The notes below the pieces were generated by a model. It was not told where the DNA came from and searched no databases. It saw only the letters and a program-made list of their open reading frames with translations. 64,000 nucleotides of DNA from Hyphomicrobiaceae bacterium (GTDB lineage: Bacteria > Pseudomonadota > Alphaproteobacteria > Rhizobiales > Hyphomicrobiaceae). The position numbers and the translations under genes were made by a program. The stretch covers positions 7,490 through 71,489 of the forward strand of contig DASZQG010000049.1 in NCBI GenBank assembly GCA_035550075.1. The letters run 5' to 3'. Each line of letters begins with the position of its first letter. Position 1 is the stretch's first letter. Shown piece after piece: positions 1 through 64,000 of the stretch.

Positions 1-829
1 CTTTCTTATGCGGTCCGCGCGGCTCGCCGCGGTGCGGATGATAGCTCACCAGAAGGGTGTCATGGTCGACCATGGCGCCCTGGATGCGCGGCCATGGGCA
101 CATGTAGATGCATACCTGCTCGCGGGCGATGCCGCCGAGCAGATAGGTGGTGAGCGTGAAGATGCCGAGAAACAGATAGGCGATTGCCGGAGCGGTGCCG
201 GTGACCAGCTCGTAAGCCAGTGTTGGTGCGTCGCGGAAGTAGAACACGAAGGCGCCGCCCGTCGCCACCCCTATGGCGAGCCACGTCAAGTGCGTCATGC
301 CCTTGCGGAATAGCTTGACCGGTCCCCAGGGACGCTTGTCGAGCGCGATCCTGGCGTTGCGGTCGCCCTGCCAGAAGCGCTCCACCACGATCATCAGATC
401 GGTCCACACCGTCTGCGGGCAGGTGTAGCCGCACCAGACCCGGCCGGCGACCGATGTAATCAGGAACAATCCAAGAGCTGAAAGAACCAGCAGGCCGGTT
501 ATGAAGTAGAACTCCTGCGGCCAGATCTCGAGAAAGAAAAAGAAGAACCGGTTGTTGGCCATATCCAAAAGCACGGCCTGGTCGGGCAGGTCGGGCCCGC
601 GATACCAGCGCAACCAGGGCAGCGCGTAGTAGATGCCGAGGGTGACGGCCATCGTCAGCCACTTGAGCTTGCGAAAGCGGCCGTGCGCCAGCTTCGGATA
701 GACCTTCTGGCGGGCTGCGTAGAGCGAGCGGTCCTGTTTGCGATTAATCGCCTTGACGTCGAGGCGCTCGACGCCCGGCGCGGCCTGGGCCGTCTCGGCG
801 GGTGCAATATGCGCGTCCATGTGCGTCAT
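1..829 (-). CDS. ccoG: cbb3 oxidase accessory Fe-S protein CcoG/FixG, N-terminal part (runs off left edge)
   Basis: Absent from the ORF track because it has no stop in the window. Minus-strand translation from the ATG at 829-827 gives MTHMDAHIAPAETAQAAPGVERLDVKAINRKQDRSLYAARQKVYPKLAHGRFRKLKW and later VAGRVWCGYTCPQTVWTDLM, a typical CcoG motif. It lies directly downstream of ccoNOQP. Confidence 0.85.
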   Translation of the reverse strand, partial: MTHMDAHIAPAETAQAAPGVERLDVKAINRKQDRSLYAARQKVYPKLAHGRFRKLKWLTMAVTLGIYYALPWLRWYRGPDLPDQAVLLDMANNRFFFFFLEIWPQEFYFITGLLVLSALGLFLITSVAGRVWCGYTCPQTVWTDLMIVVERFWQGDRNARIALDKRPWGPVKLFRKGMTHLTWLAIGVATGGAFVFYFRDAPTLAYELVTGTAPAIAYLFLGIFTLTTYLLGGIAREQVCIYMCPWPRIQGAMVDHDTLLVSYHPHRGEPRGPHKK

Positions 830-844
830 CGCTCGCCCGCGGTC

Positions 845-1717
845 CTACTGCCCTCCGCCCAGACTGTGGACGTAGACGGCGAGGGCCTTCAAAGTCACAG
901 GGTCGAGGCGACCGGCCCACGCCGGCATCACGCCGCCACGGCCGGTTCTGATGCTGTCGAGAATGGCTTGCTTGCTGCTGCCATAGAGCCAGATGTTGTC
1001 CGCCAGGTTAGGCGCCCCCATGTCCTGCCTGCCCTTGCCGTCGGGTCCATGGCAGGAGGTGCACTGGTCAGCGAAGGTCTTTTCGCCTCGTGCCGCCGCC
1101 GCCTGATCGTCCGACTTGCCCGACAGCGATAGCACGTACTCTGCTGCGTCGTTGATCTGGCGCTCGTCGAGTATCTTGTCGAGGCCATAGCGCGGCATCT
1201 GTGTGACGCGCGCATCCTTTTGGTCCGAACGGATGCCAACGCTGATGGTTTTGTGGATGTCGTCGATCGTTCCGCCCCACAGCCAGTCGTCATCGTTGAG
1301 GTTGGGGTAGCCGGCATAACCTTGCGCCCCACGACCGTGGCAGGGCGCACAGTTGGCCTGGAATGCCGCAACCCCGCCCGCCATGGCGAAGCGCAGCAGG
1401 TCGGGATCGCTCTTGATCCTGTCGAGGGGTGTAGCAGCGAGCTTGTCCCCGAACTGAGCCTGGCTGGCTCGGGCGGCCTTGACGTCTTCGGCCACGACGA
1501 CGCGCTGGCTGTAACCCAAAACGCCCCTGGAATAGCCAGTAAACGTCGGCCAGGCCGGATAGACGACCCAGTAGCCGATAGCCCATAGAATGGTGGCGTA
1601 AAAGGTCAGGACCCACCACCTCGGCAGCGGCTTGTTGAGCTCCTTGACCCCGTCCCACTCGTGCCCGGTGGTCTCGACTCCCGTCACGTCGTCGACGTCA
1701 CGCTGCTTGGCGCTCAT
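845..1717 (-). CDS. ccoP: cbb3-type cytochrome c oxidase subunit P (diheme cytochrome c)
   Basis: The ORF 845..1804 contains two heme c motifs, CAPCHG and CTSCHG, and an N-terminal TM segment. I chose the internal start MSAKQRDVDDVTGVETTGHEWDGVKELNKPLPRWW at 1717, which overlaps the ccoQ stop (ATGA). Confidence 0.9.
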   Translation of the reverse strand: MSAKQRDVDDVTGVETTGHEWDGVKELNKPLPRWWVLTFYATILWAIGYWVVYPAWPTFTGYSRGVLGYSQRVVVAEDVKAARASQAQFGDKLAATPLDRIKSDPDLLRFAMAGGVAAFQANCAPCHGRGAQGYAGYPNLNDDDWLWGGTIDDIHKTISVGIRSDQKDARVTQMPRYGLDKILDERQINDAAEYVLSLSGKSDDQAAAARGEKTFADQCTSCHGPDGKGRQDMGAPNLADNIWLYGSSKQAILDSIRTGRGGVMPAWAGRLDPVTLKALAVYVHSLGGGQ

Positions 1718-1893
1718 AGTCGCCCCCCGTCGGTCGGCGGCTGGCGGTCGAGATCGAGCGCGCGTTGTTGGGCCCTCTCGAAGCGTGGCCCGTTCTTCGG
1801 CCACAATGCATAGACCAGCACTGCGGCGAACAGGGCCATGAACATGATGAGCGAGGTCACTTGGCTCAGCGTGGCGATCGTGTCGTAGGTCAT
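1714..1893 (-). CDS. ccoQ: cbb3 oxidase small subunit CcoQ/FixQ (59 aa)
   Basis: Below the ORF-track size cutoff, so translated by hand: MTYDTIATLSQVTSLIMFMALFAAVLVYALWPKNGPRFERAQQRALDLDRQPPTDGGRL. It has a single TM helix, sits between ccoO and ccoP, and its stop overlaps the ccoP start. Confidence 0.7.
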   Translation of the reverse strand: MTYDTIATLSQVTSLIMFMALFAAVLVYALWPKNGPRFERAQQRALDLDRQPPTDGGRL

Positions 1894-1908
1894 GGGATCT
1901 CGCTCTTT

Positions 1909-2637
1909 TCAGCGTAGGTTCGGGCCGGATGCGTCGAAGGTCGCGAAATCGACGAGTGTGCCAAGCACTTGCAGGTATGCGATGAGCGCGTCGAGCTCGC
2001 TTGGCTGCGTGTCCGGTTTGCCGTCGAACTTGGCCACCTTGGCTTTCGGATAGCGCCGCAGGAACTCGCGCGCCGGGCGGCTGTCGGGCACGACCTGAGC
2101 AGCCAAGTCCTGTGCCGCCTTGTCGATCATCTCGTCGGTATAGGGCACGCCGACCAGGCGCAGCGTTTTCAAACGGTCAGCGATGCCACGTGTGTCCAGC
2201 CTGCGTTCAGCCAACCATGGATAACCCGGCATGATACTTTCAGGGACCACGGAGCGCGGATTGATGAGGTGCTCGGCCTGCCACTGGTCGGAGTATTTGC
2301 CGCCGACGCGCGCGAGATCGGGTCCAGTGCGCTTGGATCCCCATTGGAAGGGATGGTCGTACATGCTCTCAGCGGCGAGGCTGTAATGGCCGTAGCGCTC
2401 GACCTCGTCACGCAGCGTGCGCACCATCTGGCTATGGCAGCCGTAGCAACCTTCGCGCACGTAGATGTCGCGGCCAGCTTGTTCCAGCGGCGTATAGGGA
2501 CGCATGCCCGCGACTTTCTCGATCGTGCTTTCCACCCAGAACAAGGGAGCAATCTGCACAATGCCGCCGATCGAGACGACCACCAGGATGCCGATCAGAA
2601 GTAGGATCGAGTTCTTCTCAAACAGCTCATGATTCAT
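1909..2637 (-). CDS. ccoO: cbb3-type cytochrome c oxidase subunit O (monoheme)
   Basis: 242 aa with an N-terminal TM segment and the heme c motif CYGCHS. It sits immediately after ccoN. Confidence 0.95.
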
Positions 2638-2646
2638 GGTTCGGAC

Positions 2647-4302
2647 CTATTCCGCCGCCGCAGGCCGGAGCTGTGGAGTAGCCGCAATGCGCGGTTGATC
2701 CGCGATGTCGAGGGGTTCGTCGCCACGCACCGTGCGCCAAACGTTGTAGGCCATGATCAGAGAGCCCAGCACGAACAGAAGCCCTCCGATGGCGCGGATG
2801 ACGTAGTAGGGCTTCATGGCTTCGACGGTTTCGATGAACGAGTACTGCAGGAAGCCCAACTTGTCGTAGGCGCGCCACATCAGGCCTTGCGTGATGCCCG
2901 ACACCCACATGGCCGTGATGTAGAGCACGATGCCGATAGTCGCGGTCCAGAAGTGCCACTCGACGAGGCGCATGGAATAGAGACCACGCCGGCCCCACAG
3001 CCACGGCACCAGACAATAGATCGCGCCGAATGAGACCATAGCGACCCAGCCGAGCGCGCCCGAATGCACGTGGCCAATGGTCCAGTCGGTATAGTGTGAG
3101 AGCGAATTGACTGACTTGATACTCATGACCGGGCCTTCGAAGGTCGACATGCCGTAGAAGGCGACAGAGACGACCAGCAAGCGCACGACCGGATCCGTGC
3201 GCAGCTTGTCCCATGCGCCCGACAGCGTCATCAGCCCGTTGATCATGTCGCCCCAGGACGGCATCCACAGCATGATCGAGAACGTCATGCCCAGCGTCTG
3301 CGCCCAGTCGGGCAGGGCCGTATAGTGCAGATGGTGGGGGCCGGCCCAGATATAAAGAAAAATCAGCGTCCAAAAATGTACGATGGAGAGGCGATAAGAG
3401 TAGACCGGCCGCTCCACGCGCTTGGGGATGAAGTAGTACATGATGCCGAGAAAGCCGGCGGTCAGGAAGAAGCCGACCGCATTGTGCCCGTACCACCATT
3501 GCGTCATGGCATCCTGCACGCCCGAGTAGACAATGTAGCTCTTCGGGCTCGTCAGACTGACCGGAATGGTCGCGTTGTTGACGATGTGCAGCATGGCGAT
3601 GGTGACGATGAAGGCCAGGTAGAACCAGTTCGCCACATAGATGTGCGGCTCCTTGCGCTTGGCCAGCGTGCCGAGGAACACCGCCAGGTAGACCACCCAC
3701 ACGATGGTGAGCCATAAGTCCGCGTACCACTCGGGTTCGGCATACTCCTTGCCTTGCGTGATCCCCAGCAGGTAGCCGGTGGCCGCCACCGCGATGAAAA
3801 GCTGGTATCCCCAGATCACGAACCACGGCGCCCAGCGGCCGGCGAGGCGCGCATGGCAGGTGCGTTGCACCACATAGAACGACGTCGCAAGCAGCACGTT
3901 GCCGCCGAAGGCAAAGATGACCGCCGAAGTGTGCAGCGGGCGCAAGCGGCCAAAACTCGTCCACGGCAGATCGAGATTGAGAGCGGGAAAGGCAAGCTGC
4001 CAGGCGAGCACGTCACCCACGACAAAGCCGGCAATGCCCCAGAGAACGGCTGCGATGGTTGCGGCCTTGATGGGGCCGTCCATGTAGCCCGTGGCAATCT
4101 CTCGCCTCGTGTCGAATGAGAATTCCAGCACGAGGACCGCAGCGATGACGCAAGCAACCAACAGGAGCAGGCCGTGAAAGGCCATGCCGGGATCGCTGGA
4201 TGTGAGCAGCAATCCAACCCCGACCGCGGCACCGATAAAGGCGCCCGACAAGGCCAATCCGTCGGCTAAGGCCGCCCGTTCTTCAACTCGCCGTGTCGAC
4301 AC
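2647..4302 (-). CDS. ccoN: cbb3-type cytochrome c oxidase catalytic subunit N
   Basis: 551 aa polytopic membrane protein with the heme-copper oxidase His ligand regions [10 protein letters not shown] and [12 protein letters not shown]. It is the first gene of the ccoNOQP order. Confidence 0.95.
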
Positions 4303-4384
4303 TTTGCCTGCCCCCTGGACTTCTGGACGCTGTGCAGCGCATCAATCGCCGCCGAGGAGTTAAACCGCGCCTTCGTTGTTGCTT

Positions 4385-4398
4385 TTGATCCAGATCAA
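4385..4398. promoter_or_regulatory. FixK/FNR-type anaerobox TTGAT-N4-ATCAA upstream of ccoN
   Basis: Exact palindrome TTGATCCAGATCAA centred about 89 bp upstream of the ccoN ATG. fixNOQP/ccoNOQP promoters are classic FixK/FNR targets. Confidence 0.75.
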
Positions 4399-4465
4399 TC
4401 GATGGGCGACGTTGATCTCCGAACAGCGATCGCTTCAGCGCCCTGCGGCGATTATTCACGCGTCC

Positions 4466-5200
4466 TCAGCCGAACTTGACGAAGAGCTTGGCGAATGCCG
4501 GTTTCAGTTTCATGCGCATATCCTTGATGCGCGGCACATCGCCGGTTCGGACCGTGGCTCTCAGATCGGCGACGGTTTTGTTGAGCGCTTCAACCAGCGG
4601 CTCGAAGTCGGAGGCAACAGCAGCGTCCGGCGGCGGAGCCTTGCGCAGCTCGGCGCCGAGGAAGGCGAGGACGGAAACATCTTCCGTGAGGTCGATCAGT
4701 CCGTCTCCGGCAAAGCCGCCATAGCTCTTCGTCAGAACCTGTTCCATGGCGTGATGGAACGCATCGATGCGGTCGGAATAGGCAATAAGGCCGTTGCGCT
4801 CACGCATGTCCGAGAAGACCGCGCGCAGGGATTCGAGGATTTCGTGAGCTTGCGCGAGAGCGCCGTTGCCGACCTCGGCCTTGGCACGTTCAACGATTGC
4901 GGTTGCGGCCGCGAGGCTCTCGCTCCACCTCGGATCTTCTGAATACTGCGGAGGTGGCGTCGCGAGGTATTTGCGTGTCAGCATCGACCACTTCGCCTCG
5001 AACGCCGAAAGGGCCTTCTCACTGCCATCGCGGTTGTTGGCATTGGTGGCGAACAGCGCGTTGCGGTAGTCCGCATAGGCCGTGCGGAACGCAGAATCGT
5101 AGTCTGCGATGGGACCGGCCAAGAGCGGGGCAGGACGAAAAGCAAGAAGTGCGGTCGTCAGCAGCACGGCAAGCGAGCGAACTCGCATATGGTTCGTCAT
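4466..5200 (-). CDS. secreted hypothetical protein (predicted all-helical, periplasmic)
   Basis: 244 aa with an N-terminal signal-like segment (MRVRSLAVLLTTALLAFRPAPLLAG) and good GC3 bias. I recognise no family. Confidence 0.65.
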   Translation of the reverse strand: MTNHMRVRSLAVLLTTALLAFRPAPLLAGPIADYDSAFRTAYADYRNALFATNANNRDGSEKALSAFEAKWSMLTRKYLATPPPQYSEDPRWSESLAAATAIVERAKAEVGNGALAQAHEILESLRAVFSDMRERNGLIAYSDRIDAFHHAMEQVLTKSYGGFAGDGLIDLTEDVSVLAFLGAELRKAPPPDAAVASDFEPLVEALNKTVADLRATVRTGDVPRIKDMRMKLKPAFAKLFVKFG

Positions 5201-5261
5201 GACTTTGCCCTTACGCGATCACAGACCGCTTTCTTTCCCGCCCCGCGTCTCGGCAGCGGGA

Positions 5262-5519
5262 CTACTTTTTCGTCCCGCCGAGTTGCTTGCCGCGTCCGCC
5301 GCCGGTCGTATCGAGTGCCTTTTTGCAGGCGCCAGACAAGATCGCGTATTTAGATTCAAGGCAGATCCGGATGCTGCCGTCATGACGCTTGCCCGAGCAG
5401 AATTTGGCGATGTCCTTGGCACAACTGGTTGCAACGGGACCGGTTTGCGCAAAGGCGCCCGTTGCAAAGCCGCTAAGGCCGATGAAGGCGACGAAGGCAG
5501 GAAAAGTGACGCTACGCAT
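5262..5519 (-). CDS. small secreted cysteine-rich repeat protein
   Basis: 85 aa with a signal peptide ending AFAQ. The mature part, C-AKDIAKFC-x6-G-x4-CL-x6-LSGAC-KKAL, matches the bacterial cysteine-rich repeat pattern as I recall it. Confidence 0.7.
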   Translation of the reverse strand: MRSVTFPAFVAFIGLSGFATGAFAQTGPVATSCAKDIAKFCSGKRHDGSIRICLESKYAILSGACKKALDTTGGGRGKQLGGTKK

Positions 5520-5643
5520 GGGATGAACTCCTAGATTGGGTCGGGGACGCTGACGGAGCTAAATTCGATGCTGGCCGGCCATCGACGGCCGACGGGGCGG
5601 TGCCCGGACAGATCCGGCATCACTGCCCCGATTTTCGCGGCAC

Positions 5644-6204
5644 TCAGCCCCACGGGCCTCGCATCATGCCGACCATCGGGATGCCGACATCATCCGCATC
5701 CTTTTTCTGCTCGTCGGATAGCACGGCGTAGAGCTTGTTCACCGCCGACTTGACCGACTTGATCTCGTCGAGCCGGACCGTCATGAACTGCTCCTGCGCT
5801 TCGACGCGCTCTGGCAGGGTCTTGCCGCGTTCGCCGCCACCGAAAATGCTCTGCATGCGCTCGTTGTGGTGCTTGGCAGCGGTACGGACCGCATCAGCCA
5901 GTTCGTTCCAGGCCGCGTTCTGAGCTCCCGTGATCTTCAGCTCAGCTTTGACATAAGCAAGCTGCCCCTCGATGCGCTCCAGCATCCATGCGGAGTTGCC
6001 GCCGCGACCCCAGCCCCACATTCCGCCGCCGGGACCCATGCCCCAGCCGGGACCCATGCCCGAGCCGGGACCCATGTGCCATCCCATGCCCCAGCCTCGA
6101 TTGTCGCTGCCGCGATCCGCGGGCGGCCCGCCCTGCGCTACGGCGAATCCAGCAATACTCATCGCAATCGCAGCCGGACCCGCCATTTTGAGCCAAGCGT
6201 TCAT
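5644..6204 (-). CDS. periplasmic Spy/CpxP-like (LTXXQ-type) protein with Met/Gly/Trp-rich N-terminal repeat
   Basis: I chose the internal start MNAWLKMAGPAAIAMSIAGFAVAQG at 6204, which has an AAGGAG RBS 7 nt upstream. The helical C-terminal part carries an LSDEQKK motif (LTXXQ-like). The N-terminal region reads GWGMGWHMGPGSGMGPGWGMGPGGGMWGWG. Confidence 0.8.
   Translation of the reverse strand: MNAWLKMAGPAAIAMSIAGFAVAQGGPPADRGSDNRGWGMGWHMGPGSGMGPGWGMGPGGGMWGWGRGGNSAWMLERIEGQLAYVKAELKITGAQNAAWNELADAVRTAAKHHNERMQSIFGGGERGKTLPERVEAQEQFMTVRLDEIKSVKSAVNKLYAVLSDEQKKDADDVGIPMVGMMRGPWG
6029..6082. repeat. 18-bp tandem repeat x3 inside the Spy-like gene
   Basis: The three units are ccgggacccatgccccag / ccgggacccatgcccgag / ccgggacccatgtgccat. 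On the minus strand they encode the GMGPG(W/S) hexapeptide repeat. Confidence 0.9.
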
Positions 6205-6267
6205 GCTGTCCTCCTTGAGGTCACAAACATCAAGTTTGCAGGAGAGCACGCGGGCGCTTCCTCGCCT

Positions 6268-6281
6268 TTGATGCCGATCAA
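6268..6281. promoter_or_regulatory. second perfect FixK/FNR box upstream of the Spy-like gene
   Basis: TTGATGCCGATCAA centred about 70 bp upstream of the ATG at 6204. Confidence 0.65.
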
Positions 6282-6773
6282 ACGGCGCTGCATCCGGTTG
6301 ATGTGCATCGCTCTCGCATGAGCGATCCGCGCAAATGCCCGTTGCGCGAGCCGGCGATGGGGGCAAAATCAGAAGCGCGCGCGAATGATGCCGTTCAAAT
6401 GTGCGGCGGGACTTGGGGTGGGCTTTGGCGCACGCCAACGCGGCGTGCGCCAGCACACCACCGATTGAGCTGGCAACTTAGAGCCGTTTCCACACGTGCC
6501 ACATCCATGACGTGGATTGTGCGACGCGGTCATGCGCGAGGCTGCGCACTGCGGAAAGTCGCCTCAGACGGAGGCTTGCCCCCTGTGAGGCAATAAGTCC
6601 GCATGCTGAATGAAGGTGCAATCACGTTGCGTTTGGTTAAGAGAGGATTCTTTTTGCCTGGCATTCAGCTTTCATTCATCCGCCCTGGCTCAAAAGTTAA
6701 GCTACGGGGAAAACCAGTGTGTTTCCCGGTAGAGAGACGTCACAGACACGAAACGCGAAGGAGGACTACACTG

Positions 6774-7028
6774 ATGATCCGCAGTCTTTGGGCGATGGCG
6801 TTCGCCTGCTTGCTTCTCGGCTTTGCCGCCTCTGGCGCCACGGCCGCGCCTGCTCCGAAAGCCGGAGCCGCGACGCTTGCGACGGGTGAACTCGTGACGA
6901 AAGTGGATCGCCGCCGTCATCACATTCGTCGTTATCATCACCGCCGCTACCACCATCACCGTCGCCACCGCGTTTGCTGGCACGGCCGCCATTCGCGCCG
7001 GCACTGCGTCTGGCGCTGGTACCGCTAA
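6774..7028 (+). CDS. secreted His/Arg-rich mini-protein (84 aa)
   Basis: The ATG at 6774 is preceded by a GAAGGAGGA RBS. The signal peptide is MIRSLWAMAFACLLLGFAASGATAAPAP and the C-terminus is RRRHHIRRYHHRRYHHHRRHRVCWHGRHSRRHCVWRWYR. A terminator follows. Confidence 0.6.
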   Translation: MIRSLWAMAFACLLLGFAASGATAAPAPKAGAATLATGELVTKVDRRRHHIRRYHHRRYHHHRRHRVCWHGRHSRRHCVWRWYR

Positions 7029-7072
7029 GTCATCTTCAGCCGGGCTCGATCAGAGCCCGTCTGACCGATGCT

Positions 7073-7100
7073 GGGCGGCCATGAGGGCCGCCCTTTTTTT
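7073..7100 (+). terminator. rho-independent terminator
   Basis: Stem GGGCGGCC, loop atga, stem GGGCCGCCC, followed by TTTTTTT, downstream of the His/Arg-rich ORF. Confidence 0.7.
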
Positions 7101-7139
7101 GCGCGATGATTGGTGATCGGCCTGATGCCGCGGCAATGA

Positions 7140-7619
7140 CTATTTGCCCGGCTTGAAAAGGCGATGCACGACACGGTCGCCGGGCTTCAGGCCAAGCCGC
7201 TCCGCCGCTCCGCCGGCAAGCTCCAGGCAGGCGACGACGTCGCCCCGGGAGCCGATAATCGCCAGGGAAAACGGTTCGGTATACGCCTCGATACGGTGCA
7301 CGGTTCCGTCGGCGCGGATGAACACCATGTCGAGGGGGATGTAGGTGTTTTTCATCCACATCGTGATTTCCTGCGGCCGGTCGTAGAAGAACAGCATCCC
7401 GGCCGTATCGGCCAAGTGCGTGCGGAACATGAGCCCGCGGGCCCGCTCGGAATCGCTTTCGGTGATCTCGACCTGGATCGTGCGCTCCCCCTGCGCGGTG
7501 ATCAGCTTCATGGTCTCGTGCAGCATGGCCTCGGCGGGCTTTGCGATGCTCACCGCCAGCAGGGGAAGCACCAGCAAAAACAGGGCCGCCCGGCGGGCGA
7601 CCCTGAAGTGAGCCATCAT
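7140..7619 (-). CDS. DUF192 domain-containing secreted protein
   Basis: I chose the internal start MMAHFRVARRAALFLLVLPLLAVSIA (signal peptide). The conserved core is RARGLMFR...MWMKNTYIPLDMVFI...G. Confidence 0.8.
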   Translation of the reverse strand: MMAHFRVARRAALFLLVLPLLAVSIAKPAEAMLHETMKLITAQGERTIQVEITESDSERARGLMFRTHLADTAGMLFFYDRPQEITMWMKNTYIPLDMVFIRADGTVHRIEAYTEPFSLAIIGSRGDVVACLELAGGAAERLGLKPGDRVVHRLFKPGK

Positions 7620-7638
7620 CAGTGCTTGCGTGTAAATA

Positions 7639-8232
7639 TCAGTGCTTGGGCGGCAGCCCGGGCGGGACGCCGTCCGGCCGCAGCTCGGCCGCCATGCACC
7701 CCTTCTCGCCCATGCCCCAGCGAACCTGAACGTATTGCTCCGGCCGAAGCTCTGTGAAGCCGAACCGGCGCAGCGTCTCCATGTGGCAGAAGATGTCCGG
7801 GGTGCCTTCGCCACGTGTCAGGAATCCGAACCCACGCACCCGGTTGAACCACTTGCACTTGGCGCGTTCCCAGTCGCTTTCGGCTTTTACCACGACGTGT
7901 GTGCGCTGCGGCAGCTGCGATGGATGAATGGCTGTGCTGTCATCCATGCTGAGGACCCGAAAGGCCTGCAGCCCCCGCGGGCGCTTCAGCACCTCGCAGT
8001 GGACCCGCGCACCCTCGTAAGCGGTCTGGAAGCCCCCGGCTCTCAGGCAGGTGACGTGCAAGAGCACGTCCGGCAGGCCGTTATCTGGCACAATGAAGCC
8101 ATAACCTTTTGAAACATCGAACCATTTAATGGCACCGGCGATTTCGAACACCTCCAGTCCCTGTTCGCCCGCCGTCGCTCGCTGTTCGCCTTCAGGAAGA
8201 CCATCAGGTGGAAGTCTTTCCTCGTCCCCCAT
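7639..8232 (-). CDS. cold-shock protein with two tandem cold-shock domains
   Basis: Two CSD cores are present: GAIKWFDVSKGYGFIVPDNG...DVLLHV and AKCKWFNRVRGFGFLTRGEG..DIFCHM. Confidence 0.9.
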   Translation of the reverse strand: MGDEERLPPDGLPEGEQRATAGEQGLEVFEIAGAIKWFDVSKGYGFIVPDNGLPDVLLHVTCLRAGGFQTAYEGARVHCEVLKRPRGLQAFRVLSMDDSTAIHPSQLPQRTHVVVKAESDWERAKCKWFNRVRGFGFLTRGEGTPDIFCHMETLRRFGFTELRPEQYVQVRWGMGEKGCMAAELRPDGVPPGLPPKH

Positions 8233-8799
8233 TGGAGTAATCCCCGCTACTGTTGAACCTACTAAGCTGTACGCACCGCAGGCCCGAAGTTTGCCCTCAT
8301 CGGGTACCTTGCGTTGGATCAGCGGCGCGGACGTTAACCACGTGGGACGGGACAGGCCAGAGATTTTTTTGTACTCGCGGCCGCGAAATCCAAGATTGTC
8401 TGGAAATTGCCTGAGCGCCCCCGTGTAACGCCCTGGAAAGACGGGAGGCTCTGCCGGCTTCTGTGAGGGGCGTCATCTCTGGGGACTATTATTTAGAATG
8501 CCAGGTGACATCAATTACAGATGGGAACTGTATTCGCAGAAGTATAGCCAAACGCATTTCTGATTCGGTTTCACAATAGGTGACAGCAGTGTATCGCCGC
8601 AGGAGCGACGGCGCGATGCTCGTTGCGTTTTTCCACTGCTATCGACGGCTGCGGACCGCCGCTGGGAAACATCCGCAGGTTGTGCTCAATACGGTCAAGA
8701 CGCTAATGCGATTCTCTTGCGCGTCGGCATGTTGCGGCGCAAGGTTCGCACGGATTTTTCCGGGCCAATATCCGCAATGCGGCGTGAGGAGGTTGAGCA

Positions 8800-9246
8800 G
8801 TGTCACTGCGCTATTTGCATACGATGGTGCGCATCAGCAACATCGAAAAGAGCTTGGACTTTTACTGCGACAAACTTGGGATGCAGGAAGTCCATCGCCG
8901 GGAAGATCAGGCCGGGCGCTACACCCTCATCTTCCTGGCGGCACCCGAGGACAAGCAGCAGGCTACCAGCACGCGCGCGCCCCTGCTCGAGCTGACCTTC
9001 AACTGGGATCCGGAAGTCTATGGGGAAGGCCGCAATTTCGGCCACCTCGCGTTCGAGGTCGATGACATCTATGCCACCTGCGACCGGCTGATGAAGGGCG
9101 GCGTCACCATCAACCGCCCCCCGCGCGACGGTCGCATGGCGTTCATCCGCTCGCCCGACAACGTCTCCATCGAGCTTCTGCAAAAGGGGGCCGCACAGGC
9201 GAAGAAGGAGCCGTGGGCGTCGATGCCCAACACCGGCAAATGGTGA
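8800..9246 (+). CDS. gloA: lactoylglutathione lyase (glyoxalase I)
   Basis: GTG start with a GAGGAGG RBS. The sequence MSLRYLHTMVRISNIEKSLDFYCDKLGM...FGHLAFEVDDIYATCDRLMKGGVTINRPPRDGRMAFIRSPDNVSIELLQ is a typical VOC/GloA sequence. Confidence 0.9.
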   Translation: MSLRYLHTMVRISNIEKSLDFYCDKLGMQEVHRREDQAGRYTLIFLAAPEDKQQATSTRAPLLELTFNWDPEVYGEGRNFGHLAFEVDDIYATCDRLMKGGVTINRPPRDGRMAFIRSPDNVSIELLQKGAAQAKKEPWASMPNTGKW

Positions 9247-9495
9247 AAGCGGCATCGCCCACCGGTCCCGGAGCATTTGCTTAAAAGGCGAATGCTGCCG
9301 CCATGGGTCCGTTAAACCTCGCGACTTAGAACTCCCCGCCACGCGCGGCGAGGCGTCAGATCTCGTGGTGCGCAAAGAACGTCGCCGCGGGGCGACCGAC
9401 GTGCGTTGCAGACCGATTTTTCGCGGCCTCGCCTGCCCGCAGGCGCGCCCCCGGCCTTCACGCATGCTGGCGCGAGCGGATTGGGGACTGCTGCG

Positions 9496-11970
9496 ATGCC
9501 TGCCCACCTGAAACTGCCGCGGCCGCAGATCGCCACCAAGCTTTACGGCGCCATCGCGCTGTTCCTGGTGATGGTGTACGCGCTGGCGGCGTCAGCCATT
9601 CACTTTGCCAGCCGCACCGAGGAGACCGCCACGCGGCTGCGCGCCGACGGGCTGACCCGCGTGGAGGCCATCGCCCGCGTGGAGAGCCTTCTCGCGCACC
9701 ACAAGCGGCTGGTGGCGAGCGCCCCTGTTGCTGCCGACCGCGGCGCGCTCGATGCGGATCAGCAGGCCTACCGGGCGCTGACGGCGGATATTGCCGCGCT
9801 CGTTGAGCGCTCACAGCGCGCGGGCGATGTGCGGTCCTCGGAGCGCTTTGCCGCGATCGCGGCCGCGGGGCAGGCGGCGATCGAAGCGGCGGCGCGCGGC
9901 CAACATGCGCAGGCGCTCGCCTCCGTCGCCGCCTACACTGACGCCATGGGCGGACTGGAGCGCAGCCTTGCCGCGCAGCGCCTATCCAATCTCGATGAGG
10001 TGGAGAGCACGCTGGCCCGCCTCGCGGAGCGGTCGCGCACCCTGATCACCTGGGTTGCCGCCGGCGCGGCCGTCACGGGGCTGCTGCTTGGTCCGCTCGG
10101 CCTGCTGCTCCTGCATCGCATGCTGACGCGGCTGCAGGCCATCGGCTGGGCACTAATCAGGCTCGCCCGCAACGACACCTCCGTCGATATTCCCGGCGCC
10201 TTGGCGTCCGATGAGATCGGCCAGCTCGCCCGCTCGGTCAGCGTGTTCAAGGCCAAGTCGATCGAGCTGCTGCAAAAGAAGGCGGAACTGGAGCGCGTCA
10301 ACCTGCAGCTCGACGCAGCCATCAACAACATCCCGCTGGGCCTGAGCATGTTCGACGCGCAGGAGCGCCTGCTCGTCTGCAACAAGACCTACGCAGAAAT
10401 GTACGATGTGCCGCGCGAGCTGGCGCGGCCGGGCACCGTGCACTGCGCGCTGTGGGAGCACCGGGTGCGCCGCGGCGCCCGCCACTCCGAACAGCAGGAA
10501 GTGACGGCGGAGGTCCGCATGGGTGGCGGTCCGCTGCGCCCGCCCTCGATGATCATCGAATTCGGCACGGATCGCGTCATCGCGGTGTCGCGCCAGCCGC
10601 TGCAGGGCGGCGGCTGGGTCTCGCTGCACGAGGACATTACCCAGCGGCGGCGGCAGGAGGAGAAAATCACGCATCTAGCGCGCCACGATGCCCTGACCGG
10701 GCTCGCCAACCGCGCCCTGTTTCGCGACCAGCTCGAGGGGGCGCTGCAACGGCTGCCGCGTGGCCAGGGTTTTGCCGTGCTGTGCCTCGACCTCGACCAC
10801 TTCAAGACGGTCAACGATACGCTGGGCCACCCGGTGGGCGACGCCCTGCTTGTGCAGGCGGGCGAACGCCTGCTCGCCTGCGTGCGGGAGGGCGACCTGG
10901 TGGCGCGGATGGGTGGTGACGAGTTCGCGATCATCCAGGCCAGCGTGCGCGACAGTACCCAGACCGAAAACCTCGCTGCGCGTATCGTCGAAACCGTCAG
11001 CGCGCCGTATGTCATCGACGGGCAGCGCGTCGACATTTCGACCAGCGTCGGCATCACGCTGGCACCGCGCGACGGCGACGAAGCCGAGCGGCTGATGAAG
11101 AACGCAGATCTCGCGCTCTACCGGGCCAAGTCCGACGGCCGCCGCGGGCACGCCTTCTACTGCGCAAAGATGAACGACAGGATGCAGGAACGACGCGGGC
11201 TGGAGGAGGATCTGCGGCGCGCGCTGCACGCCGAGCAGGTCAGGCTCGTGTATCAGCCGTTCGTGAATGTCCATTCGCGCAAGGTGGCCGCGTTCAGGGC
11301 GCTGCCGGACTGGCACCATCCCGGCCACGGGCCGCTGTCCCCGGGCGATTTCGTCAGCCTGGCCGAGGACGCGGGCGTGATCGTCGAGGCCGGGGAATGG
11401 ATGCTGCAGCGCGCGTGCGCCCAGGCGGTACGCTGGCCCAACAGCGTGCGGGTGGCGGTGAGCGTCTCGCCGCTCCAGTTCCAGAAGCGCAACCTGGTCG
11501 AGGCCGTGCTGCAGGCGCTGGCGGCGTCGGGGCTGGCGCCTCAGCGTCTGGAGCTGGACATTGCCGAATCCACGCTGGTGCATGAGAGCAAGAGCATGCT
11601 GGCGGTGCTACACCAGTTGCGCCAGCTTGGCGTGGCGATTGCGCTGGCGGATTTCGGCCGGGGCTATTGCGCGCTCAGTTATCTGCGCAGCTTCCCCTTC
11701 GACGTGGTCAGGATCGACAAGGGGCTCATCGCCGCCATGCCGCACAAGCCGGACGCGCGGGCGATCGTGCAATCCATCGTCGGGCTGGGACATAACCTGG
11801 GCATGACGACAGGGGCCGAGGGCGTGGAAAGCTTCGAGCAGCTCGAGCTGCTCGCCGCATGCGGCTGCAACGAGGTGCAGGGCTATCTGCTGAGCCCACC
11901 CCTGGCGGCGGATCAGACCGATGGCGCGCTCAATGAGCGCGTCCGCATCGCGCAAAACGCCGCGGCGTGA
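9496..11970 (+). CDS. membrane sensor protein: 2 TM + HAMP + PAS + GGDEF + degenerate EAL
   Basis: The GGDEF motif is intact (ARMGGDEFAI) with an RxxD I-site (REGD) 5 residues upstream. The EAL domain has FRAL in place of EAL, VSVS for VN.S, LDIAE for LEITE and ADFG for DDFG. Start chosen at MPAHLKLPRPQIATKLYGAIALFLV. Confidence 0.9.
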   Translation: MPAHLKLPRPQIATKLYGAIALFLVMVYALAASAIHFASRTEETATRLRADGLTRVEAIARVESLLAHHKRLVASAPVAADRGALDADQQAYRALTADIAALVERSQRAGDVRSSERFAAIAAAGQAAIEAAARGQHAQALASVAAYTDAMGGLERSLAAQRLSNLDEVESTLARLAERSRTLITWVAAGAAVTGLLLGPLGLLLLHRMLTRLQAIGWALIRLARNDTSVDIPGALASDEIGQLARSVSVFKAKSIELLQKKAELERVNLQLDAAINNIPLGLSMFDAQERLLVCNKTYAEMYDVPRELARPGTVHCALWEHRVRRGARHSEQQEVTAEVRMGGGPLRPPSMIIEFGTDRVIAVSRQPLQGGGWVSLHEDITQRRRQEEKITHLARHDALTGLANRALFRDQLEGALQRLPRGQGFAVLCLDLDHFKTVNDTLGHPVGDALLVQAGERLLACVREGDLVARMGGDEFAIIQASVRDSTQTENLAARIVETVSAPYVIDGQRVDISTSVGITLAPRDGDEAERLMKNADLALYRAKSDGRRGHAFYCAKMNDRMQERRGLEEDLRRALHAEQVRLVYQPFVNVHSRKVAAFRALPDWHHPGHGPLSPGDFVSLAEDAGVIVEAGEWMLQRACAQAVRWPNSVRVAVSVSPLQFQKRNLVEAVLQALAASGLAPQRLELDIAESTLVHESKSMLAVLHQLRQLGVAIALADFGRGYCALSYLRSFPFDVVRIDKGLIAAMPHKPDARAIVQSIVGLGHNLGMTTGAEGVESFEQLELLAACGCNEVQGYLLSPPLAADQTDGALNERVRIAQNAAA

Positions 11971-11980
11971 GGGTCACGGA

Positions 11981-13129
11981 TCAATCCAGCGTGCGGCGGA
12001 AGCGACGCACGGCAATCGTCATCGCCAACAGCATCAGCCCGGCCAACGCCAGGGCCTCCACGTGGAGGTCATAGAGGTCCGAGCCCTTGAGCATGATGCC
12101 CCGCACGATGCGGATGTAGTGCGTCAGAGGCAGAAACTCGCCGAAGATCTGTGCCCAGCGCGGCATGCCGGCGTACGGGAACATGAAGCCTGACAGCAGG
12201 ATGTTGGGCAGGAAGAACATGAACGACATCTGGATCGCCTGAAGCTGGTTCTGGGCGATGGTGGAGAAGGTGTAGCCGACGGACAGGTTGGTGGCGATGA
12301 ACAGCGTGCTGAGCGCTGCCAGCAGCGTCACGCTGCCGTTGACCGGCACCTGGAAGATCAGGGAGCCGAAACCGAGGATCAGCGCGGCCTGGATGAACCC
12401 GATGAAAATGTAGGGCGTGATCTTGCCGATCATAACCTCCAGTGGACGGATCGGCATGGCGAGCAGGCTCTCCATGGTGCCGCGCTCGATCTCGCGCGTG
12501 ACCGACAGCGCGGTGAAGATCAGCATGGTCATGGTGAGGATGGTGCCGAGCAGGCCGGGCACAATGTTGAGGCTGGTGACAGCGGCGGGATTGTAGCGCC
12601 GGTGCTGGCGGATCTCGAAGGCAGGAACCGACTGGATGGTCTCGGGCAGGCCGCGGTCGCGCGCCAGCGCGCGCGACACGATGCCCTCGAGCGCGCCCAG
12701 CGCGGTGCCGGCCGCGACGGGATCGCTGGCGTCGGCCACAACCAGCAGGGCCGGGCGGTCTCCGCGCCGCACGGCCCGCTCGAACCCGGCAGGAATCTCC
12801 ACCCCGAACAGAATGTCGCCGGCGCGCATCCAGCGATCCATCTCCTCTTCCGAATGCGCGATGCGCGTGAGCTTGAAATAGGAGGTATTGCTGAGAGCGG
12901 CCAGGATCGAGCGGCCGAGGTCGCTTTCCTCATGCACCAGTACGGCTGTGGGCAGATGGCGCGGCGTGGTGTTGATGGCGAAGCCGAACAGCAGGAGCTG
13001 CACCAGGGGAATGAAGATCATGGTGGCGAAAGTCAGCCGGTCGCGGCGGAGCTGGACGAACTCCTTGATGAACATCGCGAGCGTGCGCGAAACGGCGCCC
13101 GAGCGGCGCAGACGGTCCAGGCTGATCAT
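11981..13129 (-). CDS. ABC-2 type transporter permease
   Basis: The true start, MISLDRLRRSGAVSRTLAMFIKEFVQLRRDRLTF, overlaps the ATPase stop (ATGA at 13126-13129). The protein is polytopic. The 638-aa track ORF is a read-through artefact. Confidence 0.9.
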   Translation of the reverse strand: MISLDRLRRSGAVSRTLAMFIKEFVQLRRDRLTFATMIFIPLVQLLLFGFAINTTPRHLPTAVLVHEESDLGRSILAALSNTSYFKLTRIAHSEEEMDRWMRAGDILFGVEIPAGFERAVRRGDRPALLVVADASDPVAAGTALGALEGIVSRALARDRGLPETIQSVPAFEIRQHRRYNPAAVTSLNIVPGLLGTILTMTMLIFTALSVTREIERGTMESLLAMPIRPLEVMIGKITPYIFIGFIQAALILGFGSLIFQVPVNGSVTLLAALSTLFIATNLSVGYTFSTIAQNQLQAIQMSFMFFLPNILLSGFMFPYAGMPRWAQIFGEFLPLTHYIRIVRGIMLKGSDLYDLHVEALALAGLMLLAMTIAVRRFRRTLD

Positions 13130-14094
13130 CGGAAATTGTCCTGCGAGCGCCCCATCAGGTCGATGAACACATCCTCCAGCGTCGGCTCGGACGCGGTCCA
13201 GGAGAGCTGAGGATCGGCCCGGAACCGGGCCACGGCGGTTTCCAGCTTGCCGGCGTCTCGGCCGGAGACGTGCAGGCTGCTGCCGAACGGCGCCACCATG
13301 TCGATGCCGGGCGTGGCCGTGAGCTTGTCGGACAGGGTTTGCAGGTCCGGGCCGCTCACCGAATAAGTCTTCAGGTGCGAGGCAGCGATCACCTCCTCGA
13401 TGGTGCCCTGGGCAAGCAGCTCGCCGTAGGCGATGTAGGCGATCTCGTGGCAGCGCTCGGCCTCGTCCATGTAGTGGGTGGAGACGAGCACCGTCATGCC
13501 CTCCGACGCCAGCTTGTGGATCTCGCCCCAGAACTCGCGCCGCGCCTTCGGGTCGACGCCGGCGGTGGGCTCGTCGAGCAGCAGCAGGTCGGGCTTGGGC
13601 AGGATGCAGGCGCCGAGCGCCAGGCGCTGTTTCCAGCCGCCGGAGAGCAGGCCGGCAAGCTGCGTCTCGCGTCCCTGCAGCCCGAGCTGCGCGATGGCCT
13701 CCCGCGCGGCCTTGGTGGGATCGGGCAGGGAATACATGCGCGCCACGAACTCGAGGTTCTCCTGGATGGAGAGGTCCTGATAGAGGCTGAAGCGCTGTGT
13801 CATGTAGCCGACGTGGCGCTTGATCTCCTCGCTTTGCGTGCGGATGTCGTAGCCGAGCGCGGTGCCGCGCCCGCTGTCGGGCGTCAGCAGCCCGCACAGC
13901 ATGCGCAGCGTGGTGGTCTTGCCGGAGCCGTTGGGGCCGAGGAAGCCGTATATCTGCCCCCGGCGCACGCGCATGGTGAGGTTGCGCACCACCACCTTGC
14001 CGTCGAAGGACTTGGTGAGGCCTTCGACCTCGACGGCGATGTCGCCGTTCCTAGCCGGCGCGGGCGTGGCGCTATGTGCCTCACCGTTGCGCAT
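13126..14094 (-). CDS. ABC transporter ATP-binding protein
   Basis: Walker A GPNGSGKTT, signature LSGGWKQRL and Walker B LLLLDEP are all present. Confidence 0.92.
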   Translation of the reverse strand: MRNGEAHSATPAPARNGDIAVEVEGLTKSFDGKVVVRNLTMRVRRGQIYGFLGPNGSGKTTTLRMLCGLLTPDSGRGTALGYDIRTQSEEIKRHVGYMTQRFSLYQDLSIQENLEFVARMYSLPDPTKAAREAIAQLGLQGRETQLAGLLSGGWKQRLALGACILPKPDLLLLDEPTAGVDPKARREFWGEIHKLASEGMTVLVSTHYMDEAERCHEIAYIAYGELLAQGTIEEVIAASHLKTYSVSGPDLQTLSDKLTATPGIDMVAPFGSSLHVSGRDAGKLETAVARFRADPQLSWTASEPTLEDVFIDLMGRSQDNFR

Positions 14095-14887
14095 GCGATA
14101 CGCCGCTGCTGTCTGTCCGCAGGACGATGGAAGCGGGCTGGCCGACCCGCAGGTCCTCCGGATGCTCGGGCAGAGCCTCGATGCGAAACACCAGGCGCGC
14201 CCGCTCTTCCTGGCTGTAGATGATGGGCGGGGTGAACTCGGCCTGCGCCGAGATGAAGCTCACGCGCGCTGCAAGGGCCGCTTTGCAGCCGTCGCAGTGG
14301 ACTACCACGTGGTCGCCGATGTGGATCTTCGGCAGCATCGCCTGTGGAACGAAGAAGCGCACCTTGACGTTGCCGGGCGGCAGCAGGGACACGATCGGCC
14401 GGCCGGGTTGCACCATCTCGCCGACGCGGTAGTAGACCTCCTGGATCGTCCCCGTTGCCGGGCTGGCGAGACTTCGCCGTTCGAGCCTCGTCTTGGCCGA
14501 GTTGAGCCTGGCTTCGGCGGTGCGCAGGGCAGATTGCGCGTCGTCGAAGGTCTTCTGCGAGCCTACCGAGCGCTTCAGAAGCTCCTGGGCGCGATCGAAG
14601 GTCACACGCGCGTTGGCGACGGCGGCCTCGTTCTCGGCCACGGCCGCCTTCTGCAGGTCGGAATCCAGGGTGAACAGCGGTGCCCCGGCGGTCACCCGGC
14701 TCCCTTCGCGCACCGACAGCGTCTCCACGCGGCCGGCCTCGTCCGGGCTGATGAATACCAGCTCGGCCTCCACCCAGCCCTGGAATTCGAGCGGTGCGGT
14801 GCTCTCGCGCAGGTAGATGTACGCGGCGGCGCCAAGCCCGACCGCGATGGCGCCGGCCGCGATGGCAATGCGTCTTGTCCTGTTCAC
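14081..14887 (-). CDS. HlyD-family periplasmic adaptor (membrane fusion) protein
   Basis: N-terminal TM segment, a coiled-coil region (DSDLQKAAVAENEAAVANARVTFDRAQELLKRS...) and a beta-barrel/lipoyl-like motif (ASPATGTIQEVYYRVGEMV). The GTG start overlaps the TetR stop. Confidence 0.9.
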   Translation of the reverse strand: MNRTRRIAIAAGAIAVGLGAAAYIYLRESTAPLEFQGWVEAELVFISPDEAGRVETLSVREGSRVTAGAPLFTLDSDLQKAAVAENEAAVANARVTFDRAQELLKRSVGSQKTFDDAQSALRTAEARLNSAKTRLERRSLASPATGTIQEVYYRVGEMVQPGRPIVSLLPPGNVKVRFFVPQAMLPKIHIGDHVVVHCDGCKAALAARVSFISAQAEFTPPIIYSQEERARLVFRIEALPEHPEDLRVGQPASIVLRTDSSGVSHAQR

Positions 14888-15621
14888 GGCGCGCTCCTTG
14901 CCGGTCGGCCGGCCAATACATCGAGGTGAGCGCGCAGCAGCCCGCGCGCATCGAGCGGATCCAGCCTGGCGAACAGGCCATCCCAGATCACCGACATCAG
15001 CAGGGGCGCGACGATGAGCTGCGGGAAACGCGCGGTGGCATCGACGGCAAGATCACCTTCACGGGCGCCGCGGGCGGCGACCTCACGCAGCAGGCGCAGG
15101 CCGCGGGAGACGACTTCGCGGTAGTAGAACTCGGCGATGGCAGGAAAGCGCGGTCCTTCGCTGATGATGAGGCGCAGCAGCAGGCGGCGGTGCGTACCGA
15201 GCACCTCCTTCTCGAACAGGGTGAAGAAGGCACCGAGGGTTTCCGTTGCGGGCACGTTGTCCGCGCGCGCTGCTTGACTCATGCCTTCAAACACCGGCTG
15301 GACGGCGCTGCGGATCAGCTCCTCGAAAAGCGCTTCCTTGTCCTGGAAATAGAGATAGAGCGTGCCCTTGGCGACGCCGGCGCGCGTGGCCACGTCATCG
15401 AGCCGCGCGGCATCGAACCCGCGCTCGGCGAAGATCGCAAGTGCCGCATCGAGGATCGCCTGCCGGCGTGCCTGCGGCTCCACCCTGCGCCCGCGCGCGG
15501 GCTTGGCGGTAACACGCGGAGGCTTGGCCGGGCTCCTCGATGGGGCTGTGCGCGGCTGCCTCGGCGCGCGCGGCGCTGCCGGGTGCCGGGTGCGGGCGGT
15601 AGCTGCCGGCTTGCGCGGCAT
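14884..15621 (-). CDS. TetR-family transcriptional regulator (with about 55-aa Pro/Arg/Ala-rich N-terminal extension)
   Basis: HTH region ILDAALAIFAERGFDAARLDDVATRAGVAKGTLYLYFQDKEALF. It is the first gene of the TetR-HlyD-ABC-ABC2 operon. Confidence 0.9.
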   Translation of the reverse strand: MPRKPAATARTRHPAAPRAPRQPRTAPSRSPAKPPRVTAKPARGRRVEPQARRQAILDAALAIFAERGFDAARLDDVATRAGVAKGTLYLYFQDKEALFEELIRSAVQPVFEGMSQAARADNVPATETLGAFFTLFEKEVLGTHRRLLLRLIISEGPRFPAIAEFYYREVVSRGLRLLREVAARGAREGDLAVDATARFPQLIVAPLLMSVIWDGLFARLDPLDARGLLRAHLDVLAGRPARSAP

Positions 15622-15635
15622 GGGAATGCTCCTGC

Positions 15636-15657
15636 TATGACTGACCCGTCAGTCATA
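15636..15657. promoter_or_regulatory. candidate TetR operator (perfect 10-bp inverted repeat)
   Basis: TATGACTGAC-cc-GTCAGTCATA lies 15 bp upstream of the TetR start codon. Confidence 0.55.
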
Positions 15658-16323
15658 TACGCCCAGGAAACCGTTTTGCAAGCGGAAGCGGGATCACGGT
15701 TTCGGGAAGCCGCCGGCGCGGGCCATGGTATGGCCGGCGCGACCGAATGGGGGCCGGTCCGAAAGTGCCGCGAGGCCCCCCGGGCGCACACATCGTGTGC
15801 TGGGTGGCGCGTGGCCCGTCACGACGCAGCGGCACAGCCTGCGCTTGCGGAGGCGGTTCCGCTTTCGCGTACGGGCGAATGCGGCCCATGCGGACGCATC
15901 GTCGCACGACAGACAAAGAACCATGGAGGCGGAGCGGCGGACGGCTGGCATACCGGATCGGACAAGCAGCTTGAAAAGCATCGCCTTCCCGACGGGTAAG
16001 GACTTGTGCGGCCGTGCCTTCGCCACAATCCATCGCGTGCTGCATGCACACGTGCACGCGCAAGGACGTGTCCGTGCTGCCGCACACGACGATTTGTTTC
16101 TTCGTCCGTGAACCGAGCAGGCTTGCCAGCACAATTTCGCCTACCCAGTATGAGATCCGGCCCGTGCGATCCATCGGATCGGGCGTCCGGAGTGTGAGCA
16201 CATCGCAACGTATGCTGCCGATTGCGACGGATTCGCCGGAAGGCCGCGTTCTGACTGCGGGCTTCATGCCGGTGCGCCAATTCGAAGCCTGCTGACAGTT
16301 TCAACCCTCTCGAGGTCTCCACC

Positions 16324-16662
16324 ATGAACCGCCTTCTTGCCCTTGTCGTCGTGCCGTTCCTGGCCGTGGGGCCCGTGCACGCCGCCAGTCCCAAGGTCGA
16401 GGCTGCGATCCAGGCCGTTTCCAAGATCCCCGCCGACACCGCGAAGTTCCAGGGCTATTGCGCGCTGCTGACCGAGCTCGATGCCGCCGGCGAAGAGGGG
16501 CCAAAGGTGGACGAGGTGCAGAACAAGCTCTCGGACTTCATGCAGTCGATGGGACCGGACGTGGCCGCGGCATGGGCGCTCTACGACGAGCTGGAGCCTG
16601 AGTCCGAGGACGGCAAGGCGCTGGCGGCGGCCTTCGAGGCGCTCGACGAAAAGTGCCCCTGA
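16324..16662 (+). CDS. small secreted acidic hypothetical protein
   Basis: 112 aa with the signal peptide MNRLLALVVVPFLAVGPVHAAS, two Cys residues and good GC3 bias. I recognise no family. Confidence 0.65.
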   Translation: MNRLLALVVVPFLAVGPVHAASPKVEAAIQAVSKIPADTAKFQGYCALLTELDAAGEEGPKVDEVQNKLSDFMQSMGPDVAAAWALYDELEPESEDGKALAAAFEALDEKCP

Positions 16663-16696
16663 GCGCAGCCGCCTGCACCACGCAGCCGCTCGGCGG

Positions 16697-18112
16697 TCAC
16701 ACATACTGCCCGCCATTAGCCGTTGAGCCGGCTCCGCTGCCGGGGAAATAGGTTGCCCCGCCGCCGGCGGTGTAGATCACGCCATTGCTGTCGACGGTGT
16801 AGCGCGTGCCGGTGGCGCTGCCGGTGAACGTCATGCCGTTGGCGCGGAAGAGACCGAGTGAATCCGCGCGTACAAAAGCGGTGGAGAATGCCGGCGTGCC
16901 GGTGAGGGTGACTGAGATGCCGAAAGTGCGGATCATGCCGTGCGCAGCGGCATACTGGTGCGAGACGCCGCCGCCGCTGATCTTGTAGGGGCCGATCGCC
17001 GTGACGAGGCCGCCGGCATCCTGCACCCGGACGTGGTCGCCGGTGTGTGCCGCGAACTCGATGTTCTGGAAATCGACCCGCGCCGCCGTGACCAGCAGGC
17101 CGTGGCGGGTGCCGCCCGAGGTGGTGAGCTTGAGGCCGTCCAGCCGCCACAAGCCCTCGGTCTTGGTGGCGCTGAGGATCGCGGTGCCGGCGGAAATCGA
17201 GAGAACCACGTTGGCGGGCGTGGTTGGATCCCCGCGCAGGATGACCGTGCCGGCGCCGCTGAGCGACTTGAGCGTGAGGTTCTCGGTCCAGGTGCCGTTG
17301 GCGATCTGGATGGTGGCGTCGTAGATGCCGAGGTCAAGTCCGCCGACAGTGTCGATGGCCTTCTGGATGGTGAGGAAGGCGCCGCCGGCGCTGTTGGTGA
17401 GGCCGTCGTTGCTGTCGCTGCCGTCGGCGCGCACGTAGTAGGTGCGTGCGGCGGTGAGCAGCTCGCGCCGCGGCGTGAACGGAAAGCTTGCCACGCCGGT
17501 GCTGCGATCGATGGTGATGGCGTCCTTCCACGCCGAGCCGTCGGGGCTGACCTTGACGTGGAAATTGTCGTCGCCCGCCGTGCCCATTTCGGCGCGTCCG
17601 GAGAAGCCGGTCTGAAACAGCAGGCTGGCGGTGTCGCCGGCGGCGTTCTTGTTGATCTTGTGCTGATGCCCGCTGCCGGCGTGGGTGAAGAGCGAGGCGT
17701 CGCTGGCAACCGCCAGCCGGTTGGTGGTGTCGGCCGTGGTGCTGACGCCCCAGATCGAGGCGCCGGTGGGGCTGCCGGCAGCCTCGCCCCAGGCGCTGCC
17801 GTCCCAGGCATAGAGCGCATCCTCATCCGCGACCCAGGCCGTCCAGCCCTCGTTGGGTGCGTAGAACATCCAGGCGCCGTCCTGGTACGCGGCGATTTCG
17901 CCATCGTGTCCGGCCCAGGCGCCGGTGGCGCCAGTGGCGACGATGTAGCGGGCGCCCTCGGCCGGGCTGCCGGGCGGAGCGCTCAGGTCCTTGTCGACCA
18001 CGGCGAGCTGCACAAGGGCATCGAGCGCGCGCAGCGCTTCGTTATGGGTGACATGCTTCTGGGCCTGTGCGGCCATGATGTAGGGGAGGTCGAGGTTTGC
18101 AGTGGTATCCAT
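16697..18112 (-). CDS. DUF2793-like / phage tail-fibre-like protein
   Basis: The N-terminus, TANLDLPYIMAAQAQKHVTHNEALRALDALVQLAVVD...GARYIV...AWAGHDGEIAAYQDGAWMFYAPNEGW, matches my memory of the DUF2793 family. The C-terminal 300 aa are Gly/Thr/Ala-rich and beta-helix or fibre-like. Confidence 0.75.
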   Translation of the reverse strand: MDTTANLDLPYIMAAQAQKHVTHNEALRALDALVQLAVVDKDLSAPPGSPAEGARYIVATGATGAWAGHDGEIAAYQDGAWMFYAPNEGWTAWVADEDALYAWDGSAWGEAAGSPTGASIWGVSTTADTTNRLAVASDASLFTHAGSGHQHKINKNAAGDTASLLFQTGFSGRAEMGTAGDDNFHVKVSPDGSAWKDAITIDRSTGVASFPFTPRRELLTAARTYYVRADGSDSNDGLTNSAGGAFLTIQKAIDTVGGLDLGIYDATIQIANGTWTENLTLKSLSGAGTVILRGDPTTPANVVLSISAGTAILSATKTEGLWRLDGLKLTTSGGTRHGLLVTAARVDFQNIEFAAHTGDHVRVQDAGGLVTAIGPYKISGGGVSHQYAAAHGMIRTFGISVTLTGTPAFSTAFVRADSLGLFRANGMTFTGSATGTRYTVDSNGVIYTAGGGATYFPGSGAGSTANGGQYV

Positions 18113-18218
18113 GGGTCAGGCAGGCCTTCGGTGGTGATCGCCAGCCGAATTGTCCCATGTGCGCAGGGGGGCGGGGATAAGTGCCGCCGCAGTGCGGGTG
18201 GTTAAGGCCGCGCGCGAC

Positions 18219-20081
18219 CTAGGCGTGCACCCCGAGCGCGCCCTGCAGAGCCCCCAGGACGGCGACGGCATCGCAGCCCGCATGCAGGAAGCCCTCGACG
18301 CCGGCGGCCTCCAGCGCCTTCTGCTGGGCCTTGGGGAGGCCTGCGACCAGGACCTGGGCAGCGCCGGCCGCCTTCAGGACGCCGGCCGTGGATTCACCAA
18401 GTTCCTCGTAAACCTTGTCGGAGGAGCAGAGGCAGGCAACCGGCGTGCCGGCCTTGGCGAAGGCGGCTCCGACCTCGACCGAGCTGTGCAGGGCCTCGCC
18501 GCCCGTGGCCTCGATCCCGCCGGCGGCCAGGAAGTTCCGCGCCCACAGCGCGCGCGCCGAATGGTCGGCCGGCTCTCCCAGCGTCGCCAGGAATACCCGC
18601 GGACGCTGGCCGGCTTTTGCGGCGTGCGCATCGGCGGCATCACGCAGGCGCTCGAACGGCTCGGCGAGGCGGCGCGCAACCAGTGGCTCGACCTTCGCCC
18701 CGGCGACGACGATCGGTTCGCTCGGAGGATGGGGAGAAACCTTGACGCCGTCATCGGCCAGCAGCGGGAACGCGGACACGCCGGTCATTTCCAGTTGCAG
18801 CGTGTCGATGGCGCGCGATCGGACCCGCGCGACTTCGGCGATCTGCGCCTGTACGAAGCCGGTCTCGAGCGCGCGCGCCAGCCCGCCGCGAGATTCGATC
18901 TCCTGGAACGCCGACCAGGCCTGTGCGGCAAGGTCGGCCGTGAGCTTCTCGACGAACCAGGAACCATAGGCGGGATCGCCGACGCGCCCGAGGGTGCTTT
19001 CCGCTTGCAGGACGTGATGGGTATTGCGCGCAACCCGCCGCGCGAACGCATCCGGCCGGCCGATTGCGTCGGTGAAAGGCAGCACGGTGATGGCGTCGGC
19101 GCCACCGAATGCGGCGCCCGCGCAGGCGGCGGTGGCACGCAGCATGTTCACCCACGGATCGCGGCGCGCCAGCATGCGCCGGGAGGTGGAGGCGGTGATG
19201 TGGATATGTGGCGCGGCCCCGCCGGCACCGCACGCCTCCAGCACGTGCGCGGCAAGCCGGCGCGCGGCGCGCAGCTTGGCCATGGTGAGGAACAGGTCGG
19301 CGTCGGCGGCGAGGGCCAGCGCAATCTTGGGCGCGGCGGCGTCCGGCGCGACCCCTTCCGCCTCGCAGGCGCGGAGATAGGCCACCAGCGTCGCCAGCAG
19401 AGCGGCGAGCTCCTGCGCCTCGCTTGCGCCGGCTTCGTGATAGGGCCGTCCGTCCGCGAGCAGGATGCGGACGCTTGGCATGGACATGCCGTCGCGAACG
19501 AAGCGGGCAGCGATCCGGCACGCGTGCTCGGCAGGGTAGTAGAGGGTGCCGGTGGCGGCCAGCGTGCCGAGCGGATCGAGGTTGAAGGCGCCGCGGCGTG
19601 CGGCCTCGCTGATGCCGGCATCGTGCCAGATCTCGATCAGGCTGCCAGCGGCGTCGAGGGTGTTCTCGCGGGCGTCGAGCGCCACCGCGACAGACTCGAG
19701 CGGCACGCCGGCAAGCGCGGTTGCGAGCGCCTCGGCGCTGTAGCCGAGCCCGAACTGGCCGGGCGCGGTGATTTGCAAGAGAAGGGAGGTGACGCCGCCG
19801 GCGATGTCCTCGCGGATGGCGGCGTTGACCTTTCTGGCGTCCGGCTCGGCGTGGCGTTGGCGGATGTCCCAGCCGCCGGGGGCTGCACGCAAAACAGGGG
19901 CGGTGCCCGCGATCTCATCGGCGCGGGTGTATAGCGGCTGCACGTCGAGCCCGCCCGGCAGATGCGACACCAGCCGGTCCTCGAAGCGGGCGCGCTTGAG
20001 CACCTTGGCGACTAGCTCCAGCCAGGCCTCGCGGGTCGGCGCCTGGAACTCGCTGGCGAGCGGCTCACTCGGATCAGACAT
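18219..20081 (-). CDS. mutA: methylmalonyl-CoA mutase small (beta) subunit
   Basis: 620 aa with mutase-barrel-like N-terminal and central regions. The C-terminal Rossmann-like domain (PRVFLATLGEPADHSARALWARNFLAAGG) lacks the B12-binding DxHxxG motif, as MutA does. Confidence 0.8.
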   Translation of the reverse strand: MSDPSEPLASEFQAPTREAWLELVAKVLKRARFEDRLVSHLPGGLDVQPLYTRADEIAGTAPVLRAAPGGWDIRQRHAEPDARKVNAAIREDIAGGVTSLLLQITAPGQFGLGYSAEALATALAGVPLESVAVALDARENTLDAAGSLIEIWHDAGISEAARRGAFNLDPLGTLAATGTLYYPAEHACRIAARFVRDGMSMPSVRILLADGRPYHEAGASEAQELAALLATLVAYLRACEAEGVAPDAAAPKIALALAADADLFLTMAKLRAARRLAAHVLEACGAGGAAPHIHITASTSRRMLARRDPWVNMLRATAACAGAAFGGADAITVLPFTDAIGRPDAFARRVARNTHHVLQAESTLGRVGDPAYGSWFVEKLTADLAAQAWSAFQEIESRGGLARALETGFVQAQIAEVARVRSRAIDTLQLEMTGVSAFPLLADDGVKVSPHPPSEPIVVAGAKVEPLVARRLAEPFERLRDAADAHAAKAGQRPRVFLATLGEPADHSARALWARNFLAAGGIEATGGEALHSSVEVGAAFAKAGTPVACLCSSDKVYEELGESTAGVLKAAGAAQVLVAGLPKAQQKALEAAGVEGFLHAGCDAVAVLGALQGALGVHA

Positions 20082-20298
20082 CGTTCAACTCGCGTCCAGC
20101 ACCGCGATGCGCCGCGGTCGTCATCCCATTCCTAGACCATCCATGGCTGTTGCCAACGCCGATTTTGGCCGCGCCGCGCGGGTTCCAGCTCCAGGCATGG
20201 ACATGCAACCATCCATTGCCAAGATGCGGTCATCATGCAATCAGGGCGGAACGGCATGATTGGCGAGTCGCGCGCCCCGCGCGGCGGAGGAGCAATTC

Positions 20299-21771
20299 AT
20301 GGTGAGCAGCGCAAACCTGCTGCAGCAAGGCAAGATCTTTCTCGGCCAGAGTATCGAGCCGGAATGCCTGGAGCTCAAACTCGCCAACCGGCACGGGCTG
20401 ATCACCGGCGCCACCGGCACCGGCAAGACGGTGAGCCTGCAGGTGCTGGCGGAGGGATTTTCCGCCGCCGGCGTGCCGGTGTTCGCGGCCGACATCAAGG
20501 GTGACCTGTCCGGCGTCTCGGAGAGCGGCACCCAGAAGGAGGGTCTCGTCAAGCGCGCCAAGGAGATCGGGCTCGAGGACTGGTCCAATACCGCGTTCCC
20601 GGCGATCTTCTGGGACCTGTTCGGCGAGCAGGGCCATCCCATCCGCGCCACCGTGCAGGACATGGGGCCGCTGCTGCTGTCGCGTCTGCTGGAGTTGAAC
20701 GAGACGCAGGAGGGTGTGCTCAACATCATGTTTCGCGTGGCGGCGGACGAGAGCCTGCCGCTGCTCGACCTGAAGGACCTGCGCGCCATGGCCAACGACA
20801 TCGGCCAGCGCGGCAAGGACCTGATGACGAAGTACGGCAATGCGTCTGCCATTTCGGTGGGCGCCATCCAGCGCCGCCTGCTGGTGCTGGAGGAGCAGGG
20901 CGCCAACGGCTTCTTCGGCGAGCCGTCGCTCGACATCCGGGACTTCACGCGAACGGCGCCGGATGGCCGCGGCTTCATCAACATTCTCGCCGCCGACAAG
21001 CTGATGAAGACGCCGCGCCTCTATGCCACGTTCCTGCTGTGGCTGCTGGCACGGCTGTTCGACACGCTGCCCGAGGTGGGTGACCCGGAGAAGCCGAAGC
21101 TGGTGTTCTTCTTCGACGAGGCGCACCTGCTGTTCTCCGAGGCGCCGAAGGCACTGCTGGAACAGGTGGAGCGGGTGACGCGCCTGATCCGCTCGAAGGG
21201 CGTCGGCGTCTACTACGTGACCCAGAACCCGCGCGACGTGCCCAACACCGTCTCCGCCCAGCTCGGCAACCGCGTGCAGCATGCCCTGCGCGCCTTCACG
21301 CCGATAGAGCAGAAGGGCATTCGCGCCGCGGCGGAAACCTTTCGCCCCAACCCGAAGCTCGACCTGGAGCGCGTGATCCAGGAGCTGAAGGTGGGCGAGG
21401 CGCTGGTGTCGATGCTGCATGGCGGCGGCGAGCCGTCGATGGTCCAGCGCACGCTGGTGCGGCCGCCATCGGGCCGAATCGGCCCCGTGACGCCGCAGGA
21501 GCGCAAGGCGCGCGTCGAGTCGAGCCCGGTCTACGGCAAGTACGAGGAGGCGGTGGATCGCGAGTCGGCCTACGAGCTGCTGCAGAAGCGGACGGCGGCC
21601 AGCGCGGCGGAGGCGGATTCGGGTGGCGGCTGGGGCAGCATCCTGATGGGGGGCGGCACCGGGCGGCGGCAAGGTTACGGGGAGACGTTCACGAAGGCGA
21701 TCATGCGGTCGGTTGCGAGCAGCGTCGGCCGGGCTATCGTGGGAGCGATCTTGGGCGGGCGCAGGCGCTAG
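20299..21771 (+). CDS. HerA-like ATPase (DUF853/YjgR family)
   Basis: Walker A GATGTGKT, Walker B LVFFFDEAHLLF, and the basic C-terminal tail GRRQGYGETFTKAIMRSVASSVGRAIVGAILGGRRR. The start at MVSSANLL has a GGAGGAG RBS. Confidence 0.88.
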   Translation: MVSSANLLQQGKIFLGQSIEPECLELKLANRHGLITGATGTGKTVSLQVLAEGFSAAGVPVFAADIKGDLSGVSESGTQKEGLVKRAKEIGLEDWSNTAFPAIFWDLFGEQGHPIRATVQDMGPLLLSRLLELNETQEGVLNIMFRVAADESLPLLDLKDLRAMANDIGQRGKDLMTKYGNASAISVGAIQRRLLVLEEQGANGFFGEPSLDIRDFTRTAPDGRGFINILAADKLMKTPRLYATFLLWLLARLFDTLPEVGDPEKPKLVFFFDEAHLLFSEAPKALLEQVERVTRLIRSKGVGVYYVTQNPRDVPNTVSAQLGNRVQHALRAFTPIEQKGIRAAAETFRPNPKLDLERVIQELKVGEALVSMLHGGGEPSMVQRTLVRPPSGRIGPVTPQERKARVESSPVYGKYEEAVDRESAYELLQKRTAASAAEADSGGGWGSILMGGGTGRRQGYGETFTKAIMRSVASSVGRAIVGAILGGRRR

Positions 21772-21788
21772 TACCGGAAGGTTCGACG

Positions 21789-21992
21789 ATGGCCGAGAAG
21801 CCAGAGGACAAAGGGGCGATGATGCCGCTTGCAGGACAGCCAGGCGGTGCGCCGAACTACGGCCGGCCGCCGAAGCGCGGCGGCTCCCAGCGCCAGGGGA
21901 TCGGCGAGACCGCGGTCAAGGCGCTGATCCGCTCGATCGCCGGGCGGCTGGGCACCATCATCGTGCGCATGATCACCGGGCGGCTGCGGTAG
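21789..21992 (+). CDS. small protein (67 aa) whose C-terminal half mimics the tail of the upstream HerA-like ATPase
   Basis: Starts 18 bp after the HerA-like stop, with a GGAAGG RBS and high GC3. The C-terminus QRQGIGETAVKALIRSIAGRLGTIIVRMITGRLR aligns by eye to the ATPase tail at 17 of 34 identical positions. Confidence 0.6.
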   Translation: MAEKPEDKGAMMPLAGQPGGAPNYGRPPKRGGSQRQGIGETAVKALIRSIAGRLGTIIVRMITGRLR

Positions 21993-22060
21993 GCGCCTGT
22001 CAATTCGGTCTTGCGCCGTACAGACACAGATGCCGGGGAGGGGAGCCCGTCGACGGCGAC

Positions 22061-22762
22061 CTAACCCGCGAGCCCGAGCCGGTCCAGAATGCGGTCGGCC
22101 ATGCGGGTGCAGCGCGCGCCGTCGAACGGGAATGCGTCGGTGAGGGCGGAAGCGAGCTGCTCGTCGAGCGCCTGGCGCAGCAGCCGCCGGCCGCGGTGCA
22201 GGCGGGTTTTCACCGTTGCGGGCGGCACACCGAGGAAGGCGGCGGTTTCCTCGACGCTCAGCTCCTCGATCTCGCGCAGCACGAACACCACGCGGAACGC
22301 CTCGGGCAGATCGTCGATGGCGCGCTCGATCATGCGGCGGATTTCCCGCTGGGCCGCGGCGCTCTCCGGATCGGCGCCGGCCGCTGCCATGTGCGGAAAA
22401 GGAATGACGCGCTGGGCTCCCGCATCCTCGAGGTCCAGCGCGGCCAGCTCGACGGTCGGCCGCTGCTTGCGCAGGCGGCCAAGCGCCTCGTTGAGGGTAA
22501 TGCGCGTGAGCCAGGTGGCGAGGCTGGAGTCGCCGCGGAAGCCGCCGAGGTTCGCGAAGGCGTGCACGTAAGCTTCCTGCACGATGTCCTCCGCCTCGCT
22601 GTCGCTGCGCACGACAGCGCGGGCAACGCGATAGAGGCGGCGGTTGTGGCGCTGCATGATGGCGCGGAATGCGCCGCCGTCGCCCTCGCGCGCGCGCTGC
22701 ACCAGCTCGGCGTCAGGGCGGGAGCTAAGGTCTGTGGTGCGAACTGCCTCTCGGGATGACAT
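22061..22762 (-). CDS. ECF-type RNA polymerase sigma factor with short C-terminal extension
   Basis: Region 2 is DAELVQRAREGDGGAFRAIMQRHNRRLYRVARAVVRSDSEAEDIVQEAYV and region 4 is LPEAFRVVFVLREIEELSVEETAAFLGVPPATVKTRLHRGR. About 35 extra residues follow (ALTDAFPFDGARCTRMADRILDRLGLAG). Confidence 0.9.
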   Translation of the reverse strand: MSSREAVRTTDLSSRPDAELVQRAREGDGGAFRAIMQRHNRRLYRVARAVVRSDSEAEDIVQEAYVHAFANLGGFRGDSSLATWLTRITLNEALGRLRKQRPTVELAALDLEDAGAQRVIPFPHMAAAGADPESAAAQREIRRMIERAIDDLPEAFRVVFVLREIEELSVEETAAFLGVPPATVKTRLHRGRRLLRQALDEQLASALTDAFPFDGARCTRMADRILDRLGLAG

Positions 22763-22798
22763 GGGCGAAACCCTTTCACGGTTCGAGGCTGGGGGCAA

Positions 22799-23479
22799 TC
22801 ACGTGTCACAAAAGGCTGCCGATAGGCCCGGCGCGGCCCCGGCTGAGTTGATGGCAGCAAGGAATTTCTGCTGGGTCGCCGGCTCGTCGCGGAACGCGCC
22901 CAGCAAACGGGTCGTCACCATGGTGGAAGCGTGCTGCCGCACGCCGCGGGTCGACATGCAGCCGTGCCGGCCTTCCACGATGACGCCCACGCCGCGCGGG
23001 GTCAGCGCGCGCTGGAGCGCGTCGGCGATTTCGGCGGTCATCTTCTCCTGGACCTGCAGCCGCCGCGAGAAGGCTTCGACCAGGCGCGCCAGCTTGGAAA
23101 TGCCAACCACTCTGCCGCGCGGGAGGTAGCCGATGTGGACGCGGCCCGCGATCGGCGCCATGTGGTGCTCGCAGTGGGAAACGAAACAGATGTCGCGCAG
23201 GACGACAATGTCGTCGTAGCCCGCCACCTCTTCGAAGGTGCGCGCGAGCGCTGCGGCGGGATCCTGGCCGTAGCCCGCGAACCAATCCTCATAGGCGCGC
23301 ACCACGCGCGCAGGCGTGTCGCGCAGGCCTTCGCGGGTGGGGTCGTCGCCGGCCCAGCGAATGAGCGTGTTCACCGCGCGCTCCGCTTCCGCTCGCGAGG
23401 GCCGTGAATCATGTGCATTGAGCCGGGAGATTGCGGGGGTGGGCGCGATCCGATCCTTGACCTGGAGGTGCGTCGTCAT
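22799..23479 (-). CDS. folE: GTP cyclohydrolase I
   Basis: [21 protein letters not shown]...[20 protein letters not shown]...[25 protein letters not shown] is a classic FolE core. Start chosen at MTTHLQV. Confidence 0.9.
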
Positions 23480-23674
23480 ACTGTTGAATCTTTCTTTTTT
23501 CAGGCATTTCGCGAGGCATAGGCGTTGCGGCCAGCCCTTGGATACCCGGCGCGCAAAAAGGTTCCCGGGCGAGCACGGGGATTTGCGCAAGGTGCAGGAA
23601 CGTTTTACGGATTCTGACGTCTGATGGCTGGGTCGGTGCGGCCTGAACTTGCGACGTGCAAGGGGAGAACAGCC

Positions 23675-25213
23675 ATGGGTTCAGATCAAGCGAATGCCAC
23701 GGGGCCCGACCTGACGGCGGGCGTTGCCCTCGAGGTGATCCCTGACGGCGGCATGCTGGCGGGACATGTCGGCGAGGAGGCGGTGCTGCTCGCGCGGCGG
23801 GGTGATGAAATCTTCGCCGTGGGCGCCACCTGCACCCATTACGGCGGTCCGCTGGCCGAGGGGCTGTTGGAGAGCGACACGGTGCGCTGCCCCTGGCACC
23901 ACGCCTGCTTCAGCCTGCGCACCGGCGAAGCGCTGCATGCCCCGGCCTTCGCACCGCTGCCGTGCTGGCGCGTCGAGCAGCGGGACGGAAAGATTATCGT
24001 GCGGGAGAAAGCGCCGCAGAAGAGGCGGGCGCCGGTGCCGGCCGCAGGCGGGCCGGAGCGGATTGTGATCGTCGGCGGTGGGGCGGCGGGCTTCGCGGCG
24101 GCCGACACGCTGCGCAAGGAAGGTTACCAGGGCAGCCTGGTGATGCTGAGCGAGGATGCCGCCGCGCCGGTGGACCGCCCGAACCTGTCCAAGGACTATC
24201 TCGCAGGCACCGCGCCGGAAGACTGGGTGCCGCTGCGCCCTGCCAGCTACTACACGGAGAACGGCATCGACCTGCGGCTTGGCGCGAACGTTGCGGCGAT
24301 CAACCCGCGCGCCCGCGAGGTGACGCTCGGCAGCGGCGCGACGCTCGAGTACGACCGCCTGCTGCTGGCGACCGGGGCCGAGCCGGTGAAGCTTTTGATC
24401 CCCGGGGCCGACCAGCCGAACGTGCGCACCCTGCGCAGCCTCGCCGACTGCCGGGCCATCATCGAGCTGGCCAAGACCGCGCGCAGCGCGATCGTGCTGG
24501 GCGCGAGCTTCATCGGGCTGGAGGTGGCCGCATCGCTGCGCGCGCGCGGCATCGTGGTGCATGTGGTGGCACCGGAGAAGGTGCCGATGGAGCGCGCGCT
24601 GGGCCCGCAGATCGGCACCTTCGTGCGCAGGCTGCACGAGGAGCACGGCGTGATCTTTCACCTGGAGGAGCGCGGCGTCGGCATCAGCGGGATGCGCATG
24701 CGCTTGCGCAGCGGTGCCAGCCTCGAGGCTGATCTGATCGTCGCCGGCATCGGCGTACGCCCGCGGCTGGCGCTGGCGGAGGCGGCGGGGCTGGGCATGG
24801 ATCGGGGAATCGCAGTCAATCCGTACCTGGAGACGACGGCATCGGGCGTGTTCGCCGCGGGCGACGTGGCGCGCTGGCCCGATCCGCACACGGGCGAGAA
24901 CATCCGCGTCGAGCATTGGGTGGTGGCGCAACGGCAGGGCCAGACCGCCGCGCGCAACATGCTGGGGCGGCGCGAGAAGTTTGCCGCCGTGCCGTTCTTC
25001 TGGAGCCAGCACTACGATGTGCCGATCAATTACGTCGGCCATGTCGAGGCCGGCGCGGAGATCGAGGTCGAGGGCGACGTGGCGGCCAAGGACTGCGTGG
25101 TGCGCTACCGGCGCAATGGGCGCGTGCTGGCGGTGGCTTCGATCTTCCGCGACCAGGAAAGCCTGCAGGCCGAGCTGGCGATGGAGCGGGAGGCAGCGTC
25201 CGCAGCGGCTTAA
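23675..25213 (+). CDS. Rieske [2Fe-2S] domain fused to FAD/NAD(P)-dependent pyridine nucleotide-disulfide oxidoreductase
   Basis: Rieske motifs CTHYGGPL and CPWHHACF are followed by the dinucleotide fold [14 protein letters not shown] and a ferredoxin-reductase-like body. An AGGGGAGA RBS precedes the ATG at 23675. Confidence 0.88.
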
Positions 25214-25233
25214 CCGGGGCAGGGACTGCGAGG

Positions 25234-27057
25234 CTACGGCGCCCCGGCGACGGCGTCGGCCAGCAGAGGATGGCCGTTGGCCTTGAGCTGCGCCATCTCC
25301 TGGAGGGTCCACCGGTAGGTCGTCTCCACCAGCTCGACGTGACGGTGCCAGTCGAGGACGCCCATGCCCGCCGGCAGCGGCGGCACCAGCAGAACGTCCT
25401 CAGGCCGCAGGTGGCGCTCGAAATCCTGGCGGTTGGCCATCAGCGAGCGCATCAGTACGGTGCCAACGCCCGGCGCCTTTGGCAGCGTGCGCCGCGTGAA
25501 CGGGTCGATCACGCTGCGCAGCAGATGGCTGCGCGAGGGCAACGCGCGGTAGTCCACGTCGAACCGTTCCAGCGTCGGCGCCTGGAAGCTGATCACCACA
25601 TTCGGCCCGCTTTTCAGCTCATGCATGATGCGCACCGGCACGTTGTCCATGATGGCGCCGTCCACCAGCATGTGGCCGTCCTGCGTGTAGTAGGGCGGCA
25701 GCAGCACCGGCACCGAGCCGGTGGCACGCACGGCTGCCCACAGGTCGCCGCGGCGGTGGCGGTGCAGGCCATAGGTGGAGAGATCGGTGGAGACGGCGAA
25801 ATAGGGGATCCACAAATCCTCGATGTCGATGCCGCCGTAATGGCGGGCGAGCTGGCGGTCGAAGTGGGTGTGATCGAGGAGGCTGTAGCGCGGCCAGGTG
25901 TAGCGGCGCATCGCACGGTTGGTGACGAAAATGTCATGGGTGGCCTGCTGAACGTCGTCGGGATGGCTGCCCATGGCGAAGGCCGCCGTCATGGCGCCGC
26001 CGCCGGATGTACCGCCCACGATGTCGAAGGTGAGGCCGACGTGCTGGAGGGCCTTGTAGATGCCGATGTGGGCCGTGCAGTAGGCGCCGCCGCCACAGGC
26101 GATCAGGCCGAGCGCGGTGCCGCCGATGAAGCGGGTGAGCCGCTGCAGATCGCTCGTGTCGCCGAGGGCGACATGATGGTGCATCGACACGCTGCGCCCC
26201 TCGAGCCAGCGCGCGGTTCCGGAGATGACGCCGCGGGTCTCGTGCAGCAGGACCAGGCGCTGTGCCTCGCCCGGCAGCAGCTCGGCAGAGCGGCGCTCCA
26301 GTGGATTGGGCGCGGGATCGGCAGCATGCAGGCCGGCGGCGAGCACGAGGTCGGCCTGCCGGATCGCTTTCTCCGACCAGGGAGTGAGCTCGGGATCGGC
26401 GACGAACAGCACGTAGTCGTAGCGGCTTTCGAGCGCATTGAAGACGTGCGTGGCCTCGGCGCTTTCGAGCGGCGTGTTGGGCGGAAGCACGCTGCGCGCC
26501 TCGTCCGAGGTGAGCAGCAGTACGCTGTTCGATGCCCGAAACACGGCGTCCTGCTTGCGCACGAACGCCTCGGGCAGAGCCGAGGCGCCGGCGCGGATCA
26601 GGGCGATGGTGCGCGGGCGCGGATCGGGCGGCGGCGGACGGGCGACGTTGCCTTCCGCCACACGCCGGGCCAGCGTGACGGTGAGCGTGCGCCAGATGCC
26701 GGGGCTGGTGGCGGAAAGCTGCTCGAACTCGCCGCGTCCGAGGCAAAGCACTGCGCTGTCGCGCAGGGCGGTGACGGTGGCGGTACGCACGCCGCCCGCC
26801 AGGAATGCGATCTCGCCGATCGGCTGGCCCGGCCCGACCTCCGCAATCGGATCGCGGCGCCCGCCGATGGTGACGGTGAAGCGGCCGGTCAGCACGATGA
26901 ACAGCGCGTCCGCCACGTCGCCCTGGCGCACCAGCACCTCGCCGCGCTTGAGCGTGCGGGTGTGCAGGCCGGAGGCCAGCCGCGCGCGCTCAGCAGAGTC
27001 GAGGCCCTGGAAGATTTCAACGGCGTCGAGGCCGCTCTCGGGGGGTGTTGGTTGCAT
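25234..27057 (-). CDS. cyclic-nucleotide-binding domain / patatin-like phospholipase fusion
   Basis: The N-terminal cNMP-binding fold is FQGLDSAERARLA...GEIAFLAGGVRTATVTA. The patatin motifs are CGGGAYC (oxyanion), GGTSGG (GxSxG) and VDGAIMDN (DGA). Confidence 0.88.
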   Translation of the reverse strand: MQPTPPESGLDAVEIFQGLDSAERARLASGLHTRTLKRGEVLVRQGDVADALFIVLTGRFTVTIGGRRDPIAEVGPGQPIGEIAFLAGGVRTATVTALRDSAVLCLGRGEFEQLSATSPGIWRTLTVTLARRVAEGNVARPPPPDPRPRTIALIRAGASALPEAFVRKQDAVFRASNSVLLLTSDEARSVLPPNTPLESAEATHVFNALESRYDYVLFVADPELTPWSEKAIRQADLVLAAGLHAADPAPNPLERRSAELLPGEAQRLVLLHETRGVISGTARWLEGRSVSMHHHVALGDTSDLQRLTRFIGGTALGLIACGGGAYCTAHIGIYKALQHVGLTFDIVGGTSGGGAMTAAFAMGSHPDDVQQATHDIFVTNRAMRRYTWPRYSLLDHTHFDRQLARHYGGIDIEDLWIPYFAVSTDLSTYGLHRHRRGDLWAAVRATGSVPVLLPPYYTQDGHMLVDGAIMDNVPVRIMHELKSGPNVVISFQAPTLERFDVDYRALPSRSHLLRSVIDPFTRRTLPKAPGVGTVLMRSLMANRQDFERHLRPEDVLLVPPLPAGMGVLDWHRHVELVETTYRWTLQEMAQLKANGHPLLADAVAGAP

Positions 27058-27139
27058 GCCGTTCCGGCGTCCAGGACGCACAACCGGGCGAGCCTAGCGC
27101 AGCTTTCCGCCGGGGAGAATGTGCGATCAGAAGATGAGA

Positions 27140-27820
27140 CTAGGCGGAAATGGTTCCCGCCGCCGTGGTCGCATGACGGCCGAGGCAGGCGGCAACGATC
27201 TCCGTACCGCCCGAAACCGCCTGCTCCCAGGTGAGCCGGCTGCTCCGGGCGAGGCCGGGCGTGGCGCCGCGTGCCAGCGCGAGGCTGGTCGGCACATGCA
27301 CGAAGCCGGTGCGCCGGCCCGGCGCGCAGCGGGCGAGCGCCAGCGAATGAAAGAGCGCGGCATTGCAGAGGTAGGACCCGGCATCGCGGGACACGAACGC
27401 GGGGATGCCGCACCGGCGCAGGCGGCCGACGACATGCTGCACGGGGATGGTGCTGCGCAGTTCTTCGGGCGCCCCTTCCAGCACCATGCTGTCCGCCGGT
27501 GCGGCGCCGGCGATGTCGGGCGTGCCGCCGCGCAGGTTGCGCGCGCGCTGCTCGACCTCAAAGCCGCGTGCGCGGCTCGAGACGCCGAAATGCAGCGCAA
27601 GGTTGGGCCTGAGCGATGCGAGCAGCTCCTCAAGACGCAGCGGCCCGGCGTACCAGTCGGTAGGCAGGACGTCGGTGGCGATCTGCACATCGGGGAACGC
27701 GCGAGCGGCGCGCTCGGCGATCTGCGGCACCAGCGCCATGGTCGCGTTCAGCGGTACGCCGGGAAAAGGGCCGAAGCCCGTCAGCAGGATGACAGCGCGG
27801 TGCGAGGCTGGAGCTGGCAT
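27140..27820 (-). CDS. pcp: pyroglutamyl-peptidase I (peptidase C15)
   Basis: ILLTGFGPFPGVPLNAT, SRDAGSYLCNAALFHS (catalytic Cys) and GFVHVP (His). I chose the internal start MPAPASH, 4 bp after the meaB stop. Confidence 0.8.
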   Translation of the reverse strand: MPAPASHRAVILLTGFGPFPGVPLNATMALVPQIAERAARAFPDVQIATDVLPTDWYAGPLRLEELLASLRPNLALHFGVSSRARGFEVEQRARNLRGGTPDIAGAAPADSMVLEGAPEELRSTIPVQHVVGRLRRCGIPAFVSRDAGSYLCNAALFHSLALARCAPGRRTGFVHVPTSLALARGATPGLARSSRLTWEQAVSGGTEIVAACLGRHATTAAGTISA

Positions 27821-27824
27821 GGCC

Positions 27825-28844
27825 CTATCGTTTCGCGCGCGCCGGGTCGCGGTCAAGCCCGGCCAGGGCCAACAGCTCGCTTGCGGCGACGGCGGGGGTG
27901 CGCTTGCCCTTGCGCACGTCCTCCTCCAGCGACTTTTGCCGTTTCGCGACGGCGGCATTGCTGCGCAAGGCGCTCAGCAGCCGCTCCTGCAGAATGTCGC
28001 GCATCCAGGTCACCGCCTGCTCGCCGCGGCGCGCGGCGAAGGCGCCCGAGGCGGTCATGATCGCGCGGTGGGTCTCGATCTTCTCCCACAGCGTGTCCAG
28101 GCCGCGGTTGTCCCTGGCCGAAATGGTGAGCACCGGCGGCTTCCAGTCGGGCGTGCCGGGACTGAGGATGTCCAGGGCGCCCTGGTAGACGGCGGCGGCC
28201 TTGGTGGCGCGGGCGACATTGTCGCCATCGGCCTTGGTGATGGCGATGACGTCGGCGATCTCCATGATGCCGCGCTTGATGCCCTGCAGGTCGTCGCCGC
28301 CGCCGGCCAGCATCAGCAGCAGGAAAACATCGACCATGCCCGCCACCGCCAGCTCCGACTGGCCGACGCCGACCGTCTCCACCAGAACAACGTCGAAGCC
28401 GGCGGCTTCCACCAGGCTCATCGTCTCGCGCGTCTTGCGCGCGACGCCGCCGAGCGTGCCGGAGGACGGCGAAGGACGGATGAAGGCCGCCGGGCTCTGC
28501 GCCAGGCGCGGCATGCGTGTCTTGTCGCCCAGGATCGAGCCGCCCGAGCGGGTCGAGGTGGGATCGACCGCCAGCACGGCGACCCGGCGGCCAGCCGCCA
28601 CCAGGTTGATGCCCAGCTGGTCGATGGTGGTGGACTTGCCGACCCCCGGCACGCCTGTGATGCCGACGCGATGGGCCTTGCCGGTGCTCGGCAGCAGGGT
28701 CTGCAGGAGTTGCTCGGCGCGGGTGGCGTCTTCGGGCCTGGCGCTTTCGACCAGCGTGATGGCGCGGCCAAGCGTGGCGCGGTCGCCGGCCAGCACGCCG
28801 GCGGCGATGTCGTCGATGCGGGCGGCAGGTAGCGCGGCAGGCAT
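27825..28844 (-). CDS. meaB: methylmalonyl-CoA mutase-associated GTPase MeaB (ArgK family)
   Basis: P-loop GVPGVGKSTTIDQLG, VAVLAVDPTS, the switch region ETVGVGQSE and NKADG-like ITKADG. Confidence 0.9.
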   Translation of the reverse strand: MPAALPAARIDDIAAGVLAGDRATLGRAITLVESARPEDATRAEQLLQTLLPSTGKAHRVGITGVPGVGKSTTIDQLGINLVAAGRRVAVLAVDPTSTRSGGSILGDKTRMPRLAQSPAAFIRPSPSSGTLGGVARKTRETMSLVEAAGFDVVLVETVGVGQSELAVAGMVDVFLLLMLAGGGDDLQGIKRGIMEIADVIAITKADGDNVARATKAAAVYQGALDILSPGTPDWKPPVLTISARDNRGLDTLWEKIETHRAIMTASGAFAARRGEQAVTWMRDILQERLLSALRSNAAVAKRQKSLEEDVRKGKRTPAVAASELLALAGLDRDPARAKR

Positions 28845-28932
28845 GGTCAGAGGCGGCTCCTCGGTGCCGCGAGCATGGGTAGAATCGGGCCGAGCGGCAA
28901 GGGCCGGAAAGTGCGATCGTGCGGTCCGAGGC

Positions 28933-29466
28933 TCAGTGATGATGGTGCGGCATCGGCTGCGAGGAAGTGTAGCCGCGCAGCTTGCGGTAGGCGGCCACCT
29001 GCTCCGGTGTCAACACCTCCATCATCGCCAGGTGATACTTGAGATGCGCGGCGCGCAGCTTGCCTTGCGTCGCGCCGATTTCGGCCGTCGCCGCTGCCAG
29101 GGTGGCCGGGGTGACCTCATGCCGGGCGAACAGGCGATCGAGCCTGGTTTCCTGGGCGATCAGGCGCTCTCCCATCGGGATCGCTTCCGCCTTCATCGCC
29201 TCGAACAGTTCCTTGGTTCGCGCCCGCTGCGCGCTTGTCAGACTGAGAGTATCTGCATTCTCCAGAACGTGCGCCGGACCCGGATACCCGTTCAGCTCGG
29301 CGGGCAGGGCGAAACCCATGCCGCGGCCGGCTTTCAGGTCGGCGATCTGCGTTTCGGAGAGAGCCTTGACGTCGCGCTGCTGCAACCCGGCGTAGGGCTG
29401 GTGGCTTTGCGCCAGGACTAAGCCCGTAGAGGCCAGATAGGCGAGCATCGCAAGCAGCCGGACCAT
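28933..29466 (-). CDS. periplasmic Spy/CpxP-like (LTXXQ) protein with C-terminal HHHH
   Basis: Signal peptide MVRLLAMLAYLASTGLVLAQS and two LTXXQ motifs (LTSAQR, LTPEQV). The protein ends SSQPMPHHHH. Confidence 0.72.
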   Translation of the reverse strand: MVRLLAMLAYLASTGLVLAQSHQPYAGLQQRDVKALSETQIADLKAGRGMGFALPAELNGYPGPAHVLENADTLSLTSAQRARTKELFEAMKAEAIPMGERLIAQETRLDRLFARHEVTPATLAAATAEIGATQGKLRAAHLKYHLAMMEVLTPEQVAAYRKLRGYTSSQPMPHHHH

Positions 29467-29525
29467 GGTGTGTGACTCCTCTTTGGTGCGTTCGCTGGCG
29501 TCGACCTTAGCACGGCCGGTGCAGC

Positions 29526-30572
29526 TTAATCCTTCGACAGCACGCGCTCGATGCCGTCGCTGCCCTCGGCCCAGGCGAGCCGGCCCTGCCGCAGCATGAA
29601 GTTCACGTGCGCCTGCACCTCGCTGAACGCGAAGCTCATCTGGTGCGGATCGAGTTCGCGCGAGAACAGCACGGGCACCAGCTCGGCGGCCGACTGCGGC
29701 GTGGTGCGGCAGGCCGCGGCGATTGCCGAGCAGCGCGCCTCGTGATGCGCGATCAGCTCGTCGCTGCGCGTGTGCAGGCCGAAGAAGGGAAGCTGATGGC
29801 CGGGCAGCACCAGCACGTCGGCGGGGATCTTGGTCTTCAGCTCATTGAGGGAGCGCAGGTAGAGGCCGAGCGGGTCGCCGTCCGGCTCGACGGCCCACAC
29901 GGAGATGTTGGGCGTGATCTTGGCGAGCACCTGGTCGGCGGCCAGGAACACCTTGTCGGCGGCGCAATAGAGCATGATCTGCTCCGGCGCGTGGCCGTTG
30001 CCCGAGAGCACATCGAACGTGCGCCCGCCGATCTTGAGCGTGTCGCCGGCGACGAGCCGGTGGAACGTCAGGGGCAGGCCGGACACCATCTTGAGGTAGC
30101 CGTGGCCCTGCGTGGTGACGCGCTGGGTGGTGACGGCGTCGAGCCCGTGGCGCAGGTAGAACTCGCGATACGGCTTGGCGTCGAGCGCTCCGGGGCTCAG
30201 CGAGATGTTGAGGCAGGCGAGATAGCTCGTCTGGCTTGTGAGCAGCGGCAGGTTGAAGCGCTCGCACAGCCAGCCGGCGAGCCCGATATGGTCGGGGTGG
30301 TAGTGGGTGACGATCAGGCGCGTGAAGCGGCGGCCGGCCAGTGGTCCGGCCACCAGCGCATCCCACACCGCGCGCGTGGCGTCGTTGCCGATGCCGGTGT
30401 CGAGGATCGCCCAGCCGTCGCCGTCATCGATCAGGTAAACATTGATGTGGTTGAGCCGGAACGGCAGCGGGATGCGCGCCCACAGGATGCCGGGCGCGAT
30501 CTCCTTCAGTTCTCCCGCAGCGGGCGGCTGCTCGACCGGGAAAACAAGCTGGCTCTTCGGGATGATGTTCAA
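29526..30572 (-). CDS. MBL-fold metallo-hydrolase
   Basis: The THYHPDHIG motif (HxHxDH) sits in a 348-aa protein with the typical beta-lactamase-fold order. Confidence 0.88.
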   Translation of the reverse strand: MNIIPKSQLVFPVEQPPAAGELKEIAPGILWARIPLPFRLNHINVYLIDDGDGWAILDTGIGNDATRAVWDALVAGPLAGRRFTRLIVTHYHPDHIGLAGWLCERFNLPLLTSQTSYLACLNISLSPGALDAKPYREFYLRHGLDAVTTQRVTTQGHGYLKMVSGLPLTFHRLVAGDTLKIGGRTFDVLSGNGHAPEQIMLYCAADKVFLAADQVLAKITPNISVWAVEPDGDPLGLYLRSLNELKTKIPADVLVLPGHQLPFFGLHTRSDELIAHHEARCSAIAAACRTTPQSAAELVPVLFSRELDPHQMSFAFSEVQAHVNFMLRQGRLAWAEGSDGIERVLSKD

Positions 30573-30592
30573 AAGGTGGTCCTGTCGATCCG

Positions 30593-31624
30593 TTATCGCC
30601 GTGCGGTGGGATCGTCGCCGAGCTTGACCTGCAGCTTGCCGAAATTGTCACCGCGCAGCAGGCCGATGAACGCCGCAGGCGCCTTGTTAATGCCTTCGAC
30701 GATGTCTTCCTTGTACTTGATGCGGCCCGAGCGCACCCACTCGCCCATCTGCCGGCGGGCCATATCATACTTGCCGTTGAAGTCCCAAACGATGAAACCG
30801 CGCATGGTGACGCGGCGGCCGACGAACATGCCGAGAAGGCGGGGACCCATCTGCGGCTCGGCGGCGTTGTACTGCGAGATTGAACCGCACAGTGCCACGC
30901 GGGAGAAGAAGTTGAGGTTGAGGAATACCGCGTCGCTCACCGGGCCGCCGACATTGTCGAAGTAGACGTCGACTCCGTTCGGGCAAGCGGCCTTCACGGC
31001 GGCGGTGAGGTTCTTCTCCGCCTTGTAGTCGATGCAGGCATCGAAGCCGAGCGTATCGGTGACGAAGGCGCATTTCTTCGCACCCCCGGCGATGCCGACG
31101 GCGCGGCAGCCGGCGATCTTGGCGAGCTGGCCGACTATCTGGCCCACGGCGCCGGAGGCAGCCGACACCACCACTGTCTCGCCGGGCTTGGGCTGTCCCA
31201 TCTCGAACAGGCCGAAGTAGGCGGTCATGCCCGGCATGCCGAGCACGCCGTTGGCGGTGGAGATGGGTGCGAGCGATGGATCGATCTTGCGCATCGCCGG
31301 GCCGGGGCCGATGGCATATTCCTGCCAGCCGAGCCGGTCCTCGATGATGTCGCCCACCTTGTAGTCGGGGTGGTTGGATTTGACGACCTCGCCGACCGTG
31401 CCACCGGTCATCACCTCGCCGATCTGGACCGGGGCGGCGTAGGAGGCAGCGTCCCGCATGCGGCCGCGCATGTAGGGGTCGAGCGAGAGATAAATCACGC
31501 GCACCAGCACCTGGCGCGGCCCCGGCTCGGGCAGCGGCGCCTCCTCGATGCGGAAATCGCTTTCGCTCACCTCGCCGGGCGGACGGCGGGCGAGCACGAC
31601 GCGGCGGTAGGTCTTGGGCAGCAT
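30593..31624 (-). CDS. NADP-dependent oxidoreductase (medium-chain, alkenal/one reductase-like)
   Basis: VVSAASGAVGQIVGQLAKIAGCRAVGIAG cofactor motif. The overall sequence is YncB/CurA-like. The start MLPKTYRRV has an AGGAG RBS. Confidence 0.85.
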   Translation of the reverse strand: MLPKTYRRVVLARRPPGEVSESDFRIEEAPLPEPGPRQVLVRVIYLSLDPYMRGRMRDAASYAAPVQIGEVMTGGTVGEVVKSNHPDYKVGDIIEDRLGWQEYAIGPGPAMRKIDPSLAPISTANGVLGMPGMTAYFGLFEMGQPKPGETVVVSAASGAVGQIVGQLAKIAGCRAVGIAGGAKKCAFVTDTLGFDACIDYKAEKNLTAAVKAACPNGVDVYFDNVGGPVSDAVFLNLNFFSRVALCGSISQYNAAEPQMGPRLLGMFVGRRVTMRGFIVWDFNGKYDMARRQMGEWVRSGRIKYKEDIVEGINKAPAAFIGLLRGDNFGKLQVKLGDDPTARR

Positions 31625-31700
31625 GGATGCGCTCCTGATGATGTCAGGCAAAAAGAAGCCGCCGGCAGCATAGACCGCGCGGCGGCTTCGCCAAGGCCTT

Positions 31701-32747
31701 TCAGCCCATCTGAGCGGCGGGCGTGGAGCGGGAGATCTTTTGCTCCTCCTCCGTCATGTCGGCCGGGATGCTGGCGAACAGGGGCGTCGAGAGATAACGC
31801 TCGCCGGTGTCCGGCAGCATGGCCAGGATGGTGGAGCCCTTGGGCGCCTCGGCCGCTACCTTCAGCGCGCCGGCAAAAGTGCCACCGGCGCTGATGCCGA
31901 CGAAGATGCCCTCTTTAGTAGCCAGCTCGTTGCTCATGCGCAGCGCCTCCGGCCCCGGGACCGGCACGATCTTGTGGATCAGCTTCATGGCGACGGCGTC
32001 GCCGGTGATCTTCGGGATGAAGTCCGGCGTCCAGCCCTGCATCGGATGCGGTTTGAACGCGGGATGCGCGGCGGCGGGCGAGCCGTCCGGGTTGCGTGCC
32101 TGCTCGGTGCCGCTGCCCAGAAGCTGGGCATCTTCCGGCTCGCACACGATCACCTTGGTGTTGGGGCTCTCCTTGGCGAGCACGCGCGCCACGCCCTTCA
32201 GCGTGCCACCGGTGCCGTAGCCTGTCACCCAGTAGTCGAGCTTGGTGTCGGCGAAGTCGTCGATGATCTCGCGGGCGGTGGTGCGCGAATGGTAGTCGGG
32301 GTTCGCCTCGTTCTCGAACTGGCGGGTGAGGAACCAGCCGTGCGTCTTGGCGAGCTCGACGGCCTTCGTCACCATCGCCATGCCGCGGCCTGCGGCGGGC
32401 GTGATGACGACCTTGGCACCGAGGAAGCGCATCAGCCGGCGGCGCTCGACGCTGAAGGTCTCGGCCATTGTCACCACCAATGGGTAGCCTTTGGCCGCGC
32501 ACACCATGGCAAGGCCGATGCCGGTGTTGCCGCTGGTGGCCTCGATCACGGTCTGGCCGGGTTTCAGCTCGCCGGATTTCTCCGCCGCCTCGATGACGCC
32601 GAGGGCAAGCCGGTCCTTCACGGAACCGAGCGGGTTGAACGCCTCGATCTTGACGAACAGGTTGACGCCCGCGGGCGCCAGCCGGTTGATCTTGACGACC
32701 GGGGTGCGTCCGACGGTCTCCAGAATGCTGGCATATCTGCGTCCCAT
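31701..32747 (-). CDS. PLP-dependent cysteine synthase family protein
   Basis: NPLGSVKDRLA (PLP lysine), TSGNTGIGLA and GTGGT motifs in a 348-aa protein. Confidence 0.88.
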   Translation of the reverse strand: MGRRYASILETVGRTPVVKINRLAPAGVNLFVKIEAFNPLGSVKDRLALGVIEAAEKSGELKPGQTVIEATSGNTGIGLAMVCAAKGYPLVVTMAETFSVERRRLMRFLGAKVVITPAAGRGMAMVTKAVELAKTHGWFLTRQFENEANPDYHSRTTAREIIDDFADTKLDYWVTGYGTGGTLKGVARVLAKESPNTKVIVCEPEDAQLLGSGTEQARNPDGSPAAAHPAFKPHPMQGWTPDFIPKITGDAVAMKLIHKIVPVPGPEALRMSNELATKEGIFVGISAGGTFAGALKVAAEAPKGSTILAMLPDTGERYLSTPLFASIPADMTEEEQKISRSTPAAQMG

Positions 32748-32786
32748 GCTACCTCCTCACTCCCTTCAAACACCTATGACTGCAAT

Positions 32787-33164
32787 TCACGCTTGCCTGG
32801 CCGGCCGCATCTGCGCCGGGTCGTAGAAGAACCGTTCGCGCGCAATGCGCTCGCCGGCCCACTCCTGCAGGGCCAGCTCGTCGAGACGCAGCACGACGCC
32901 GGTGGCGTCGGCCATTTCGAACACCCAATTGATGACGACCCGGTCGCCGTCGATCAGCACGGCCTTGGCGGGCAGGGCGCGCGTGTTGGGAAAGCGGGCG
33001 AGGAGGGCCTTTTCGTGCGCAACGAGTATGTCGCGTCCCACGCGCGGCGGCGCGCTGTTCTCCTGCATCGAGGCATCGGGGTGATAGAAGCTCTCGATCG
33101 CCTGCACGAACGCACCGTTTTCGACCGTGGCGATGAAGTCCCGCACGCGTTCGCGGCTCGGCAT
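32787..33164 (-). CDS. SnoaL/NTF2-like small protein
   Basis: 125 aa. FIATVENGAFVQAIESFYHPDASMQEN...INWVFEM is an NTF2-fold pattern. Confidence 0.7.
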   Translation of the reverse strand: MPSRERVRDFIATVENGAFVQAIESFYHPDASMQENSAPPRVGRDILVAHEKALLARFPNTRALPAKAVLIDGDRVVINWVFEMADATGVVLRLDELALQEWAGERIARERFFYDPAQMRPARQA

Positions 33165-33348
33165 TGACCAACCCCGTCGCCCGCAATGACACCCGAGTGC
33201 CTACGCCAACACCGGCCCGGCCGCAACGGGGCTGCTTCAAGGGATAAGCGTAAGATACCGCATTTGAAAGAAAAAGGGCATTGAAGCGGTTCGAGGTAAG
33301 CTCTTCGTTGTATTTCGGCGGGCAGCCGCCGCGCGCGCCGCAGGCGAG

Positions 33349-34281
33349 CTAGGATTGGCTCACGGGCGACTGCGGGCGGGTCCGCTGTGCCAGCAATATG
33401 CCGCCGATCACCAGCACCAGTGCGACGGCGTGAAAGGTGGCGAACTGTTCCCCCAGCAGTGCCACCGCGAGGATGGCCGAGAACACCGGCACGAGATTGA
33501 CATAGACGCCGGCGCGGCCCGGGCCGATCAGGTCCACCCCGCGCAACCAGAAGATCTGCGAGGCGCACGAGGGAAAGATGGCGACGTAGAGCGTCACAAG
33601 GAAGCCCTGCAGCGACGGCACCCGCAGAGTACCCATCACCGCCTCGTAGGCCACCAACGGAATGGAGGTCAGCGCGGCGATCAGCGCCAGCAGGGTGAAG
33701 AACACCGCGCTCGGCATTTCCGGCCGATCGCGCAGCGCCACCGTATAGAACGCGTAAAAGATGCACGAGATGATCATCATCACGTCGCCACGGTTTAGCT
33801 CGTTCTCGAACACCGCGAGCGGCATGCCTTGCGTGGCCACCACCACGACGCCAATGGTCGTCACCAGCACGCCGACGAGCTGGATCGGCGACACCCGCGT
33901 GCCCTGCACGAGAAACGCGCCGGCCAGAACGAGCACGGGAATCGCGCCCTGCAGGATGCCGAGGTTGACGGCGCTGGTGTAGTAGGCGGCGATGTAGAAC
34001 ATCACGTTGAAGGCGGTGAAGCCGAGCGTTACCATCAGCACGATGGTGCCGAGCCGCCGGCGGATGGCCGGCCAGTGCCGGCGCACTTCCCTTCCGTGGA
34101 TCGGCCACAGCACGGCCACCACCAGCACCCAGCGCAGCGACGTCAGCAGCAGCGGGGTGATCTCACCGATGGCCAGCCGGCCGGAGATGGTGTTGCCGGC
34201 CCAGAACAGCGCCGCGAGCGCCAGCAGCAGCGCGGGCGAGCCGTAGAGCCGGTAAGCCAGGAGTGAAAGACTGCTGCTCAT
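33349..34281 (-). CDS. DMT-superfamily (EamA-like) transporter
   Basis: Ten predicted TM helices and two EamA-like halves. Start chosen at MSSSLSLLAYRL. Confidence 0.85.
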   Translation of the reverse strand: MSSSLSLLAYRLYGSPALLLALAALFWAGNTISGRLAIGEITPLLLTSLRWVLVVAVLWPIHGREVRRHWPAIRRRLGTIVLMVTLGFTAFNVMFYIAAYYTSAVNLGILQGAIPVLVLAGAFLVQGTRVSPIQLVGVLVTTIGVVVVATQGMPLAVFENELNRGDVMMIISCIFYAFYTVALRDRPEMPSAVFFTLLALIAALTSIPLVAYEAVMGTLRVPSLQGFLVTLYVAIFPSCASQIFWLRGVDLIGPGRAGVYVNLVPVFSAILAVALLGEQFATFHAVALVLVIGGILLAQRTRPQSPVSQS

Positions 34282-34376
34282 CGGTGCGAAAGGGGGTGGA
34301 GTGCTGCGGCCGGGGCCCGACACCTAGCAGAAATCCGCGCGGCGGGAACCGTCGCGTTGCAGGATTGGTGGGGCCC

Positions 34377-34760
34377 TCAGGATGCGGGCCGCTCCTCGAT
34401 GGCGTCGACGCGGGAGGGATAGAACGCCACGTGGCCCTTGATCTGCGCGACGGCCGGATAGGGGTCCTCGTAGGTCCACACCGCGTTGACTGAGCGCTGC
34501 CCGCCGGCGGGAATGCTGTAGTAGCTGCAATCGCCCTTGTAGGGGCAATAGGTTTTGTGCGCGGTGGGCTCCAGCAGTCCCATGTCCACATCCTCGCGTG
34601 GAATGTACTGCACGGGCTTGTAACCGGCCTCGCGCAGCGTCAGCGCCGCGCGCGTGTCGGCCACCACCCGGCCCGCGACGGTGACGACCACGCGGGCAGG
34701 GTTGTGCGCGATGGTGATGGGATGATCGGGGCCGGGCAGTTTCATTTCCGGTGCGGACAT
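34377..34760 (-). CDS. DUF427 domain-containing protein
   Basis: GRVVADTRAALTLREAGYKPVQYIPREDVDM...HKTYCPYKGDCSYYSI...AVWTYEDPYPAVAQIKGHVAFY is the canonical DUF427 pattern. Confidence 0.85.
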   Translation of the reverse strand: MSAPEMKLPGPDHPITIAHNPARVVVTVAGRVVADTRAALTLREAGYKPVQYIPREDVDMGLLEPTAHKTYCPYKGDCSYYSIPAGGQRSVNAVWTYEDPYPAVAQIKGHVAFYPSRVDAIEERPAS

Positions 34761-35083
34761 GGGTTCACGCGCTCTCTCGCTGACAGGTCAGCTCGCGGCT
34801 CGATTTCGGCCGCCATAGCGCGGGGCACGCCGACCCGCAAGCGGGTACATCGAAGGGTGGGTCAGACGGAGCGGCCCGCGCTCCGTGGCTTTCTGCCGCC
34901 AGTGCGCACGCGCGCCGGCTTTGGCTCTGCCATTCCTTCAGGATCACGCAATCGGGAGCGGGCCGCCGACGCACGCGGCATCACAGCGCTGCACGTACTC
35001 GGCGAGGCCGCGCCCGAGTCCCTTCAGCTCCTTGAGCTTCCCAGGCTGGCGCCATCCGGCCCTTCGCGGTAGAGGGTGACGCA

Positions 35084-35806
35084 ATGCTCGACCGCGTGCA
35101 CGAGTCGCTTTGGGTCGCCGAAGGAGGAAATGTCAGCTTCATTGGCATTCCCTATCCGACGCGGTCCGTCATCGCTCGCTTTGCCAACGGCGACTTGTGG
35201 GTCTGGTCGCCCGTCAAGCTGACCGCGGCGCTGCGCAGCGAAGTCGACCGCCTGGGCTCGGTGCGTCACCTCGTGAGCCCCAACAAGCTCCATCACCTCT
35301 ATCTGCAGGACTGGAAGGCGGCCTATCCCGACGCGTTGCTGTGGGGGCCGCAATCAACGATCAAAAAGCGTCCCGACCTGCGTTTCCGCGAAGCGCTCAA
35401 GGATAGCCCGCCGCCCGAATGGGGCCACGACATCGACCAGGCCTGGTTCCGCGGCTCGTTTGCCATGGACGAGATCGTGTTCCTTCACCGCCCGTCGGCC
35501 ACTGCAATCGTCGCCGATCTGATCCAGACCTTCAGCGATCGCTTTCTCCGCGAGCACTGGGGCTTTTGGCGCTTCCTGGCGCGGCTGGATGGTCTCACCG
35601 AGGAGCAGGCCTGCGCGCCGCTGGAGTGGCGGCTGTCGTTCATCAACCGGGCACCGGCGCGCCGGGCCCGCGACAAGGTATTGGGCTGGAACTGCCAGCG
35701 CGTCATCGTGGCTCACGGCGAGCGGCCGCGCGGCAACGGCAATGCCGTTCTCGCGCAGTCCTTTCGCTGGCTTGGTCCCAATCGGCGCCCGGACGAGGCG
35801 GCGTGA
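35084..35806 (+). CDS. DUF4336 domain-containing protein
   Basis: LWVAEG..VSFIGIPYPTRSVIARFANGDLWVWSP...VRHLVSPNKLHHLYL..W matches the family as I recall it. There is no in-frame start upstream of 35084. Confidence 0.78.
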   Translation: MLDRVHESLWVAEGGNVSFIGIPYPTRSVIARFANGDLWVWSPVKLTAALRSEVDRLGSVRHLVSPNKLHHLYLQDWKAAYPDALLWGPQSTIKKRPDLRFREALKDSPPPEWGHDIDQAWFRGSFAMDEIVFLHRPSATAIVADLIQTFSDRFLREHWGFWRFLARLDGLTEEQACAPLEWRLSFINRAPARRARDKVLGWNCQRVIVAHGERPRGNGNAVLAQSFRWLGPNRRPDEAA

Positions 35807-35998
35807 ACGCCCCCTGCAGCGTCGGTCGGGAAACCGGCACCCGGAGGGCTGCGGAGCAGAAAAAGGTGGACGCAACGCGGGCCGCCGACTTGTTCGCGCG
35901 CAGGACCTGACGCTGGCGCGCCGGCTTTTTGCCAGTGGCACGTTCCCGATTGGGCAACCCCGATCAGGGAGTGCCACCGATCCAGGGAGAGCAAAGAC

Positions 35999-36412
35999 AT
36001 GGAAGACTACACGCTCAGTATCGTCGGGGTGCTCGCACTCTGCCTGCTGTCGATCCTTTTGGCGGTCTATTCCGGATCGTCCAAGGGCCGTGCCCAGGCG
36101 CTCTCGGGCCCGGTATTTCCGGCCAACGATGACAACCTGCTCTATCGGATCGACCGGGCGCACATGAACTCGGTGGAGGCGTTAGCACCTTTTGTGGTGC
36201 CCGCCGTGCTTGCGATGATCGTGGGTGTGGGACCGGCAACGCTGGCGGTGCTGGTATGGCTCCATCTCGCGATACGGCTGGCTCACCTGGCCATCTATCT
36301 GCGCGGTGGCAATGCAGCCAAGGGTGGCAGCGTCAGGACCATCCTCTTTGTCTCGGGGGCGCTGGTCACCGTGATCCTTATCGTGCTGACCGGCTGGACG
36401 GCGCTCTCCTGA
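35999..36412 (+). CDS. MAPEG-family membrane protein (glutathione-transferase-like), copy 1
   Basis: 137 aa with 3-4 TM helices. RAHMNSVEALAPFVVPAVLA...HLAIRLAHLAIYL is the MAPEG pattern. Confidence 0.78.
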   Translation: MEDYTLSIVGVLALCLLSILLAVYSGSSKGRAQALSGPVFPANDDNLLYRIDRAHMNSVEALAPFVVPAVLAMIVGVGPATLAVLVWLHLAIRLAHLAIYLRGGNAAKGGSVRTILFVSGALVTVILIVLTGWTALS

Positions 36413-37352
36413 GGAGGTCAGCTCGAGCAGGCGTTGTGGACACATCATCTACGAGCCACTCATAGAATGCTGCTACCTCCCGCCGTCGGAGCGACTGGGG
36501 CGCCGCGACCACATAATAAGCCCAGCGGATCGGCCACCGCCGTTCCGGGAACAGCTCGCAAAGGCGGCGGGTTGCGATCTCGTTGGCGACGAGTGCCCGG
36601 CGCACGAGTGCAACGCCTTGGCCGGCGACTGCCGCCTGCACAACCGCGGACGTTGCATTGATCTTGAGCATCGGGCTATCGCCGCGCGATCCCGCTCCAA
36701 CGTGTAGCAACCAATCCTGCCAGCTTGGGAAACCGCCACCTCGATGTGGCGTTGCATCTTCGATCAATGTCTGACCGGAAAGCCACTGCGCCATATCCAT
36801 ACCCTGCGGCCGCAATATCAGGGGGCTCGCCACCGCAATCACGTCCTCGTCCATGAGCTTTGTTGCGCGAACGCCCTTCCATTCACCAAGCCCGCAGCGC
36901 ACGCCGATGTCGGCTTCGCCTTTTGTCAGGTCGAGCAATCGGTCGGACACATCCAGGCGCACATCGATACCGCGATGGCGGCGGTTGAAACGCTCAAGGC
37001 GAAAGATGAGCCAATTTGCGACGAGCACCTGAGAGGCGGTCACGAGAACCGCAGCCCTCCCCTTGGGACCCCTCAATCGCTTTAGCCCCTCCTCCAGCGC
37101 GTCCAAGCCGAGCGTGATGTCTTCGAGCGCAGTGCGCACTTCCTCGGTTACAGCCAGCCTTTCCTTGCCTGAGCGTGAGCGGCGGAAAACAGGACGACCG
37201 ACCCAGTCCTCGAGCGAGCGTACTAACTGTCCAACTGCGGTAGCCGTCACCCCTAGCTCAGCAGCAGCGCCGGTAAACGATCCGTGCCGGGCGGCAGCCT
37301 CAAAGGCCTGAAGCGAGCGCAGACGCGATAGCGATCTCACGTCACCCCCCAA
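36378..37352 (-). CDS. LysR-family transcriptional regulator (GcvA-like)
   Basis: HTH LRSLQAFEAAARHGSFTGAAAELGVTATAVGQLVRSLEDWVGRPVFRR. The last 35 bp overlap the convergent MAPEG gene. Confidence 0.9.
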   Translation of the reverse strand: MGGDVRSLSRLRSLQAFEAAARHGSFTGAAAELGVTATAVGQLVRSLEDWVGRPVFRRSRSGKERLAVTEEVRTALEDITLGLDALEEGLKRLRGPKGRAAVLVTASQVLVANWLIFRLERFNRRHRGIDVRLDVSDRLLDLTKGEADIGVRCGLGEWKGVRATKLMDEDVIAVASPLILRPQGMDMAQWLSGQTLIEDATPHRGGGFPSWQDWLLHVGAGSRGDSPMLKINATSAVVQAAVAGQGVALVRRALVANEIATRRLCELFPERRWPIRWAYYVVAAPQSLRRREVAAFYEWLVDDVSTTPARADLLRRAPSSRSAR

Positions 37353-37454
37353 AGAGCAAACTCAACGCAGTTTTTCTTCGTCGTCGCCTCTTTTCTTACA
37401 CCTCGCGCAAACGAAGTGAAAGGTCGATTGTGACGCTGCTCAAGGGAGTCAAGG

Positions 37455-38201
37455 ATGTATCTAAGTGGCCGTACAGCGCTCGTTACGGGAGGGTCGAGCG
37501 GGATAGGATTCGCCACCGCCAAGCTGTTCGGGGAGCATGGCGCTCGGGTTGCAATCACCGGCCTCGACGAAGAAAAACTTGAGAAGGCGCGGGCGCAAAT
37601 AGGACCTCAAGCGCTCGCGCTCCGCGCCGATGTGCGCGCGCTCGTTGATCTCGCCGTGATGCGTGATGCGCTGGACCGTACGTTCGGTCACCTCGATGTC
37701 CTCTTCGCAAACGCCGGCGTCGCCTTTAGCACGCCGATCGAGAACACAGATGAAGCGCGCTACGACGCGCTCATGGACGTGAACATCAAAGGCGTATTCT
37801 TCACGGTGCAGGCGGCATTGCCACTGATGAGGCCGGGCGCGGTCATCATCCTCAACACGTCATGGCTGAACCAGGTCGGCACCTCAGGACTGTCGCTTCT
37901 CTCGGCCTCCAAGGCTGCTGTGCGCTCCTTCGCGCGCACGTTATCCGCGGAACTCCTGCCGCGCGGAATACGGGTCAACGCAGTAAGCCCGGGAGCAATC
38001 GACACTCCGATCCGCATGCGCGGCGCAGCCACTGCGGAGGAGGTGCGCGCGGCGAACGAAAAACTGGCCGAGCGAATTCCGCTCAAGCGCCTGGGCGAGC
38101 CCGAAGACATTGCCCAGGCGGCACTTTACCTAGCGAGCGATCTGTCTCGGTACGTTGTCGGCGCCGAGATCGTGGTCGACGGCGGATTTTCGGAGCTATG
38201 A
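37455..38201 (+). CDS. SDR-family oxidoreductase
   Basis: TGGSSGIGFATA cofactor motif and a catalytic S...SASKAA region. It is divergent from the LysR gene. Confidence 0.9.
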   Translation: MYLSGRTALVTGGSSGIGFATAKLFGEHGARVAITGLDEEKLEKARAQIGPQALALRADVRALVDLAVMRDALDRTFGHLDVLFANAGVAFSTPIENTDEARYDALMDVNIKGVFFTVQAALPLMRPGAVIILNTSWLNQVGTSGLSLLSASKAAVRSFARTLSAELLPRGIRVNAVSPGAIDTPIRMRGAATAEEVRAANEKLAERIPLKRLGEPEDIAQAALYLASDLSRYVVGAEIVVDGGFSEL

Positions 38202-38851
38202 CCATGAACCTCCATGCAGACCTATCGATTCCCGCGCTTGTCCATGCCGGCCGCCAGTCTTGGGTGCAGAGCCCGGCTGCCGGCGTCGAGCGGCGCTTGC
38301 TGTACCGCGTGGGCGGCGAGGAAGCGATCGCAACCTCGATCGTGCGCTACGCGGCCGGCTCTTCGTTCCCGCCGCACGTCCACCCCGGTGGCGAGGAGTT
38401 TCTCGTGCTCGACGGAGTCTTCGAGGACGAGCACGGGCGCTATCCCGCTAACAGCTATGTTCGCAACCCGCCGGGATCAGCGCACGCGCCACGCTCAAGC
38501 ACAGGCTGCATTATCTTCGTACGGCTTCGGCAGTTCCGCATGGACGACAAGCGTCAAGTCGTCGACTTGCCGCCACCGCACCGCCGCGATCGTTCACTTT
38601 TCATGCCGCGACAGCTGTTCAACGGCCTAGATGAGCATGTCGCAATCATCCGCTGGGAGCCGCACGCCACGATCGAGTTCGGAGCACACGGTGGGCTGGA
38701 GCTGCTGATACTTGAAGGGGAGCTTTCGGCCTGCGGCAGCGACCTCGAATATTGGAGCTGGCTGCGCTTGCCAGCCGGTACGCCGCTGATGGGTGTCGTT
38801 GGAGGCACCGGTTGTGTGGCGTGGGTCAGAACCGCCTCGCCTTGGCCCTGA
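38198..38851 (+). CDS. cupin domain protein (ChrR-like double cupin)
   Basis: The start MTMNLHADLS overlaps the SDR stop (ATGA). Cupin motif: SFPPHVHPGGEEFLVLDGVFEDEHG. The longer track ORF 37862..38851 is upstream read-through. Confidence 0.8.
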   Translation: MTMNLHADLSIPALVHAGRQSWVQSPAAGVERRLLYRVGGEEAIATSIVRYAAGSSFPPHVHPGGEEFLVLDGVFEDEHGRYPANSYVRNPPGSAHAPRSSTGCIIFVRLRQFRMDDKRQVVDLPPPHRRDRSLFMPRQLFNGLDEHVAIIRWEPHATIEFGAHGGLELLILEGELSACGSDLEYWSWLRLPAGTPLMGVVGGTGCVAWVRTASPWP

Positions 38852-38915
38852 ATCGCCGCACCGAAACTGCGTTGCACAAAGCCTCAGCGTACCATCCGAT
38901 CACGATGAAGAACCC

Positions 38916-39308
38916 ATGAACGACTTGCAATGGCTCGCCGCCACAATTCTCCTGACGCTGCTCAGCGCCTTTCCTTACATTATTAAGCGGATCCTTACGA
39001 TCGGGCTGCCGCGCACGCTGGGCAACCCGGGTGCCGGTGACAATGCCGAGATGGCTCCGTGGGCGCAGCGCGCCAAGCTTGCGCACGCCAATGCGGTCGA
39101 GAACCTGATTCTTTTCGCGCCTGCTTTGATCGCCGCGCACCTTCACAATCCAAAAGCGGCGACCCTTGCGACTGCTGCACAAGTCTACTTCTTCGCAAGG
39201 CTCACACACTACGTCGTCTACGGAGCCGGCGTGCCCATCGTTCGCACGCTGGCCTACTTGGTGGGTATCGGCGCGACAGTGGTGGTTCTGGCAACCCTGA
39301 TGGCGTGA
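38916..39308 (+). CDS. MAPEG-family membrane protein, copy 2
   Basis: MNDLQWLAATILLTLLSAFPY...RAKLAHANAVENLILFAPALI...FFARLTHYVVY is the MAPEG pattern. Confidence 0.78.
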   Translation: MNDLQWLAATILLTLLSAFPYIIKRILTIGLPRTLGNPGAGDNAEMAPWAQRAKLAHANAVENLILFAPALIAAHLHNPKAATLATAAQVYFFARLTHYVVYGAGVPIVRTLAYLVGIGATVVVLATLMA

Positions 39309-39414
39309 GTAGCGCAGCTCCTGTCTCGATGACCACTGGAGCACACAGCCTCTTGAGGGGGGCGGTGAGGTGACGTGTCAGCACATCAGGTTCTCTGCGA
39401 AAGGACAGCCGACA

Positions 39415-40674
39415 ATGGGTAAAGAGTTGCGCTTCGCTCCCTCGCATCGTTGGCGAGTCCTCAGCATCGGCGTTGCGGCAAACGGCGCAGTCGCTGCCGC
39501 CTTTGTGGGCATACCGGCGGCGGCGGTATTCGTTCGTTGCGGCTATCAGATCGACAATGCCACTTTCGGCTGGGTCATTGGCGCGATGGGCCTCGGGTTG
39601 GCAGTCAGCGAATTGCCCTGGGGCTTTGCTACGGACTGGCTGGGCGACCGCAAGGTGCTGCTGACTGGCCTTAGCCTGACAGGTGTCGTGCTCACGTTGA
39701 TGGTCTCGTTTGTCTCACCGACGCCGACGCATGTGCCAACAGCGACGCTTCTCGCTTTAGGCCTTCTGTTCGTGGGCGGCATCGGCGGAAGCGTCAATGG
39801 TTCGAGTGGTCGCGCAGTGATGGCCTGGTTTCAAGAGGGCGAACGCGGTCTTGCCATGAGCGTGCGCCAGATGTCGGTGCCAGCCGGCGGCGCACTCGGG
39901 GCGCTCATTCTTCCGACGACTGCAGAACATCTCGGATTCGGTGCGGTGTACGGTATTCTTGCTGTTTTCTGTTTTGTCACAGCATCTTTCACCTGGGCAT
40001 GGCTGCACGAGCCGCCTATACAGATGGCGGCCCCGTCCACTCAAGCTGCAATGCAGCCATCCGCCCCCAGCCCGCTGGCCAATGGCCAAATCTGGCGCAC
40101 GGTGTGCGGTCTGGGGGCGCTCTGTGTTCCGCAAGTCATCGTCGTAACTTTTGCCGCAATCTTTCTGAATGACGTTGCACATCTGAGCACCGCCGCGATC
40201 AGCGCCAGCATCGTCACCTTTCAGATCGGCGCCGCCTTCACGCGCGTCTGGAGCGGCTACTTCACGGACCGGCACAAGAACCGAAGACCCTTCCTCAAGG
40301 CATGTGCCCTGCTCACAATGGCGATATTTGGATCGGTCGGCCTCCTGGTCGTGCTGGCCTCGATGATGCCCGGTTATGGGAGCATAGCGATGACCGCTGC
40401 GGTATCGCTTGTCATTGTTGGCGGCACCGCCGCTTCGACATGGCATGGGATCGCCTACACCGAATTGGCAGCCATCGCCGGCTTGGAGCATGTCGGGACG
40501 GCGCTCGGCCTCGGGAACACTTTTGCCTTTAGCACCTACTTCCTGACACCACTTGCAACACCTTTCATCCTTGATGCTTTGGCCTGGCAGGGGGTGTGGT
40601 TCGCGGCAGCCGCCGCGGCTTATCTGGCGTTCGTCTTGTTTCCGAATCCTGCGTCCTCAGCCAAAGCGCTCTGA
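39415..40674 (+). CDS. MFS transporter
   Basis: About 12 TM helices and an MFS loop motif, DWLGDRKVLL. Start chosen at MGKELRF. Confidence 0.85.
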   Translation: MGKELRFAPSHRWRVLSIGVAANGAVAAAFVGIPAAAVFVRCGYQIDNATFGWVIGAMGLGLAVSELPWGFATDWLGDRKVLLTGLSLTGVVLTLMVSFVSPTPTHVPTATLLALGLLFVGGIGGSVNGSSGRAVMAWFQEGERGLAMSVRQMSVPAGGALGALILPTTAEHLGFGAVYGILAVFCFVTASFTWAWLHEPPIQMAAPSTQAAMQPSAPSPLANGQIWRTVCGLGALCVPQVIVVTFAAIFLNDVAHLSTAAISASIVTFQIGAAFTRVWSGYFTDRHKNRRPFLKACALLTMAIFGSVGLLVVLASMMPGYGSIAMTAAVSLVIVGGTAASTWHGIAYTELAAIAGLEHVGTALGLGNTFAFSTYFLTPLATPFILDALAWQGVWFAAAAAAYLAFVLFPNPASSAKAL

Positions 40675-40777
40675 GACGTGGGCCATGTTGTGGTAGCGCC
40701 AGCCATTGGCAGCAATTGACGAACCAAGGTTCGCCAAGACACTAACTAAGTTGTCCTGCAGTATCCAACTTTCGCTT

Positions 40778-40795
40778 CCCTCACTCCCACTCGAT
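40778..40795. repeat. displaced copy of the guaA 3' terminus (att-like direct repeat, distal copy)
   Basis: ccctcactcccactcgat is identical to 44732..44749. The match is 20 of 21 if extended by 3 nt. It lies in an A/T-rich non-coding gap. Confidence 0.8.
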
Positions 40796-40958
40796 TGTTT
40801 CGCGACAGCATACGTCTCTGATTTTCTGCAGTGTTTGAAATGCCTCCAAAAGAAACCACCGACATTTCCTCCGATGGCGTCCTGAAGATGTCGGGACGCA
40901 GGGCTTTGTCATCTGTAACTGGCGAGCCGTGGGCCTCCGGCGCGGGCCGAACATAGGG

Positions 40959-41717
40959 CTAGACAGGGCCTCCCACGCTTTCTGAAGGCGATTTGCGCTC
41001 CGGCAGCAAAAACAGGAGCCACGGCACGGTTGCGCAAAGGGCAATCCAGCCAAGCGCCAAGAGGGGAAACCTATCGCCGGCGTCGAGCACCTTAATCCCC
41101 GCTTGCACGACACCATGCACGAGGGCTGGCGCCAAGACCGATCCGCCACTGCGTTCAAACAACCAGGCAAGAGGAAACGAGATCGACACCGCAAGCAGGA
41201 GCGAAGCCAGCGCGACGGCGAAATCCAACTGCAGCAGCAGCAATGCATGCACCACAACGAAGGGTGCCGCAGCTAGCAACGCGGCATGCCAGAATGGACG
41301 CGTAGCGCGAAGACGGCGGAACACAAACCCGCGAAACACCACCTCCTCGGCGATTCCACCCTGCGCAAACATTCCCAGGGCGAGCCATGCTGCCCCCGGC
41401 AGCAGTTCAAGCCGCGCGCCGGTCGTCGCCGCGAATATCGGAAAGTAAGGGAGCAAAGCTGCCGACAGCGCCAGCGCCCACAGCAATGCCCGCCAGTTCG
41501 TCCAGCGCAATCCTAACGCCGGAACCGCTTCAGCTACACTCCGTCGCGACAAGATGCATTCGCAGGCGACTGCCGCGACGAGCACGAGCGCACAGACGAT
41601 CAGGCCGAATTCACCGCGCATGCTGCCAAACCCTGCCGCCGAGCGGTCGAGCAACAGCCACAGGACGAAAAAGCCGAGCAGCGTCGGCGCCAGATCACCT
41701 CTTGCCAACGCCCTCAT
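40959..41717 (-). CDS. CPBP-family intramembrane glutamic endopeptidase (CAAX protease/Abi-like)
   Basis: Motif 1 is GGIAEEVVFRGFVFRRL, motif 2 is FVVVHALL, and motif 3 is ...APALVHGVVQ. The protein is polytopic. Confidence 0.8.
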   Translation of the reverse strand: MRALARGDLAPTLLGFFVLWLLLDRSAAGFGSMRGEFGLIVCALVLVAAVACECILSRRSVAEAVPALGLRWTNWRALLWALALSAALLPYFPIFAATTGARLELLPGAAWLALGMFAQGGIAEEVVFRGFVFRRLRATRPFWHAALLAAAPFVVVHALLLLQLDFAVALASLLLAVSISFPLAWLFERSGGSVLAPALVHGVVQAGIKVLDAGDRFPLLALGWIALCATVPWLLFLLPERKSPSESVGGPV

Positions 41718-41787
41718 AGGTCGATCACCGCATCCACCGCACGGCGCGGCGACATAGCCAGATCTGGCCCATAGCCGAAGCTTGGGG

Positions 41788-42996
41788 TTACTTGCGGTCC
41801 AGGCTCTCATAGACAGCTGCCAAGATGCGGCCTTGGCGTAGGGACTCGTAGGGGCCCTTGAGCCAGCGGTTCATCACGAAGCTCATCGACATGCGTTCGT
41901 CGAAGTCGACAAACCCGAGCGAGCCGCCCTGTCCACCCCACCACGCGATGCGATGATCGCGCGGATAGGCCCAGAGCGGCGAGTCGAGCGCGAACGCCGC
42001 AGCGCCGAACTTGATCGGCGCGCCAAGCACCAGATCGACGCCATCGGACATCTGTTCGAGGGCACGGAAGCGCCCTTTGTCGGAAAGCAGCCGCACGCCG
42101 CCTACACCGCCTGACGCCAGAACCTGATGGACCGTCGCCACAGAACGGGCGTTGCCGTGCCCGTTGGCGCCGCCGACTTCCGCGCGCCGCCACGCCTTTG
42201 TGTGCGACGTGTATGGCGTAAGTCGCGGATTCAAGCCGACCCGCTCAGCGATAGGGTTGTCGCTCGGCAGCCAATCGCGCCCACCCTGCACGAAGCTAGC
42301 GATGCGGTGATCGTGCTCTGGGCCGATGCCAATATGATAATCGGCGCCGAGCGGCCGCGCCACATGCGTGGCGAAGTACTGGCCCAACGTCACACCAGTG
42401 ATGCGTTTGATCACGCCGCTCGCCAGGTGGCCGATACAGATGCCGTGATAGCCGGACGCGGTTCCCGGCTCCCACCACGGCGCCTGGCGCGCCAGCAGAT
42501 CGCATGCCTTGTCGTGATCATACACGTCTTCCCACGTCACATCCTCGGTCCACCCCGCAAGGCCTGACGTGTGGCTGAGGATGTGTTTGACGAGCACGCC
42601 TGACTTGCCGTTGCGTGCGAATTCCGGCCAATATTTCGCGACCGGCGCGTCGAAATCGAGTTCGCCGGAATCGGCCAGAACGAGCGCGGCCATCCCAGTC
42701 ATGGTTTTGGTGATCGAGTGCGTCGTGATGATGGTGTCGCGCTCCCATGGCCGCTCGTATTTGGCGTCGAAGTAGCCGCCCCAGAGATCTACCACTGGCT
42801 CGCCGTCGATGAACACGGCGACGGATGCGCCGATGTCGTCGCCGCTATCGAGATTATATTGCAACGCCTGGCGCACAGGCTCGAACCGGTCCGGGCATAT
42901 CCCCTTGATTTTGGCGTTCTCGATCACCGGCCACGTAGACGGCGCGGTGGAAATCGTCGGATTCCATTCAGTTTTCTGCGCCCTCAAGCCGAACAT
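41788..42996 (-). CDS. beta-lactamase-fold serine hydrolase (esterase/class C-like)
   Basis: The SxxK motif HSITKTMTG sits in a 402-aa protein with a typical EstB/AmpC-like layout. Confidence 0.88.
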   Translation of the reverse strand: MFGLRAQKTEWNPTISTAPSTWPVIENAKIKGICPDRFEPVRQALQYNLDSGDDIGASVAVFIDGEPVVDLWGGYFDAKYERPWERDTIITTHSITKTMTGMAALVLADSGELDFDAPVAKYWPEFARNGKSGVLVKHILSHTSGLAGWTEDVTWEDVYDHDKACDLLARQAPWWEPGTASGYHGICIGHLASGVIKRITGVTLGQYFATHVARPLGADYHIGIGPEHDHRIASFVQGGRDWLPSDNPIAERVGLNPRLTPYTSHTKAWRRAEVGGANGHGNARSVATVHQVLASGGVGGVRLLSDKGRFRALEQMSDGVDLVLGAPIKFGAAAFALDSPLWAYPRDHRIAWWGGQGGSLGFVDFDERMSMSFVMNRWLKGPYESLRQGRILAAVYESLDRK

Positions 42997-43026
42997 GGCT
43001 GCCTCCTTTGTTAAAGCGCCATTAAC

Positions 43027-43084
43027 GTCTCTTTGGTGGCGCCATAAAGAGCCGCCATTGTCTCTTTGTCAAGCTCAAAGAGAC
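43027..43084. promoter_or_regulatory. candidate TetR operators in divergent promoter region
   Basis: GTCTCTTTG occurs twice as a direct repeat (43027, 43060). There are two inverted repeats: CTCTTT-N11-AAAGAG (43029-43051) and GTCTCTTTG-N7-CAAAGAGAC (43060-43084). Confidence 0.55.
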
Positions 43085-43137
43085 GCTCTTGTATCTTTCT
43101 TTGGAAGCGCCTATTTCAGGTTCGAAGGCAGGAGATC

Positions 43138-43797
43138 ATGGCAGCGAAACGCAAGACGAAAGAGATGCAGCGCGGACCCGGTAGACTTTCAGCGGCGGAG
43201 ACGGCACAGCTTGAAGATCGCCTGCTCGACGCCGCGGAGCGCGTGTTCGTAGCCCAGGGATATGCTCGCGCCACCATGGACGCGATCGCCAAGGAAGCGG
43301 GCGCCTCGCGCAAGACCTTCTACGCCCGCTACGCCAATAAGGCCGACGTTCTGACCGCGGTGGTCAATCGTCTTCTTGATTCGGCGATCACACCGCACAA
43401 AAAGGGCGTTCGCTCGCCCGCTGTTGGACGCGACCCTGCCGCGCTCCTCTTACAGATCGCTCGTGAACTGGCGGGCCTTTCAGAAACCCCTCACGTCGCT
43501 GGCATAAATCGGCTGGTGTTCGCCGAGGCGCTTCAGGCGCCTGATCTTGCGCGCCTGTTTCTGGATCTGCACGCCCGCGCCGCCGACGATGTACGCGCCA
43601 ATCTGGAAGAGCTCCGCGACGAAGGCAGTCTGCCGCGCCTGCCCAATAGCAAGCTGGCGGCGGTCATTTTCATCGAGATGGCGGCGTCTATGCCACGTCT
43701 ACGCGCTCTGCTGGGCGCGCCGCTCAGCCGCAAGGAAACCAATGATCTAACAGCCGCCGCCGTGCAGATTTTCCTGCATGGCTGCGGAAGGGCTTAG
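43138..43797 (+). CDS. TetR-family transcriptional regulator
   Basis: LLDAAERVFVAQGYARATMDAIAKEAGASRKTFYARYANKADVL. A GGAGA RBS precedes the ATG at 43138. Confidence 0.9.
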   Translation: MAAKRKTKEMQRGPGRLSAAETAQLEDRLLDAAERVFVAQGYARATMDAIAKEAGASRKTFYARYANKADVLTAVVNRLLDSAITPHKKGVRSPAVGRDPAALLLQIARELAGLSETPHVAGINRLVFAEALQAPDLARLFLDLHARAADDVRANLEELRDEGSLPRLPNSKLAAVIFIEMAASMPRLRALLGAPLSRKETNDLTAAAVQIFLHGCGRA

Positions 43798-43821
43798 GAC
43801 TATTTCGATTTGGAGAACGCG

Positions 43822-44448
43822 ATGTATGCTCCTTCACCCTATCGTGTTGACGATGTGAATCGCATTTGTGCGCTCATGGATGCATTCCCATTCGCAACCC
43901 TTGTCAGGAATGACACGAGCGGGCCGGTCGCCGCTTATCTCCCGCTCGCGCGCAGCGAAGGCGCCTCAGGCGGCGCCGTCCTCTTCGGTCATCTCGCGAA
44001 GGCGAACCCATTTTGGCTCGGCGCCGACGGCGCGGAAGTCGTTGCGCTCTTTTCGGGGCCTGACGGCTACATCTCTCCGTCCAACTATCCTTCGAAGCAG
44101 ACGCACGGAAAGGTCGTTCCGACCTGGAATTATGTGCGCGTCGAAGTTCGCGGCAGACTTTCGATCGAGACCTCGCCTGGTCGGCTGCGTCACTACATGG
44201 ATATGCCGACGACGATGATGGAACGTCATCGCGAAGCGCCATGGTCGGCGGACGATGCGCCACCCGACTTCATCAACAATCTCGCCACCGCCATCGTCGG
44301 CATCCGGATCGACGTCACTTCGTTGGAAGGATCGTGGAAGCTCGACCAAAGAAAAGCGCCGATTGATCGGCAGGGCGCGATCGCGGGGATGCGATCGGAG
44401 GGAAACCAAGATCTGGCCAACCTCATGGCCGAGATTACACTCGCCTGA
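43822..44448 (+). CDS. PaiB-family FMN-binding negative transcriptional regulator
   Basis: MYAPSPYRVDD...FPFATLV...VPTWNYVRVEVRGRL...SWKLDQRK is the PaiB pattern. A GGAG RBS precedes the ATG at 43822. Confidence 0.82.
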   Translation: MYAPSPYRVDDVNRICALMDAFPFATLVRNDTSGPVAAYLPLARSEGASGGAVLFGHLAKANPFWLGADGAEVVALFSGPDGYISPSNYPSKQTHGKVVPTWNYVRVEVRGRLSIETSPGRLRHYMDMPTTMMERHREAPWSADDAPPDFINNLATAIVGIRIDVTSLEGSWKLDQRKAPIDRQGAIAGMRSEGNQDLANLMAEITLA

Positions 44449-44731
44449 GAGTTAGCGCGACGTCGATGGTCCAGTGATCGGCGCCGAGATTGCGGGCGCT
44501 GGTTATACCCTGTCAGTTTGCGACAAGCTCTATGGCTATACCCTTTATTGCACATCCTGTGTGCTTCACCGCCTCCGCTCAACCCGAATGAAGGCGAAGG
44601 ATCAACAAAAACACCGGCGATAGATGGCGACAGCTGGGTCTTGATCAGCAAACCGAGCGTTGGCGATAGTTAGCGAGGGTTATAGGCCACTCTTGGCGAT
44701 CGTCCGCGAATGTTCGCGATAGACGGCGGCA

Positions 44732-44749
44732 CCCTCACTCCCACTCGAT
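44732..44749. repeat. guaA 3' terminus (att-like direct repeat, gene-proximal copy)
   Basis: ccctcactcccactcgat spans the guaA stop codon (minus sense ATC GAG TGG GAG TGA GGG). Confidence 0.8.
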
Positions 44750-46282
44750 GGTGCCTGGCGGCTTTGAGGTGACGTCGTAGACGACGCGGTTGATGCCCTT
44801 GACCTCGTTGATGATGCGGGTGGCGGTGCGGCCCAGCACCTCGTGCGGGAACTGGAAGTAGTCGGCGGTCATGCCGTCGGTGGAGGTGACGGCCCGCAGC
44901 GCGCACACATGGTCGTAGGTGCGCGCATCGCCCATCACGCCGACGGTGCGCACGGGCAGCAGCACCGCGAACGCCTGCCAGATCTGGTCGTAGAGGCCGG
45001 CCTTGCGAATTTCGTCGAGGTAGATCGCATCGGCCTTGCGCAGGATGGCGAGCTTCTCCGCCGTGATGTCGCCGGGGATGCGGATGGCGAGCCCCGGTCC
45101 AGGGAAGGGATGGCGGCCGATGAAGTGCTCGGGCAGGCCCAGCTCGCGGCCGAGCGCGCGCACCTCGTCCTTGAACAGTTCGCGCAGCGGTTCGACCAGC
45201 TTCAGGTTCATGCGCTCGGGCAGGCCGCCGACGTTGTGGTGCGACTTGATGGTGACGGACGGGCCGCCGGCGAACGAGACGCTTTCGATCACGTCGGGAT
45301 AGAGCGTGCCCTGCGCCAGGAACTCGGCCCCGCCGGCCTTCTTGGCCTCCGCCTCGAACACGTCGATGAACAGGGCGCCGATGGTCTTGCGCTTGGCCTC
45401 CGGATCAGAGACGCCGGCCAAGGCCTTGAGGAAGCGCTCGCTCGCATCGACATGCACCAGCGGGATATTGTAGTGACCCCGGAACAGCGACACGACCTCT
45501 TGCGCCTCGTCCTGCCGCAGCAGGCCGTGGTCGACGAAGATGCAGGTGAGCTGGTCTCCGATTGCCTCGTGGATCAGCACGGCGGCGACCGCGCTGTCGA
45601 CGCCGCCGGAGAGCCCGCAGATCACGCGGCCCTTGCCGACCTGCGCGCGGATCTTGGCGATCTCGGCCGAGCGGAAGTGGGCCATGCTCCAGTCGCCCGG
45701 CAAGCCGGCGATCTTGCGCACGAAGTTGCGGATCAGCAGCGAGCCGCGCGGGGTGTGCGCGACCTCGGGATGGAATTGCACGGCATAGAGTTTGCGCGCC
45801 TCATCGGCGATGGCGGCGAACGGCGCACCGCGCGACACGCCGACCACCTTGAACCCGGGCGGTAGCCGCGTGACGCGGTCGCCGTGGCTCATCCACACGG
45901 TGTCGAGGCCGCCTTTCTTCCAGAAACCCTCGAACAGCGGGGAATCGCTGGTGATCTCGAGGTCGGCGCGGCCGAATTCACGATGGTGGCCGCCTTCCAC
46001 CCCGCCGCCGAGCTGCGCCACCATGGTCTGCTCGCCGTAGCAGATGCCGAGCACGGGCAGGCCCGAGGTGAACACCCAGTCCGGCGCGCGCGGGGTGCCG
46101 AACTCGGTGACGCTGGCGGGGCCACCCGAGAGAATCACCGCGCGCGGCTGCAGCCGCTGCAGGGCGTCATCCGCCCGGTTGAAGGGCACGATTTCGGAGT
46201 AGACGCCCTGCTCGCGCACGCGCCGGGCGATCAACTGGGTCACCTGGCTGCCGAAATCGATGATCAGGACGGTGTCGGTCAT
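44735..46282 (-). CDS. guaA: GMP synthase (glutamine-hydrolysing)
   Basis: The GATase domain is [27 protein letters not shown]...GICYG and the ATP-PPase motif is [11 protein letters not shown]. The C-terminus is [14 protein letters not shown]. Start chosen at MTDTVL. Confidence 0.95.
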
Positions 46283-46430
46283 GGGGTGCGGGCGCCAGCA
46301 ACGCGGAATCGCAGGGGCACAGGCGGCCCGGTAGACCACCCGGACGCGGACGGGTCAAGCCGGGCCCTCCGGTTATCACTTTTCCGTGCCTATTTGGGCG
46401 GCAAGGGACTTCTGGTATCTGATAGAGACC

Positions 46431-47477
46431 ATGGAACCCGTTACATCGAAGCTGAAGCGCTCGCGGCTGTTTGCGCCGCTTTCCGACGAGGCGATTGCCG
46501 ACCTGATCAGCAAGCCCGGTGTCATGACCGGGCAGCCGGGCGACGCTGTGGCTGCCCGCCGCGGCGACCTGGTCGTGCTGCTGGAAGGCGGGCTGGCGAT
46601 GGGAAGCAGCCAGCATGGCCAGCACATCGCCGCGTTCAGCGTCGATGAGGAGGCACCCGACCCCGCCGTTCTCTACACCATTCCCGCGCAGGCCCGCCTG
46701 CAGCTCACGCGCCCCTCCGTGTACCTTGTGATCGATGGCGCGCGTTTCGATGAGGCGCTGAGTGGGCGCCAGGAGACGAAGAGCCTCGCTTCCCTCGACG
46801 ACGGCGTGCGCGAGCGCGTGGCTGCACTTCTCAAGGCGGCGCCGTTCAAGCAGATGTCGTTTGAGAACCTGTGCCGCTGCGCCGAGGCCATGAAGCCGCA
46901 GGAGGTCGCAGCCGGCCAGGACGTGGTCGTCCAGGGCGGCAAGGGCGATTTCTTCTACGTGATCGAGCAGGGCAACGCCGAGGTGCTGCGCACCGATGCC
47001 GGCCGCCCGCCGGTCAAGCTCGCCACCCTGGGGCCAGGCGACAGCTTCGGCGAGGAAGCCCTGATCAAGGGCGAGCCGCGTAACGCCACCGTGCGCATGG
47101 GGACGCAGGGCCGTGTGCTGAAGCTGGGCAAGGCCGATTTCGACCGCCTGCTCAAGAGCCGGCTGGTGCATGAGATTGCCGCCGATGAGGCGCGCGCCCG
47201 GCTCGAGAAGAACGCCGCCGCGCTGATCGATTGCCGCTTCGAGGAGGAATGGGACCTGTGGCGGCTGAAGAATGCGCGCCTGATCCCGCTCGAGCAGATT
47301 CGCGAGCGGGCGCGCGGGCTCGCCAAGGACCGCACCTACATCGTGTACTGCCGTACCGGCCGCCGCTCGCGCGCGGCAACGTTCCTCATGCGGCAGGCGG
47401 GGCTGGAGGCGCTGTCACTCACGGGCGGGATCGCGGGGTGGCCGTACGACCTGGAAGGCAACGCCATCGAGAGCTGA
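46431..47477 (+). CDS. cyclic-nucleotide-binding domain(s) fused to a rhodanese domain
   Basis: The first cNMP-like module is degenerate. The second is canonical (FKQMSFENL...GDSFGEEALIKGEPRNATVRM). The C-terminal rhodanese domain has the active-site loop YCRTGRRS. Confidence 0.82.
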   Translation: MEPVTSKLKRSRLFAPLSDEAIADLISKPGVMTGQPGDAVAARRGDLVVLLEGGLAMGSSQHGQHIAAFSVDEEAPDPAVLYTIPAQARLQLTRPSVYLVIDGARFDEALSGRQETKSLASLDDGVRERVAALLKAAPFKQMSFENLCRCAEAMKPQEVAAGQDVVVQGGKGDFFYVIEQGNAEVLRTDAGRPPVKLATLGPGDSFGEEALIKGEPRNATVRMGTQGRVLKLGKADFDRLLKSRLVHEIAADEARARLEKNAAALIDCRFEEEWDLWRLKNARLIPLEQIRERARGLAKDRTYIVYCRTGRRSRAATFLMRQAGLEALSLTGGIAGWPYDLEGNAIES

Positions 47478-47533
47478 GCCACCGGCACCTGGGATTCGGG
47501 AAGCGAATTTTCGGCTGCGCACGCGGTGTCTGG

Positions 47534-47660
47534 CTCCTGGGTCCCGGCTCTCCGCTGCGCTTCGGCCGGGATGACACGAAGAGAACCCCGGCCACCGGCG
47601 TTACATGCCTGCTGCTGTCATCCCGGAACTTCGCGAAGCGAAATATCCGGGATCCAGGGC
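47534..47660. repeat. REP/MITE-like palindromic element, family A, two inverted copies
   Basis: One copy is at 47616-47660 (tgtcatcccggaacttcgcgaagcgaaatatccgggatccagggc). An inverted, diverged copy is at 47534-47577. Each has the nested palindromes TCCCGGA...TCCGGGA. The pair lies between convergent genes. Confidence 0.8.
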
Positions 47661-47674
47661 CAGCGCTCGCGGGG

Positions 47675-48844
47675 CTAGTCGCGCAGCAGCGCGGCGATGC
47701 GGCCGATGGCGGCGCGGATGTTTTCCACCGAGTTGGCATACGAGAAGCGGATGTAGCCCTCGCCGTGGATGCCGAAGCTGGTGCCGGCCACCGTGGCGAC
47801 GCCGGCTTCCTCCAGCATCCGGTTCTGCAGCTTGCGCGCATCCATGCCGGTGCCGGTGATGTTCGGGAACACGTAGAAGGCGCCGCCGGGGTCGAGGCAG
47901 GTGAAGCCGGGAAGCTGGTTCAGCATCGGCACGATCGTGCGCCGGCGCTCGTCGAACGCGGCGACCATCTTGTGCACCTCATCCTGCGGGCCTTCGAGCG
48001 CGGCGATGCCGGCGTATTGCGTCGGCGCGTTGACACAGGAGTGGCAGTTGACGGCAAGGCGCACGGCCGGCTCCACCAGCGCCTTGGGCCACACCGAGAA
48101 GCCGAGCCGCCAGCCGGTCATGGCGTAGGTCTTGGACCAGCCGTCGAGCACGATCAGCCGGTCGCGGAGCGAGGGGTAGCGCAGAAAGCTCTCGTGCTTG
48201 CGCCCGCCGTAAAGCATCTGGCTGTAGATCTCGTCCGACATGATCGCGACGTTGGGAAAGCGCTCAAGACCTGCGGCGAGCTTCGCCACCTCCTCCTTGG
48301 GCGCGGCGCCGCCGCACGGGTTGCCCGGGCTGTTGAGGATGATGAGGCTGGTCTTGGGCGTGATCTGGCCGAGCACCTGATCCGCGGTGAAGCTGAACTG
48401 GTTGGCCTCGTTCTGCACGATCGGCACCGGCGTGGCGCCGGTGTACTGGATCATGGATCGATAAATCGGGAAGCCGGGGTCTGGATACATGATCTCGGCA
48501 CCCGGCTGGCCGAACATCAGGATCGAGAAGAACATGGTCGGCTTGCCGCCCGGCCAGATGATGATGGTGTCCGGGTGCACCTCGACGCCGTGACGGCGGT
48601 TGAGGTCTTTCGCCACCGCCTCGCGCAGCGGCAGGATGCCCTGCGCGGGCGTGTAGCCGTGGTGCCCGTCGCGCAGCGCCTTGATGGCGGCCTCGACGAT
48701 GTGGGCCGGCGTCTTGAAGTCAGGCTGGCCGATGCCGAGGTTGATGATGTCCTTGCCCTGGCGCTGCAACTCGGCGGCGCGCGCGAGGACCTCGAAGGCG
48801 GTTTCCGTTCCCAGCCGTTGCAGGTTCGGCACGAGTTGCAGCAT
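47675..48844 (-). CDS. pyridoxal-phosphate-dependent aminotransferase (class I/II, aspartate aminotransferase-like)
   Basis: INLGIGQPDF, the PLP-lysine region GWSKTYAMTGWRLG and the ending ...IRFSYA. The start at MLQLVPNL has a GGGGGAAA RBS; an alternative start is at 48886. Confidence 0.88.
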   Translation of the reverse strand: MLQLVPNLQRLGTETAFEVLARAAELQRQGKDIINLGIGQPDFKTPAHIVEAAIKALRDGHHGYTPAQGILPLREAVAKDLNRRHGVEVHPDTIIIWPGGKPTMFFSILMFGQPGAEIMYPDPGFPIYRSMIQYTGATPVPIVQNEANQFSFTADQVLGQITPKTSLIILNSPGNPCGGAAPKEEVAKLAAGLERFPNVAIMSDEIYSQMLYGGRKHESFLRYPSLRDRLIVLDGWSKTYAMTGWRLGFSVWPKALVEPAVRLAVNCHSCVNAPTQYAGIAALEGPQDEVHKMVAAFDERRRTIVPMLNQLPGFTCLDPGGAFYVFPNITGTGMDARKLQNRMLEEAGVATVAGTSFGIHGEGYIRFSYANSVENIRAAIGRIAALLRD

Positions 48845-48924
48845 TGGTATTTCCCCCGGTGTTATCGGTCTCCTCTCCGCACTCATCCAGGTGCATCCGG
48901 TGCGACTCTACACCGACGGCGAGG

Positions 48925-49046
48925 GATGAGTGGGCAGAGGGCTGGGGTCAGGGGCGGCTTCAAGCACGGTGAGCGCCCTGGCTGCCCCTCACCCTAACCT
49001 TCTCCCCGTCATGTCGAGGACATGCCCGGCATGGTGGGGAGAGAGG
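48925..49046. repeat. REP-like palindromic element, family B (intergenic copy)
   Basis: The core cccctcaccctaaccttctccccg...ggggagagagg lies at 48985-49046, preceded by the imperfect inverted arm ggggtcagggg. It shares the core with the copy at 56107-56146. Confidence 0.75.
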
Positions 49047-49049
49047 ATA

Positions 49050-49922
49050 TTACGCTCCCGCCTTCGTCTTGGCTTTCGCTTTCGTGCCGGCCTTCGCATC
49101 GTCCTTCATCCCATACGTGTGCTCCGGCGCGGGGAAGGTGCGGTTGCGCACCTCGGTGGCGTAGCCGGAGATGGCGCTGCGGATCGCCTCGCCGACCTTG
49201 CCGAACTCCTTGACGAATTTCGGCACGCGCGGGGAGAGGCCCAGCATGTCCTCCATCACCAGGATCTGGCCGTCGCATCCGGCCGAGGCGCCGATGCCGA
49301 TGGTGGGGATGGGAATGCTCCCGGTGATCTTGCGCGCCAATTCCTCGGCCATCGCCTCGAGCACGATGGAGAAGGCGCCGGCCTCCGCGACCGCGCGCGC
49401 ATCCTCCTCGATGGCCGCCCATTCGTCGCGCACGCGGCCCTGCGTCTTGAAGCCGCCGAGCACGTTGATCGACTGCGGGGTGAGACCGATGTGCGCCATC
49501 ACCGGGATGCCGCGCTCGACCAGGAAGCGGATGGTTTCGGCCATGCGGCGGCCGCCCTCCAGCTTGATGGCGCCGCAGCCGGTCTCCTTCATGACGTGGG
49601 CGGCGTTGCGAAAGGCAACCGACGGGCTCTCCTCGTAGGAGCCGAACGGCATGTCGACCACGATCAGCGCGCGCTTGGCGCCGCGCACGACGGCGCGGCC
49701 GTGCATGATCATCAGTTCCAGCGGCACCGGCACTGTGGATTCATAGCCGTGCATCACCATGCCGAGGCTGTCGCCCACCAGCAGCAGGTCGACGAAAGGG
49801 TCGGCGATGGCGGCGGTGTGTGCGTGATAGGAGGTGAGGGCGACGATCGGTTCGCGCCCCTTGCGGGCGGCGATCTCGGGCGCCGTGATGCGTTTCTGCG
49901 GGACGGGGCTTTGTGCGGACAT
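49050..49922 (-). CDS. panB: 3-methyl-2-oxobutanoate hydroxymethyltransferase
   Basis: [38 protein letters not shown]...KLEGG...[10 protein letters not shown] is the PanB core. Start chosen at MSAQSPV. Confidence 0.9.
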
Positions 49923-49998
49923 GGATGTCCTCTGGTGCAGGGCCTGACTGGCGCCAGCAATAGCTGATCCGGGCGGCGCTGCAAGGGCCGGGGTGGCG

Positions 49999-51333
49999 CT
50001 AGGCCTCCGCGCTTTCGACATGCCTGGCCAGCCATCTGGCACGACGCAGAAGGCGGCCGTCGTCGCGGGGCGGGCCGACAAGCTGCACGCCCATCGGCAG
50101 GCCGTCGGCTTCCAGCAGCGGCAACGTCACCGCGGGCGTGCCGAGGTAGGTCCAGAAGCCGCAGAAGACCGGATCGCCGGTGCTCGAGAGGCCTTTCGGC
50201 GCCGGGCCCAGGGCGGCGGGGGTGAGGATGGTGCCGCGGGTCAGGAACAGCTCGTTGACGACGCGGTGCAGCTCCTTGCGGGCATTCAGCGCCGCCATGT
50301 AGTCGACAGCGCGCGTGCGGCGCCCCTCTTCGATCTGGTCGGCCAGCGTCTTGCTGATCAGGTCCGGCGAGCGGTCGAGCAGGGGACCGAAGTTGGTCGC
50401 CAGCTCGACCTTCTGGATCAGGCGGCCCGCCGCGCTGCCGCGCTCGAACGCATGATCGATGGAGACCTCCTCCACCAGCTCGCCCAGATGCTCGACCAGT
50501 TCGCCGAACGCCTCGCGGGTGGCCGGGTCGGCATCGTTCCAGGCGTGGGTCTTGACGAAGGCGAACATCGGCGGCAGCGAAAACTCCTCCGTCGCCATCT
50601 CGACCAGGCGCGGGCGGCTCGCACGGATGCTGTAGGGGTCGCGGTCGTCGTAGCCTTGCATGACGTCGGCGACAAGCGCGACATCCTCAATCGAACGGCC
50701 GAGCACGCCGACCGTATCCAGCGAGTGCGACTGATCGAGCACGCCGGGGCGCGGGATCATGCCGAACGTCGGCTTGTAGCCGTAGAGCCCGCAGTAGGCC
50801 GAGGGGCGGATGACGGAGCCGATGGTCTGCGTGCCGAGCGCCGCCGGCACCATGCCGGCCGCCACCGCCGCCGCCGATCCGGAGGAGGAGCCGCCGGGCG
50901 TGTGCTCGGGATTGTGCGGGTTGCGGGTCGGCCCCGGCGTGCGCGTGGCGAGCTCGGTGGTTACCGTCTTGCCCATGATGACGGCGCCGGCCGCGCGCAG
51001 GGCGGAAATGCACACCGCGTCTTTTTCCGGCTGGCGGCCCTTGAACGCCTTGCAGCCGTTCTCGGTCGGCATGTCGGCAGTGTCGATGATGTCCTTGATG
51101 CCGATCGGTACGCCGTGCAGCCGTCCGATGCCCATGCCGGATTTGCGGTCGGCGTCGGCCCGGCGCGCCTGCGCCAGCGCGTTCTCGCGATCGATGTAGG
51201 CCCAGGCCTGCAGCCGCGGCTCCAGCTCGTCGATCCGCTGCAGGCAGGCCTGCACCAGCTCCTCGGAGGTGATGTCTCCGGCCGCGATGGCGGCGGCGGC
51301 GGCGGTGGCGGTCAGGTCGCAGGGGTGGGGCAT
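49999..51333 (-). CDS. amidase (amidase-signature family)
   Basis: AS signature [36 protein letters not shown]. The start at MPHPCDL has a GGAG RBS; an alternative start is at 51369. Confidence 0.88.
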
Positions 51334-51375
51334 TGCGGCGGCTCCATCGGGATCGGCTTGGCGAGGCATAGCCGA

Positions 51376-52941
51376 TCAATCGGGTTCCTGAAACACTTCA
51401 TCGCGGCTCTTGCGCATGGCGGGCAGCGTGGCGGCGATCACCAGCACCAGCGCCAGCACGACGAAGGTGGCGCTCAGGGGCCGCTCCAGGAAGGTCAGGA
51501 AGCTGCCGCGCGAGAGCACCAGCGCCTGGCGCAGCTTCTCCTCCATCAGCTCGCCCAGCACGAACCCCAGCAGCAGCGGCGCCGGCTCGAAGCCGAACTT
51601 GATGAGCGCATAGCCGAACAGGCCGAAGCCGGCCGTCATGTAGACCTCGACGCCGGAATTCTTGATCGAGTAGATGCCGATGCAGCACAGCAGCACGATC
51701 AGCGGGAACATCAGGCGGTAAGGCACCTTGAGAAAGCGCACCCACAGGCCGATCAGCGGCAGGTTGATGATCAGCAGCATGACGTTGCCGATCCACATCG
51801 AGGCGATCATGCCCCAGAACAGGTCCGGCTGCTTGTTGATGATGTCCGGACCTGGCTGGATGCCGTGCAGGGTCATGGCGCCGACCATCAGCGCCATCAC
51901 CGCGTTGGGCGGGATGCCGAGCGTCAGCAGGGGGATGAACGCGGTCTGCGCGCCGGCGTTGTTCGCCGATTCCGGACCGGCCACGCCTTCGATGGCGCCG
52001 TTGCCGAAGCGCGAGGGATCCTTGGCGAGCTTCTTTTCCAGCGTGTAGGACGCAAACGGCCCGAGCACCGCGCCGTTGCCCGGCAGCAGGCCGAGCACCG
52101 AGCCGAGCAGGGTGCCGCGCACGATCGGGCCGGTCGACTGCCGTATCTCGCCGCGGTTCGGGAGCAGCCGGCCGATGGCGCCCTCGACGACCCCGCGCGA
52201 CTGCACGCTCTCCAGGTTGCGGAGGATTTCGGTGACGCCGAAGGTGCCCATCGCCAGCACCGCGACGTCGAAGCCGTCGGCGATCTGCAGCCAGCCGAAG
52301 GTGAGGCGGAGCTGGGTGCTTTCCAGGTCGGTGCCGACCGTGGACAGCAGAACGCCGACCAGGATGATCGCCACCGCCTTCATCACCGAGCCGCGCGCCA
52401 GCACCACCGCGAACAAGAGGCCGAGCACGATCAGCGAGAAATATTCAGCGGGCCCGAATTTCAGCGCCATGTTGGTGAGCGGCAGCGCCAGCGCGGCAAT
52501 GATGACGGTCGAGACGCAGCCGGCGAAGAACGAGCCGATGGCGGCGATGCCGAGCGCGGCGCCGGCGCGGCCCTGGCGTGCCATCTGGTAGCCGTCGAGC
52601 GTGGTGACCACCGAGGTCACCTCGCCCGGAATGTTGACGAGAATGGCCGTGGTCGAGCCGCCGTACTGGGCGCCGTAGTAGATGCCCGCCAGCATGATGA
52701 GCGCGCCGACCGGATCGAGGCCGAACGTGATGGGCAGCAGCATGGTGAGCGTGGCCACCGGACCGATGCCGGGCAGCACGCCGATCAGTGTGCCGATCAG
52801 GCAACCGAGGAAGCACAGGCCCAGGTTCTTGAACGACAGCGCAACGTCCATGCCAAAAGCAAGGTTGTGCGTCAGGTCGGCCACGTGTGCGCCCAGGAAG
52901 CCGACAAGGTCGGACACGCCGAGGGTGGCGGCAACGATCAT
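51376..52941 (-). CDS. tctA: tripartite tricarboxylate transporter large permease TctA
   Basis: 521 aa, polytopic, with typical TctA sequence (GVLPGIGPVATLTMLLPITF..., GAQYGGSTTAILVNIPGE). Confidence 0.9.
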   Translation of the reverse strand: MIVAATLGVSDLVGFLGAHVADLTHNLAFGMDVALSFKNLGLCFLGCLIGTLIGVLPGIGPVATLTMLLPITFGLDPVGALIMLAGIYYGAQYGGSTTAILVNIPGEVTSVVTTLDGYQMARQGRAGAALGIAAIGSFFAGCVSTVIIAALALPLTNMALKFGPAEYFSLIVLGLLFAVVLARGSVMKAVAIILVGVLLSTVGTDLESTQLRLTFGWLQIADGFDVAVLAMGTFGVTEILRNLESVQSRGVVEGAIGRLLPNRGEIRQSTGPIVRGTLLGSVLGLLPGNGAVLGPFASYTLEKKLAKDPSRFGNGAIEGVAGPESANNAGAQTAFIPLLTLGIPPNAVMALMVGAMTLHGIQPGPDIINKQPDLFWGMIASMWIGNVMLLIINLPLIGLWVRFLKVPYRLMFPLIVLLCCIGIYSIKNSGVEVYMTAGFGLFGYALIKFGFEPAPLLLGFVLGELMEEKLRQALVLSRGSFLTFLERPLSATFVVLALVLVIAATLPAMRKSRDEVFQEPD

Positions 52942-52953
52942 CAGCGCACTGCC

Positions 52954-53457
52954 TCAGAACGGGTCATAGCCGAATGGAAACACGGGGATCGGCAAGCCCA
53001 GCAGGTATTTGAACAACACGATGGACACGGCGGTGATCACGATGGCGAACACGATGATCTCGAGCGGGCGCGTATCGGGATCCGCGAGCGATGCAAAGAT
53101 GACGGCAAGCGTGCCGGCGCAGGCGAGCCCCAGCGGATCGATGGTGAGTCCGAACAGGACAAATGAGCCCAGCACGAACACGGGGCCGCGCCATGCCCAC
53201 CTCTCGAGCCCCGGACCGAAGAAGAGCATGCTCCGCGCCACCAGCACGATGCCGAACAGGCCGACGAGCGCGGCCACCCCTTTCGGGAGCATGCCCGGTC
53301 CGACCTCCGACAGGCTGCCCATCGACAGGTCGAACCCGCCGGCGAAGCCGAGGATGGCGACGGCAATCAGGAACAGGCCGCCGGCGAGATCGTGGGGCGA
53401 CCTGACGAGGCCCCGCTCTGCGGGCGGCGTGCCGTCCCCCGGCGCTTGCAAAGTCAT
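52954..53457 (-). CDS. tctB: tripartite tricarboxylate transporter small subunit TctB
   Basis: 167 aa with 4 TM helices, immediately upstream of tctA. Confidence 0.8.
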   Translation of the reverse strand: MTLQAPGDGTPPAERGLVRSPHDLAGGLFLIAVAILGFAGGFDLSMGSLSEVGPGMLPKGVAALVGLFGIVLVARSMLFFGPGLERWAWRGPVFVLGSFVLFGLTIDPLGLACAGTLAVIFASLADPDTRPLEIIVFAIVITAVSIVLFKYLLGLPIPVFPFGYDPF

Positions 53458-53590
53458 CTTCCCTCCCCGTCGTTTTTTTGCTCGGGCCCCGGCGAGCGGT
53501 CTCTCCGCTCCTCGGCTGCACGGCTGCGGGAGCCTACCCGCGGCGCCCGGCAGCGTCTACGCCGGCGCGCGGACTGGCTAACGCGGCGGC

Positions 53591-56500
53591 TCACGAAGGC
53601 TTGATGGAATTTTCGCTGCGCGGTTGCGTCTCAGCCATCGCCTCGCTCAGCAGCCGGGCGACGTGCTGCGCCGCGCGGCCCGCCCCGTCGGCGATCTGGT
53701 GGCGGCAGGAGAAGCCGTCGGCGGCGATGGCGGTGGCGGCGGGCGCCTTGCGGACGGCGGGCAGCAGCGCCAGTTCGCCCATGGCCAGGGAGACATCGTA
53801 GGTGTCGGCGCCGTAGCCGAAGGCGCCGGCCATGCCGCAGCAGCTTGAATCTACGGTCGCGACCTCGAATCCCTCGACCAGCCCCAGCGTCCGGGTGACC
53901 GCGTCCATCGCCGCGAACGCCTTCTGGTGGCAGTGGCCGTGCAGCAGGATCTTGCGCGTCTGGCGGGCGATCGGGCCTTCGATGCGGCCGGCGGCGGCTT
54001 CGCCGGCGAGAAACTCCTCGAACAGGACGGCGTGTTTGGCCAGCCGGTCGGTCTCGGGGCCCGGCAGCATGGCCAGGAATTCATCGCGCAGCGTGAGCAG
54101 GCACGACGGCTCCAGGCCGACCACAGGCACGCCGCGGGCAAGGAACGGCGCCGCGGCATCCAGCACCCGGCGGGCTTCGGTGCGCGCCTCCTCGACCAGA
54201 CCCGCCGACAGGAAGGTGCGGCCGCAGCAGAGCGGACGCGGCGGCCGGGCGTAGCCATTGCCGGTGGCCGCGCGCAGCACGCTGACGCGGTAGCCGAGCC
54301 GGCCGAGGACATCCACCGCGGCGCGCAGGTTCTCCGGCTCGAAATGGGCGTTGAAGGTGTCGGCGAACAGCGCGACCTCGCGCAGCGAGCCGGGGGCACC
54401 CGAGTTCTCCCCCCTCGAGGGTGCAGAGGCGTCGATCGCGCCGCGATCGTTTCCGTCCGGAGTTCTCCGATCCCTGGCCCCTCCCGGCCAGGGGGAGGGA
54501 AATCCGGCGACGGCCGCCGCCTCGAACACATCCCGCCGCCAGCGCGGCAGCCGGCGGCGCGCGGACAGGCCGGTCATCCCTTGCGTGAGGGCGGCGACGC
54601 CGGGGATGGCGTTGCGCGCGTTCATCAGCGGCGCCACCTTCGACGCGAACGGCGCATAGCGCGGCAGGTAGGCGACCAGCCGGTCGCGCAGCGACAGGCC
54701 GCGCCGCGCGTTGGCCGCGGCCAGCACCTCGATTTTCATTTTCGCCATGTCGACGCCGGTCGGGCACTCGCGCCGGCACCCCTTGCAGGAGACGCACAGC
54801 TTCATCGTCTCGAGCATGTCGTCGGAGGCGAAGGCGTCGGGTCCGAGCTGCCCCGAGATGGCGAGGCGCAACGCGTTCGCGCGCCCGCGGGTGACGTCGC
54901 GCTCGTTGCCCGTCATGCGAAACGAGGGGCACATGACGCCGGCGGCGTGCTTGCGGCACTCGCCGTTGTTGTTGCACATCTCCACCGCGCCCTGGAACCC
55001 GCCGCCCTGTCCCGGGTAGGCCGACCAGTCGAGCGCCATCGTCATTTCGCGCACGCGGTAGTCCGGTTTGAAGCGAAACAGCGTGCGGTCGTCCATGCGC
55101 GAGGGGCGCACGATTTTTCCCGGATTCATGAGGCCGGTTGGATCGAACCGGTCCTTCACCTCCTCGAAAATCTCGACGGTCCTGCGCCCATACATCTTTT
55201 CGTGGAATTCGGAGCGGACCAGCCCGTCGCCGTGCTCGCCGGAGTGCGAGCCCTTGTATTGGCGCACCATGGCGAACGCCTCCTCGGCGATGGCGCGCAT
55301 GGTGCGGGCATCCTTTTCCAGCTTCAGGTTGAGGACGGGGCGCACGTGCAGGCAACCGACGCTGGCGTGCGCGTACCAGGTGCCGCGCGTGCCGTGCCTG
55401 GCGAACACCTCCGTCAGCCGCTCGGTGTAGTCGGCGAGGTGTTCCAGCGGCACCGCGCAGTCCTCGATGAAGGAGACCGGTTTGCCCTCGCTTTTCATCG
55501 ACATCATGATGTTGAGGCCGGAGGCGCGCACGCTCCACACGGCGGCCTGGCCCGCGGCGTCCGGCACTTTCACCACGCTGCCCGGAGAGCCGAGATCGCC
55601 CATCAGCTCTTCGAGGCGGCCGAGGCGGGTCAGATTTTCGGCCTGGTCGTCCTGCGCGAATTCGACCAGCAGCAGCGCGTCCGGTTGCCCGCGCACGTAG
55701 GCGTCCATCACCGGGCGGAACATGGCGATGTCGCGGGCGAGCTCGATCAGCGTGCGATCCACCACCTCCACCGCCACCGGCCCGAGCTTGACGATGTGCT
55801 GCGCGGCCTCCATCGCCTTGCGGAAGGTGGCGAAGTGGCAGATGCCGAGCGCCTTGTTCTTCGGCAGGGGCGACAGCTTGAGCGCGATCTGCCGCGAGAC
55901 GGCGAGCGTGCCCTCCGAGCCGCACAGCAGCGTGGCGAGGTTCACCGGCGCGCTGCCCGGAACCAGCGCGTCGATCAGATAGCCGCCGACGCGGCGCGAC
56001 ACCTCGGGGAAGGCGTGCGCGATGTGGTCCGCCTCGCGCCGGCCGAGCGCGAGCAGGTCGCGGAACAGGGCAAGCGCGGTATCCTCACCACTGGCGCCGC
56101 GCGCATCCCCTCGCCCCGCTTGCGGGGAGAGGGCCAGGGTGAGGGGCGATGCGGGGGAGGGTGAGCCTTGCGCGGGGAGAGGCAGCCCCAGGTTATGCCC
56201 CACCTCGCCGACCCGCGCCTCGCTGCCGTCGGGCAGGATGGCGTCGATGGCGATCACGTTGTCGCGCATGATCCCGTAGCGGATCGAGCGCGTGCCGCAC
56301 GAGTTGTTGCCGGTCATGCCGCCGATGGTGGCGCGGCTGGACGTCGAGACGTCGACCGGAAACCACAGGCCCGTCGGCTTGAGCTTTCGGTTCAGCTCGT
56401 CCAGCACGATGCCCGGTTCGACGAGGCAGGTGCGCGCCTCGGCGTCCGTGCTCACGATCCGGTTCAGGTACTTCGAGAAATCGAGCACCAGCGCGCGCCC

Positions 56501-56761
56501 CACCGTCTGCCCGGATTGGGAGGTGGCGCCGCCGCGCGGCAGGATGGGCACGCCCTCCTCGCGGGCGATGGCCATCGCGGCGTGCACGTCGGCCGCCGTT
56601 TTCGGCACCACCACGCCCAGCGGCTCGATCTGGTAGTGTGAGGCGTCGGTGGAATAGCGCCCCCGGGAAAAAGCATCGAAGAGAACCTCGCCCTCCAGCG
56701 CCGCCTTGAGGCGCGCGGCAAGCCGGTGCGAGGCAGGGCGGGCGGAGGTCGATGCGGGCAT
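53591..56761 (-). CDS. FAD-binding oxidase / 4Fe-4S / CCG-domain fusion oxidoreductase (YdiJ-like, GlcD-GlcF type)
   Basis: 1056 aa. The N-terminal FAD-binding PCMH domain is PLGVVVPKTAADVHAAMAIAREEGVPILPRGGATSQSGQ. Ferredoxin-type clusters are CNNNGECRK..C and CVSCKGCRRECP. The C-terminal part carries Cys-rich CCG repeats. Confidence 0.9.
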   Translation of the reverse strand: MPASTSARPASHRLAARLKAALEGEVLFDAFSRGRYSTDASHYQIEPLGVVVPKTAADVHAAMAIAREEGVPILPRGGATSQSGQTVGRALVLDFSKYLNRIVSTDAEARTCLVEPGIVLDELNRKLKPTGLWFPVDVSTSSRATIGGMTGNNSCGTRSIRYGIMRDNVIAIDAILPDGSEARVGEVGHNLGLPLPAQGSPSPASPLTLALSPQAGRGDARGASGEDTALALFRDLLALGRREADHIAHAFPEVSRRVGGYLIDALVPGSAPVNLATLLCGSEGTLAVSRQIALKLSPLPKNKALGICHFATFRKAMEAAQHIVKLGPVAVEVVDRTLIELARDIAMFRPVMDAYVRGQPDALLLVEFAQDDQAENLTRLGRLEELMGDLGSPGSVVKVPDAAGQAAVWSVRASGLNIMMSMKSEGKPVSFIEDCAVPLEHLADYTERLTEVFARHGTRGTWYAHASVGCLHVRPVLNLKLEKDARTMRAIAEEAFAMVRQYKGSHSGEHGDGLVRSEFHEKMYGRRTVEIFEEVKDRFDPTGLMNPGKIVRPSRMDDRTLFRFKPDYRVREMTMALDWSAYPGQGGGFQGAVEMCNNNGECRKHAAGVMCPSFRMTGNERDVTRGRANALRLAISGQLGPDAFASDDMLETMKLCVSCKGCRRECPTGVDMAKMKIEVLAAANARRGLSLRDRLVAYLPRYAPFASKVAPLMNARNAIPGVAALTQGMTGLSARRRLPRWRRDVFEAAAVAGFPSPWPGGARDRRTPDGNDRGAIDASAPSRGENSGAPGSLREVALFADTFNAHFEPENLRAAVDVLGRLGYRVSVLRAATGNGYARPPRPLCCGRTFLSAGLVEEARTEARRVLDAAAPFLARGVPVVGLEPSCLLTLRDEFLAMLPGPETDRLAKHAVLFEEFLAGEAAAGRIEGPIARQTRKILLHGHCHQKAFAAMDAVTRTLGLVEGFEVATVDSSCCGMAGAFGYGADTYDVSLAMGELALLPAVRKAPAATAIAADGFSCRHQIADGAGRAAQHVARLLSEAMAETQPRSENSIKPS
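56107..56185 (-). repeat. REP-like element family B embedded in frame inside the oxidoreductase gene
   Basis: Minus sense: cctctccccgcgcaaggctcaccctcccccgcatcgcccctcaccctggccctctccccgcaagcggggcgagggg. It is translated as LPLPAQGSPSPASPLTLALSPQAGRG. Confidence 0.75.
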
Positions 56762-56901
56762 GAGCGGCGGCGGCTCTCAGGTTACGCGTCGCCGCGCCCC
56801 AGCGAGCCGGCGCCGGGAGTATAACCACGAGCCCTTGCGGGAGGCAGGTCATTCCGCGGGTGCCGCTGGCGCCGTCGCCAGGCCTTGCGCCTCGCCACGC
56901 G

Positions 56902-57177
56902 TTATGCGCTCTGGCCGAACCGCACCCGGGCGCGCGCCCGCGCCTTGGCCGCCTCCATCTCGCGGTTGCGCGGCGGGCTTCCGGTCTCCAGCGACGCCAG
57001 CAGGCGCGAAGCCGCCGCCGACACCTCATCAACCGCCCGCATGAAGGCGACGGCATTCACCTGCGAGGGTGCGTTGAAACCGCTCAGCTTGCGCACGAAC
57101 TGGAGCGATGCGGCGCGGATTTCGTCATCGGTCGCTGGCGGCTCGAAGTTGAAAAGAGTGCGGATATTGCGGCACAT
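56902..57177 (-). CDS. DUF2277 domain-containing protein
   Basis: MCRNIRTLFNFEPPATDDEIRAASLQFVRKLSGFNAPS is the family-typical N-terminus. Confidence 0.8.
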   Translation of the reverse strand: MCRNIRTLFNFEPPATDDEIRAASLQFVRKLSGFNAPSQVNAVAFMRAVDEVSAAASRLLASLETGSPPRNREMEAAKARARARVRFGQSA

Positions 57178-57284
57178 GCCAAGACCTCGCTCACAAAAAG
57201 GGAACCTGCGGCGGCCCCGCATTTCGGCCCATAGTTTAAGAGATACCGCTCACCGGGCAAGCAACCGAGCAAGGAGCTCCCCCC

Positions 57285-57668
57285 ATGGATGAGGACGAAC
57301 GCGCCATTCGCGCGCTGATCGCCGGTTGGATGGCCGCGATCAAGGCCGGCGACACGGCCAAGGTGCTGGGCCTCATGACCGAGGACGTGGTGTTCATGGT
57401 GCCCGGCCACGCGCCGTTCGGAAAGGCGGAGTTCGCCGCCGCGGCGCAGGCAATGCAGGGCGCGCGCATCGAGGGGCGAAGCGACATACGCGAGCTCAAG
57501 GTTCTCGGGGACTGGGCCTTTGTGCGCGCCTATCTGGAGGTGGAGATGACGCCGCCTGGCGGGGCCGCGCAGCGGCGAACCGGCCACACGCTCACGCTGC
57601 TGCGCAAGCAGCCCGACGGCCGCTGGCTGCTCGCGCGCGACGCCAATCTCCTGACCGCTCAGGCATAA
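57285..57668 (+). CDS. NTF2-like (DUF4440/SgcJ-EcaC type) protein
   Basis: DERAIRALIAGWMAAIKAGDTAKVLGLMTEDVVFMVPG...LLRKQPDGRWLLARDANL. Confidence 0.78.
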   Translation: MDEDERAIRALIAGWMAAIKAGDTAKVLGLMTEDVVFMVPGHAPFGKAEFAAAAQAMQGARIEGRSDIRELKVLGDWAFVRAYLEVEMTPPGGAAQRRTGHTLTLLRKQPDGRWLLARDANLLTAQA

Positions 57669-57699
57669 AGGCGGCGGCCCCGGCGGAGCCGCCGCCTTT
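57669..57699. terminator. GC-rich hairpin between convergent genes (candidate bidirectional terminator)
   Basis: AGGCGGCGG-N11-CCGCCGCCT followed by TTT. The T tract is weak. Confidence 0.45.
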
Positions 57700-57717
57700 G
57701 CCGCCGTGACCGCCGGT

Positions 57718-58110
57718 CTAGGCCCGGCGTCCGGCCGCCTGCTGCATGGAATTCAGGTCCCAGATCGACAGGATGACGACCAGGGCGCCCACGATCAGGG
57801 CGTTCCACAACGTCGTCTTGTCGCCGCTGAACTTCAGCACCCATGGCGATATGAACAGCCAGGCGCCTGCCACCAGGTTGACCCATTCCTCCCATGGTTG
57901 CGCGCGTGCCAGCGCCGCTATCGACAGCGCGCCGATGATGACGCCGACGATCCAGGCATCCCAGGCCGCAGCCGCCACGATGTGCTCGCTGCTGGTGCCC
58001 GGAGCGAAGCGCAGCACCCAGGGAGAGATGAACAGCCAGACCGCAAGCACCAGGTTGCCCCAGTCCTGCCATTGGTTGTTCGCGAGATCTCTGCCGCGTG
58101 TGTTGGTCAT
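57718..58110 (-). CDS. SPW-repeat membrane protein
   Basis: Two repeats carry the signature: LAVWLFISPWVLRF and AGAWLFISPWVLKF. There are 4 TM helices and a GGAGG RBS before the ATG at 58110. Confidence 0.8.
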   Translation of the reverse strand: MTNTRGRDLANNQWQDWGNLVLAVWLFISPWVLRFAPGTSSEHIVAAAAWDAWIVGVIIGALSIAALARAQPWEEWVNLVAGAWLFISPWVLKFSGDKTTLWNALIVGALVVILSIWDLNSMQQAAGRRA

Positions 58111-58422
58111 TCCAGCCTCCTCATGTTCATTGCTGATCCTCAAGCGCTGCGGTCGTAACCGGAAAGCGCCTCGTCAGATCGAACCGGTGGGAGCATGAAC
58201 CCGGCCGGGACGCCGCCTGCGCTGCGCCGCCGGCTGGCCATCGACTCGGTCTCGCAGAAGCAACGGCCGGGGCGGGACGGGGTTGCGCGTGCGGCAAAAA
58301 AATCCGGATTTGCGGCAGGGACTTTTGGGGGGCCTCCCTGCCGGCTTCGGCTTGGCTGGCAGGCGCAATTGAGAGACAGTGCCGGGCCGGGACCATCCGG
58401 CCTGAAAAAAGGGATCGCACCT

Positions 58423-58929
58423 ATGGATGCCGCCGCGCTCAAGGCCCTGCAGGCCCCCCTCAAGGACAGGTATCGCGAGGCGCCGGAGGCCGCCGTTGTC
58501 ACGCTCAAGGCGGAGGGACGGCTTGGCGAGGGCGTGACCTGCTCGCTGCAGACCGGCAAGGCGCTGGTGGAAGCGGGCCTCCACCCCGCCACCGGCGGCA
58601 GCGGCCAGAGCGCGTGCTCCGGCGACATGCTGCTGGAGGCGCTGGTCGCGTGTGCCGGCGTGACCTTGAACGCGGTGGCGACCGCGCTCGGCCTTGCCGT
58701 CCGCGATGCCAGGGTCAAGGCGGAGGGTGATCTGGATTTCCGCGGGACGCTGGGGGTGGCCAAGGATGCGCCGGTGGGCTTCCGCGCCATCCGCCTGTCT
58801 TTCGAGATCGACGGCGACCTGACGGAGGAGCAGCGCGCAACCCTGATGAAGCTCACCGAGCGCTACTGCGTGGTGTACCAGACGCTGCGCGCGGCGCCGC
58901 CGATCGACGTCACCAGCCGCATGGTGTGA
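58423..58929 (+). CDS. OsmC-family peroxiredoxin-like protein
   Basis: The two conserved Cys regions are GQSACSGDMLLEALVACAG and LTERYCVVYQTL. I chose the internal start MDAAALK. Confidence 0.82.
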   Translation: MDAAALKALQAPLKDRYREAPEAAVVTLKAEGRLGEGVTCSLQTGKALVEAGLHPATGGSGQSACSGDMLLEALVACAGVTLNAVATALGLAVRDARVKAEGDLDFRGTLGVAKDAPVGFRAIRLSFEIDGDLTEEQRATLMKLTERYCVVYQTLRAAPPIDVTSRMV

Positions 58930-58932
58930 GCG

Positions 58933-59247
58933 ATGCGCCGTTTCCGCTTGGGTTTGTTTTCTCTGCTGGCGGCCTTGGCGCTGTCGGGGCAGACCTTGCC
59001 CACGGCGGCGGCCGGGCTCGGCGAGGCGTGCGGCGGACCGCATCGCATCGCCTGCAGCAGCGGATTGTGGTGCGAGCCCGCGCCCGGCCGTTGCGGCAGG
59101 CGGCACGCCAGGGGCACCTGTGTGAAGGCGTCCCCCATGTGCATCAAGATCTGGCGGCCGGTGTGCGGCTGCGACGGCAAGACCTACGGCAACGATTGCG
59201 AGCGGCGCTCCCACCGCGTGCCCAAGCGGGCGGACGGCCCCTGCTGA
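58933..59247 (+). CDS. secreted Cys-rich protein with Kazal-type domain
   Basis: A signal peptide is followed by CGGPHRIACSSGLWCEP..GRCG....GTC and then C..IWRPVCGCDGKTYGNDCERR.......GPC (Kazal signature PVCG.DG.TY.N.C). Confidence 0.75.
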   Translation: MRRFRLGLFSLLAALALSGQTLPTAAAGLGEACGGPHRIACSSGLWCEPAPGRCGRRHARGTCVKASPMCIKIWRPVCGCDGKTYGNDCERRSHRVPKRADGPC

Positions 59248-59260
59248 GGGCGCGCGCCGC

Positions 59261-60454
59261 CTAGTCCAGCGCCGCGTACACGAGATTGCGGAACAGCGTG
59301 CGGTAGAAATCGCGCTGGCCGGGCGCCTGGATCATCAGCAGCGCGTGCAGGTGCTCGACCGGGTCGACCCAGAACACCGTGCCCGCGATGCCGCCCCAAT
59401 TGTAGGTGCCGACGGAGGCCGGGAACGGCGCGACACCTTCGGCCAGGCGCACCGCAAAGCCCAGGCCGAAGCCGTGGCCCGGCGCCAGCAGGTTGAGCGC
59501 GGAATCGACACTCACGCCGCCGCCCAGGTGGTTGGATGTCATGTAGGCCAGCGTCTTGCGGCCGATCAGGCGTGTCCCCTCGAACGTGCCGCCGGCGGAC
59601 AGCATCTGCAGGAAGCGCAGGTAGTCGTGGGCCGTCGACACCAGCCCGCCGCCGCCCGATTGCAGCTTCGGCACCTCGCGCGGATCATAGAGCTTCACGT
59701 CGTTGCCGGTGTCGGGATCCTTGGCGAACGGCTGGGCGAGGCGCGACGCCTTGCCCGCCGGCACCGAGAATGCCGTATCTGCCATGCCGAGGGGCCCGAG
59801 AATGCGCGCCTGGAGGAATTCTTCCAGCGAGGTCTCCGAAACCACCTCGACCAGCCGCCCCAGTACGTCCGTGGAATGGCTGTAGGACCAGTGGGTGCCC
59901 GGCTGGTGCAGCAGCGGCAGCGACGCCAGCGCCTTGCAGAACTCGGCGTTGGTCTGGCTGCGCCGGTGCAGAAGGGCTTGCGTGTAGATGTCCTTCAGCC
60001 GGCCGGTGGCGACGAAATCGTAGGTCAGGCCGGAGGTGTGGCGCAGCAGGTCCTGGATGGTGATCGGCGCCGCCGCCGGCTCCAGCTCGAGACGGCCGCC
60101 GCGCTCCACGCCCACCTTCATCTCGGCGAACTCGGGCAGGTACTTGGCGATCGGCTCGCCGAGGAACAGCCGCCCCTCCTCCACCAGCATCATCACCGCC
60201 AGCGAGACGATCGGCTTGGTCATCGAGAAGATGCGGAAGATCGAGTCCGCCTGCATCGGGGCGTCGCTGTCCGGGCCCTGCCGGCCGAGCACCTCGAAAT
60301 AGGCAAGCCGGCCCTTGCGGGCGATGGCGGCCACCACGCCGGGCAGGCGCTTGCGCGCGATTTCCGCCTTCAGGACATCGGTGAGACGCGCAAGTGCCGG
60401 CGCCGACAGGCCGGCCAATACCGGATCGGCGAGGCCGTGCGCGTCCTGGGTCAT
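59261..60454 (-). CDS. beta-lactamase-fold serine hydrolase
   Basis: The SxxK motif FSMTKPIVS sits in a 397-aa protein. It is a paralogue-like relative of 41788..42996. Confidence 0.88.
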   Translation of the reverse strand: MTQDAHGLADPVLAGLSAPALARLTDVLKAEIARKRLPGVVAAIARKGRLAYFEVLGRQGPDSDAPMQADSIFRIFSMTKPIVSLAVMMLVEEGRLFLGEPIAKYLPEFAEMKVGVERGGRLELEPAAAPITIQDLLRHTSGLTYDFVATGRLKDIYTQALLHRRSQTNAEFCKALASLPLLHQPGTHWSYSHSTDVLGRLVEVVSETSLEEFLQARILGPLGMADTAFSVPAGKASRLAQPFAKDPDTGNDVKLYDPREVPKLQSGGGGLVSTAHDYLRFLQMLSAGGTFEGTRLIGRKTLAYMTSNHLGGGVSVDSALNLLAPGHGFGLGFAVRLAEGVAPFPASVGTYNWGGIAGTVFWVDPVEHLHALLMIQAPGQRDFYRTLFRNLVYAALD

Positions 60455-60457
60455 GGC

Positions 60458-61786
60458 CTAGGCCACTGCTCTGATCACTTTGACCAGGCCATCGCGGATC
60501 TCGTTGATGTCGCTCTCGGTGGAGATGAGCGGCGGCGAAGTCACCAGCGTGTCGGTGGCAACGCGCACGTAGATGTTGAGGTCGTGGTACATGCGCTCGA
60601 TCGCGTCGTGACCGCGCAGGCCCGGCTTGCCCGGAATCGGCTCCAGGTCGATGCCCGCCATCAGCCCGACGGTGCGGATATCGACGACGTTGGGCTCGCC
60701 CTTGAGGCTCATCATGGCCTCCGCGAACATCGGCTCGAGCTTGCGGGCGCGCTCGAACAGGCCCTCGTCCTTGTAGAGGTCGAGCGTGGCGAGCCCGGCC
60801 GCGGCGGCCAGCGGATGGCCCGAGTAGGTGTAGCCGTGGAACAGCTCGATCACGTGCTCGGGCCCGTTCATGAAGGCATCGTAGATCTTCTTGGACGCCA
60901 TCACGCCGGCCATCGGCACCGCCGCGTTGGTGATGCCCTTGGCGAAGGTGATCATGTCGGGCTGCACGCCGTAGCGCTCGGCGGCGAAGGCGTGGCCGAG
61001 ACGGCCGAAGCCGGTAATCACCTCGTCGAAGATCAGAAGGATGCCGTGCTGCTCGGTGATCTCGCGCAGGCGCTTGAGATAGCCCTTGGGCGGCGGCAGG
61101 CAGCCGGTGGAGCCTGCCACCGGCTCGACGATCACGGCGGCGATGGTGGAGGCATCGTGCAGGTTGATCAGCCGCATCATCTCGTCGGCGAGATGCGCGC
61201 CCCACTCCGGCTCGCCCTTGGTGAAGGCCTGCTTGGAGCGGTCGTAGGTCGTCGGCAGATGGTCGACGCCCGTCAGCATGTTGCCGAACTGCTTGCGGTT
61301 GGCGACCATGCCGCCGACCGAGATGCCGCCGAAGCCGATGCCGTGGTAGCCGCGCTCGCGCCCGATCAGCCGCGTGCGGCCGCCCTCGCCGCGCGCCTTA
61401 TGGTAGGCGAGCGCGATTTTGAGCGCCGTATCGACCGCCTCGGAGCCCGAATTGGAGAAGAACGCGTAGTCGAGGTCGCCGGGGGCCAGCAGCGACAGGC
61501 GCGAGGCGAGCTCGAACACCTTGGGGTGCCCGTACTGAAAGGCCGGCGCGTAGTCGAGCTTGGCCGCCATGTCCTGGATCGCCTTGACGATCGGCTCGCG
61601 GCAGTGGCCGGCGTTGACGCAGAACAGGCCGGACGTGGCGTCGAGAACCTTGGTCCCGTCCGGCTTGAAGTAGTGCCGGTCCTTGGCACCCGAGAACAGC
61701 CGGGGGCGCTTCTTGAAGGCGCGGTTGGGCGTGAACGGCACCCAGTACGGCTCGAGCTCATTGGGCTTCATGTCGAGCGGCGCCAT
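60458..61786 (-). CDS. class III (omega) aminotransferase, beta-alanine/pyruvate transaminase-like
   Basis: FFSNSGSEAVDTALKIA, LIFDEVITGFGRLG and the PLP-lysine region DMITFAKGITN. Confidence 0.9.
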   Translation of the reverse strand: MAPLDMKPNELEPYWVPFTPNRAFKKRPRLFSGAKDRHYFKPDGTKVLDATSGLFCVNAGHCREPIVKAIQDMAAKLDYAPAFQYGHPKVFELASRLSLLAPGDLDYAFFSNSGSEAVDTALKIALAYHKARGEGGRTRLIGRERGYHGIGFGGISVGGMVANRKQFGNMLTGVDHLPTTYDRSKQAFTKGEPEWGAHLADEMMRLINLHDASTIAAVIVEPVAGSTGCLPPPKGYLKRLREITEQHGILLIFDEVITGFGRLGHAFAAERYGVQPDMITFAKGITNAAVPMAGVMASKKIYDAFMNGPEHVIELFHGYTYSGHPLAAAAGLATLDLYKDEGLFERARKLEPMFAEAMMSLKGEPNVVDIRTVGLMAGIDLEPIPGKPGLRGHDAIERMYHDLNIYVRVATDTLVTSPPLISTESDINEIRDGLVKVIRAVA

Positions 61787-62104
61787 GGCTTAATCTCCCG
61801 TTATCTTCTCGGTATCGGAGGGGGCGGAGAGGAATGTTCCATCGGCAATCTAACAGTGCGGGAGGGGCGGCGGAAGCGCGGCACAGTGGCGGTGCGGTAT
61901 GCGCCAGAAGCCCGGCACCCCGTGCAATAGCTGTGGAAACGCTAAGGTGCCGCCAAACGGACACAGCACCGCCGGGTTCTCGCTCAGACTCCGGCTCACC
62001 TGAACCCGAATCGGAGGGCTCATTTAGCTTTTGGTAGGCGAATCGGAACGAGATGCGTTGCAGCGGCGGATTCCCACCCACGCCGCGGCAGGAGGAAACC
62101 AGAT

Positions 62105-62839
62105 ATGTTGATGAGTGTGCTGGACGGGGCCCGGTTGGCCCCGGCGTACCCCCGGATTGCCGGCAAGCGTGTGCTGATCACCGGCCTCACCAGCAGATGC
62201 GGCGTCGATGTCGCGCGCGTCTTCGCCGAGCACAAGACCCGGCTTGTGCTGCAGTTTGCCGAGACCGGCCAGGAGATGCACACCGTTGCCGAGATCGTGG
62301 CCCAGGACGCGCTCGAGGTCAGTGCCTTCGGCCGCGTCGGTCCGCAGACCGACGAGGTGGTGCGCTTCGCCCGTGATGCGGTGAAAGCGTTCGGCGGGGT
62401 GGACCTCGTCATCAATTTCGTCCAGCTCTCCGCGCAAAATGCCAATCAGCTCGCCAGCGTGGATGCCATCGAGCGCACCATTGCCGAGCGGCTGGCGGTG
62501 CCATGCCTGCTCTCCAAGATCGCGGCCAACCGCATGAGCCTCGCCTGGACGGAAGGGCTGATCCTGAACATCGCCACGCTGCCCGGCGCGCCGCACGGCG
62601 CCAACCAGGCGTTTGCCGCCGTGGTGAAATCGACGCTGGCCGCGATGACGCGGTCGCTCGCCAGCGAGTGGGCCGACAAGGCCATTCGTTTCAATGCGAT
62701 TGCGCCGCCGACTTGGCCGTCCGCGCTCGATCGCGGTGCGCTTGCCGAAGCCGAGATGGCCGAGCTGGCGCTCGAGCTCGCCTCGGGACGCGGCAAGACC
62801 CTTTCCGGCTGCCTGTTTGAAAGCGCCGGCGAGATCTAG
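62105..62839 (+). CDS. SDR-like protein with degenerate cofactor and catalytic motifs
   Basis: KRVLITGLTSRCGVDVA stands in place of TGxxxGxG. NQAFAAVVKS sits where YxxxK is expected, so there is no Tyr. Confidence 0.7.
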   Translation: MLMSVLDGARLAPAYPRIAGKRVLITGLTSRCGVDVARVFAEHKTRLVLQFAETGQEMHTVAEIVAQDALEVSAFGRVGPQTDEVVRFARDAVKAFGGVDLVINFVQLSAQNANQLASVDAIERTIAERLAVPCLLSKIAANRMSLAWTEGLILNIATLPGAPHGANQAFAAVVKSTLAAMTRSLASEWADKAIRFNAIAPPTWPSALDRGALAEAEMAELALELASGRGKTLSGCLFESAGEI

Positions 62840-62861
62840 GGTCCTTTCCAACCGCCCCATC

Positions 62862-62906
62862 TGTCATCCCGGAAAGGCGCGAAGCGCCATATCCGGGAGC
62901 CAGGGG
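62862..62906. repeat. REP-like element family A, third copy
   Basis: tgtcatcccggaaaggcgcgaagcgccatatccgggagccagggg is nearly identical in its ends to 47616-47660. It also lies between convergent genes. Confidence 0.8.
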
Positions 62907-62949
62907 CCGTGGGTGTGCGCCCGTCGATCAGCGGCAGCGGCGCGCGCGC

Positions 62950-64000
62950 CTACTGCGCCGGATAGCGCCAGAAATCGCCGTTCGGCGTGGCGATGCGCTG
63001 CAGGATCGGGATGCGGCGGTCCGGCGGCCGCTCGCCGGTCTGCAGCAGCAGGCCGATGTCGTTGAGAAGCGCGCTCTTCTCCGCATAGGTGGAATGGTTC
63101 AGCGCCAGGTAGTCGGTGCTGGTCCGGCTCACGTCGATGGTGTCGATGCCGGCGATCACCAGCGGACCGTCCGGGGGCACGTCGCCGGCCCGCGGAATTC
63201 CGCCCGCGATGCGGCGGGCCGCCTCCATCGCCACGTCGTTGGACGAGCAGTAGAGCGTGATGCCGCGGCCATACTGCTTGATATTGCGGGCGAGGTTGGC
63301 GAACACGTCGCGGTCGACATCCGGCGCGGCGAGAATGATCTGGTTGAGCCGCACGTCCGGTGGCAGCGCCTGCGCCAGCGCCGGCAGCACGCTGAGCAGC
63401 GGCAGGTTGCCCATGCTGTGGGCGATGACGCTGACGCTCTTGGCCCCGGTTTCCTTTGTCACCAGCTCCAGGAAATCGCGCAGGTAGGGTTCGGCCTGGG
63501 TGGCGCTCTCGCGGTCGAAATAATAGCCGGTGAGGTCGCCGGCCGACGGCCAGCTATAGAGGAAGGAAGCGCCGTCGAACTTCAGATCGTAGGCCATCTG
63601 CGCGGTGCGGTAGACGGCGTAGTCGAAGGAGGTGTTGTAGCCGTGCACGAACACCACGGCCTGGTCCTTGAAGGACTGGCTGCCGGCGATCCGCTCGCGC
63701 ACGAGGCTCAGGAACTGCTCGCGCGTGAGCACCTTCAGCTCCTGCATGGTGAAGTGCTGCTTGGGGTCCTCCGCCTGCTCGTAGATGGTGACGTTGAGGT
63801 AGGGCACCCGGATCGCGAACGGGCGCTCGATGTTGGGCACCTGGTGCGTCTTGGGCACGGTCACCAGCGCGCGACCCAATTCCAGCCGGTGCGCCCGCTC
63901 CGAGGTGTAGCTGATCCGCTTCGGCTCGTCCTTGCGGTTGCGGTCGGTGCCGTAGAACACCGGCACCACGTCCCAGTCGGTCTTTTCGGTTGCCGCAACG
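62950..64000 (-). CDS. alpha/beta hydrolase of the DUF900 type (N-terminus beyond right edge)
   Basis: VFVHGYNTSFDYAVYRTAQMAYDL and the nucleophile elbow IAHSMGN. The reading frame stays open to position 64000 (..VAATEKTDWDVVPVFYGTDRNR). Confidence 0.8.
   Translation of the reverse strand, partial: VAATEKTDWDVVPVFYGTDRNRKDEPKRISYTSERAHRLELGRALVTVPKTHQVPNIERPFAIRVPYLNVTIYEQAEDPKQHFTMQELKVLTREQFLSLVRERIAGSQSFKDQAVVFVHGYNTSFDYAVYRTAQMAYDLKFDGASFLYSWPSAGDLTGYYFDRESATQAEPYLRDFLELVTKETGAKSVSVIAHSMGNLPLLSVLPALAQALPPDVRLNQIILAAPDVDRDVFANLARNIKQYGRGITLYCSSNDVAMEAARRIAGGIPRAGDVPPDGPLVIAGIDTIDVSRTSTDYLALNHSTYAEKSALLNDIGLLLQTGERPPDRRIPILQRIATPNGDFWRYPAQ

Follow-up and report, generated by a model that had tools for sequence, protein, structure and literature searches.

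A short direct repeat at the 3' end of guaA most probably marks the attL and attR sites of a small islet that integrated at this gene and persists as an att-flanked, integrase-less remnant of the CIME type (probability about 0.8). Both copies of the repeat in the window (the whole 64-kb stretch of DNA analysed) contain the published GIsul2 recombination core, GAGTGGGA, and the copy at guaA has been used as an integration site in a sister strain of the same species. The islet looks like a known kind of structure, namely, the stripped-down leftover of a mobile island.

Two copies of the guaA terminus and the genes between them

The 18-mer CCCTCACTCCCACTCGAT is found on the + strand at 40778–40795 and again at 44732–44749, exact and in direct orientation, with a spacing of 3,954 bp. 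Extending the comparison by 3 nt (40778–40798 versus 44732–44752) leaves 20 of 21 positions matched. The duplication over the guaA stop codon described in the initial annotation (18 nt, 3.95 kb apart) was thus reproduced in full, and no third copy was found in the 64-kb window with up to 3 mismatches allowed (n = 2 in total). The proximal copy covers the last five guaA codons, the stop codon and GGG, and the reading frame is regenerated. The GuaA C-terminus, TIEWE followed by the stop, is the same in relatives, and the composition of the DNA breaks precisely at the guaA stop. GuaA itself, for which an alternative ORF start exists at 46339, is identical at 515/515 residues to a protein (P0249, HWB44630.1) from a Hyphomicrobiaceae MAG. 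The distal copy sits in a 284-bp gap, with convergent MFS and CPBP genes on either side, and is identical at 18/18 positions to attLR, the internal att site of GIsul2 on pAB3. It would be the attR of the islet. Two other matches were attributed to chance: a core 8-mer at 1653 lies within fixP, and a 17-mer of the islet arm that recurs in another locus (L016) lies inside a deaminase gene.

Table 1. Features of the guaA islet and its surroundings (window coordinates).
Feature	Position	Strand or sequence	Evidence and remarks
Segment A, low-GC, lineage-specific	35807..40777	.	MAPEG, LysR, SDR, ChrR-cupin, MAPEG, MFS (Pfam)
Distal att copy	40778..40798	guaA sense ACAATCGAGTGGGAGTGAGGG	18/18 and 20/21 versus proximal copy
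Terminator-like hairpin	40855..40878	-	Consensus match only; ends hydrolase-CPBP unit, in distal arm
CPBP/Rce1-like intramembrane protease (cargo)	40959..41810	-	Pfam Rce1-like, E=1e-12
Serine hydrolase, beta-lactamase fold (cargo)	41788..42996	-	Pfam Beta-lactamase, E=5e-58
Operator-like direct and inverted repeats, CAAAGAGAC...	43012..43098	.	Repeat search; divergent TetR/hydrolase promoter region
TetR-family regulator (cargo)	43066..43797	+	Pfam TetR_N and TetR_C_7
PaiB-like FMN-binding protein (cargo)	43810..44448	+	Pfam FMN_bind_2, E=5e-48
P-arm-like non-coding stretch, 283 bp, guaA-adjacent	44449..44731	-	CTATCG(C) motifs and two GGYTATACCCT
Proximal att copy	44732..44752	guaA sense ACCATCGAGTGGGAGTGAGGG	Exact repeat; core GAGTGGGA at 44739-44746
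guaA, GMP synthase, 515 aa	44735..46282	-	Pfam GATase, NAD_synthase, GMP_synt_C

Pfam searches bore out the gene content proposed earlier for the interval (CPBP protease, serine hydrolase, TetR regulator and PaiB-like protein) as well as its lack of integrase, excisionase and transfer genes. No domain of these three kinds was found in the islet ORFs, and tblastn with the integrase (Int) and AlpA of the sister strain against the 64-kb window gave nothing better than E = 0.2. The true start of the TetR gene is probably at ~43138 (the gene is called at 219 aa in the sister-strain locus L085). A stem is predicted at 43059–43085, in the TetR/hydrolase promoter region, and the operator-like repeats suggest that TetR may act through them. 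Homologues of the hydrolase are full-length (402–403 aa), 75–89% identical, and adjoin TetR in unrelated contexts. No RNA families were detected at 35–47 kb with Rfam, and a plasmid collection contained no islet-like sequence beyond weak matches to the hydrolase. Target-site duplications of transposons are shorter than 18 bp. A transposon with target-site duplication was accordingly rejected as the origin of the repeat: the duplication is too long, the islet ends have no terminal inverted repeats and Pfam identified no transposase domain.

An occupied site in a sister strain and the guaA loci of relatives

The sister strain was reached through P0180, a truncated hydrolase that is 99% identical, and through members of the GuaA cluster; its two loci (L085 and L168) display 99.2–99.4% nucleotide identity to the window. 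The match between the window and L168 runs to the guaA stop, and that with L085 starts at the 21-nt site. Between these breakpoints lies a ~44.7-kb (~45-kb) island, X, placed exactly at the guaA-proximal repeat and bounded by ACCATCGAGTGGGA at guaA and by a site equal to window positions 44732–44752. The first genes of island X encode a P4-type tyrosine integrase (Arm-DNA-bind_3, Phage_int_M and Phage_integrase domains) and a convergent AlpA. The integrase is 57.7% identical over 95% of its length to the Int of GIsul2, the pAB3 context identifying the match as GIsul2. The proximal repeat is therefore a genuine att site that has been used recently, and with respect to island X the window represents the empty state, the occupied/empty polymorphism applying to the proximal copy only. 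For the islet this copy acts as attL, and for the 45-kb island as an attB that is unoccupied in the window. Together with the core, the island at this position supports the earlier proposal that the repeats represent att sites for a tyrosine integrase family specific for the guaA 3' end. In the sister strain, island X stands beside the islet, forming a tandem island–islet array (accretion). There, a 3.65-kb deletion takes out the distal att and the PaiB gene carries a nonsense codon, which speaks for a fossil and against an active element.

The initial annotation had named guaA followed directly by the sequence left of the islet as the empty site to look for in relatives, and here the outcome was negative: no islet-free junction of guaA with the MFS flank was found among the loci compared. 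In the nearest sister species (94% in GuaA; L081, L169 and L171), guaA is followed by entirely other genes, and no empty site for the islet is present in these three loci. Scans for GuaA in genome and metagenome collections yielded no relative above 88% and were used for statistics only. Viral contigs contained neither the junction of an islet circle, ...GCTGTCGCGAAAC[A/C]ATCGAGTGGGAGTGAGGGTGCCGCCGTCTATCG..., nor that of an islet-free chromosome, ...CAGGCACCATCGAGTGGGAGTGAGGGAAGCGAAAGTTGG....

Integrases that are 70–81% identical lie ~300 nt after guaA in ~20 of 167 alphaproteobacterial guaA loci (~12%). Some of these ~20 are cut short or frameshifted, which indicates that integrase decay does happen at this site. 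Furthermore, in 12/145 loci (~8%) the guaA 3' end recurs in direct orientation within 10 kb downstream, and the islets between the copies contain no integrase in the nine loci in which ORFs were scanned.

Arm DNA, foreign composition and competing explanations

The islet has ~280 bp of arm DNA on its guaA-proximal side and ~160 bp on its distal side. A motif scan recovered the four GCGATMG (+ strand, 44617, 44663, 44696 and 44716) and two GGYTATACCCT (44501 and 44534) motifs previously noticed near the proximal copy. The suggestion that they are arm-type binding sites was partly borne out. The reverse complement of GCGATAG, CTATCG, forms a conserved block within the integrase-proximal arms of 16 related elements, and its enrichment is confined to such arms and the islet arm, the motif being otherwise rare downstream of guaA. 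Moreover, the 13-mer TCGCCATCTATCG is common to the guaA-proximal arm of the islet and the integrase-proximal arm of island X, and AAAATCAG occupies the same register in the distal arms of the islet and of island X. However, the most conserved feature of the 16 integrase-bearing arms, the TGACGGTAT repeats present 4–5 times per arm, is absent from the islet arm even with one mismatch allowed, and CTATCG is the only one of the integrase-arm blocks compared that the islet arm has. Recognition of the islet by the integrase of the sister strain is therefore uncertain, and its present-day mobility is unproven.

We propose that a P4-type tyrosine integrase of the GIsul2/IntG kind would have catalysed entry of the islet at the guaA 3' end by site-specific recombination, with a crossover within ACCATCGAGTGGGA regenerating the last guaA codons. 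The islet most likely originated by decay of a larger island, and its arm motifs suggest that this could have been an ICE or IME. It may formerly have had an integrase of its own, although no trace of one was detected in the islet. The putatively TetR-controlled serine hydrolase/CPBP unit and the PaiB-like flavoprotein would be the retained cargo. The guaA-proximal att has stayed a live docking site, used in the sister strain by island X with its int and alpA, and the islet itself might still be excisable in trans.

The sequence to the left of 40778 is itself not native to the chromosome. The foreign low-GC tract runs 5 kb past the distal copy, to ~35.8 kb, and the picture of an islet in native chromosome is incomplete. 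This lineage-specific segment A reaches from the distal att to the conserved neighbours DUF4336/EamA; its GC content is 0.618 versus 0.683 in the core and its GC3 is 0.66–0.78 versus 0.82–0.92. Islet and segment A could together constitute one composite island of ~8.9 kb (35.8–44.7 kb) produced by two successive guaA integrations, with the 40778 copy as an internal att and the outermost att eroded. We regard this as a serious possibility, at slightly less than even odds. Both parts are foreign to the same degree in GC and GC3, and the resulting three-att structure is exactly that of GIsul2. In addition, distant relatives have DUF4336 or EamA, both of which flank the window tract, 1–2.5 kb after guaA (guaA, a small islet and DUF4336 in L045; guaA and then EamA in L082). 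By contrast, a search of the far end of segment A (35.8–36.0 kb) revealed neither a third att remnant nor a flanking repeat, and both strains have segment A, so that nothing points to its movement. A composite island is nevertheless compatible with the islet being an att-flanked remnant and would extend that explanation, not replace it.

The main explanation, decay of a larger island, also has to be weighed against the islet never having had an integrase and representing hitchhiking att-flanked cargo, moved in trans by resident guaA-specific integrases as is the CR2-sul2 unit. There is a precedent: the CR2-sul2 unit, which has no integrase, is both excised and inserted by the Int of GIsul2, acting at 19-bp att sites (PMC9376610). 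The islet has perfect cores at both ends and a full-length arm kept right up to the cargo, its arm motif set (CTATCGCC and GGGTATARCC) is distinct from that of island X, and integrase-less islets between guaA-end copies recur in the survey above. On the other hand, the same cargo genes are also found in places that have neither guaA nor att sites, no second copy of the islet was found in other genomes, the cut-short integrases adjacent to guaA elsewhere show simple decay to be common, and the sister-strain islet is degenerating despite the integrase in that strain. We consider cargo of this kind unlikely. A broader version is a shade less likely still: the guaA 3' end might be a docking platform across Alphaproteobacteria for small integrase-less att-flanked islets, each with its own arm motifs, that are captured and exchanged in trans by IntG/GIsul2-family integrases, whether resident or visiting, integron-like for multi-gene cassettes. 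The window islet would then be such a cassette and not a dead remnant.

Could the distal 18-mer instead have no history of recombination, being either a coincidental match or a motif conserved by convergence? In order-3 Markov simulations of the window composition, an exact 18-mer direct repeat arose in 34% of cases, and the window contains a second, unrelated exact 18-mer repeat (31811/54061), so that repeat length by itself is not significant. Furthermore, ATCGAGTGGGAGTGAGGG is strongly conserved at guaA ends throughout the order. The weight of the repeat lies in the fact that it is the guaA terminus that is repeated, in the same orientation, within an intergenic gap a few kb downstream. The guaA-terminal 18-mer specifically is expected only ~1e-6 times per 10 kb; it borders a block of foreign composition; second copies across relatives are always direct and downstream (nine seen versus ~0.1 expected); and the proximal copy has demonstrably been used as an att site. 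A match of this kind without recombination is very improbable. Equally improbable is that the islet represents one region of a Mesorhizobium-type tripartite ICE (ICE3), in which IntG-type integrases target guaA and for which the guaA-type att on one side only of segment A might speak, because such regions lie between att halves that belong to different integrases, with IntS/IntM partners, whereas the islet has two sites of the same type, and the window contains no tRNA gene and no conjugation or integrase genes.

Relation to known guaA-targeting elements

At this locus, a GIsul2/IntG-family att site is clearly delimited in an uncultured lineage of Hyphomicrobiaceae, and its occupied and empty alleles both exist in nature, in two conspecific strains. 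The core through which sul2 spreads in clinical Gammaproteobacteria is also a heavily used integration hotspot in Alphaproteobacteria of soil and water. For annotation, a block of foreign composition after guaA should be read as island accretion even when it lacks an integrase. The current understanding of how such elements work is unchanged.

Among described systems, CIMEs and their tandem accretion were conceived for elements related to ICESt1/ICESt3 (PMC5704250). Like a CIME, the islet keeps attL and attR and is devoid of integration and transfer genes, and tandem accretion is seen in the sister strain. By contrast, CIMEs were defined in Firmicutes and at other target genes, and cis-mobilisation of the islet is putative.

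The comparison extends further for GIsul2, a guaA-specific genomic island of Gamma- and Betaproteobacteria with a three-att structure, whose 19-bp att sites, located at the 3' end of guaA, share the core GAGTGGGA and whose Int also moves an integrase-less, att-flanked CR2-sul2 unit (PMC9376610). Both systems use the guaA 3' end and short att sites centred on GAGTGGGA (~19 bp in GIsul2; an identity block of 18 nt in the window), and both include an integrase-less unit between two att copies. The sister-strain island has, like GIsul2, a P4-type Int and AlpA, and the element-side sequence GAGTGGGAATGATTCCG is common to the attL of GIsul2 and that of the island. The host of the window, however, is an uncultured Hyphomicrobiaceae bacterium, the islet cargo is unrelated (no ISCR2, sul2, rep, trb or ars), and alpA is co-directional with int in GIsul2 but convergent in the sister-strain island. 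Compared with a complete GIsul2/IntG element, the islet is without adjacent Int/AlpA and without arm sites of the TGACGGTAT type.

IntG of the Mesorhizobium tripartite ICEs targets guaA (PMC8627217), in agreement with the initial annotation, and the IntG/RdfG module has a convergent arrangement of int and the excisionase gene (PMC5882170). The islet arrangement is unlike that of a tripartite-ICE region, but the target gene is the same and, in the sister strain, a tyrosine integrase gene is likewise paired with a convergent MerR/AlpA-like excisionase gene. Integrases adjacent to guaA in Mesorhizobium retamae and Aminobacter are 80% identical to that of the sister strain.

Repeats at the guaA terminus and the tract behind them

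The end of guaA is duplicated in the window. The 18-mer CCCTCACTCCCACTCGAT occurs as two exact copies, the right-hand one covering the gene end and the left-hand one lying in a 284-bp gap between convergent MFS transporter and CPBP protease genes. Extended by three bases the pair is identical at 20/21 positions, and the claim of the initial annotation that the guaA end recurs 3.95 kb away was thus borne out. Read in the direction of guaA, its sequence is ATC GAG TGG GAG TGA GGG, which includes GAGTGGGA; the window has no further copy of the 18-mer, even when three mismatches are allowed. Some exact 18-mer direct repeat was present in 34% of simulated windows (order-3 Markov, window-based), and the window itself holds a second exact pair, CCGGCAGCATGGCCAGGA, which is unrelated, rich in G+C and regarded as coincidental. 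Since this second pair is present, such repeats are not rare in the window, and it is the position of the guaA pair, not its length, that makes it meaningful. A separate 45-nt intergenic repeat with internal dyad symmetry (CTGTCATCCCGGAA...ATATCCGGGA.CCAGGG, 87% identical copies) may be a REP-like dispersed element.

Features at and around the guaA terminus (window positions)
Feature	Position	Strand	Basis	Remarks
guaA	44735-46282	minus	Pfam	protein terminus TIEWE*
18-mer, guaA-proximal copy	44732-44749			
18-mer, distal copy	40778-40795			
CPBP/Rce1-like protease	between copies		Pfam	
Beta-lactamase-fold serine hydrolase	between copies		Pfam	
TetR regulator	between copies		Pfam	
FMN_bind_2/PaiB-like protein	between copies		Pfam	
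Islet	between copies			GC 0.611, GC3 0.67-0.77
Core genes				GC 0.683, GC3 0.82-0.92
Segment A (second low-GC tract)	~35.8 kb to distal copy			MFS, MAPEG, cupin, SDR, LysR, MAPEG
Second 18-mer pair	31811-31828, 54061-54078			
45-nt repeat	47615-47659, 62861-62905			

The four genes of the ~3.9-kb islet between the copies are those described in the initial annotation, and the small motifs that it reported near 44500-44720 are present. It was also right that the islet lacks an integrase; furthermore, nothing like the integrase (X Int) or AlpA-family protein of the sister-strain island X was found in the whole window. The islet is compositionally foreign, with the break falling exactly at the guaA stop. 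The TetR gene is divergent from the hydrolase–CPBP pair, operator-like palindromes lie between them, and a terminator-like hairpin is located just ahead of the distal copy; overall, the islet looks like a self-contained cargo module. The TetR–hydrolase pair is also found in other bacteria without guaA, in one case with a PaiB-like gene alongside.

The low-GC tract runs on to the left of 40778, to ~35.8 kb. This DNA, overlooked in the initial annotation, is not native chromosome, and the islet sits inside a larger accreted foreign tract. In more distant relatives, DUF4336 or EamA, the genes flanking the tract in the window, are found 1-2.5 kb from guaA, and therefore the ~8.9 kb after guaA was probably gained in at least two steps. 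Neither a third att copy nor a flanking repeat was found at the far end of segment A. Another low-GC stretch (0.616) occupies window positions 1-9000 and encodes core respiratory functions (cbb3 oxidase, fixNOP) together with an LTXXQ protein, DUF192 and a cold-shock protein; a search of it for mobile-element genes gave none, so low GC alone is no island marker in this genome.

Island X in a sister strain

The islet hydrolase has a 99% identical, truncated homologue (P0180) that led to a sister strain, represented by a 664-kb metagenomic contig (JGI 3300055099 Ga0556626_0000001) with 99.2-99.4% DNA identity to the window and a GuaA (P0247) differing by one residue. An independent Logan assembly has the same arrangement (L085, L086). 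Of two stretches of the contig that were read, L168 tracks the window from 56280 to the guaA stop codon and is divergent beyond, and L085 tracks it leftwards, the match starting exactly where the 21-nt repeat has its outer edge (44752); between the two matches sits ~44.7 kb absent from the window (record 522,265-567,003). This island, X, carries a 418-aa tyrosine integrase (Arm-DNA-bind_3, Phage_int_M, Phage_integrase) 293 nt past guaA, followed by a convergent AlpA-family gene. Its end at guaA is ACCATCGAGTGGGA-ATGATTCC, and its far end, ACCATCGAGTGGGA-GTGAGGGTGCC, is identical to the guaA terminus of the window. It follows that the proximal repeat is a true att site that has seen recent use in this species, and that the window is the unoccupied allele for island X. 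Thus, the att-site reading of the repeats is supported both by the core GAGTGGGA and by island X docked at the proximal copy, where its landing has produced a tandem X–islet array.

In the parts of island X that were seen (18 of ~45 kb; L168 11549-21548, L085 1-8243), the cargo comprises an MmeI-family restriction-modification enzyme, a DEAD helicase, T5orf172, an ImmA/IrrE-like regulator, SIR2_2, a HigB/HTH toxin-antitoxin pair and a 1228-aa AAA_30/UvrD_C helicase, and the island looks like a defence island. The islet is degenerating in this strain: a 3.65-kb deletion with 5-nt microhomology (window 38706-42353 vs L085 10639-10643) takes the hydrolase end, CPBP, the distal att, MFS, MAPEG and part of the cupin gene, so that what is left of the hydrolase gene is fused to the remainder of the cupin gene. 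PaiB also has a nonsense codon there.

guaA termini and element arms in Alphaproteobacteria

Among 167 alphaproteobacterial guaA loci examined, drawn from collections of genomes and metagenomes, about 20 encode an integrase that shares 70-81% identity with X Int and starts 290-380 nt past guaA. Their hosts include Bradyrhizobium, Mesorhizobium, Aminobacter, Devosia and Xanthobacter, and truncation or a frameshift affects several of the integrases. Downstream sequence was sufficient in 145 loci, and in 12 of these the guaA 3' end recurs within 10 kb, direct and downstream in every case, and no integrase was detected in the nine enclosed 1-6-kb islets with ORFs scanned. Six loci (L023, L045, L053, L057, L125, L157) have a long second copy, with 89-299 bp of 3' coding sequence rather than ~20 bp, and no integrase where ORFs were scanned, a pattern that suggests either an integrase family of another kind, using a longer segment of identity, or insertion by some other route. 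In Neomesorhizobium albiziae (L063 11554-17185), thiD-like, thiG and thiC have guaA on one side and a 36-nt second copy of its end on the other, apparently a housekeeping thiamine biosynthesis operon inside att-like repeats. In three loci of the nearest sister species (L081, L169, L171; GuaA ~94% identical), the 10 kb upstream of guaA is fully syntenic with the window, whereas none of the downstream genes (BrkB, hydrolase, PEMT, glycosylase, Ku, CinA, RNase HII, LigD-like) is present in it; the guaA terminus is thus a synteny breakpoint between species.

The guaA–integrase interval of ~300 nt has a conserved architecture in 16 loci (L168, L037, L080, L109, L017, L076, L126, L003, L059, L089, L075, L123, L128, L115, L020, L070) and displays ATAAC..CTGAA, TCGnnnnCTATCG and four to five TGACGGTAT repeats, one inverted, which are candidate arm-type sites for the X-Int-like family. 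The block CTATCG is conserved throughout the 16 aligned arms, and among 173 guaA-end sites at least two direct copies are confined to integrase-bearing arms and the islet arm. The 283-bp guaA-proximal arm of the islet has three exact and two degenerate CTATCG(C) motifs and shares the 13-mer TCGCCATCTATCG with the integrase-proximal arm of island X; the two distal arms share AAAATCAG at equal distance from the core. However, the islet arm contains no TGACGGTAT repeats, the most conserved feature of integrase-bearing arms, which would argue against recognition by X Int. It has its own pair of GGGTATARCC motifs instead, and we take it to come from a related yet distinct lineage of elements.

Origin of the islet and relation to GIsul2 and IntG elements

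The islet is an att-flanked, integrase-less unit, and the guaA attachment site where it lies is verified as one used by the GIsul2/IntG integrase family; we put the probability that it arose by site-specific integration at about 0.8. An element of this kind would have integrated at the guaA terminus and subsequently lost its integrase and other functions while both att sites were kept, a route whose existence is shown by truncated integrases in other guaA loci. The outcome would be a cis-mobilizable element (CIME), as such att-flanked, integrase-less remnants are termed (PMC5704250). Its guaA-proximal att has stayed competent as a landing site, as the integration of island X in the sister lineage shows. 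The search of relatives for an empty site of the islet itself found none, the closest other species having wholly different genes after guaA, nor was a circular junction found among viral contigs; that the islet can still be mobilised seems unlikely.

As the initial annotation had noted for IntG, guaA is a known target of Mesorhizobium ICEs and IMEs through this integrase; intG and the excisionase gene rdfG are convergent (PMC8627217, PMC5882170), the same arrangement as int and AlpA in island X. GIsul2 enters the guaA 3' end via 19-bp att sites whose shared centre, GAGTGGGA, is the proposed core recombination site, and its integrase excised and integrated CR2-sul2, an integrase-less unit between two such sites (PMC9376610). 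On plasmid pAB3 its gene order is int, alpA, repA, repC, trbJKL, ars, ISCR2, sul2. X Int is 57.7% identical to the GIsul2 integrase over 95% of its length, and the element-side GAGTGGGAATGATTCCG is common to island X and the GIsul2 left end. The internal attLR of GIsul2, ACAATCGAGTGGGAGTGA, is the same as the distal copy of the window over 18 nt.

What the first reader, a model, noticed from the sequence alone, without database searches (positions are those of the whole stretch)
56107..56185. REP-like palindromic element inserted in frame inside a 1056-aa FAD/Fe-S oxidoreductase
On the coding (minus) strand the gene contains cctctccccgcgcaagg ctcaccctccccc gcatcg cccctcaccctggccctctccccgcaagcggggcgagggg. 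Its core (cccctcaccct..(N5)..tctccccg plus a hairpin) is shared with the intergenic element at 48985-49046. The segment is translated as LPLPAQGSPSPASPLTLALSPQAGRGDARGASGED. It sits just after the FAD-binding domain, in what looks like a linker. A dispersed intergenic repeat seems to have landed in a coding region without breaking the frame. It may be tolerated or exapted as a flexible linker, and its RNA hairpin could also modulate translation or mRNA stability.
Basis: partly seen in the sequence, partly recalled or inferred. Interest (0 to 1): 0.65.

Follow-up and report, generated by a model that had tools for sequence, protein, structure and literature searches.

The report
Decayed REP repeat translated inside an enzyme
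A short selfish palindromic DNA repeat, normally found between genes, sits in frame inside a FAD/iron-sulfur dehydrogenase gene and is read through as a 27-residue floppy loop; this kind of insertion is already known, but here two linkers of the same enzyme are repeat-landing sites across a whole bacterial clade.

Summary
Window 56105-56185 (minus strand) is an 81-nt, 27-codon insertion (L193-D219) in a 1056-aa YdiJ-like FAD/Fe-S oxidoreductase. Seventy orthologues from other species lack about 29 residues there, and the closest empty-site relative lacks exactly 27.

Its 3' 40 nt match, at every conserved position, the consensus of a dispersed REP/REPIN-like family. That family occurs in at least 119 places in other genomes, mostly Hyphomicrobiales. 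A second copy lies between genes at 48918-49043.

The window copy is a remnant. The full element is about 146-150 nt and folds into three hairpins (z = -7.2). The window copy has lost about 66 nt and folds no better than shuffled sequence.

The predicted structure places the insert in a low-confidence coil between a strand and a helix. It also changes faster than the rest of the gene. I read it as tolerated selfish DNA, not as an adapted linker or an RNA switch.

Two things go beyond the original finding. Among 120 close homologues, this site and a second linker (aa ~745-795) carry at least six repeat families, nested insertions, or nothing. Proteins 96% identical can differ in family. The same family also sits in frame in UvrA, UvrC, DNA ligase and oxoprolinase elsewhere.

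Intragenic REPs and Rickettsia RPEs are already described, so this is a new member of a known kind.

The parts
53591..56761 (-). Host gene: a 1056-aa YdiJ-like FAD/Fe-S oxidoreductase (GlcD-like N-terminal half, 4Fe-4S dicluster, GlpC-like C-terminal half). It is followed by tctB-tctA, as in its orthologues.
   Evidence: ORF. Pfam. NCBIfam YdiJ scores 492.8 bits, below the 1350 cut-off, with GlcD and GlpC partial hits. Synteny. Purifying selection is visible: codon positions 1 and 2 are 85-89% identical and position 3 is 62-65% identical against orthologues.
56105..56185 (-). The in-frame insertion: 81 nt, 27 codons (L193-D219, LPLPAQGSPSPASPLTLALSPQAGRGD). It is an internally deleted derivative of a ~146-150-nt three-hairpin REPIN-like element.
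   Evidence: Absent from 70 distant orthologues and from empty-site close relatives. DNA alignment to the full element in L082 and L087 shows about 66 nt missing. The whole 50-aa translation of the full element recurs in unrelated stand-alone small ORFs.
56107..56146 (-). The intact right-half REP unit: tail CCCCTCACCCT, spacer GG, then a hairpin. The hairpin arms are CCCTCTCCCCGC (56133-56122) and GCGGGGCGAGGG (56119-56108), with an AA loop.
   Evidence: Matches the cross-genome consensus ctGCCCCTCACCCTAaCCCTCTCCCCGCAAGCGGGGaGAGGGgAc at all conserved positions. The local RNA fold is -21.4 kcal/mol but z is only -0.97.
56147..56185 (-). The decayed left part of the element. It holds the left hairpin arm cctctccccgcgcaa and a short, partial duplicate of the core (ctcaccctcccccgc).
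   Evidence: Alignment with L082 and L087. The left arm is 91.7% identical over 24 nt to L087.
48918..49043 (+). Intergenic copy of the same family, between the panB-like and aminotransferase genes. It forms two hairpins, and the core lies at 48985-49008.
   Evidence: (z = -3.24; 2 of 200 shuffles fold as well). The intergenic position is inferred from the gene calls of L081.
54392..54508 (-). Second hypervariable linker, between the Fe-S domain and the GlpC-like domain. This protein has about 36 extra residues (GFPSPWPGGARDRRTPDGNDRGAIDASAPSRGENSG). It is probably a decayed repeat remnant.
   Evidence: The span is 88 aa here against a minimum of 52 among homologues. Many homologues carry recognisable repeat translations at this spot. 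In this window only a weak hairpin match to repeats remains. The model shows low-pLDDT coil at 752-793.

Best explanation
A non-autonomous, G+C-rich palindromic repeat of the REP/REPIN type landed in a permissive loop of a YdiJ-like FAD/Fe-S dehydrogenase, just after the conserved GHNL motif and before helix 223-250. The full element is about 146-150 nt: two inverted ~40-nt units, each a CCCCTCACCCT tail plus a CCCTCTCCCCGC-AA-GCGGGGAGAGGG hairpin.

The element has no stop codon in the frame used, so it is translated through as a Pro/Leu/Ser/Gly-rich surface loop and the enzyme stays intact. The copy in this window has since lost about 66 nt and most of its palindromic structure. It now behaves as nearly neutral filler.

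This loop and a second inter-domain linker act as landing pads across the clade. New repeats insert into resident ones or replace them. Purifying selection removes insertions everywhere else in the gene.

Shown: the insertion, its family membership, its decay, relaxed constraint, and the turnover at two sites. Inferred: the transposition mechanism (presumably a Y1/RAYT-like single-strand transposase, possibly combined with gene conversion between copies), translation of the insert, and its neutrality for enzyme function.
For: Insertion: orthologues lack 27-29 residues at this point.

Family: the core pattern occurs twice in the window where none is expected. The consensus is given. An inverted partner lies within 200 nt in 24 of 112 sampled copies. 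The full element in L082 folds into three hairpins, z = -7.15, with 0 of 200 shuffles as good. The whole unit recurs in stand-alone small ORFs with unrelated flanks. Intergenic copies lie in the flanks of orthologous loci.

Decay and relaxed constraint: the window copy folds like shuffles. Against the 99.15%-identical L081 gene, 3 of 90 nt differ in insert 1 and 3 of 153 in linker 2, compared with 21 of 2928 elsewhere. Five of the 14 amino-acid changes fall in the two inserts.

Structure: residues 187-222 are coil, with pLDDT below 50 for 190-223.

Turnover: at least six peptide classes occur at site 1, and 14 of 121 proteins have an empty site. A GTAG-type repeat is nested inside the B element in L089. 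L210 (B) and L211 (C) are 91.6% identical in DNA, and identity collapses only at the two linkers and the 3' end.

Open frames: 2 of 6 frames are open for the full element and 3-5 of 6 for a single unit.

Generality: in-frame copies lie in oxoprolinase, UvrA, UvrC and DNA ligase, with Pfam domains on both sides.
Against: No transposase was identified or looked for, because the rest of the genome is not available. No target-site duplication is visible at the junctions.

The B- and C-type inserts of L082 and L086 share the same right junction (aatcccgttgg). That fits in-situ conversion or allele exchange better than independent transposition.

The 39-nt core is 90-97% identical between orthologues whose four-fold sites are only 55-65% identical. 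So the copies are not simply drifting. They must be young, homogenised, or constrained at the DNA/RNA level.

The AF2 model is only moderate (mean pLDDT 67.5), and many other segments are also below 50. 'Disordered loop' is therefore consistent with the model but not proven. Translation of the insert has not been observed.
Confidence: 0.85

Rival explanations
1. The insert has been exapted. Either the Pro/Gly-rich peptide serves as a functional flexible linker or interaction loop, or the mRNA hairpin tunes translation or mRNA stability, for example by pausing ribosomes between folding units.
For: The insert sits at a sub-domain boundary. Most members of the GHNL clade carry some insert at this spot. 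The REP core is more conserved between orthologues than synonymous sites are. A stem of 11 paired bases and one mismatch remains.
Against: Length (0 to about 60 extra residues), family and sequence of the insert vary among proteins 92-98% identical. Empty-site relatives are interspersed among occupied ones. The window copy folds no better than shuffles. The stem-pair change against L081 (G-C to C/T) is not compensatory. Amino-acid changes are concentrated in the inserts.
Confidence: 0.08
2. The diversity at this site does not come from repeated transposition. It comes from one ancient insertion whose sequence is repeatedly overwritten, either by gene conversion from other genomic copies or by homologous recombination that shuffles old alleles (B, C, D) between lineages. 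This rival concerns the mechanism of turnover only and is compatible with the main explanation for the window copy.
For: B- and C-type inserts share an identical right junction, and B, C and D types share homologous flanks. All three types have the same three-hairpin architecture with similar terminal arms. Core identity of 90-97% despite saturated synonymous sites. Sharp identity breakpoints around both linkers in L210 against L211. B-bearing P0084 and P0098 cluster with empty-site sequences in the NJ tree.
Against: Nested elements of unrelated families (the GTAG-type element in L089; GSDPS...RGLTP peptides in P0043, P0055 and P0077) require real insertions. Left junctions differ by 1-4 codons. 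The tree is an unbootstrapped NJ tree of metagenome-derived proteins.
Confidence: 0.35
3. This is not a mobile-element insertion. It is a fast-evolving, low-complexity native linker that resembles REP sequences by compositional chance.
For: The region is Pro/Gly/Ser-rich in a 66% G+C genome. The local fold is not special.
Against: The 40-nt unit matches the family consensus at all conserved positions. An exact 30-specified-base pattern hits at least 119 unrelated loci. None is expected by chance in the window. Longer orthologous inserts contain the complete element, which is also found as stand-alone intergenic copies.
Confidence: 0.01
4. This is an assembly artefact or pseudogene: a repeat-induced misjoin, or a broken gene that is no longer expressed.
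For: The window and most relatives come from metagenome assemblies. Repeats can cause misassembly.
Against: An independent JGI contig of 664 kb (L081) carries the same insertion at the same place, with 0.85% divergence and an intact 1056-codon frame. Conserved domains and invariant residues lie on both sides. Codon-position pattern shows purifying selection.
Confidence: 0.02

Closest known systems
Rickettsia palindromic elements (RPEs; Ogata et al. 2000 and 2002, as summarised in PMC10969869 and PMC3733652)
   Same: Palindromic repeats of about 100-150 bp, present both between genes and in frame inside many unrelated, apparently functional genes. They are translated as extra peptide segments thought to sit where the fold tolerates them. 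The same gene classes are hit (uvr and other DNA repair genes).
   Different: The host is a free-living, G+C-rich member of the Hyphomicrobiales rather than a reduced intracellular Rickettsia. The sequence is unrelated (G+C-rich CCCTCTCCCC hairpins). The family spans many genera. Here two fixed linkers of one gene are occupied by several families in turn. No sequence comparison with the RPE families was run.
Intragenic GTAG- and CGTC-tagged REPs (Di Nocera, De Gregorio and Rocco 2013, PMC3733652)
   Same: [quoted passage not shown] Inserts encode 20-30 residues, or 43-82 residues for clusters. Different REPs lie at about the same site in the recB genes of Xanthomonas campestris and X. oryzae. 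The element nested in L089 begins with GTAGGTTGGG, which is a GTAG-type REP.
   Different: The B family has a 12-bp all-G+C stem and an 11-nt tail. The described CGTC families have 8-9-bp stems that start with A-T pairs. Only 17 of 112 sampled copies carry CGTC, and 44 of 112 carry NGTC. A YdiJ-like host gene and the two-linker hotspot are not in the parts of that paper I read.
REPINs mobilised by RAYT transposases (Bertels and Rainey 2011, PMC3116915, PMC3337134)
   Same: [quoted passage not shown] The copies form a dispersed population with a conserved master sequence. Singlets occur as decay products.
   Different: No RAYT gene was examined. [quoted passage not shown] I did not check how lineage-specific their sequences are. 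This core is identical across orders, and apparently across classes.
In-frame fusions of MITE-type repeats such as ERIC, YPAL/RU-2, RU-3 and BOX (Delihas 2007 and 2011, PMC3184786)
   Same: Small repeats with open reading frames, found fused in frame to or inside protein genes.
   Different: Those elements have terminal inverted repeats and often target-site duplications. Neither is seen at the junctions here.

Membership tests
REP / REPIN (RAYT-associated palindromic repeats) | A short (20-45 nt), G+C-rich imperfect palindrome with a conserved sequence | tested here: met
   The 40-nt unit at 56107-56146 matches the family consensus. Its stem has 11 paired bases and one mismatch.
REP / REPIN (RAYT-associated palindromic repeats) | Many dispersed copies, mostly intergenic | tested here: inconclusive
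   At least 119 loci across genomes, plus intergenic copies in the flanks of orthologous loci. In this 64-kb window there are only 2 copies. The genome-wide count for this organism could not be made.
REP / REPIN (RAYT-associated palindromic repeats) | Inverted doublet of two REP units that forms a long hairpin (REPIN) | tested here: met
   The full element in L082 has three hairpins, z = -7.15. An inverted partner lies within 200 nt in 24 of 112 copies. The window copy keeps only a remnant of the left half.
REP / REPIN (RAYT-associated palindromic repeats) | A cognate RAYT (Y1 HUH transposase) gene in the genome, typically flanked by REPs | not tested
   Only the window and flanks of up to 10 kb were available. 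No search for Y1 transposases was run.
REP / REPIN (RAYT-associated palindromic repeats) | A conserved unpaired tetranucleotide tag (GTAG or CGTC) at one end | tested here: inconclusive
   On the opposite strand the 4 nt next to the stem are NGTC in 44 of 112 copies and CGTC in 17 of 112. The window copy has CATC. Stem length and composition differ from the four published CGTC families (PMC3733652).
Rickettsia palindromic elements (RPE) | In-frame occurrence inside many unrelated functional genes | tested here: met
   The same family lies in frame in oxoprolinase, UvrA, UvrC and ATP-dependent DNA ligase, with Pfam domains on both sides, and in this oxidoreductase.
Rickettsia palindromic elements (RPE) | Sequence membership in RPE-1 to RPE-10, and a Rickettsia host | not tested
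   No RPE sequences were compared. Named relatives of the host gene are Hyphomicrobiaceae MAGs, so this is an analogue and not a member.
MITE (DDE-transposase-derived miniature element) | Terminal inverted repeats flanked by a target-site duplication | tested here: not met
   No duplicated flanking bases appear at the junctions in the window, L082, L087 or L086. Old duplications could have decayed.
YdiJ D-2-hydroxyglutarate dehydrogenase (host gene) | Score above the NCBIfam equivalog cut-off for NF049975 | tested here: not met
   492.8 bits against a cut-off of 1350. The domain architecture is the same (FAD_binding_4, FAD-oxidase_C, 4Fe-4S dicluster, GlpC-like C-terminus). So it is YdiJ-like, with substrate unknown.

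The most novel reading that the evidence does not exclude
Resident REP copies in coding linkers may act as homing sites. New REP families would insert into the old copy or overwrite it at a fixed junction, by targeted single-strand transposition or by gene conversion. In that case two linkers of a conserved enzyme would evolve mainly through selfish-DNA turnover, while the repeat arms stay close to the family master sequence. The 100+ orthologues would then form a natural time series for measuring REP gain, replacement and decay inside a gene. A bolder variant is that the conserved arms are kept because they act in the mRNA or DNA, for example as a binding site or a co-translational pause.
Probability: 0.2. 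Interest if true: 0.65.

Novelty: new member of a known kind. Interest (0 to 1): 0.4.

Why it matters
In-frame REP and RPE insertions show how selfish DNA can lengthen proteins without destroying them. This case adds a free-living, G+C-rich lineage to the known examples.

Through its orthologues it also offers a dense natural experiment. The same two linkers of one enzyme are empty, singly occupied, doubly occupied, nested, or swapped between repeat families in proteins up to 96-98% identical. That marks which sites in a YdiJ-like enzyme tolerate insertions, which is useful for protein engineering. It also makes rates of REP gain, replacement, conversion and decay measurable.

There is a practical point for annotation as well. 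Peptides such as PLTLTLSPQAGRGD, APHPNPLPASGER and PSPRLRGEGQGEG are translations of one repeat. They should not be read as motifs, and they can mislead alignments. In one search phmmer aligned the insert to the GYDL...GSEGTLG FAD motif.

Tried and rejected
- Rfam at gathering threshold over the whole window found no family.
- A peptide search with the 50-aa translation of the full element, meant to list other host proteins, scored only 30 candidates. It returned 14 stand-alone small ORFs and not even the oxidoreductases. It shows that the unit is dispersed but says nothing about host range.
- The search for related loci in genome contigs returned mainly 51-66% orthologues, with one partial 76% match (L034). 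These were good as an outgroup but useless for junctions, so close relatives were fetched one at a time.
- My first ORF-picking script chose wrong frames and was redone (replaced).
- I tested whether the coding copy forms an exceptional hairpin. It does not: z = +1.1, +0.3 and -1.0.
- The NJ tree of masked alignments is star-like and has no bootstrap. I use it only to show that insert types are intermixed, not to count events.
- The AF2 model is of moderate quality (mean pLDDT 67.5). Its Foldseek matches to D-lactate dehydrogenases reach only TM ~0.53. I use it only for secondary-structure boundaries.
- For linker 2 of the window gene I looked for a recognisable repeat. Only a weak match of about 30 nt to a hairpin turned up.
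- I considered assigning the family to the CGTC REP superfamily and did not, because the stem features differ.
Full report
**1. What is in the sequence**

The quoted string lies at 56107-56185 on the minus strand. It is inside the ORF 53591-56761 (-), which encodes 1056 aa.

Pfam finds FAD_binding_4 (aa 47-184), FAD-oxidase_C (299-550) and a 4Fe-4S dicluster (593-671). NCBIfam's best match is the YdiJ D-2-hydroxyglutarate dehydrogenase model at 492.8 bits, below its 1350-bit cut-off. GlcD-like matches cover the N-terminal half and GlpC-like matches the C-terminal half. The host gene is therefore a YdiJ-like FAD/Fe-S oxidoreductase of unknown substrate. In its close relatives it is followed by tctB-tctA, directly in most and after two intervening genes in L088; the empty-site relative L090 has a DctPQM transporter there instead.

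The 23-mer CCCTCACCCTNNCCCTCTCCCCG occurs exactly twice in the window, at 56123-56145 (-) and 48986-49008 (+). None is expected by chance.

**2. It is an insertion**

I compared seventy orthologues from species-representative genomes (51-66% identity, across Proteobacteria). Between IDAIL and GRREAD they have 37-50 residues (mode 45) in all but three cases. The window protein has 74.

Among the 120 closest homologues (70-99% identity, several named Hyphomicrobiaceae), the same span ranges from 43 to 104 residues. Fourteen of them have the short state ...DGRNVPDAARELMRDLL. The closest empty-site member of the GHNL group, P0050, reads GHNL-DRAATESTDRAV-ALFRDLL. The window protein reads GHNL-G-[LPLPAQGSPSPASPLTLALSPQAGRGD]-ARGASGEDTAL-ALFRDLL.

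The inserted block is therefore 27 codons, 81 nt, at 56105-56185.

**3. What was inserted**

The orthologue in L082 carries 150 extra nt at this spot. The sequence is ctccctctccccgc-(loop)-gcggggagag-cgc-tggggtgagggg-(spacer)-cccctcaccc-taa-ccctctccccgc-aa-gcggggagaggg. As single-stranded DNA this folds into three hairpins, with z = -7.15 and 0 of 200 shuffles as stable. In other words it consists of two inverted ~40-nt units, each a tail plus a hairpin, which is the REPIN layout.

The whole 50-residue translation of this unit recurs in stand-alone 63-86-aa 'hypothetical' ORFs with unrelated flanks. The ~146-150 nt are therefore one dispersed unit.

Most were Hyphomicrobiales (Bradyrhizobium, Shinella, Ensifer/Sinorhizobium, Mesorhizobium, Rhizobium, Hyphomicrobiaceae, Beijerinckiaceae). 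There were also isolates of Solimonas, Stenotrophobium and Asticcacaulis, and a few MAGs of other phyla.

The consensus is ctGCCCCTCACCCTAaCCCTCTCCCCGCAAGCGGGGaGAGGGgAc. Twenty-four of 112 sampled copies have an inverted partner within 200 nt. The four bases next to the stem, read on the other strand, are NGTC in 44 of 112 and CGTC in 17 of 112.

The window's 40 nt at 56107-56146 agree with every conserved consensus position.

Copies of this and sister families also lie between genes in the flanks of the orthologous loci. The window's own intergenic copy spans about 48918-49043 and forms two hairpins, z = -3.24. Rfam has no matching family.

**4. State of the window copy**

Aligned with L082 and L087, the window copy keeps the left arm (cctctccccgcgcaa) and the complete right unit. 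It lacks about 66 nt in between, where it has ggctcaccctcccccgcatcg, which looks like a partial duplicate of the core.

It folds no better than shuffled sequence. z is +1.1 for 106 nt as RNA, +0.3 for the 81 nt as DNA, and -1.0 for the right unit as RNA.

An independent 664-kb contig (L081) carries the same insertion in a gene 99.15% identical. Three of 90 nt differ in insert 1 and 3 of 153 in linker 2, against 21 of 2928 elsewhere. Five of the 14 amino-acid changes fall in the two inserts. The G-C pair in the stem has become C/T, which is not compensatory.

The AF2 model (mean pLDDT 67.5) has coil at 187-222 and pLDDT below 50 at 190-223, between strand 181-186 and helix 223-250. Its N-terminal half resembles D-lactate dehydrogenases.

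All of this fits a tolerated, decaying insert. None of it suggests an adapted peptide or an RNA switch.

**5. The wider pattern**

At this site the 120 homologues carry translations of at least six repeat families:
- B: ...GERAGVRG...PLTLTLSPQAGRGD
- C: WGRDREGG...PPPLTPPHKGEGN
- D: GRVARSAGWG...PTPNPSPQGGGE
- E: VGWVRPKAVTQHP...VGLRADALTQPT
- F: PPPGGEGLGVGG
- G: GSDPS...RGLTP

Types C and D have the same three-hairpin architecture as B at the DNA level. In L089 a GTAG-type repeat is nested between the left arm and the terminal loop of the B element. In several proteins the G element is followed by the B tail, SPQAGRGD.

Nearest neighbours differ in insert type in 66 of 121 cases. P0047 (B) and P0060 (C) are 96.4% identical outside the linkers. 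Their genes (L210, L211) are 91.6% identical in DNA, and identity collapses only at site 1, at site 2 and at the 3' end.

Site 2 (aa ~745-795, between the Fe-S and GlpC-like parts) spans 52-112 residues. It often carries the B element in other frames or orientation, giving PSPRLRGEGRGEGQ...APHPNPLP. In the window it has about 36 extra residues, with only a weak repeat signature.

**6. An unexplained point**

The 39-nt core is 90-97% identical between orthologues whose four-fold degenerate sites are only 55-65% identical. Yet it is 92% identical between the window and L081, whose four-fold sites are 98% identical. B- and C-type inserts in L082 and L086 share the right junction aatcccgttgg.

In-gene copies are therefore renewed or homogenised rather than simply inherited. 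Re-insertion into resident copies, gene conversion from other copies, and recombination of old alleles all remain possible.

**7. Generality and prior knowledge**

Of 123 sampled copies in other genomes, at least five lie in frame in bona fide proteins. These are two oxoprolinases (one with three inserts), UvrA of a Hyphomicrobium, UvrC, and an ATP-dependent DNA ligase. Pfam confirmed domains on both sides of the insert for four of them, namely one oxoprolinase, UvrA, UvrC and the ligase; the three-insert oxoprolinase (L199) was judged by eye only.

The element has few stop codons. Two of 6 frames are open for the full element and 3-5 of 6 for a single unit. Frame-preserving insertions are therefore not rare.

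This behaviour is already described. [quoted passage not shown] REPINs and RAYTs supply the likely mechanism.

I did not assign the B family to a published CGTC family, because its 12-bp G+C stem differs from those described.

**8. Verdict**

The copy is a decayed remnant, tolerated rather than demonstrably useful.

It is a new member of a known kind. The more interesting result is the clade-wide turnover of several repeat families at two fixed linkers of one enzyme.

Noticed in passing
window 54392-54508 (-), aa ~752-790 of the same gene; also L082 5106-5212, L089 12265-12357, L088 12295-12394: A second hypervariable linker lies between the Fe-S domain and the GlpC-like domain. It spans 52-112 aa among homologues and often holds repeat elements in other frames or orientation. 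The window protein has about 36 extra residues there with only a faint hairpin remnant.
   Followed up: partly
L153, L199, L167, L132, L186 (loci from the scan): The same repeat family lies in frame inside oxoprolinase/hydantoinase (three inserts in L199), UvrA of a Hyphomicrobium, UvrC and an ATP-dependent DNA ligase. Pfam domains lie on both sides of the insert.
   Followed up: partly
loci L091-L209: An exact pattern with 30 specified bases of this non-coding repeat occurs in many genera of Hyphomicrobiales. It also occurs in Solimonas, Stenotrophobium, Asticcacaulis and some Betaproteobacteria, Acidobacteriota, Verrucomicrobiota and Chloroflexota MAGs. That is unusually broad for a REP sequence. 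Horizontal spread, a conserved mobiliser and bin contamination were not distinguished.
   Followed up: no
window 56108-56146 compared with L082, L083, L087: The in-gene REP core is 90-97% identical between orthologues whose four-fold sites are 55-65% identical. It is also the fastest-changing part between two 99%-identical genes. This suggests renewal or homogenisation of in-gene copies.
   Followed up: partly
L089 10571-10714; proteins P0037, P0040, P0054: A GTAG-type REP doublet (gtaggttgggtta...taacccaacctac, translated VGWVRPKAVTQHP...VGLRADALTQPT) is nested inside the resident B element, between its left arm and its terminal loop.
   Followed up: partly
window 47565-47659 and 62861-62905: Another dispersed palindromic repeat (CTGTCATCCCGGAA...GCGAAGCG...ATATCCGGGA.CCAGGG, 87% identical over 45 nt). 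An inverted partial copy lies at 47565-47576, so there is probably a doublet at the first site.
   Followed up: no
window 6019-6084: Three overlapping copies of a 30-nt unit at 18-nt spacing (CATGCCCCAGCCGGGACC-like). This is probably a short tandem repeat in a Gly/Pro/Met-rich coding stretch.
   Followed up: no
proteins P0084 and P0098 compared with P0093, P0104, P0106: In the masked NJ tree, two proteins carrying the B insert cluster among empty-site (GRNVPDAAREL) proteins. This could reflect recombination of the N-terminal region, or only poor tree resolution.
   Followed up: no
window gene aa 188-214 aligned to PDB 9qgz: phmmer aligned the repeat-derived peptide to the GYDL...GSEGTLG FAD-domain motif of a D-lactate dehydrogenase. 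The true counterpart is GGYLID...CGSEGTL at aa 259-285. This is an example of a repeat translation misleading an alignment.
   Followed up: yes
protein P0079, site 1: The terminal hairpin loop of its B element carries a further 19-residue insertion (SPQ-ALGPSVDRTSVTRARG-QAGRGD), so it has a third layer of insertion at the same spot.
   Followed up: no
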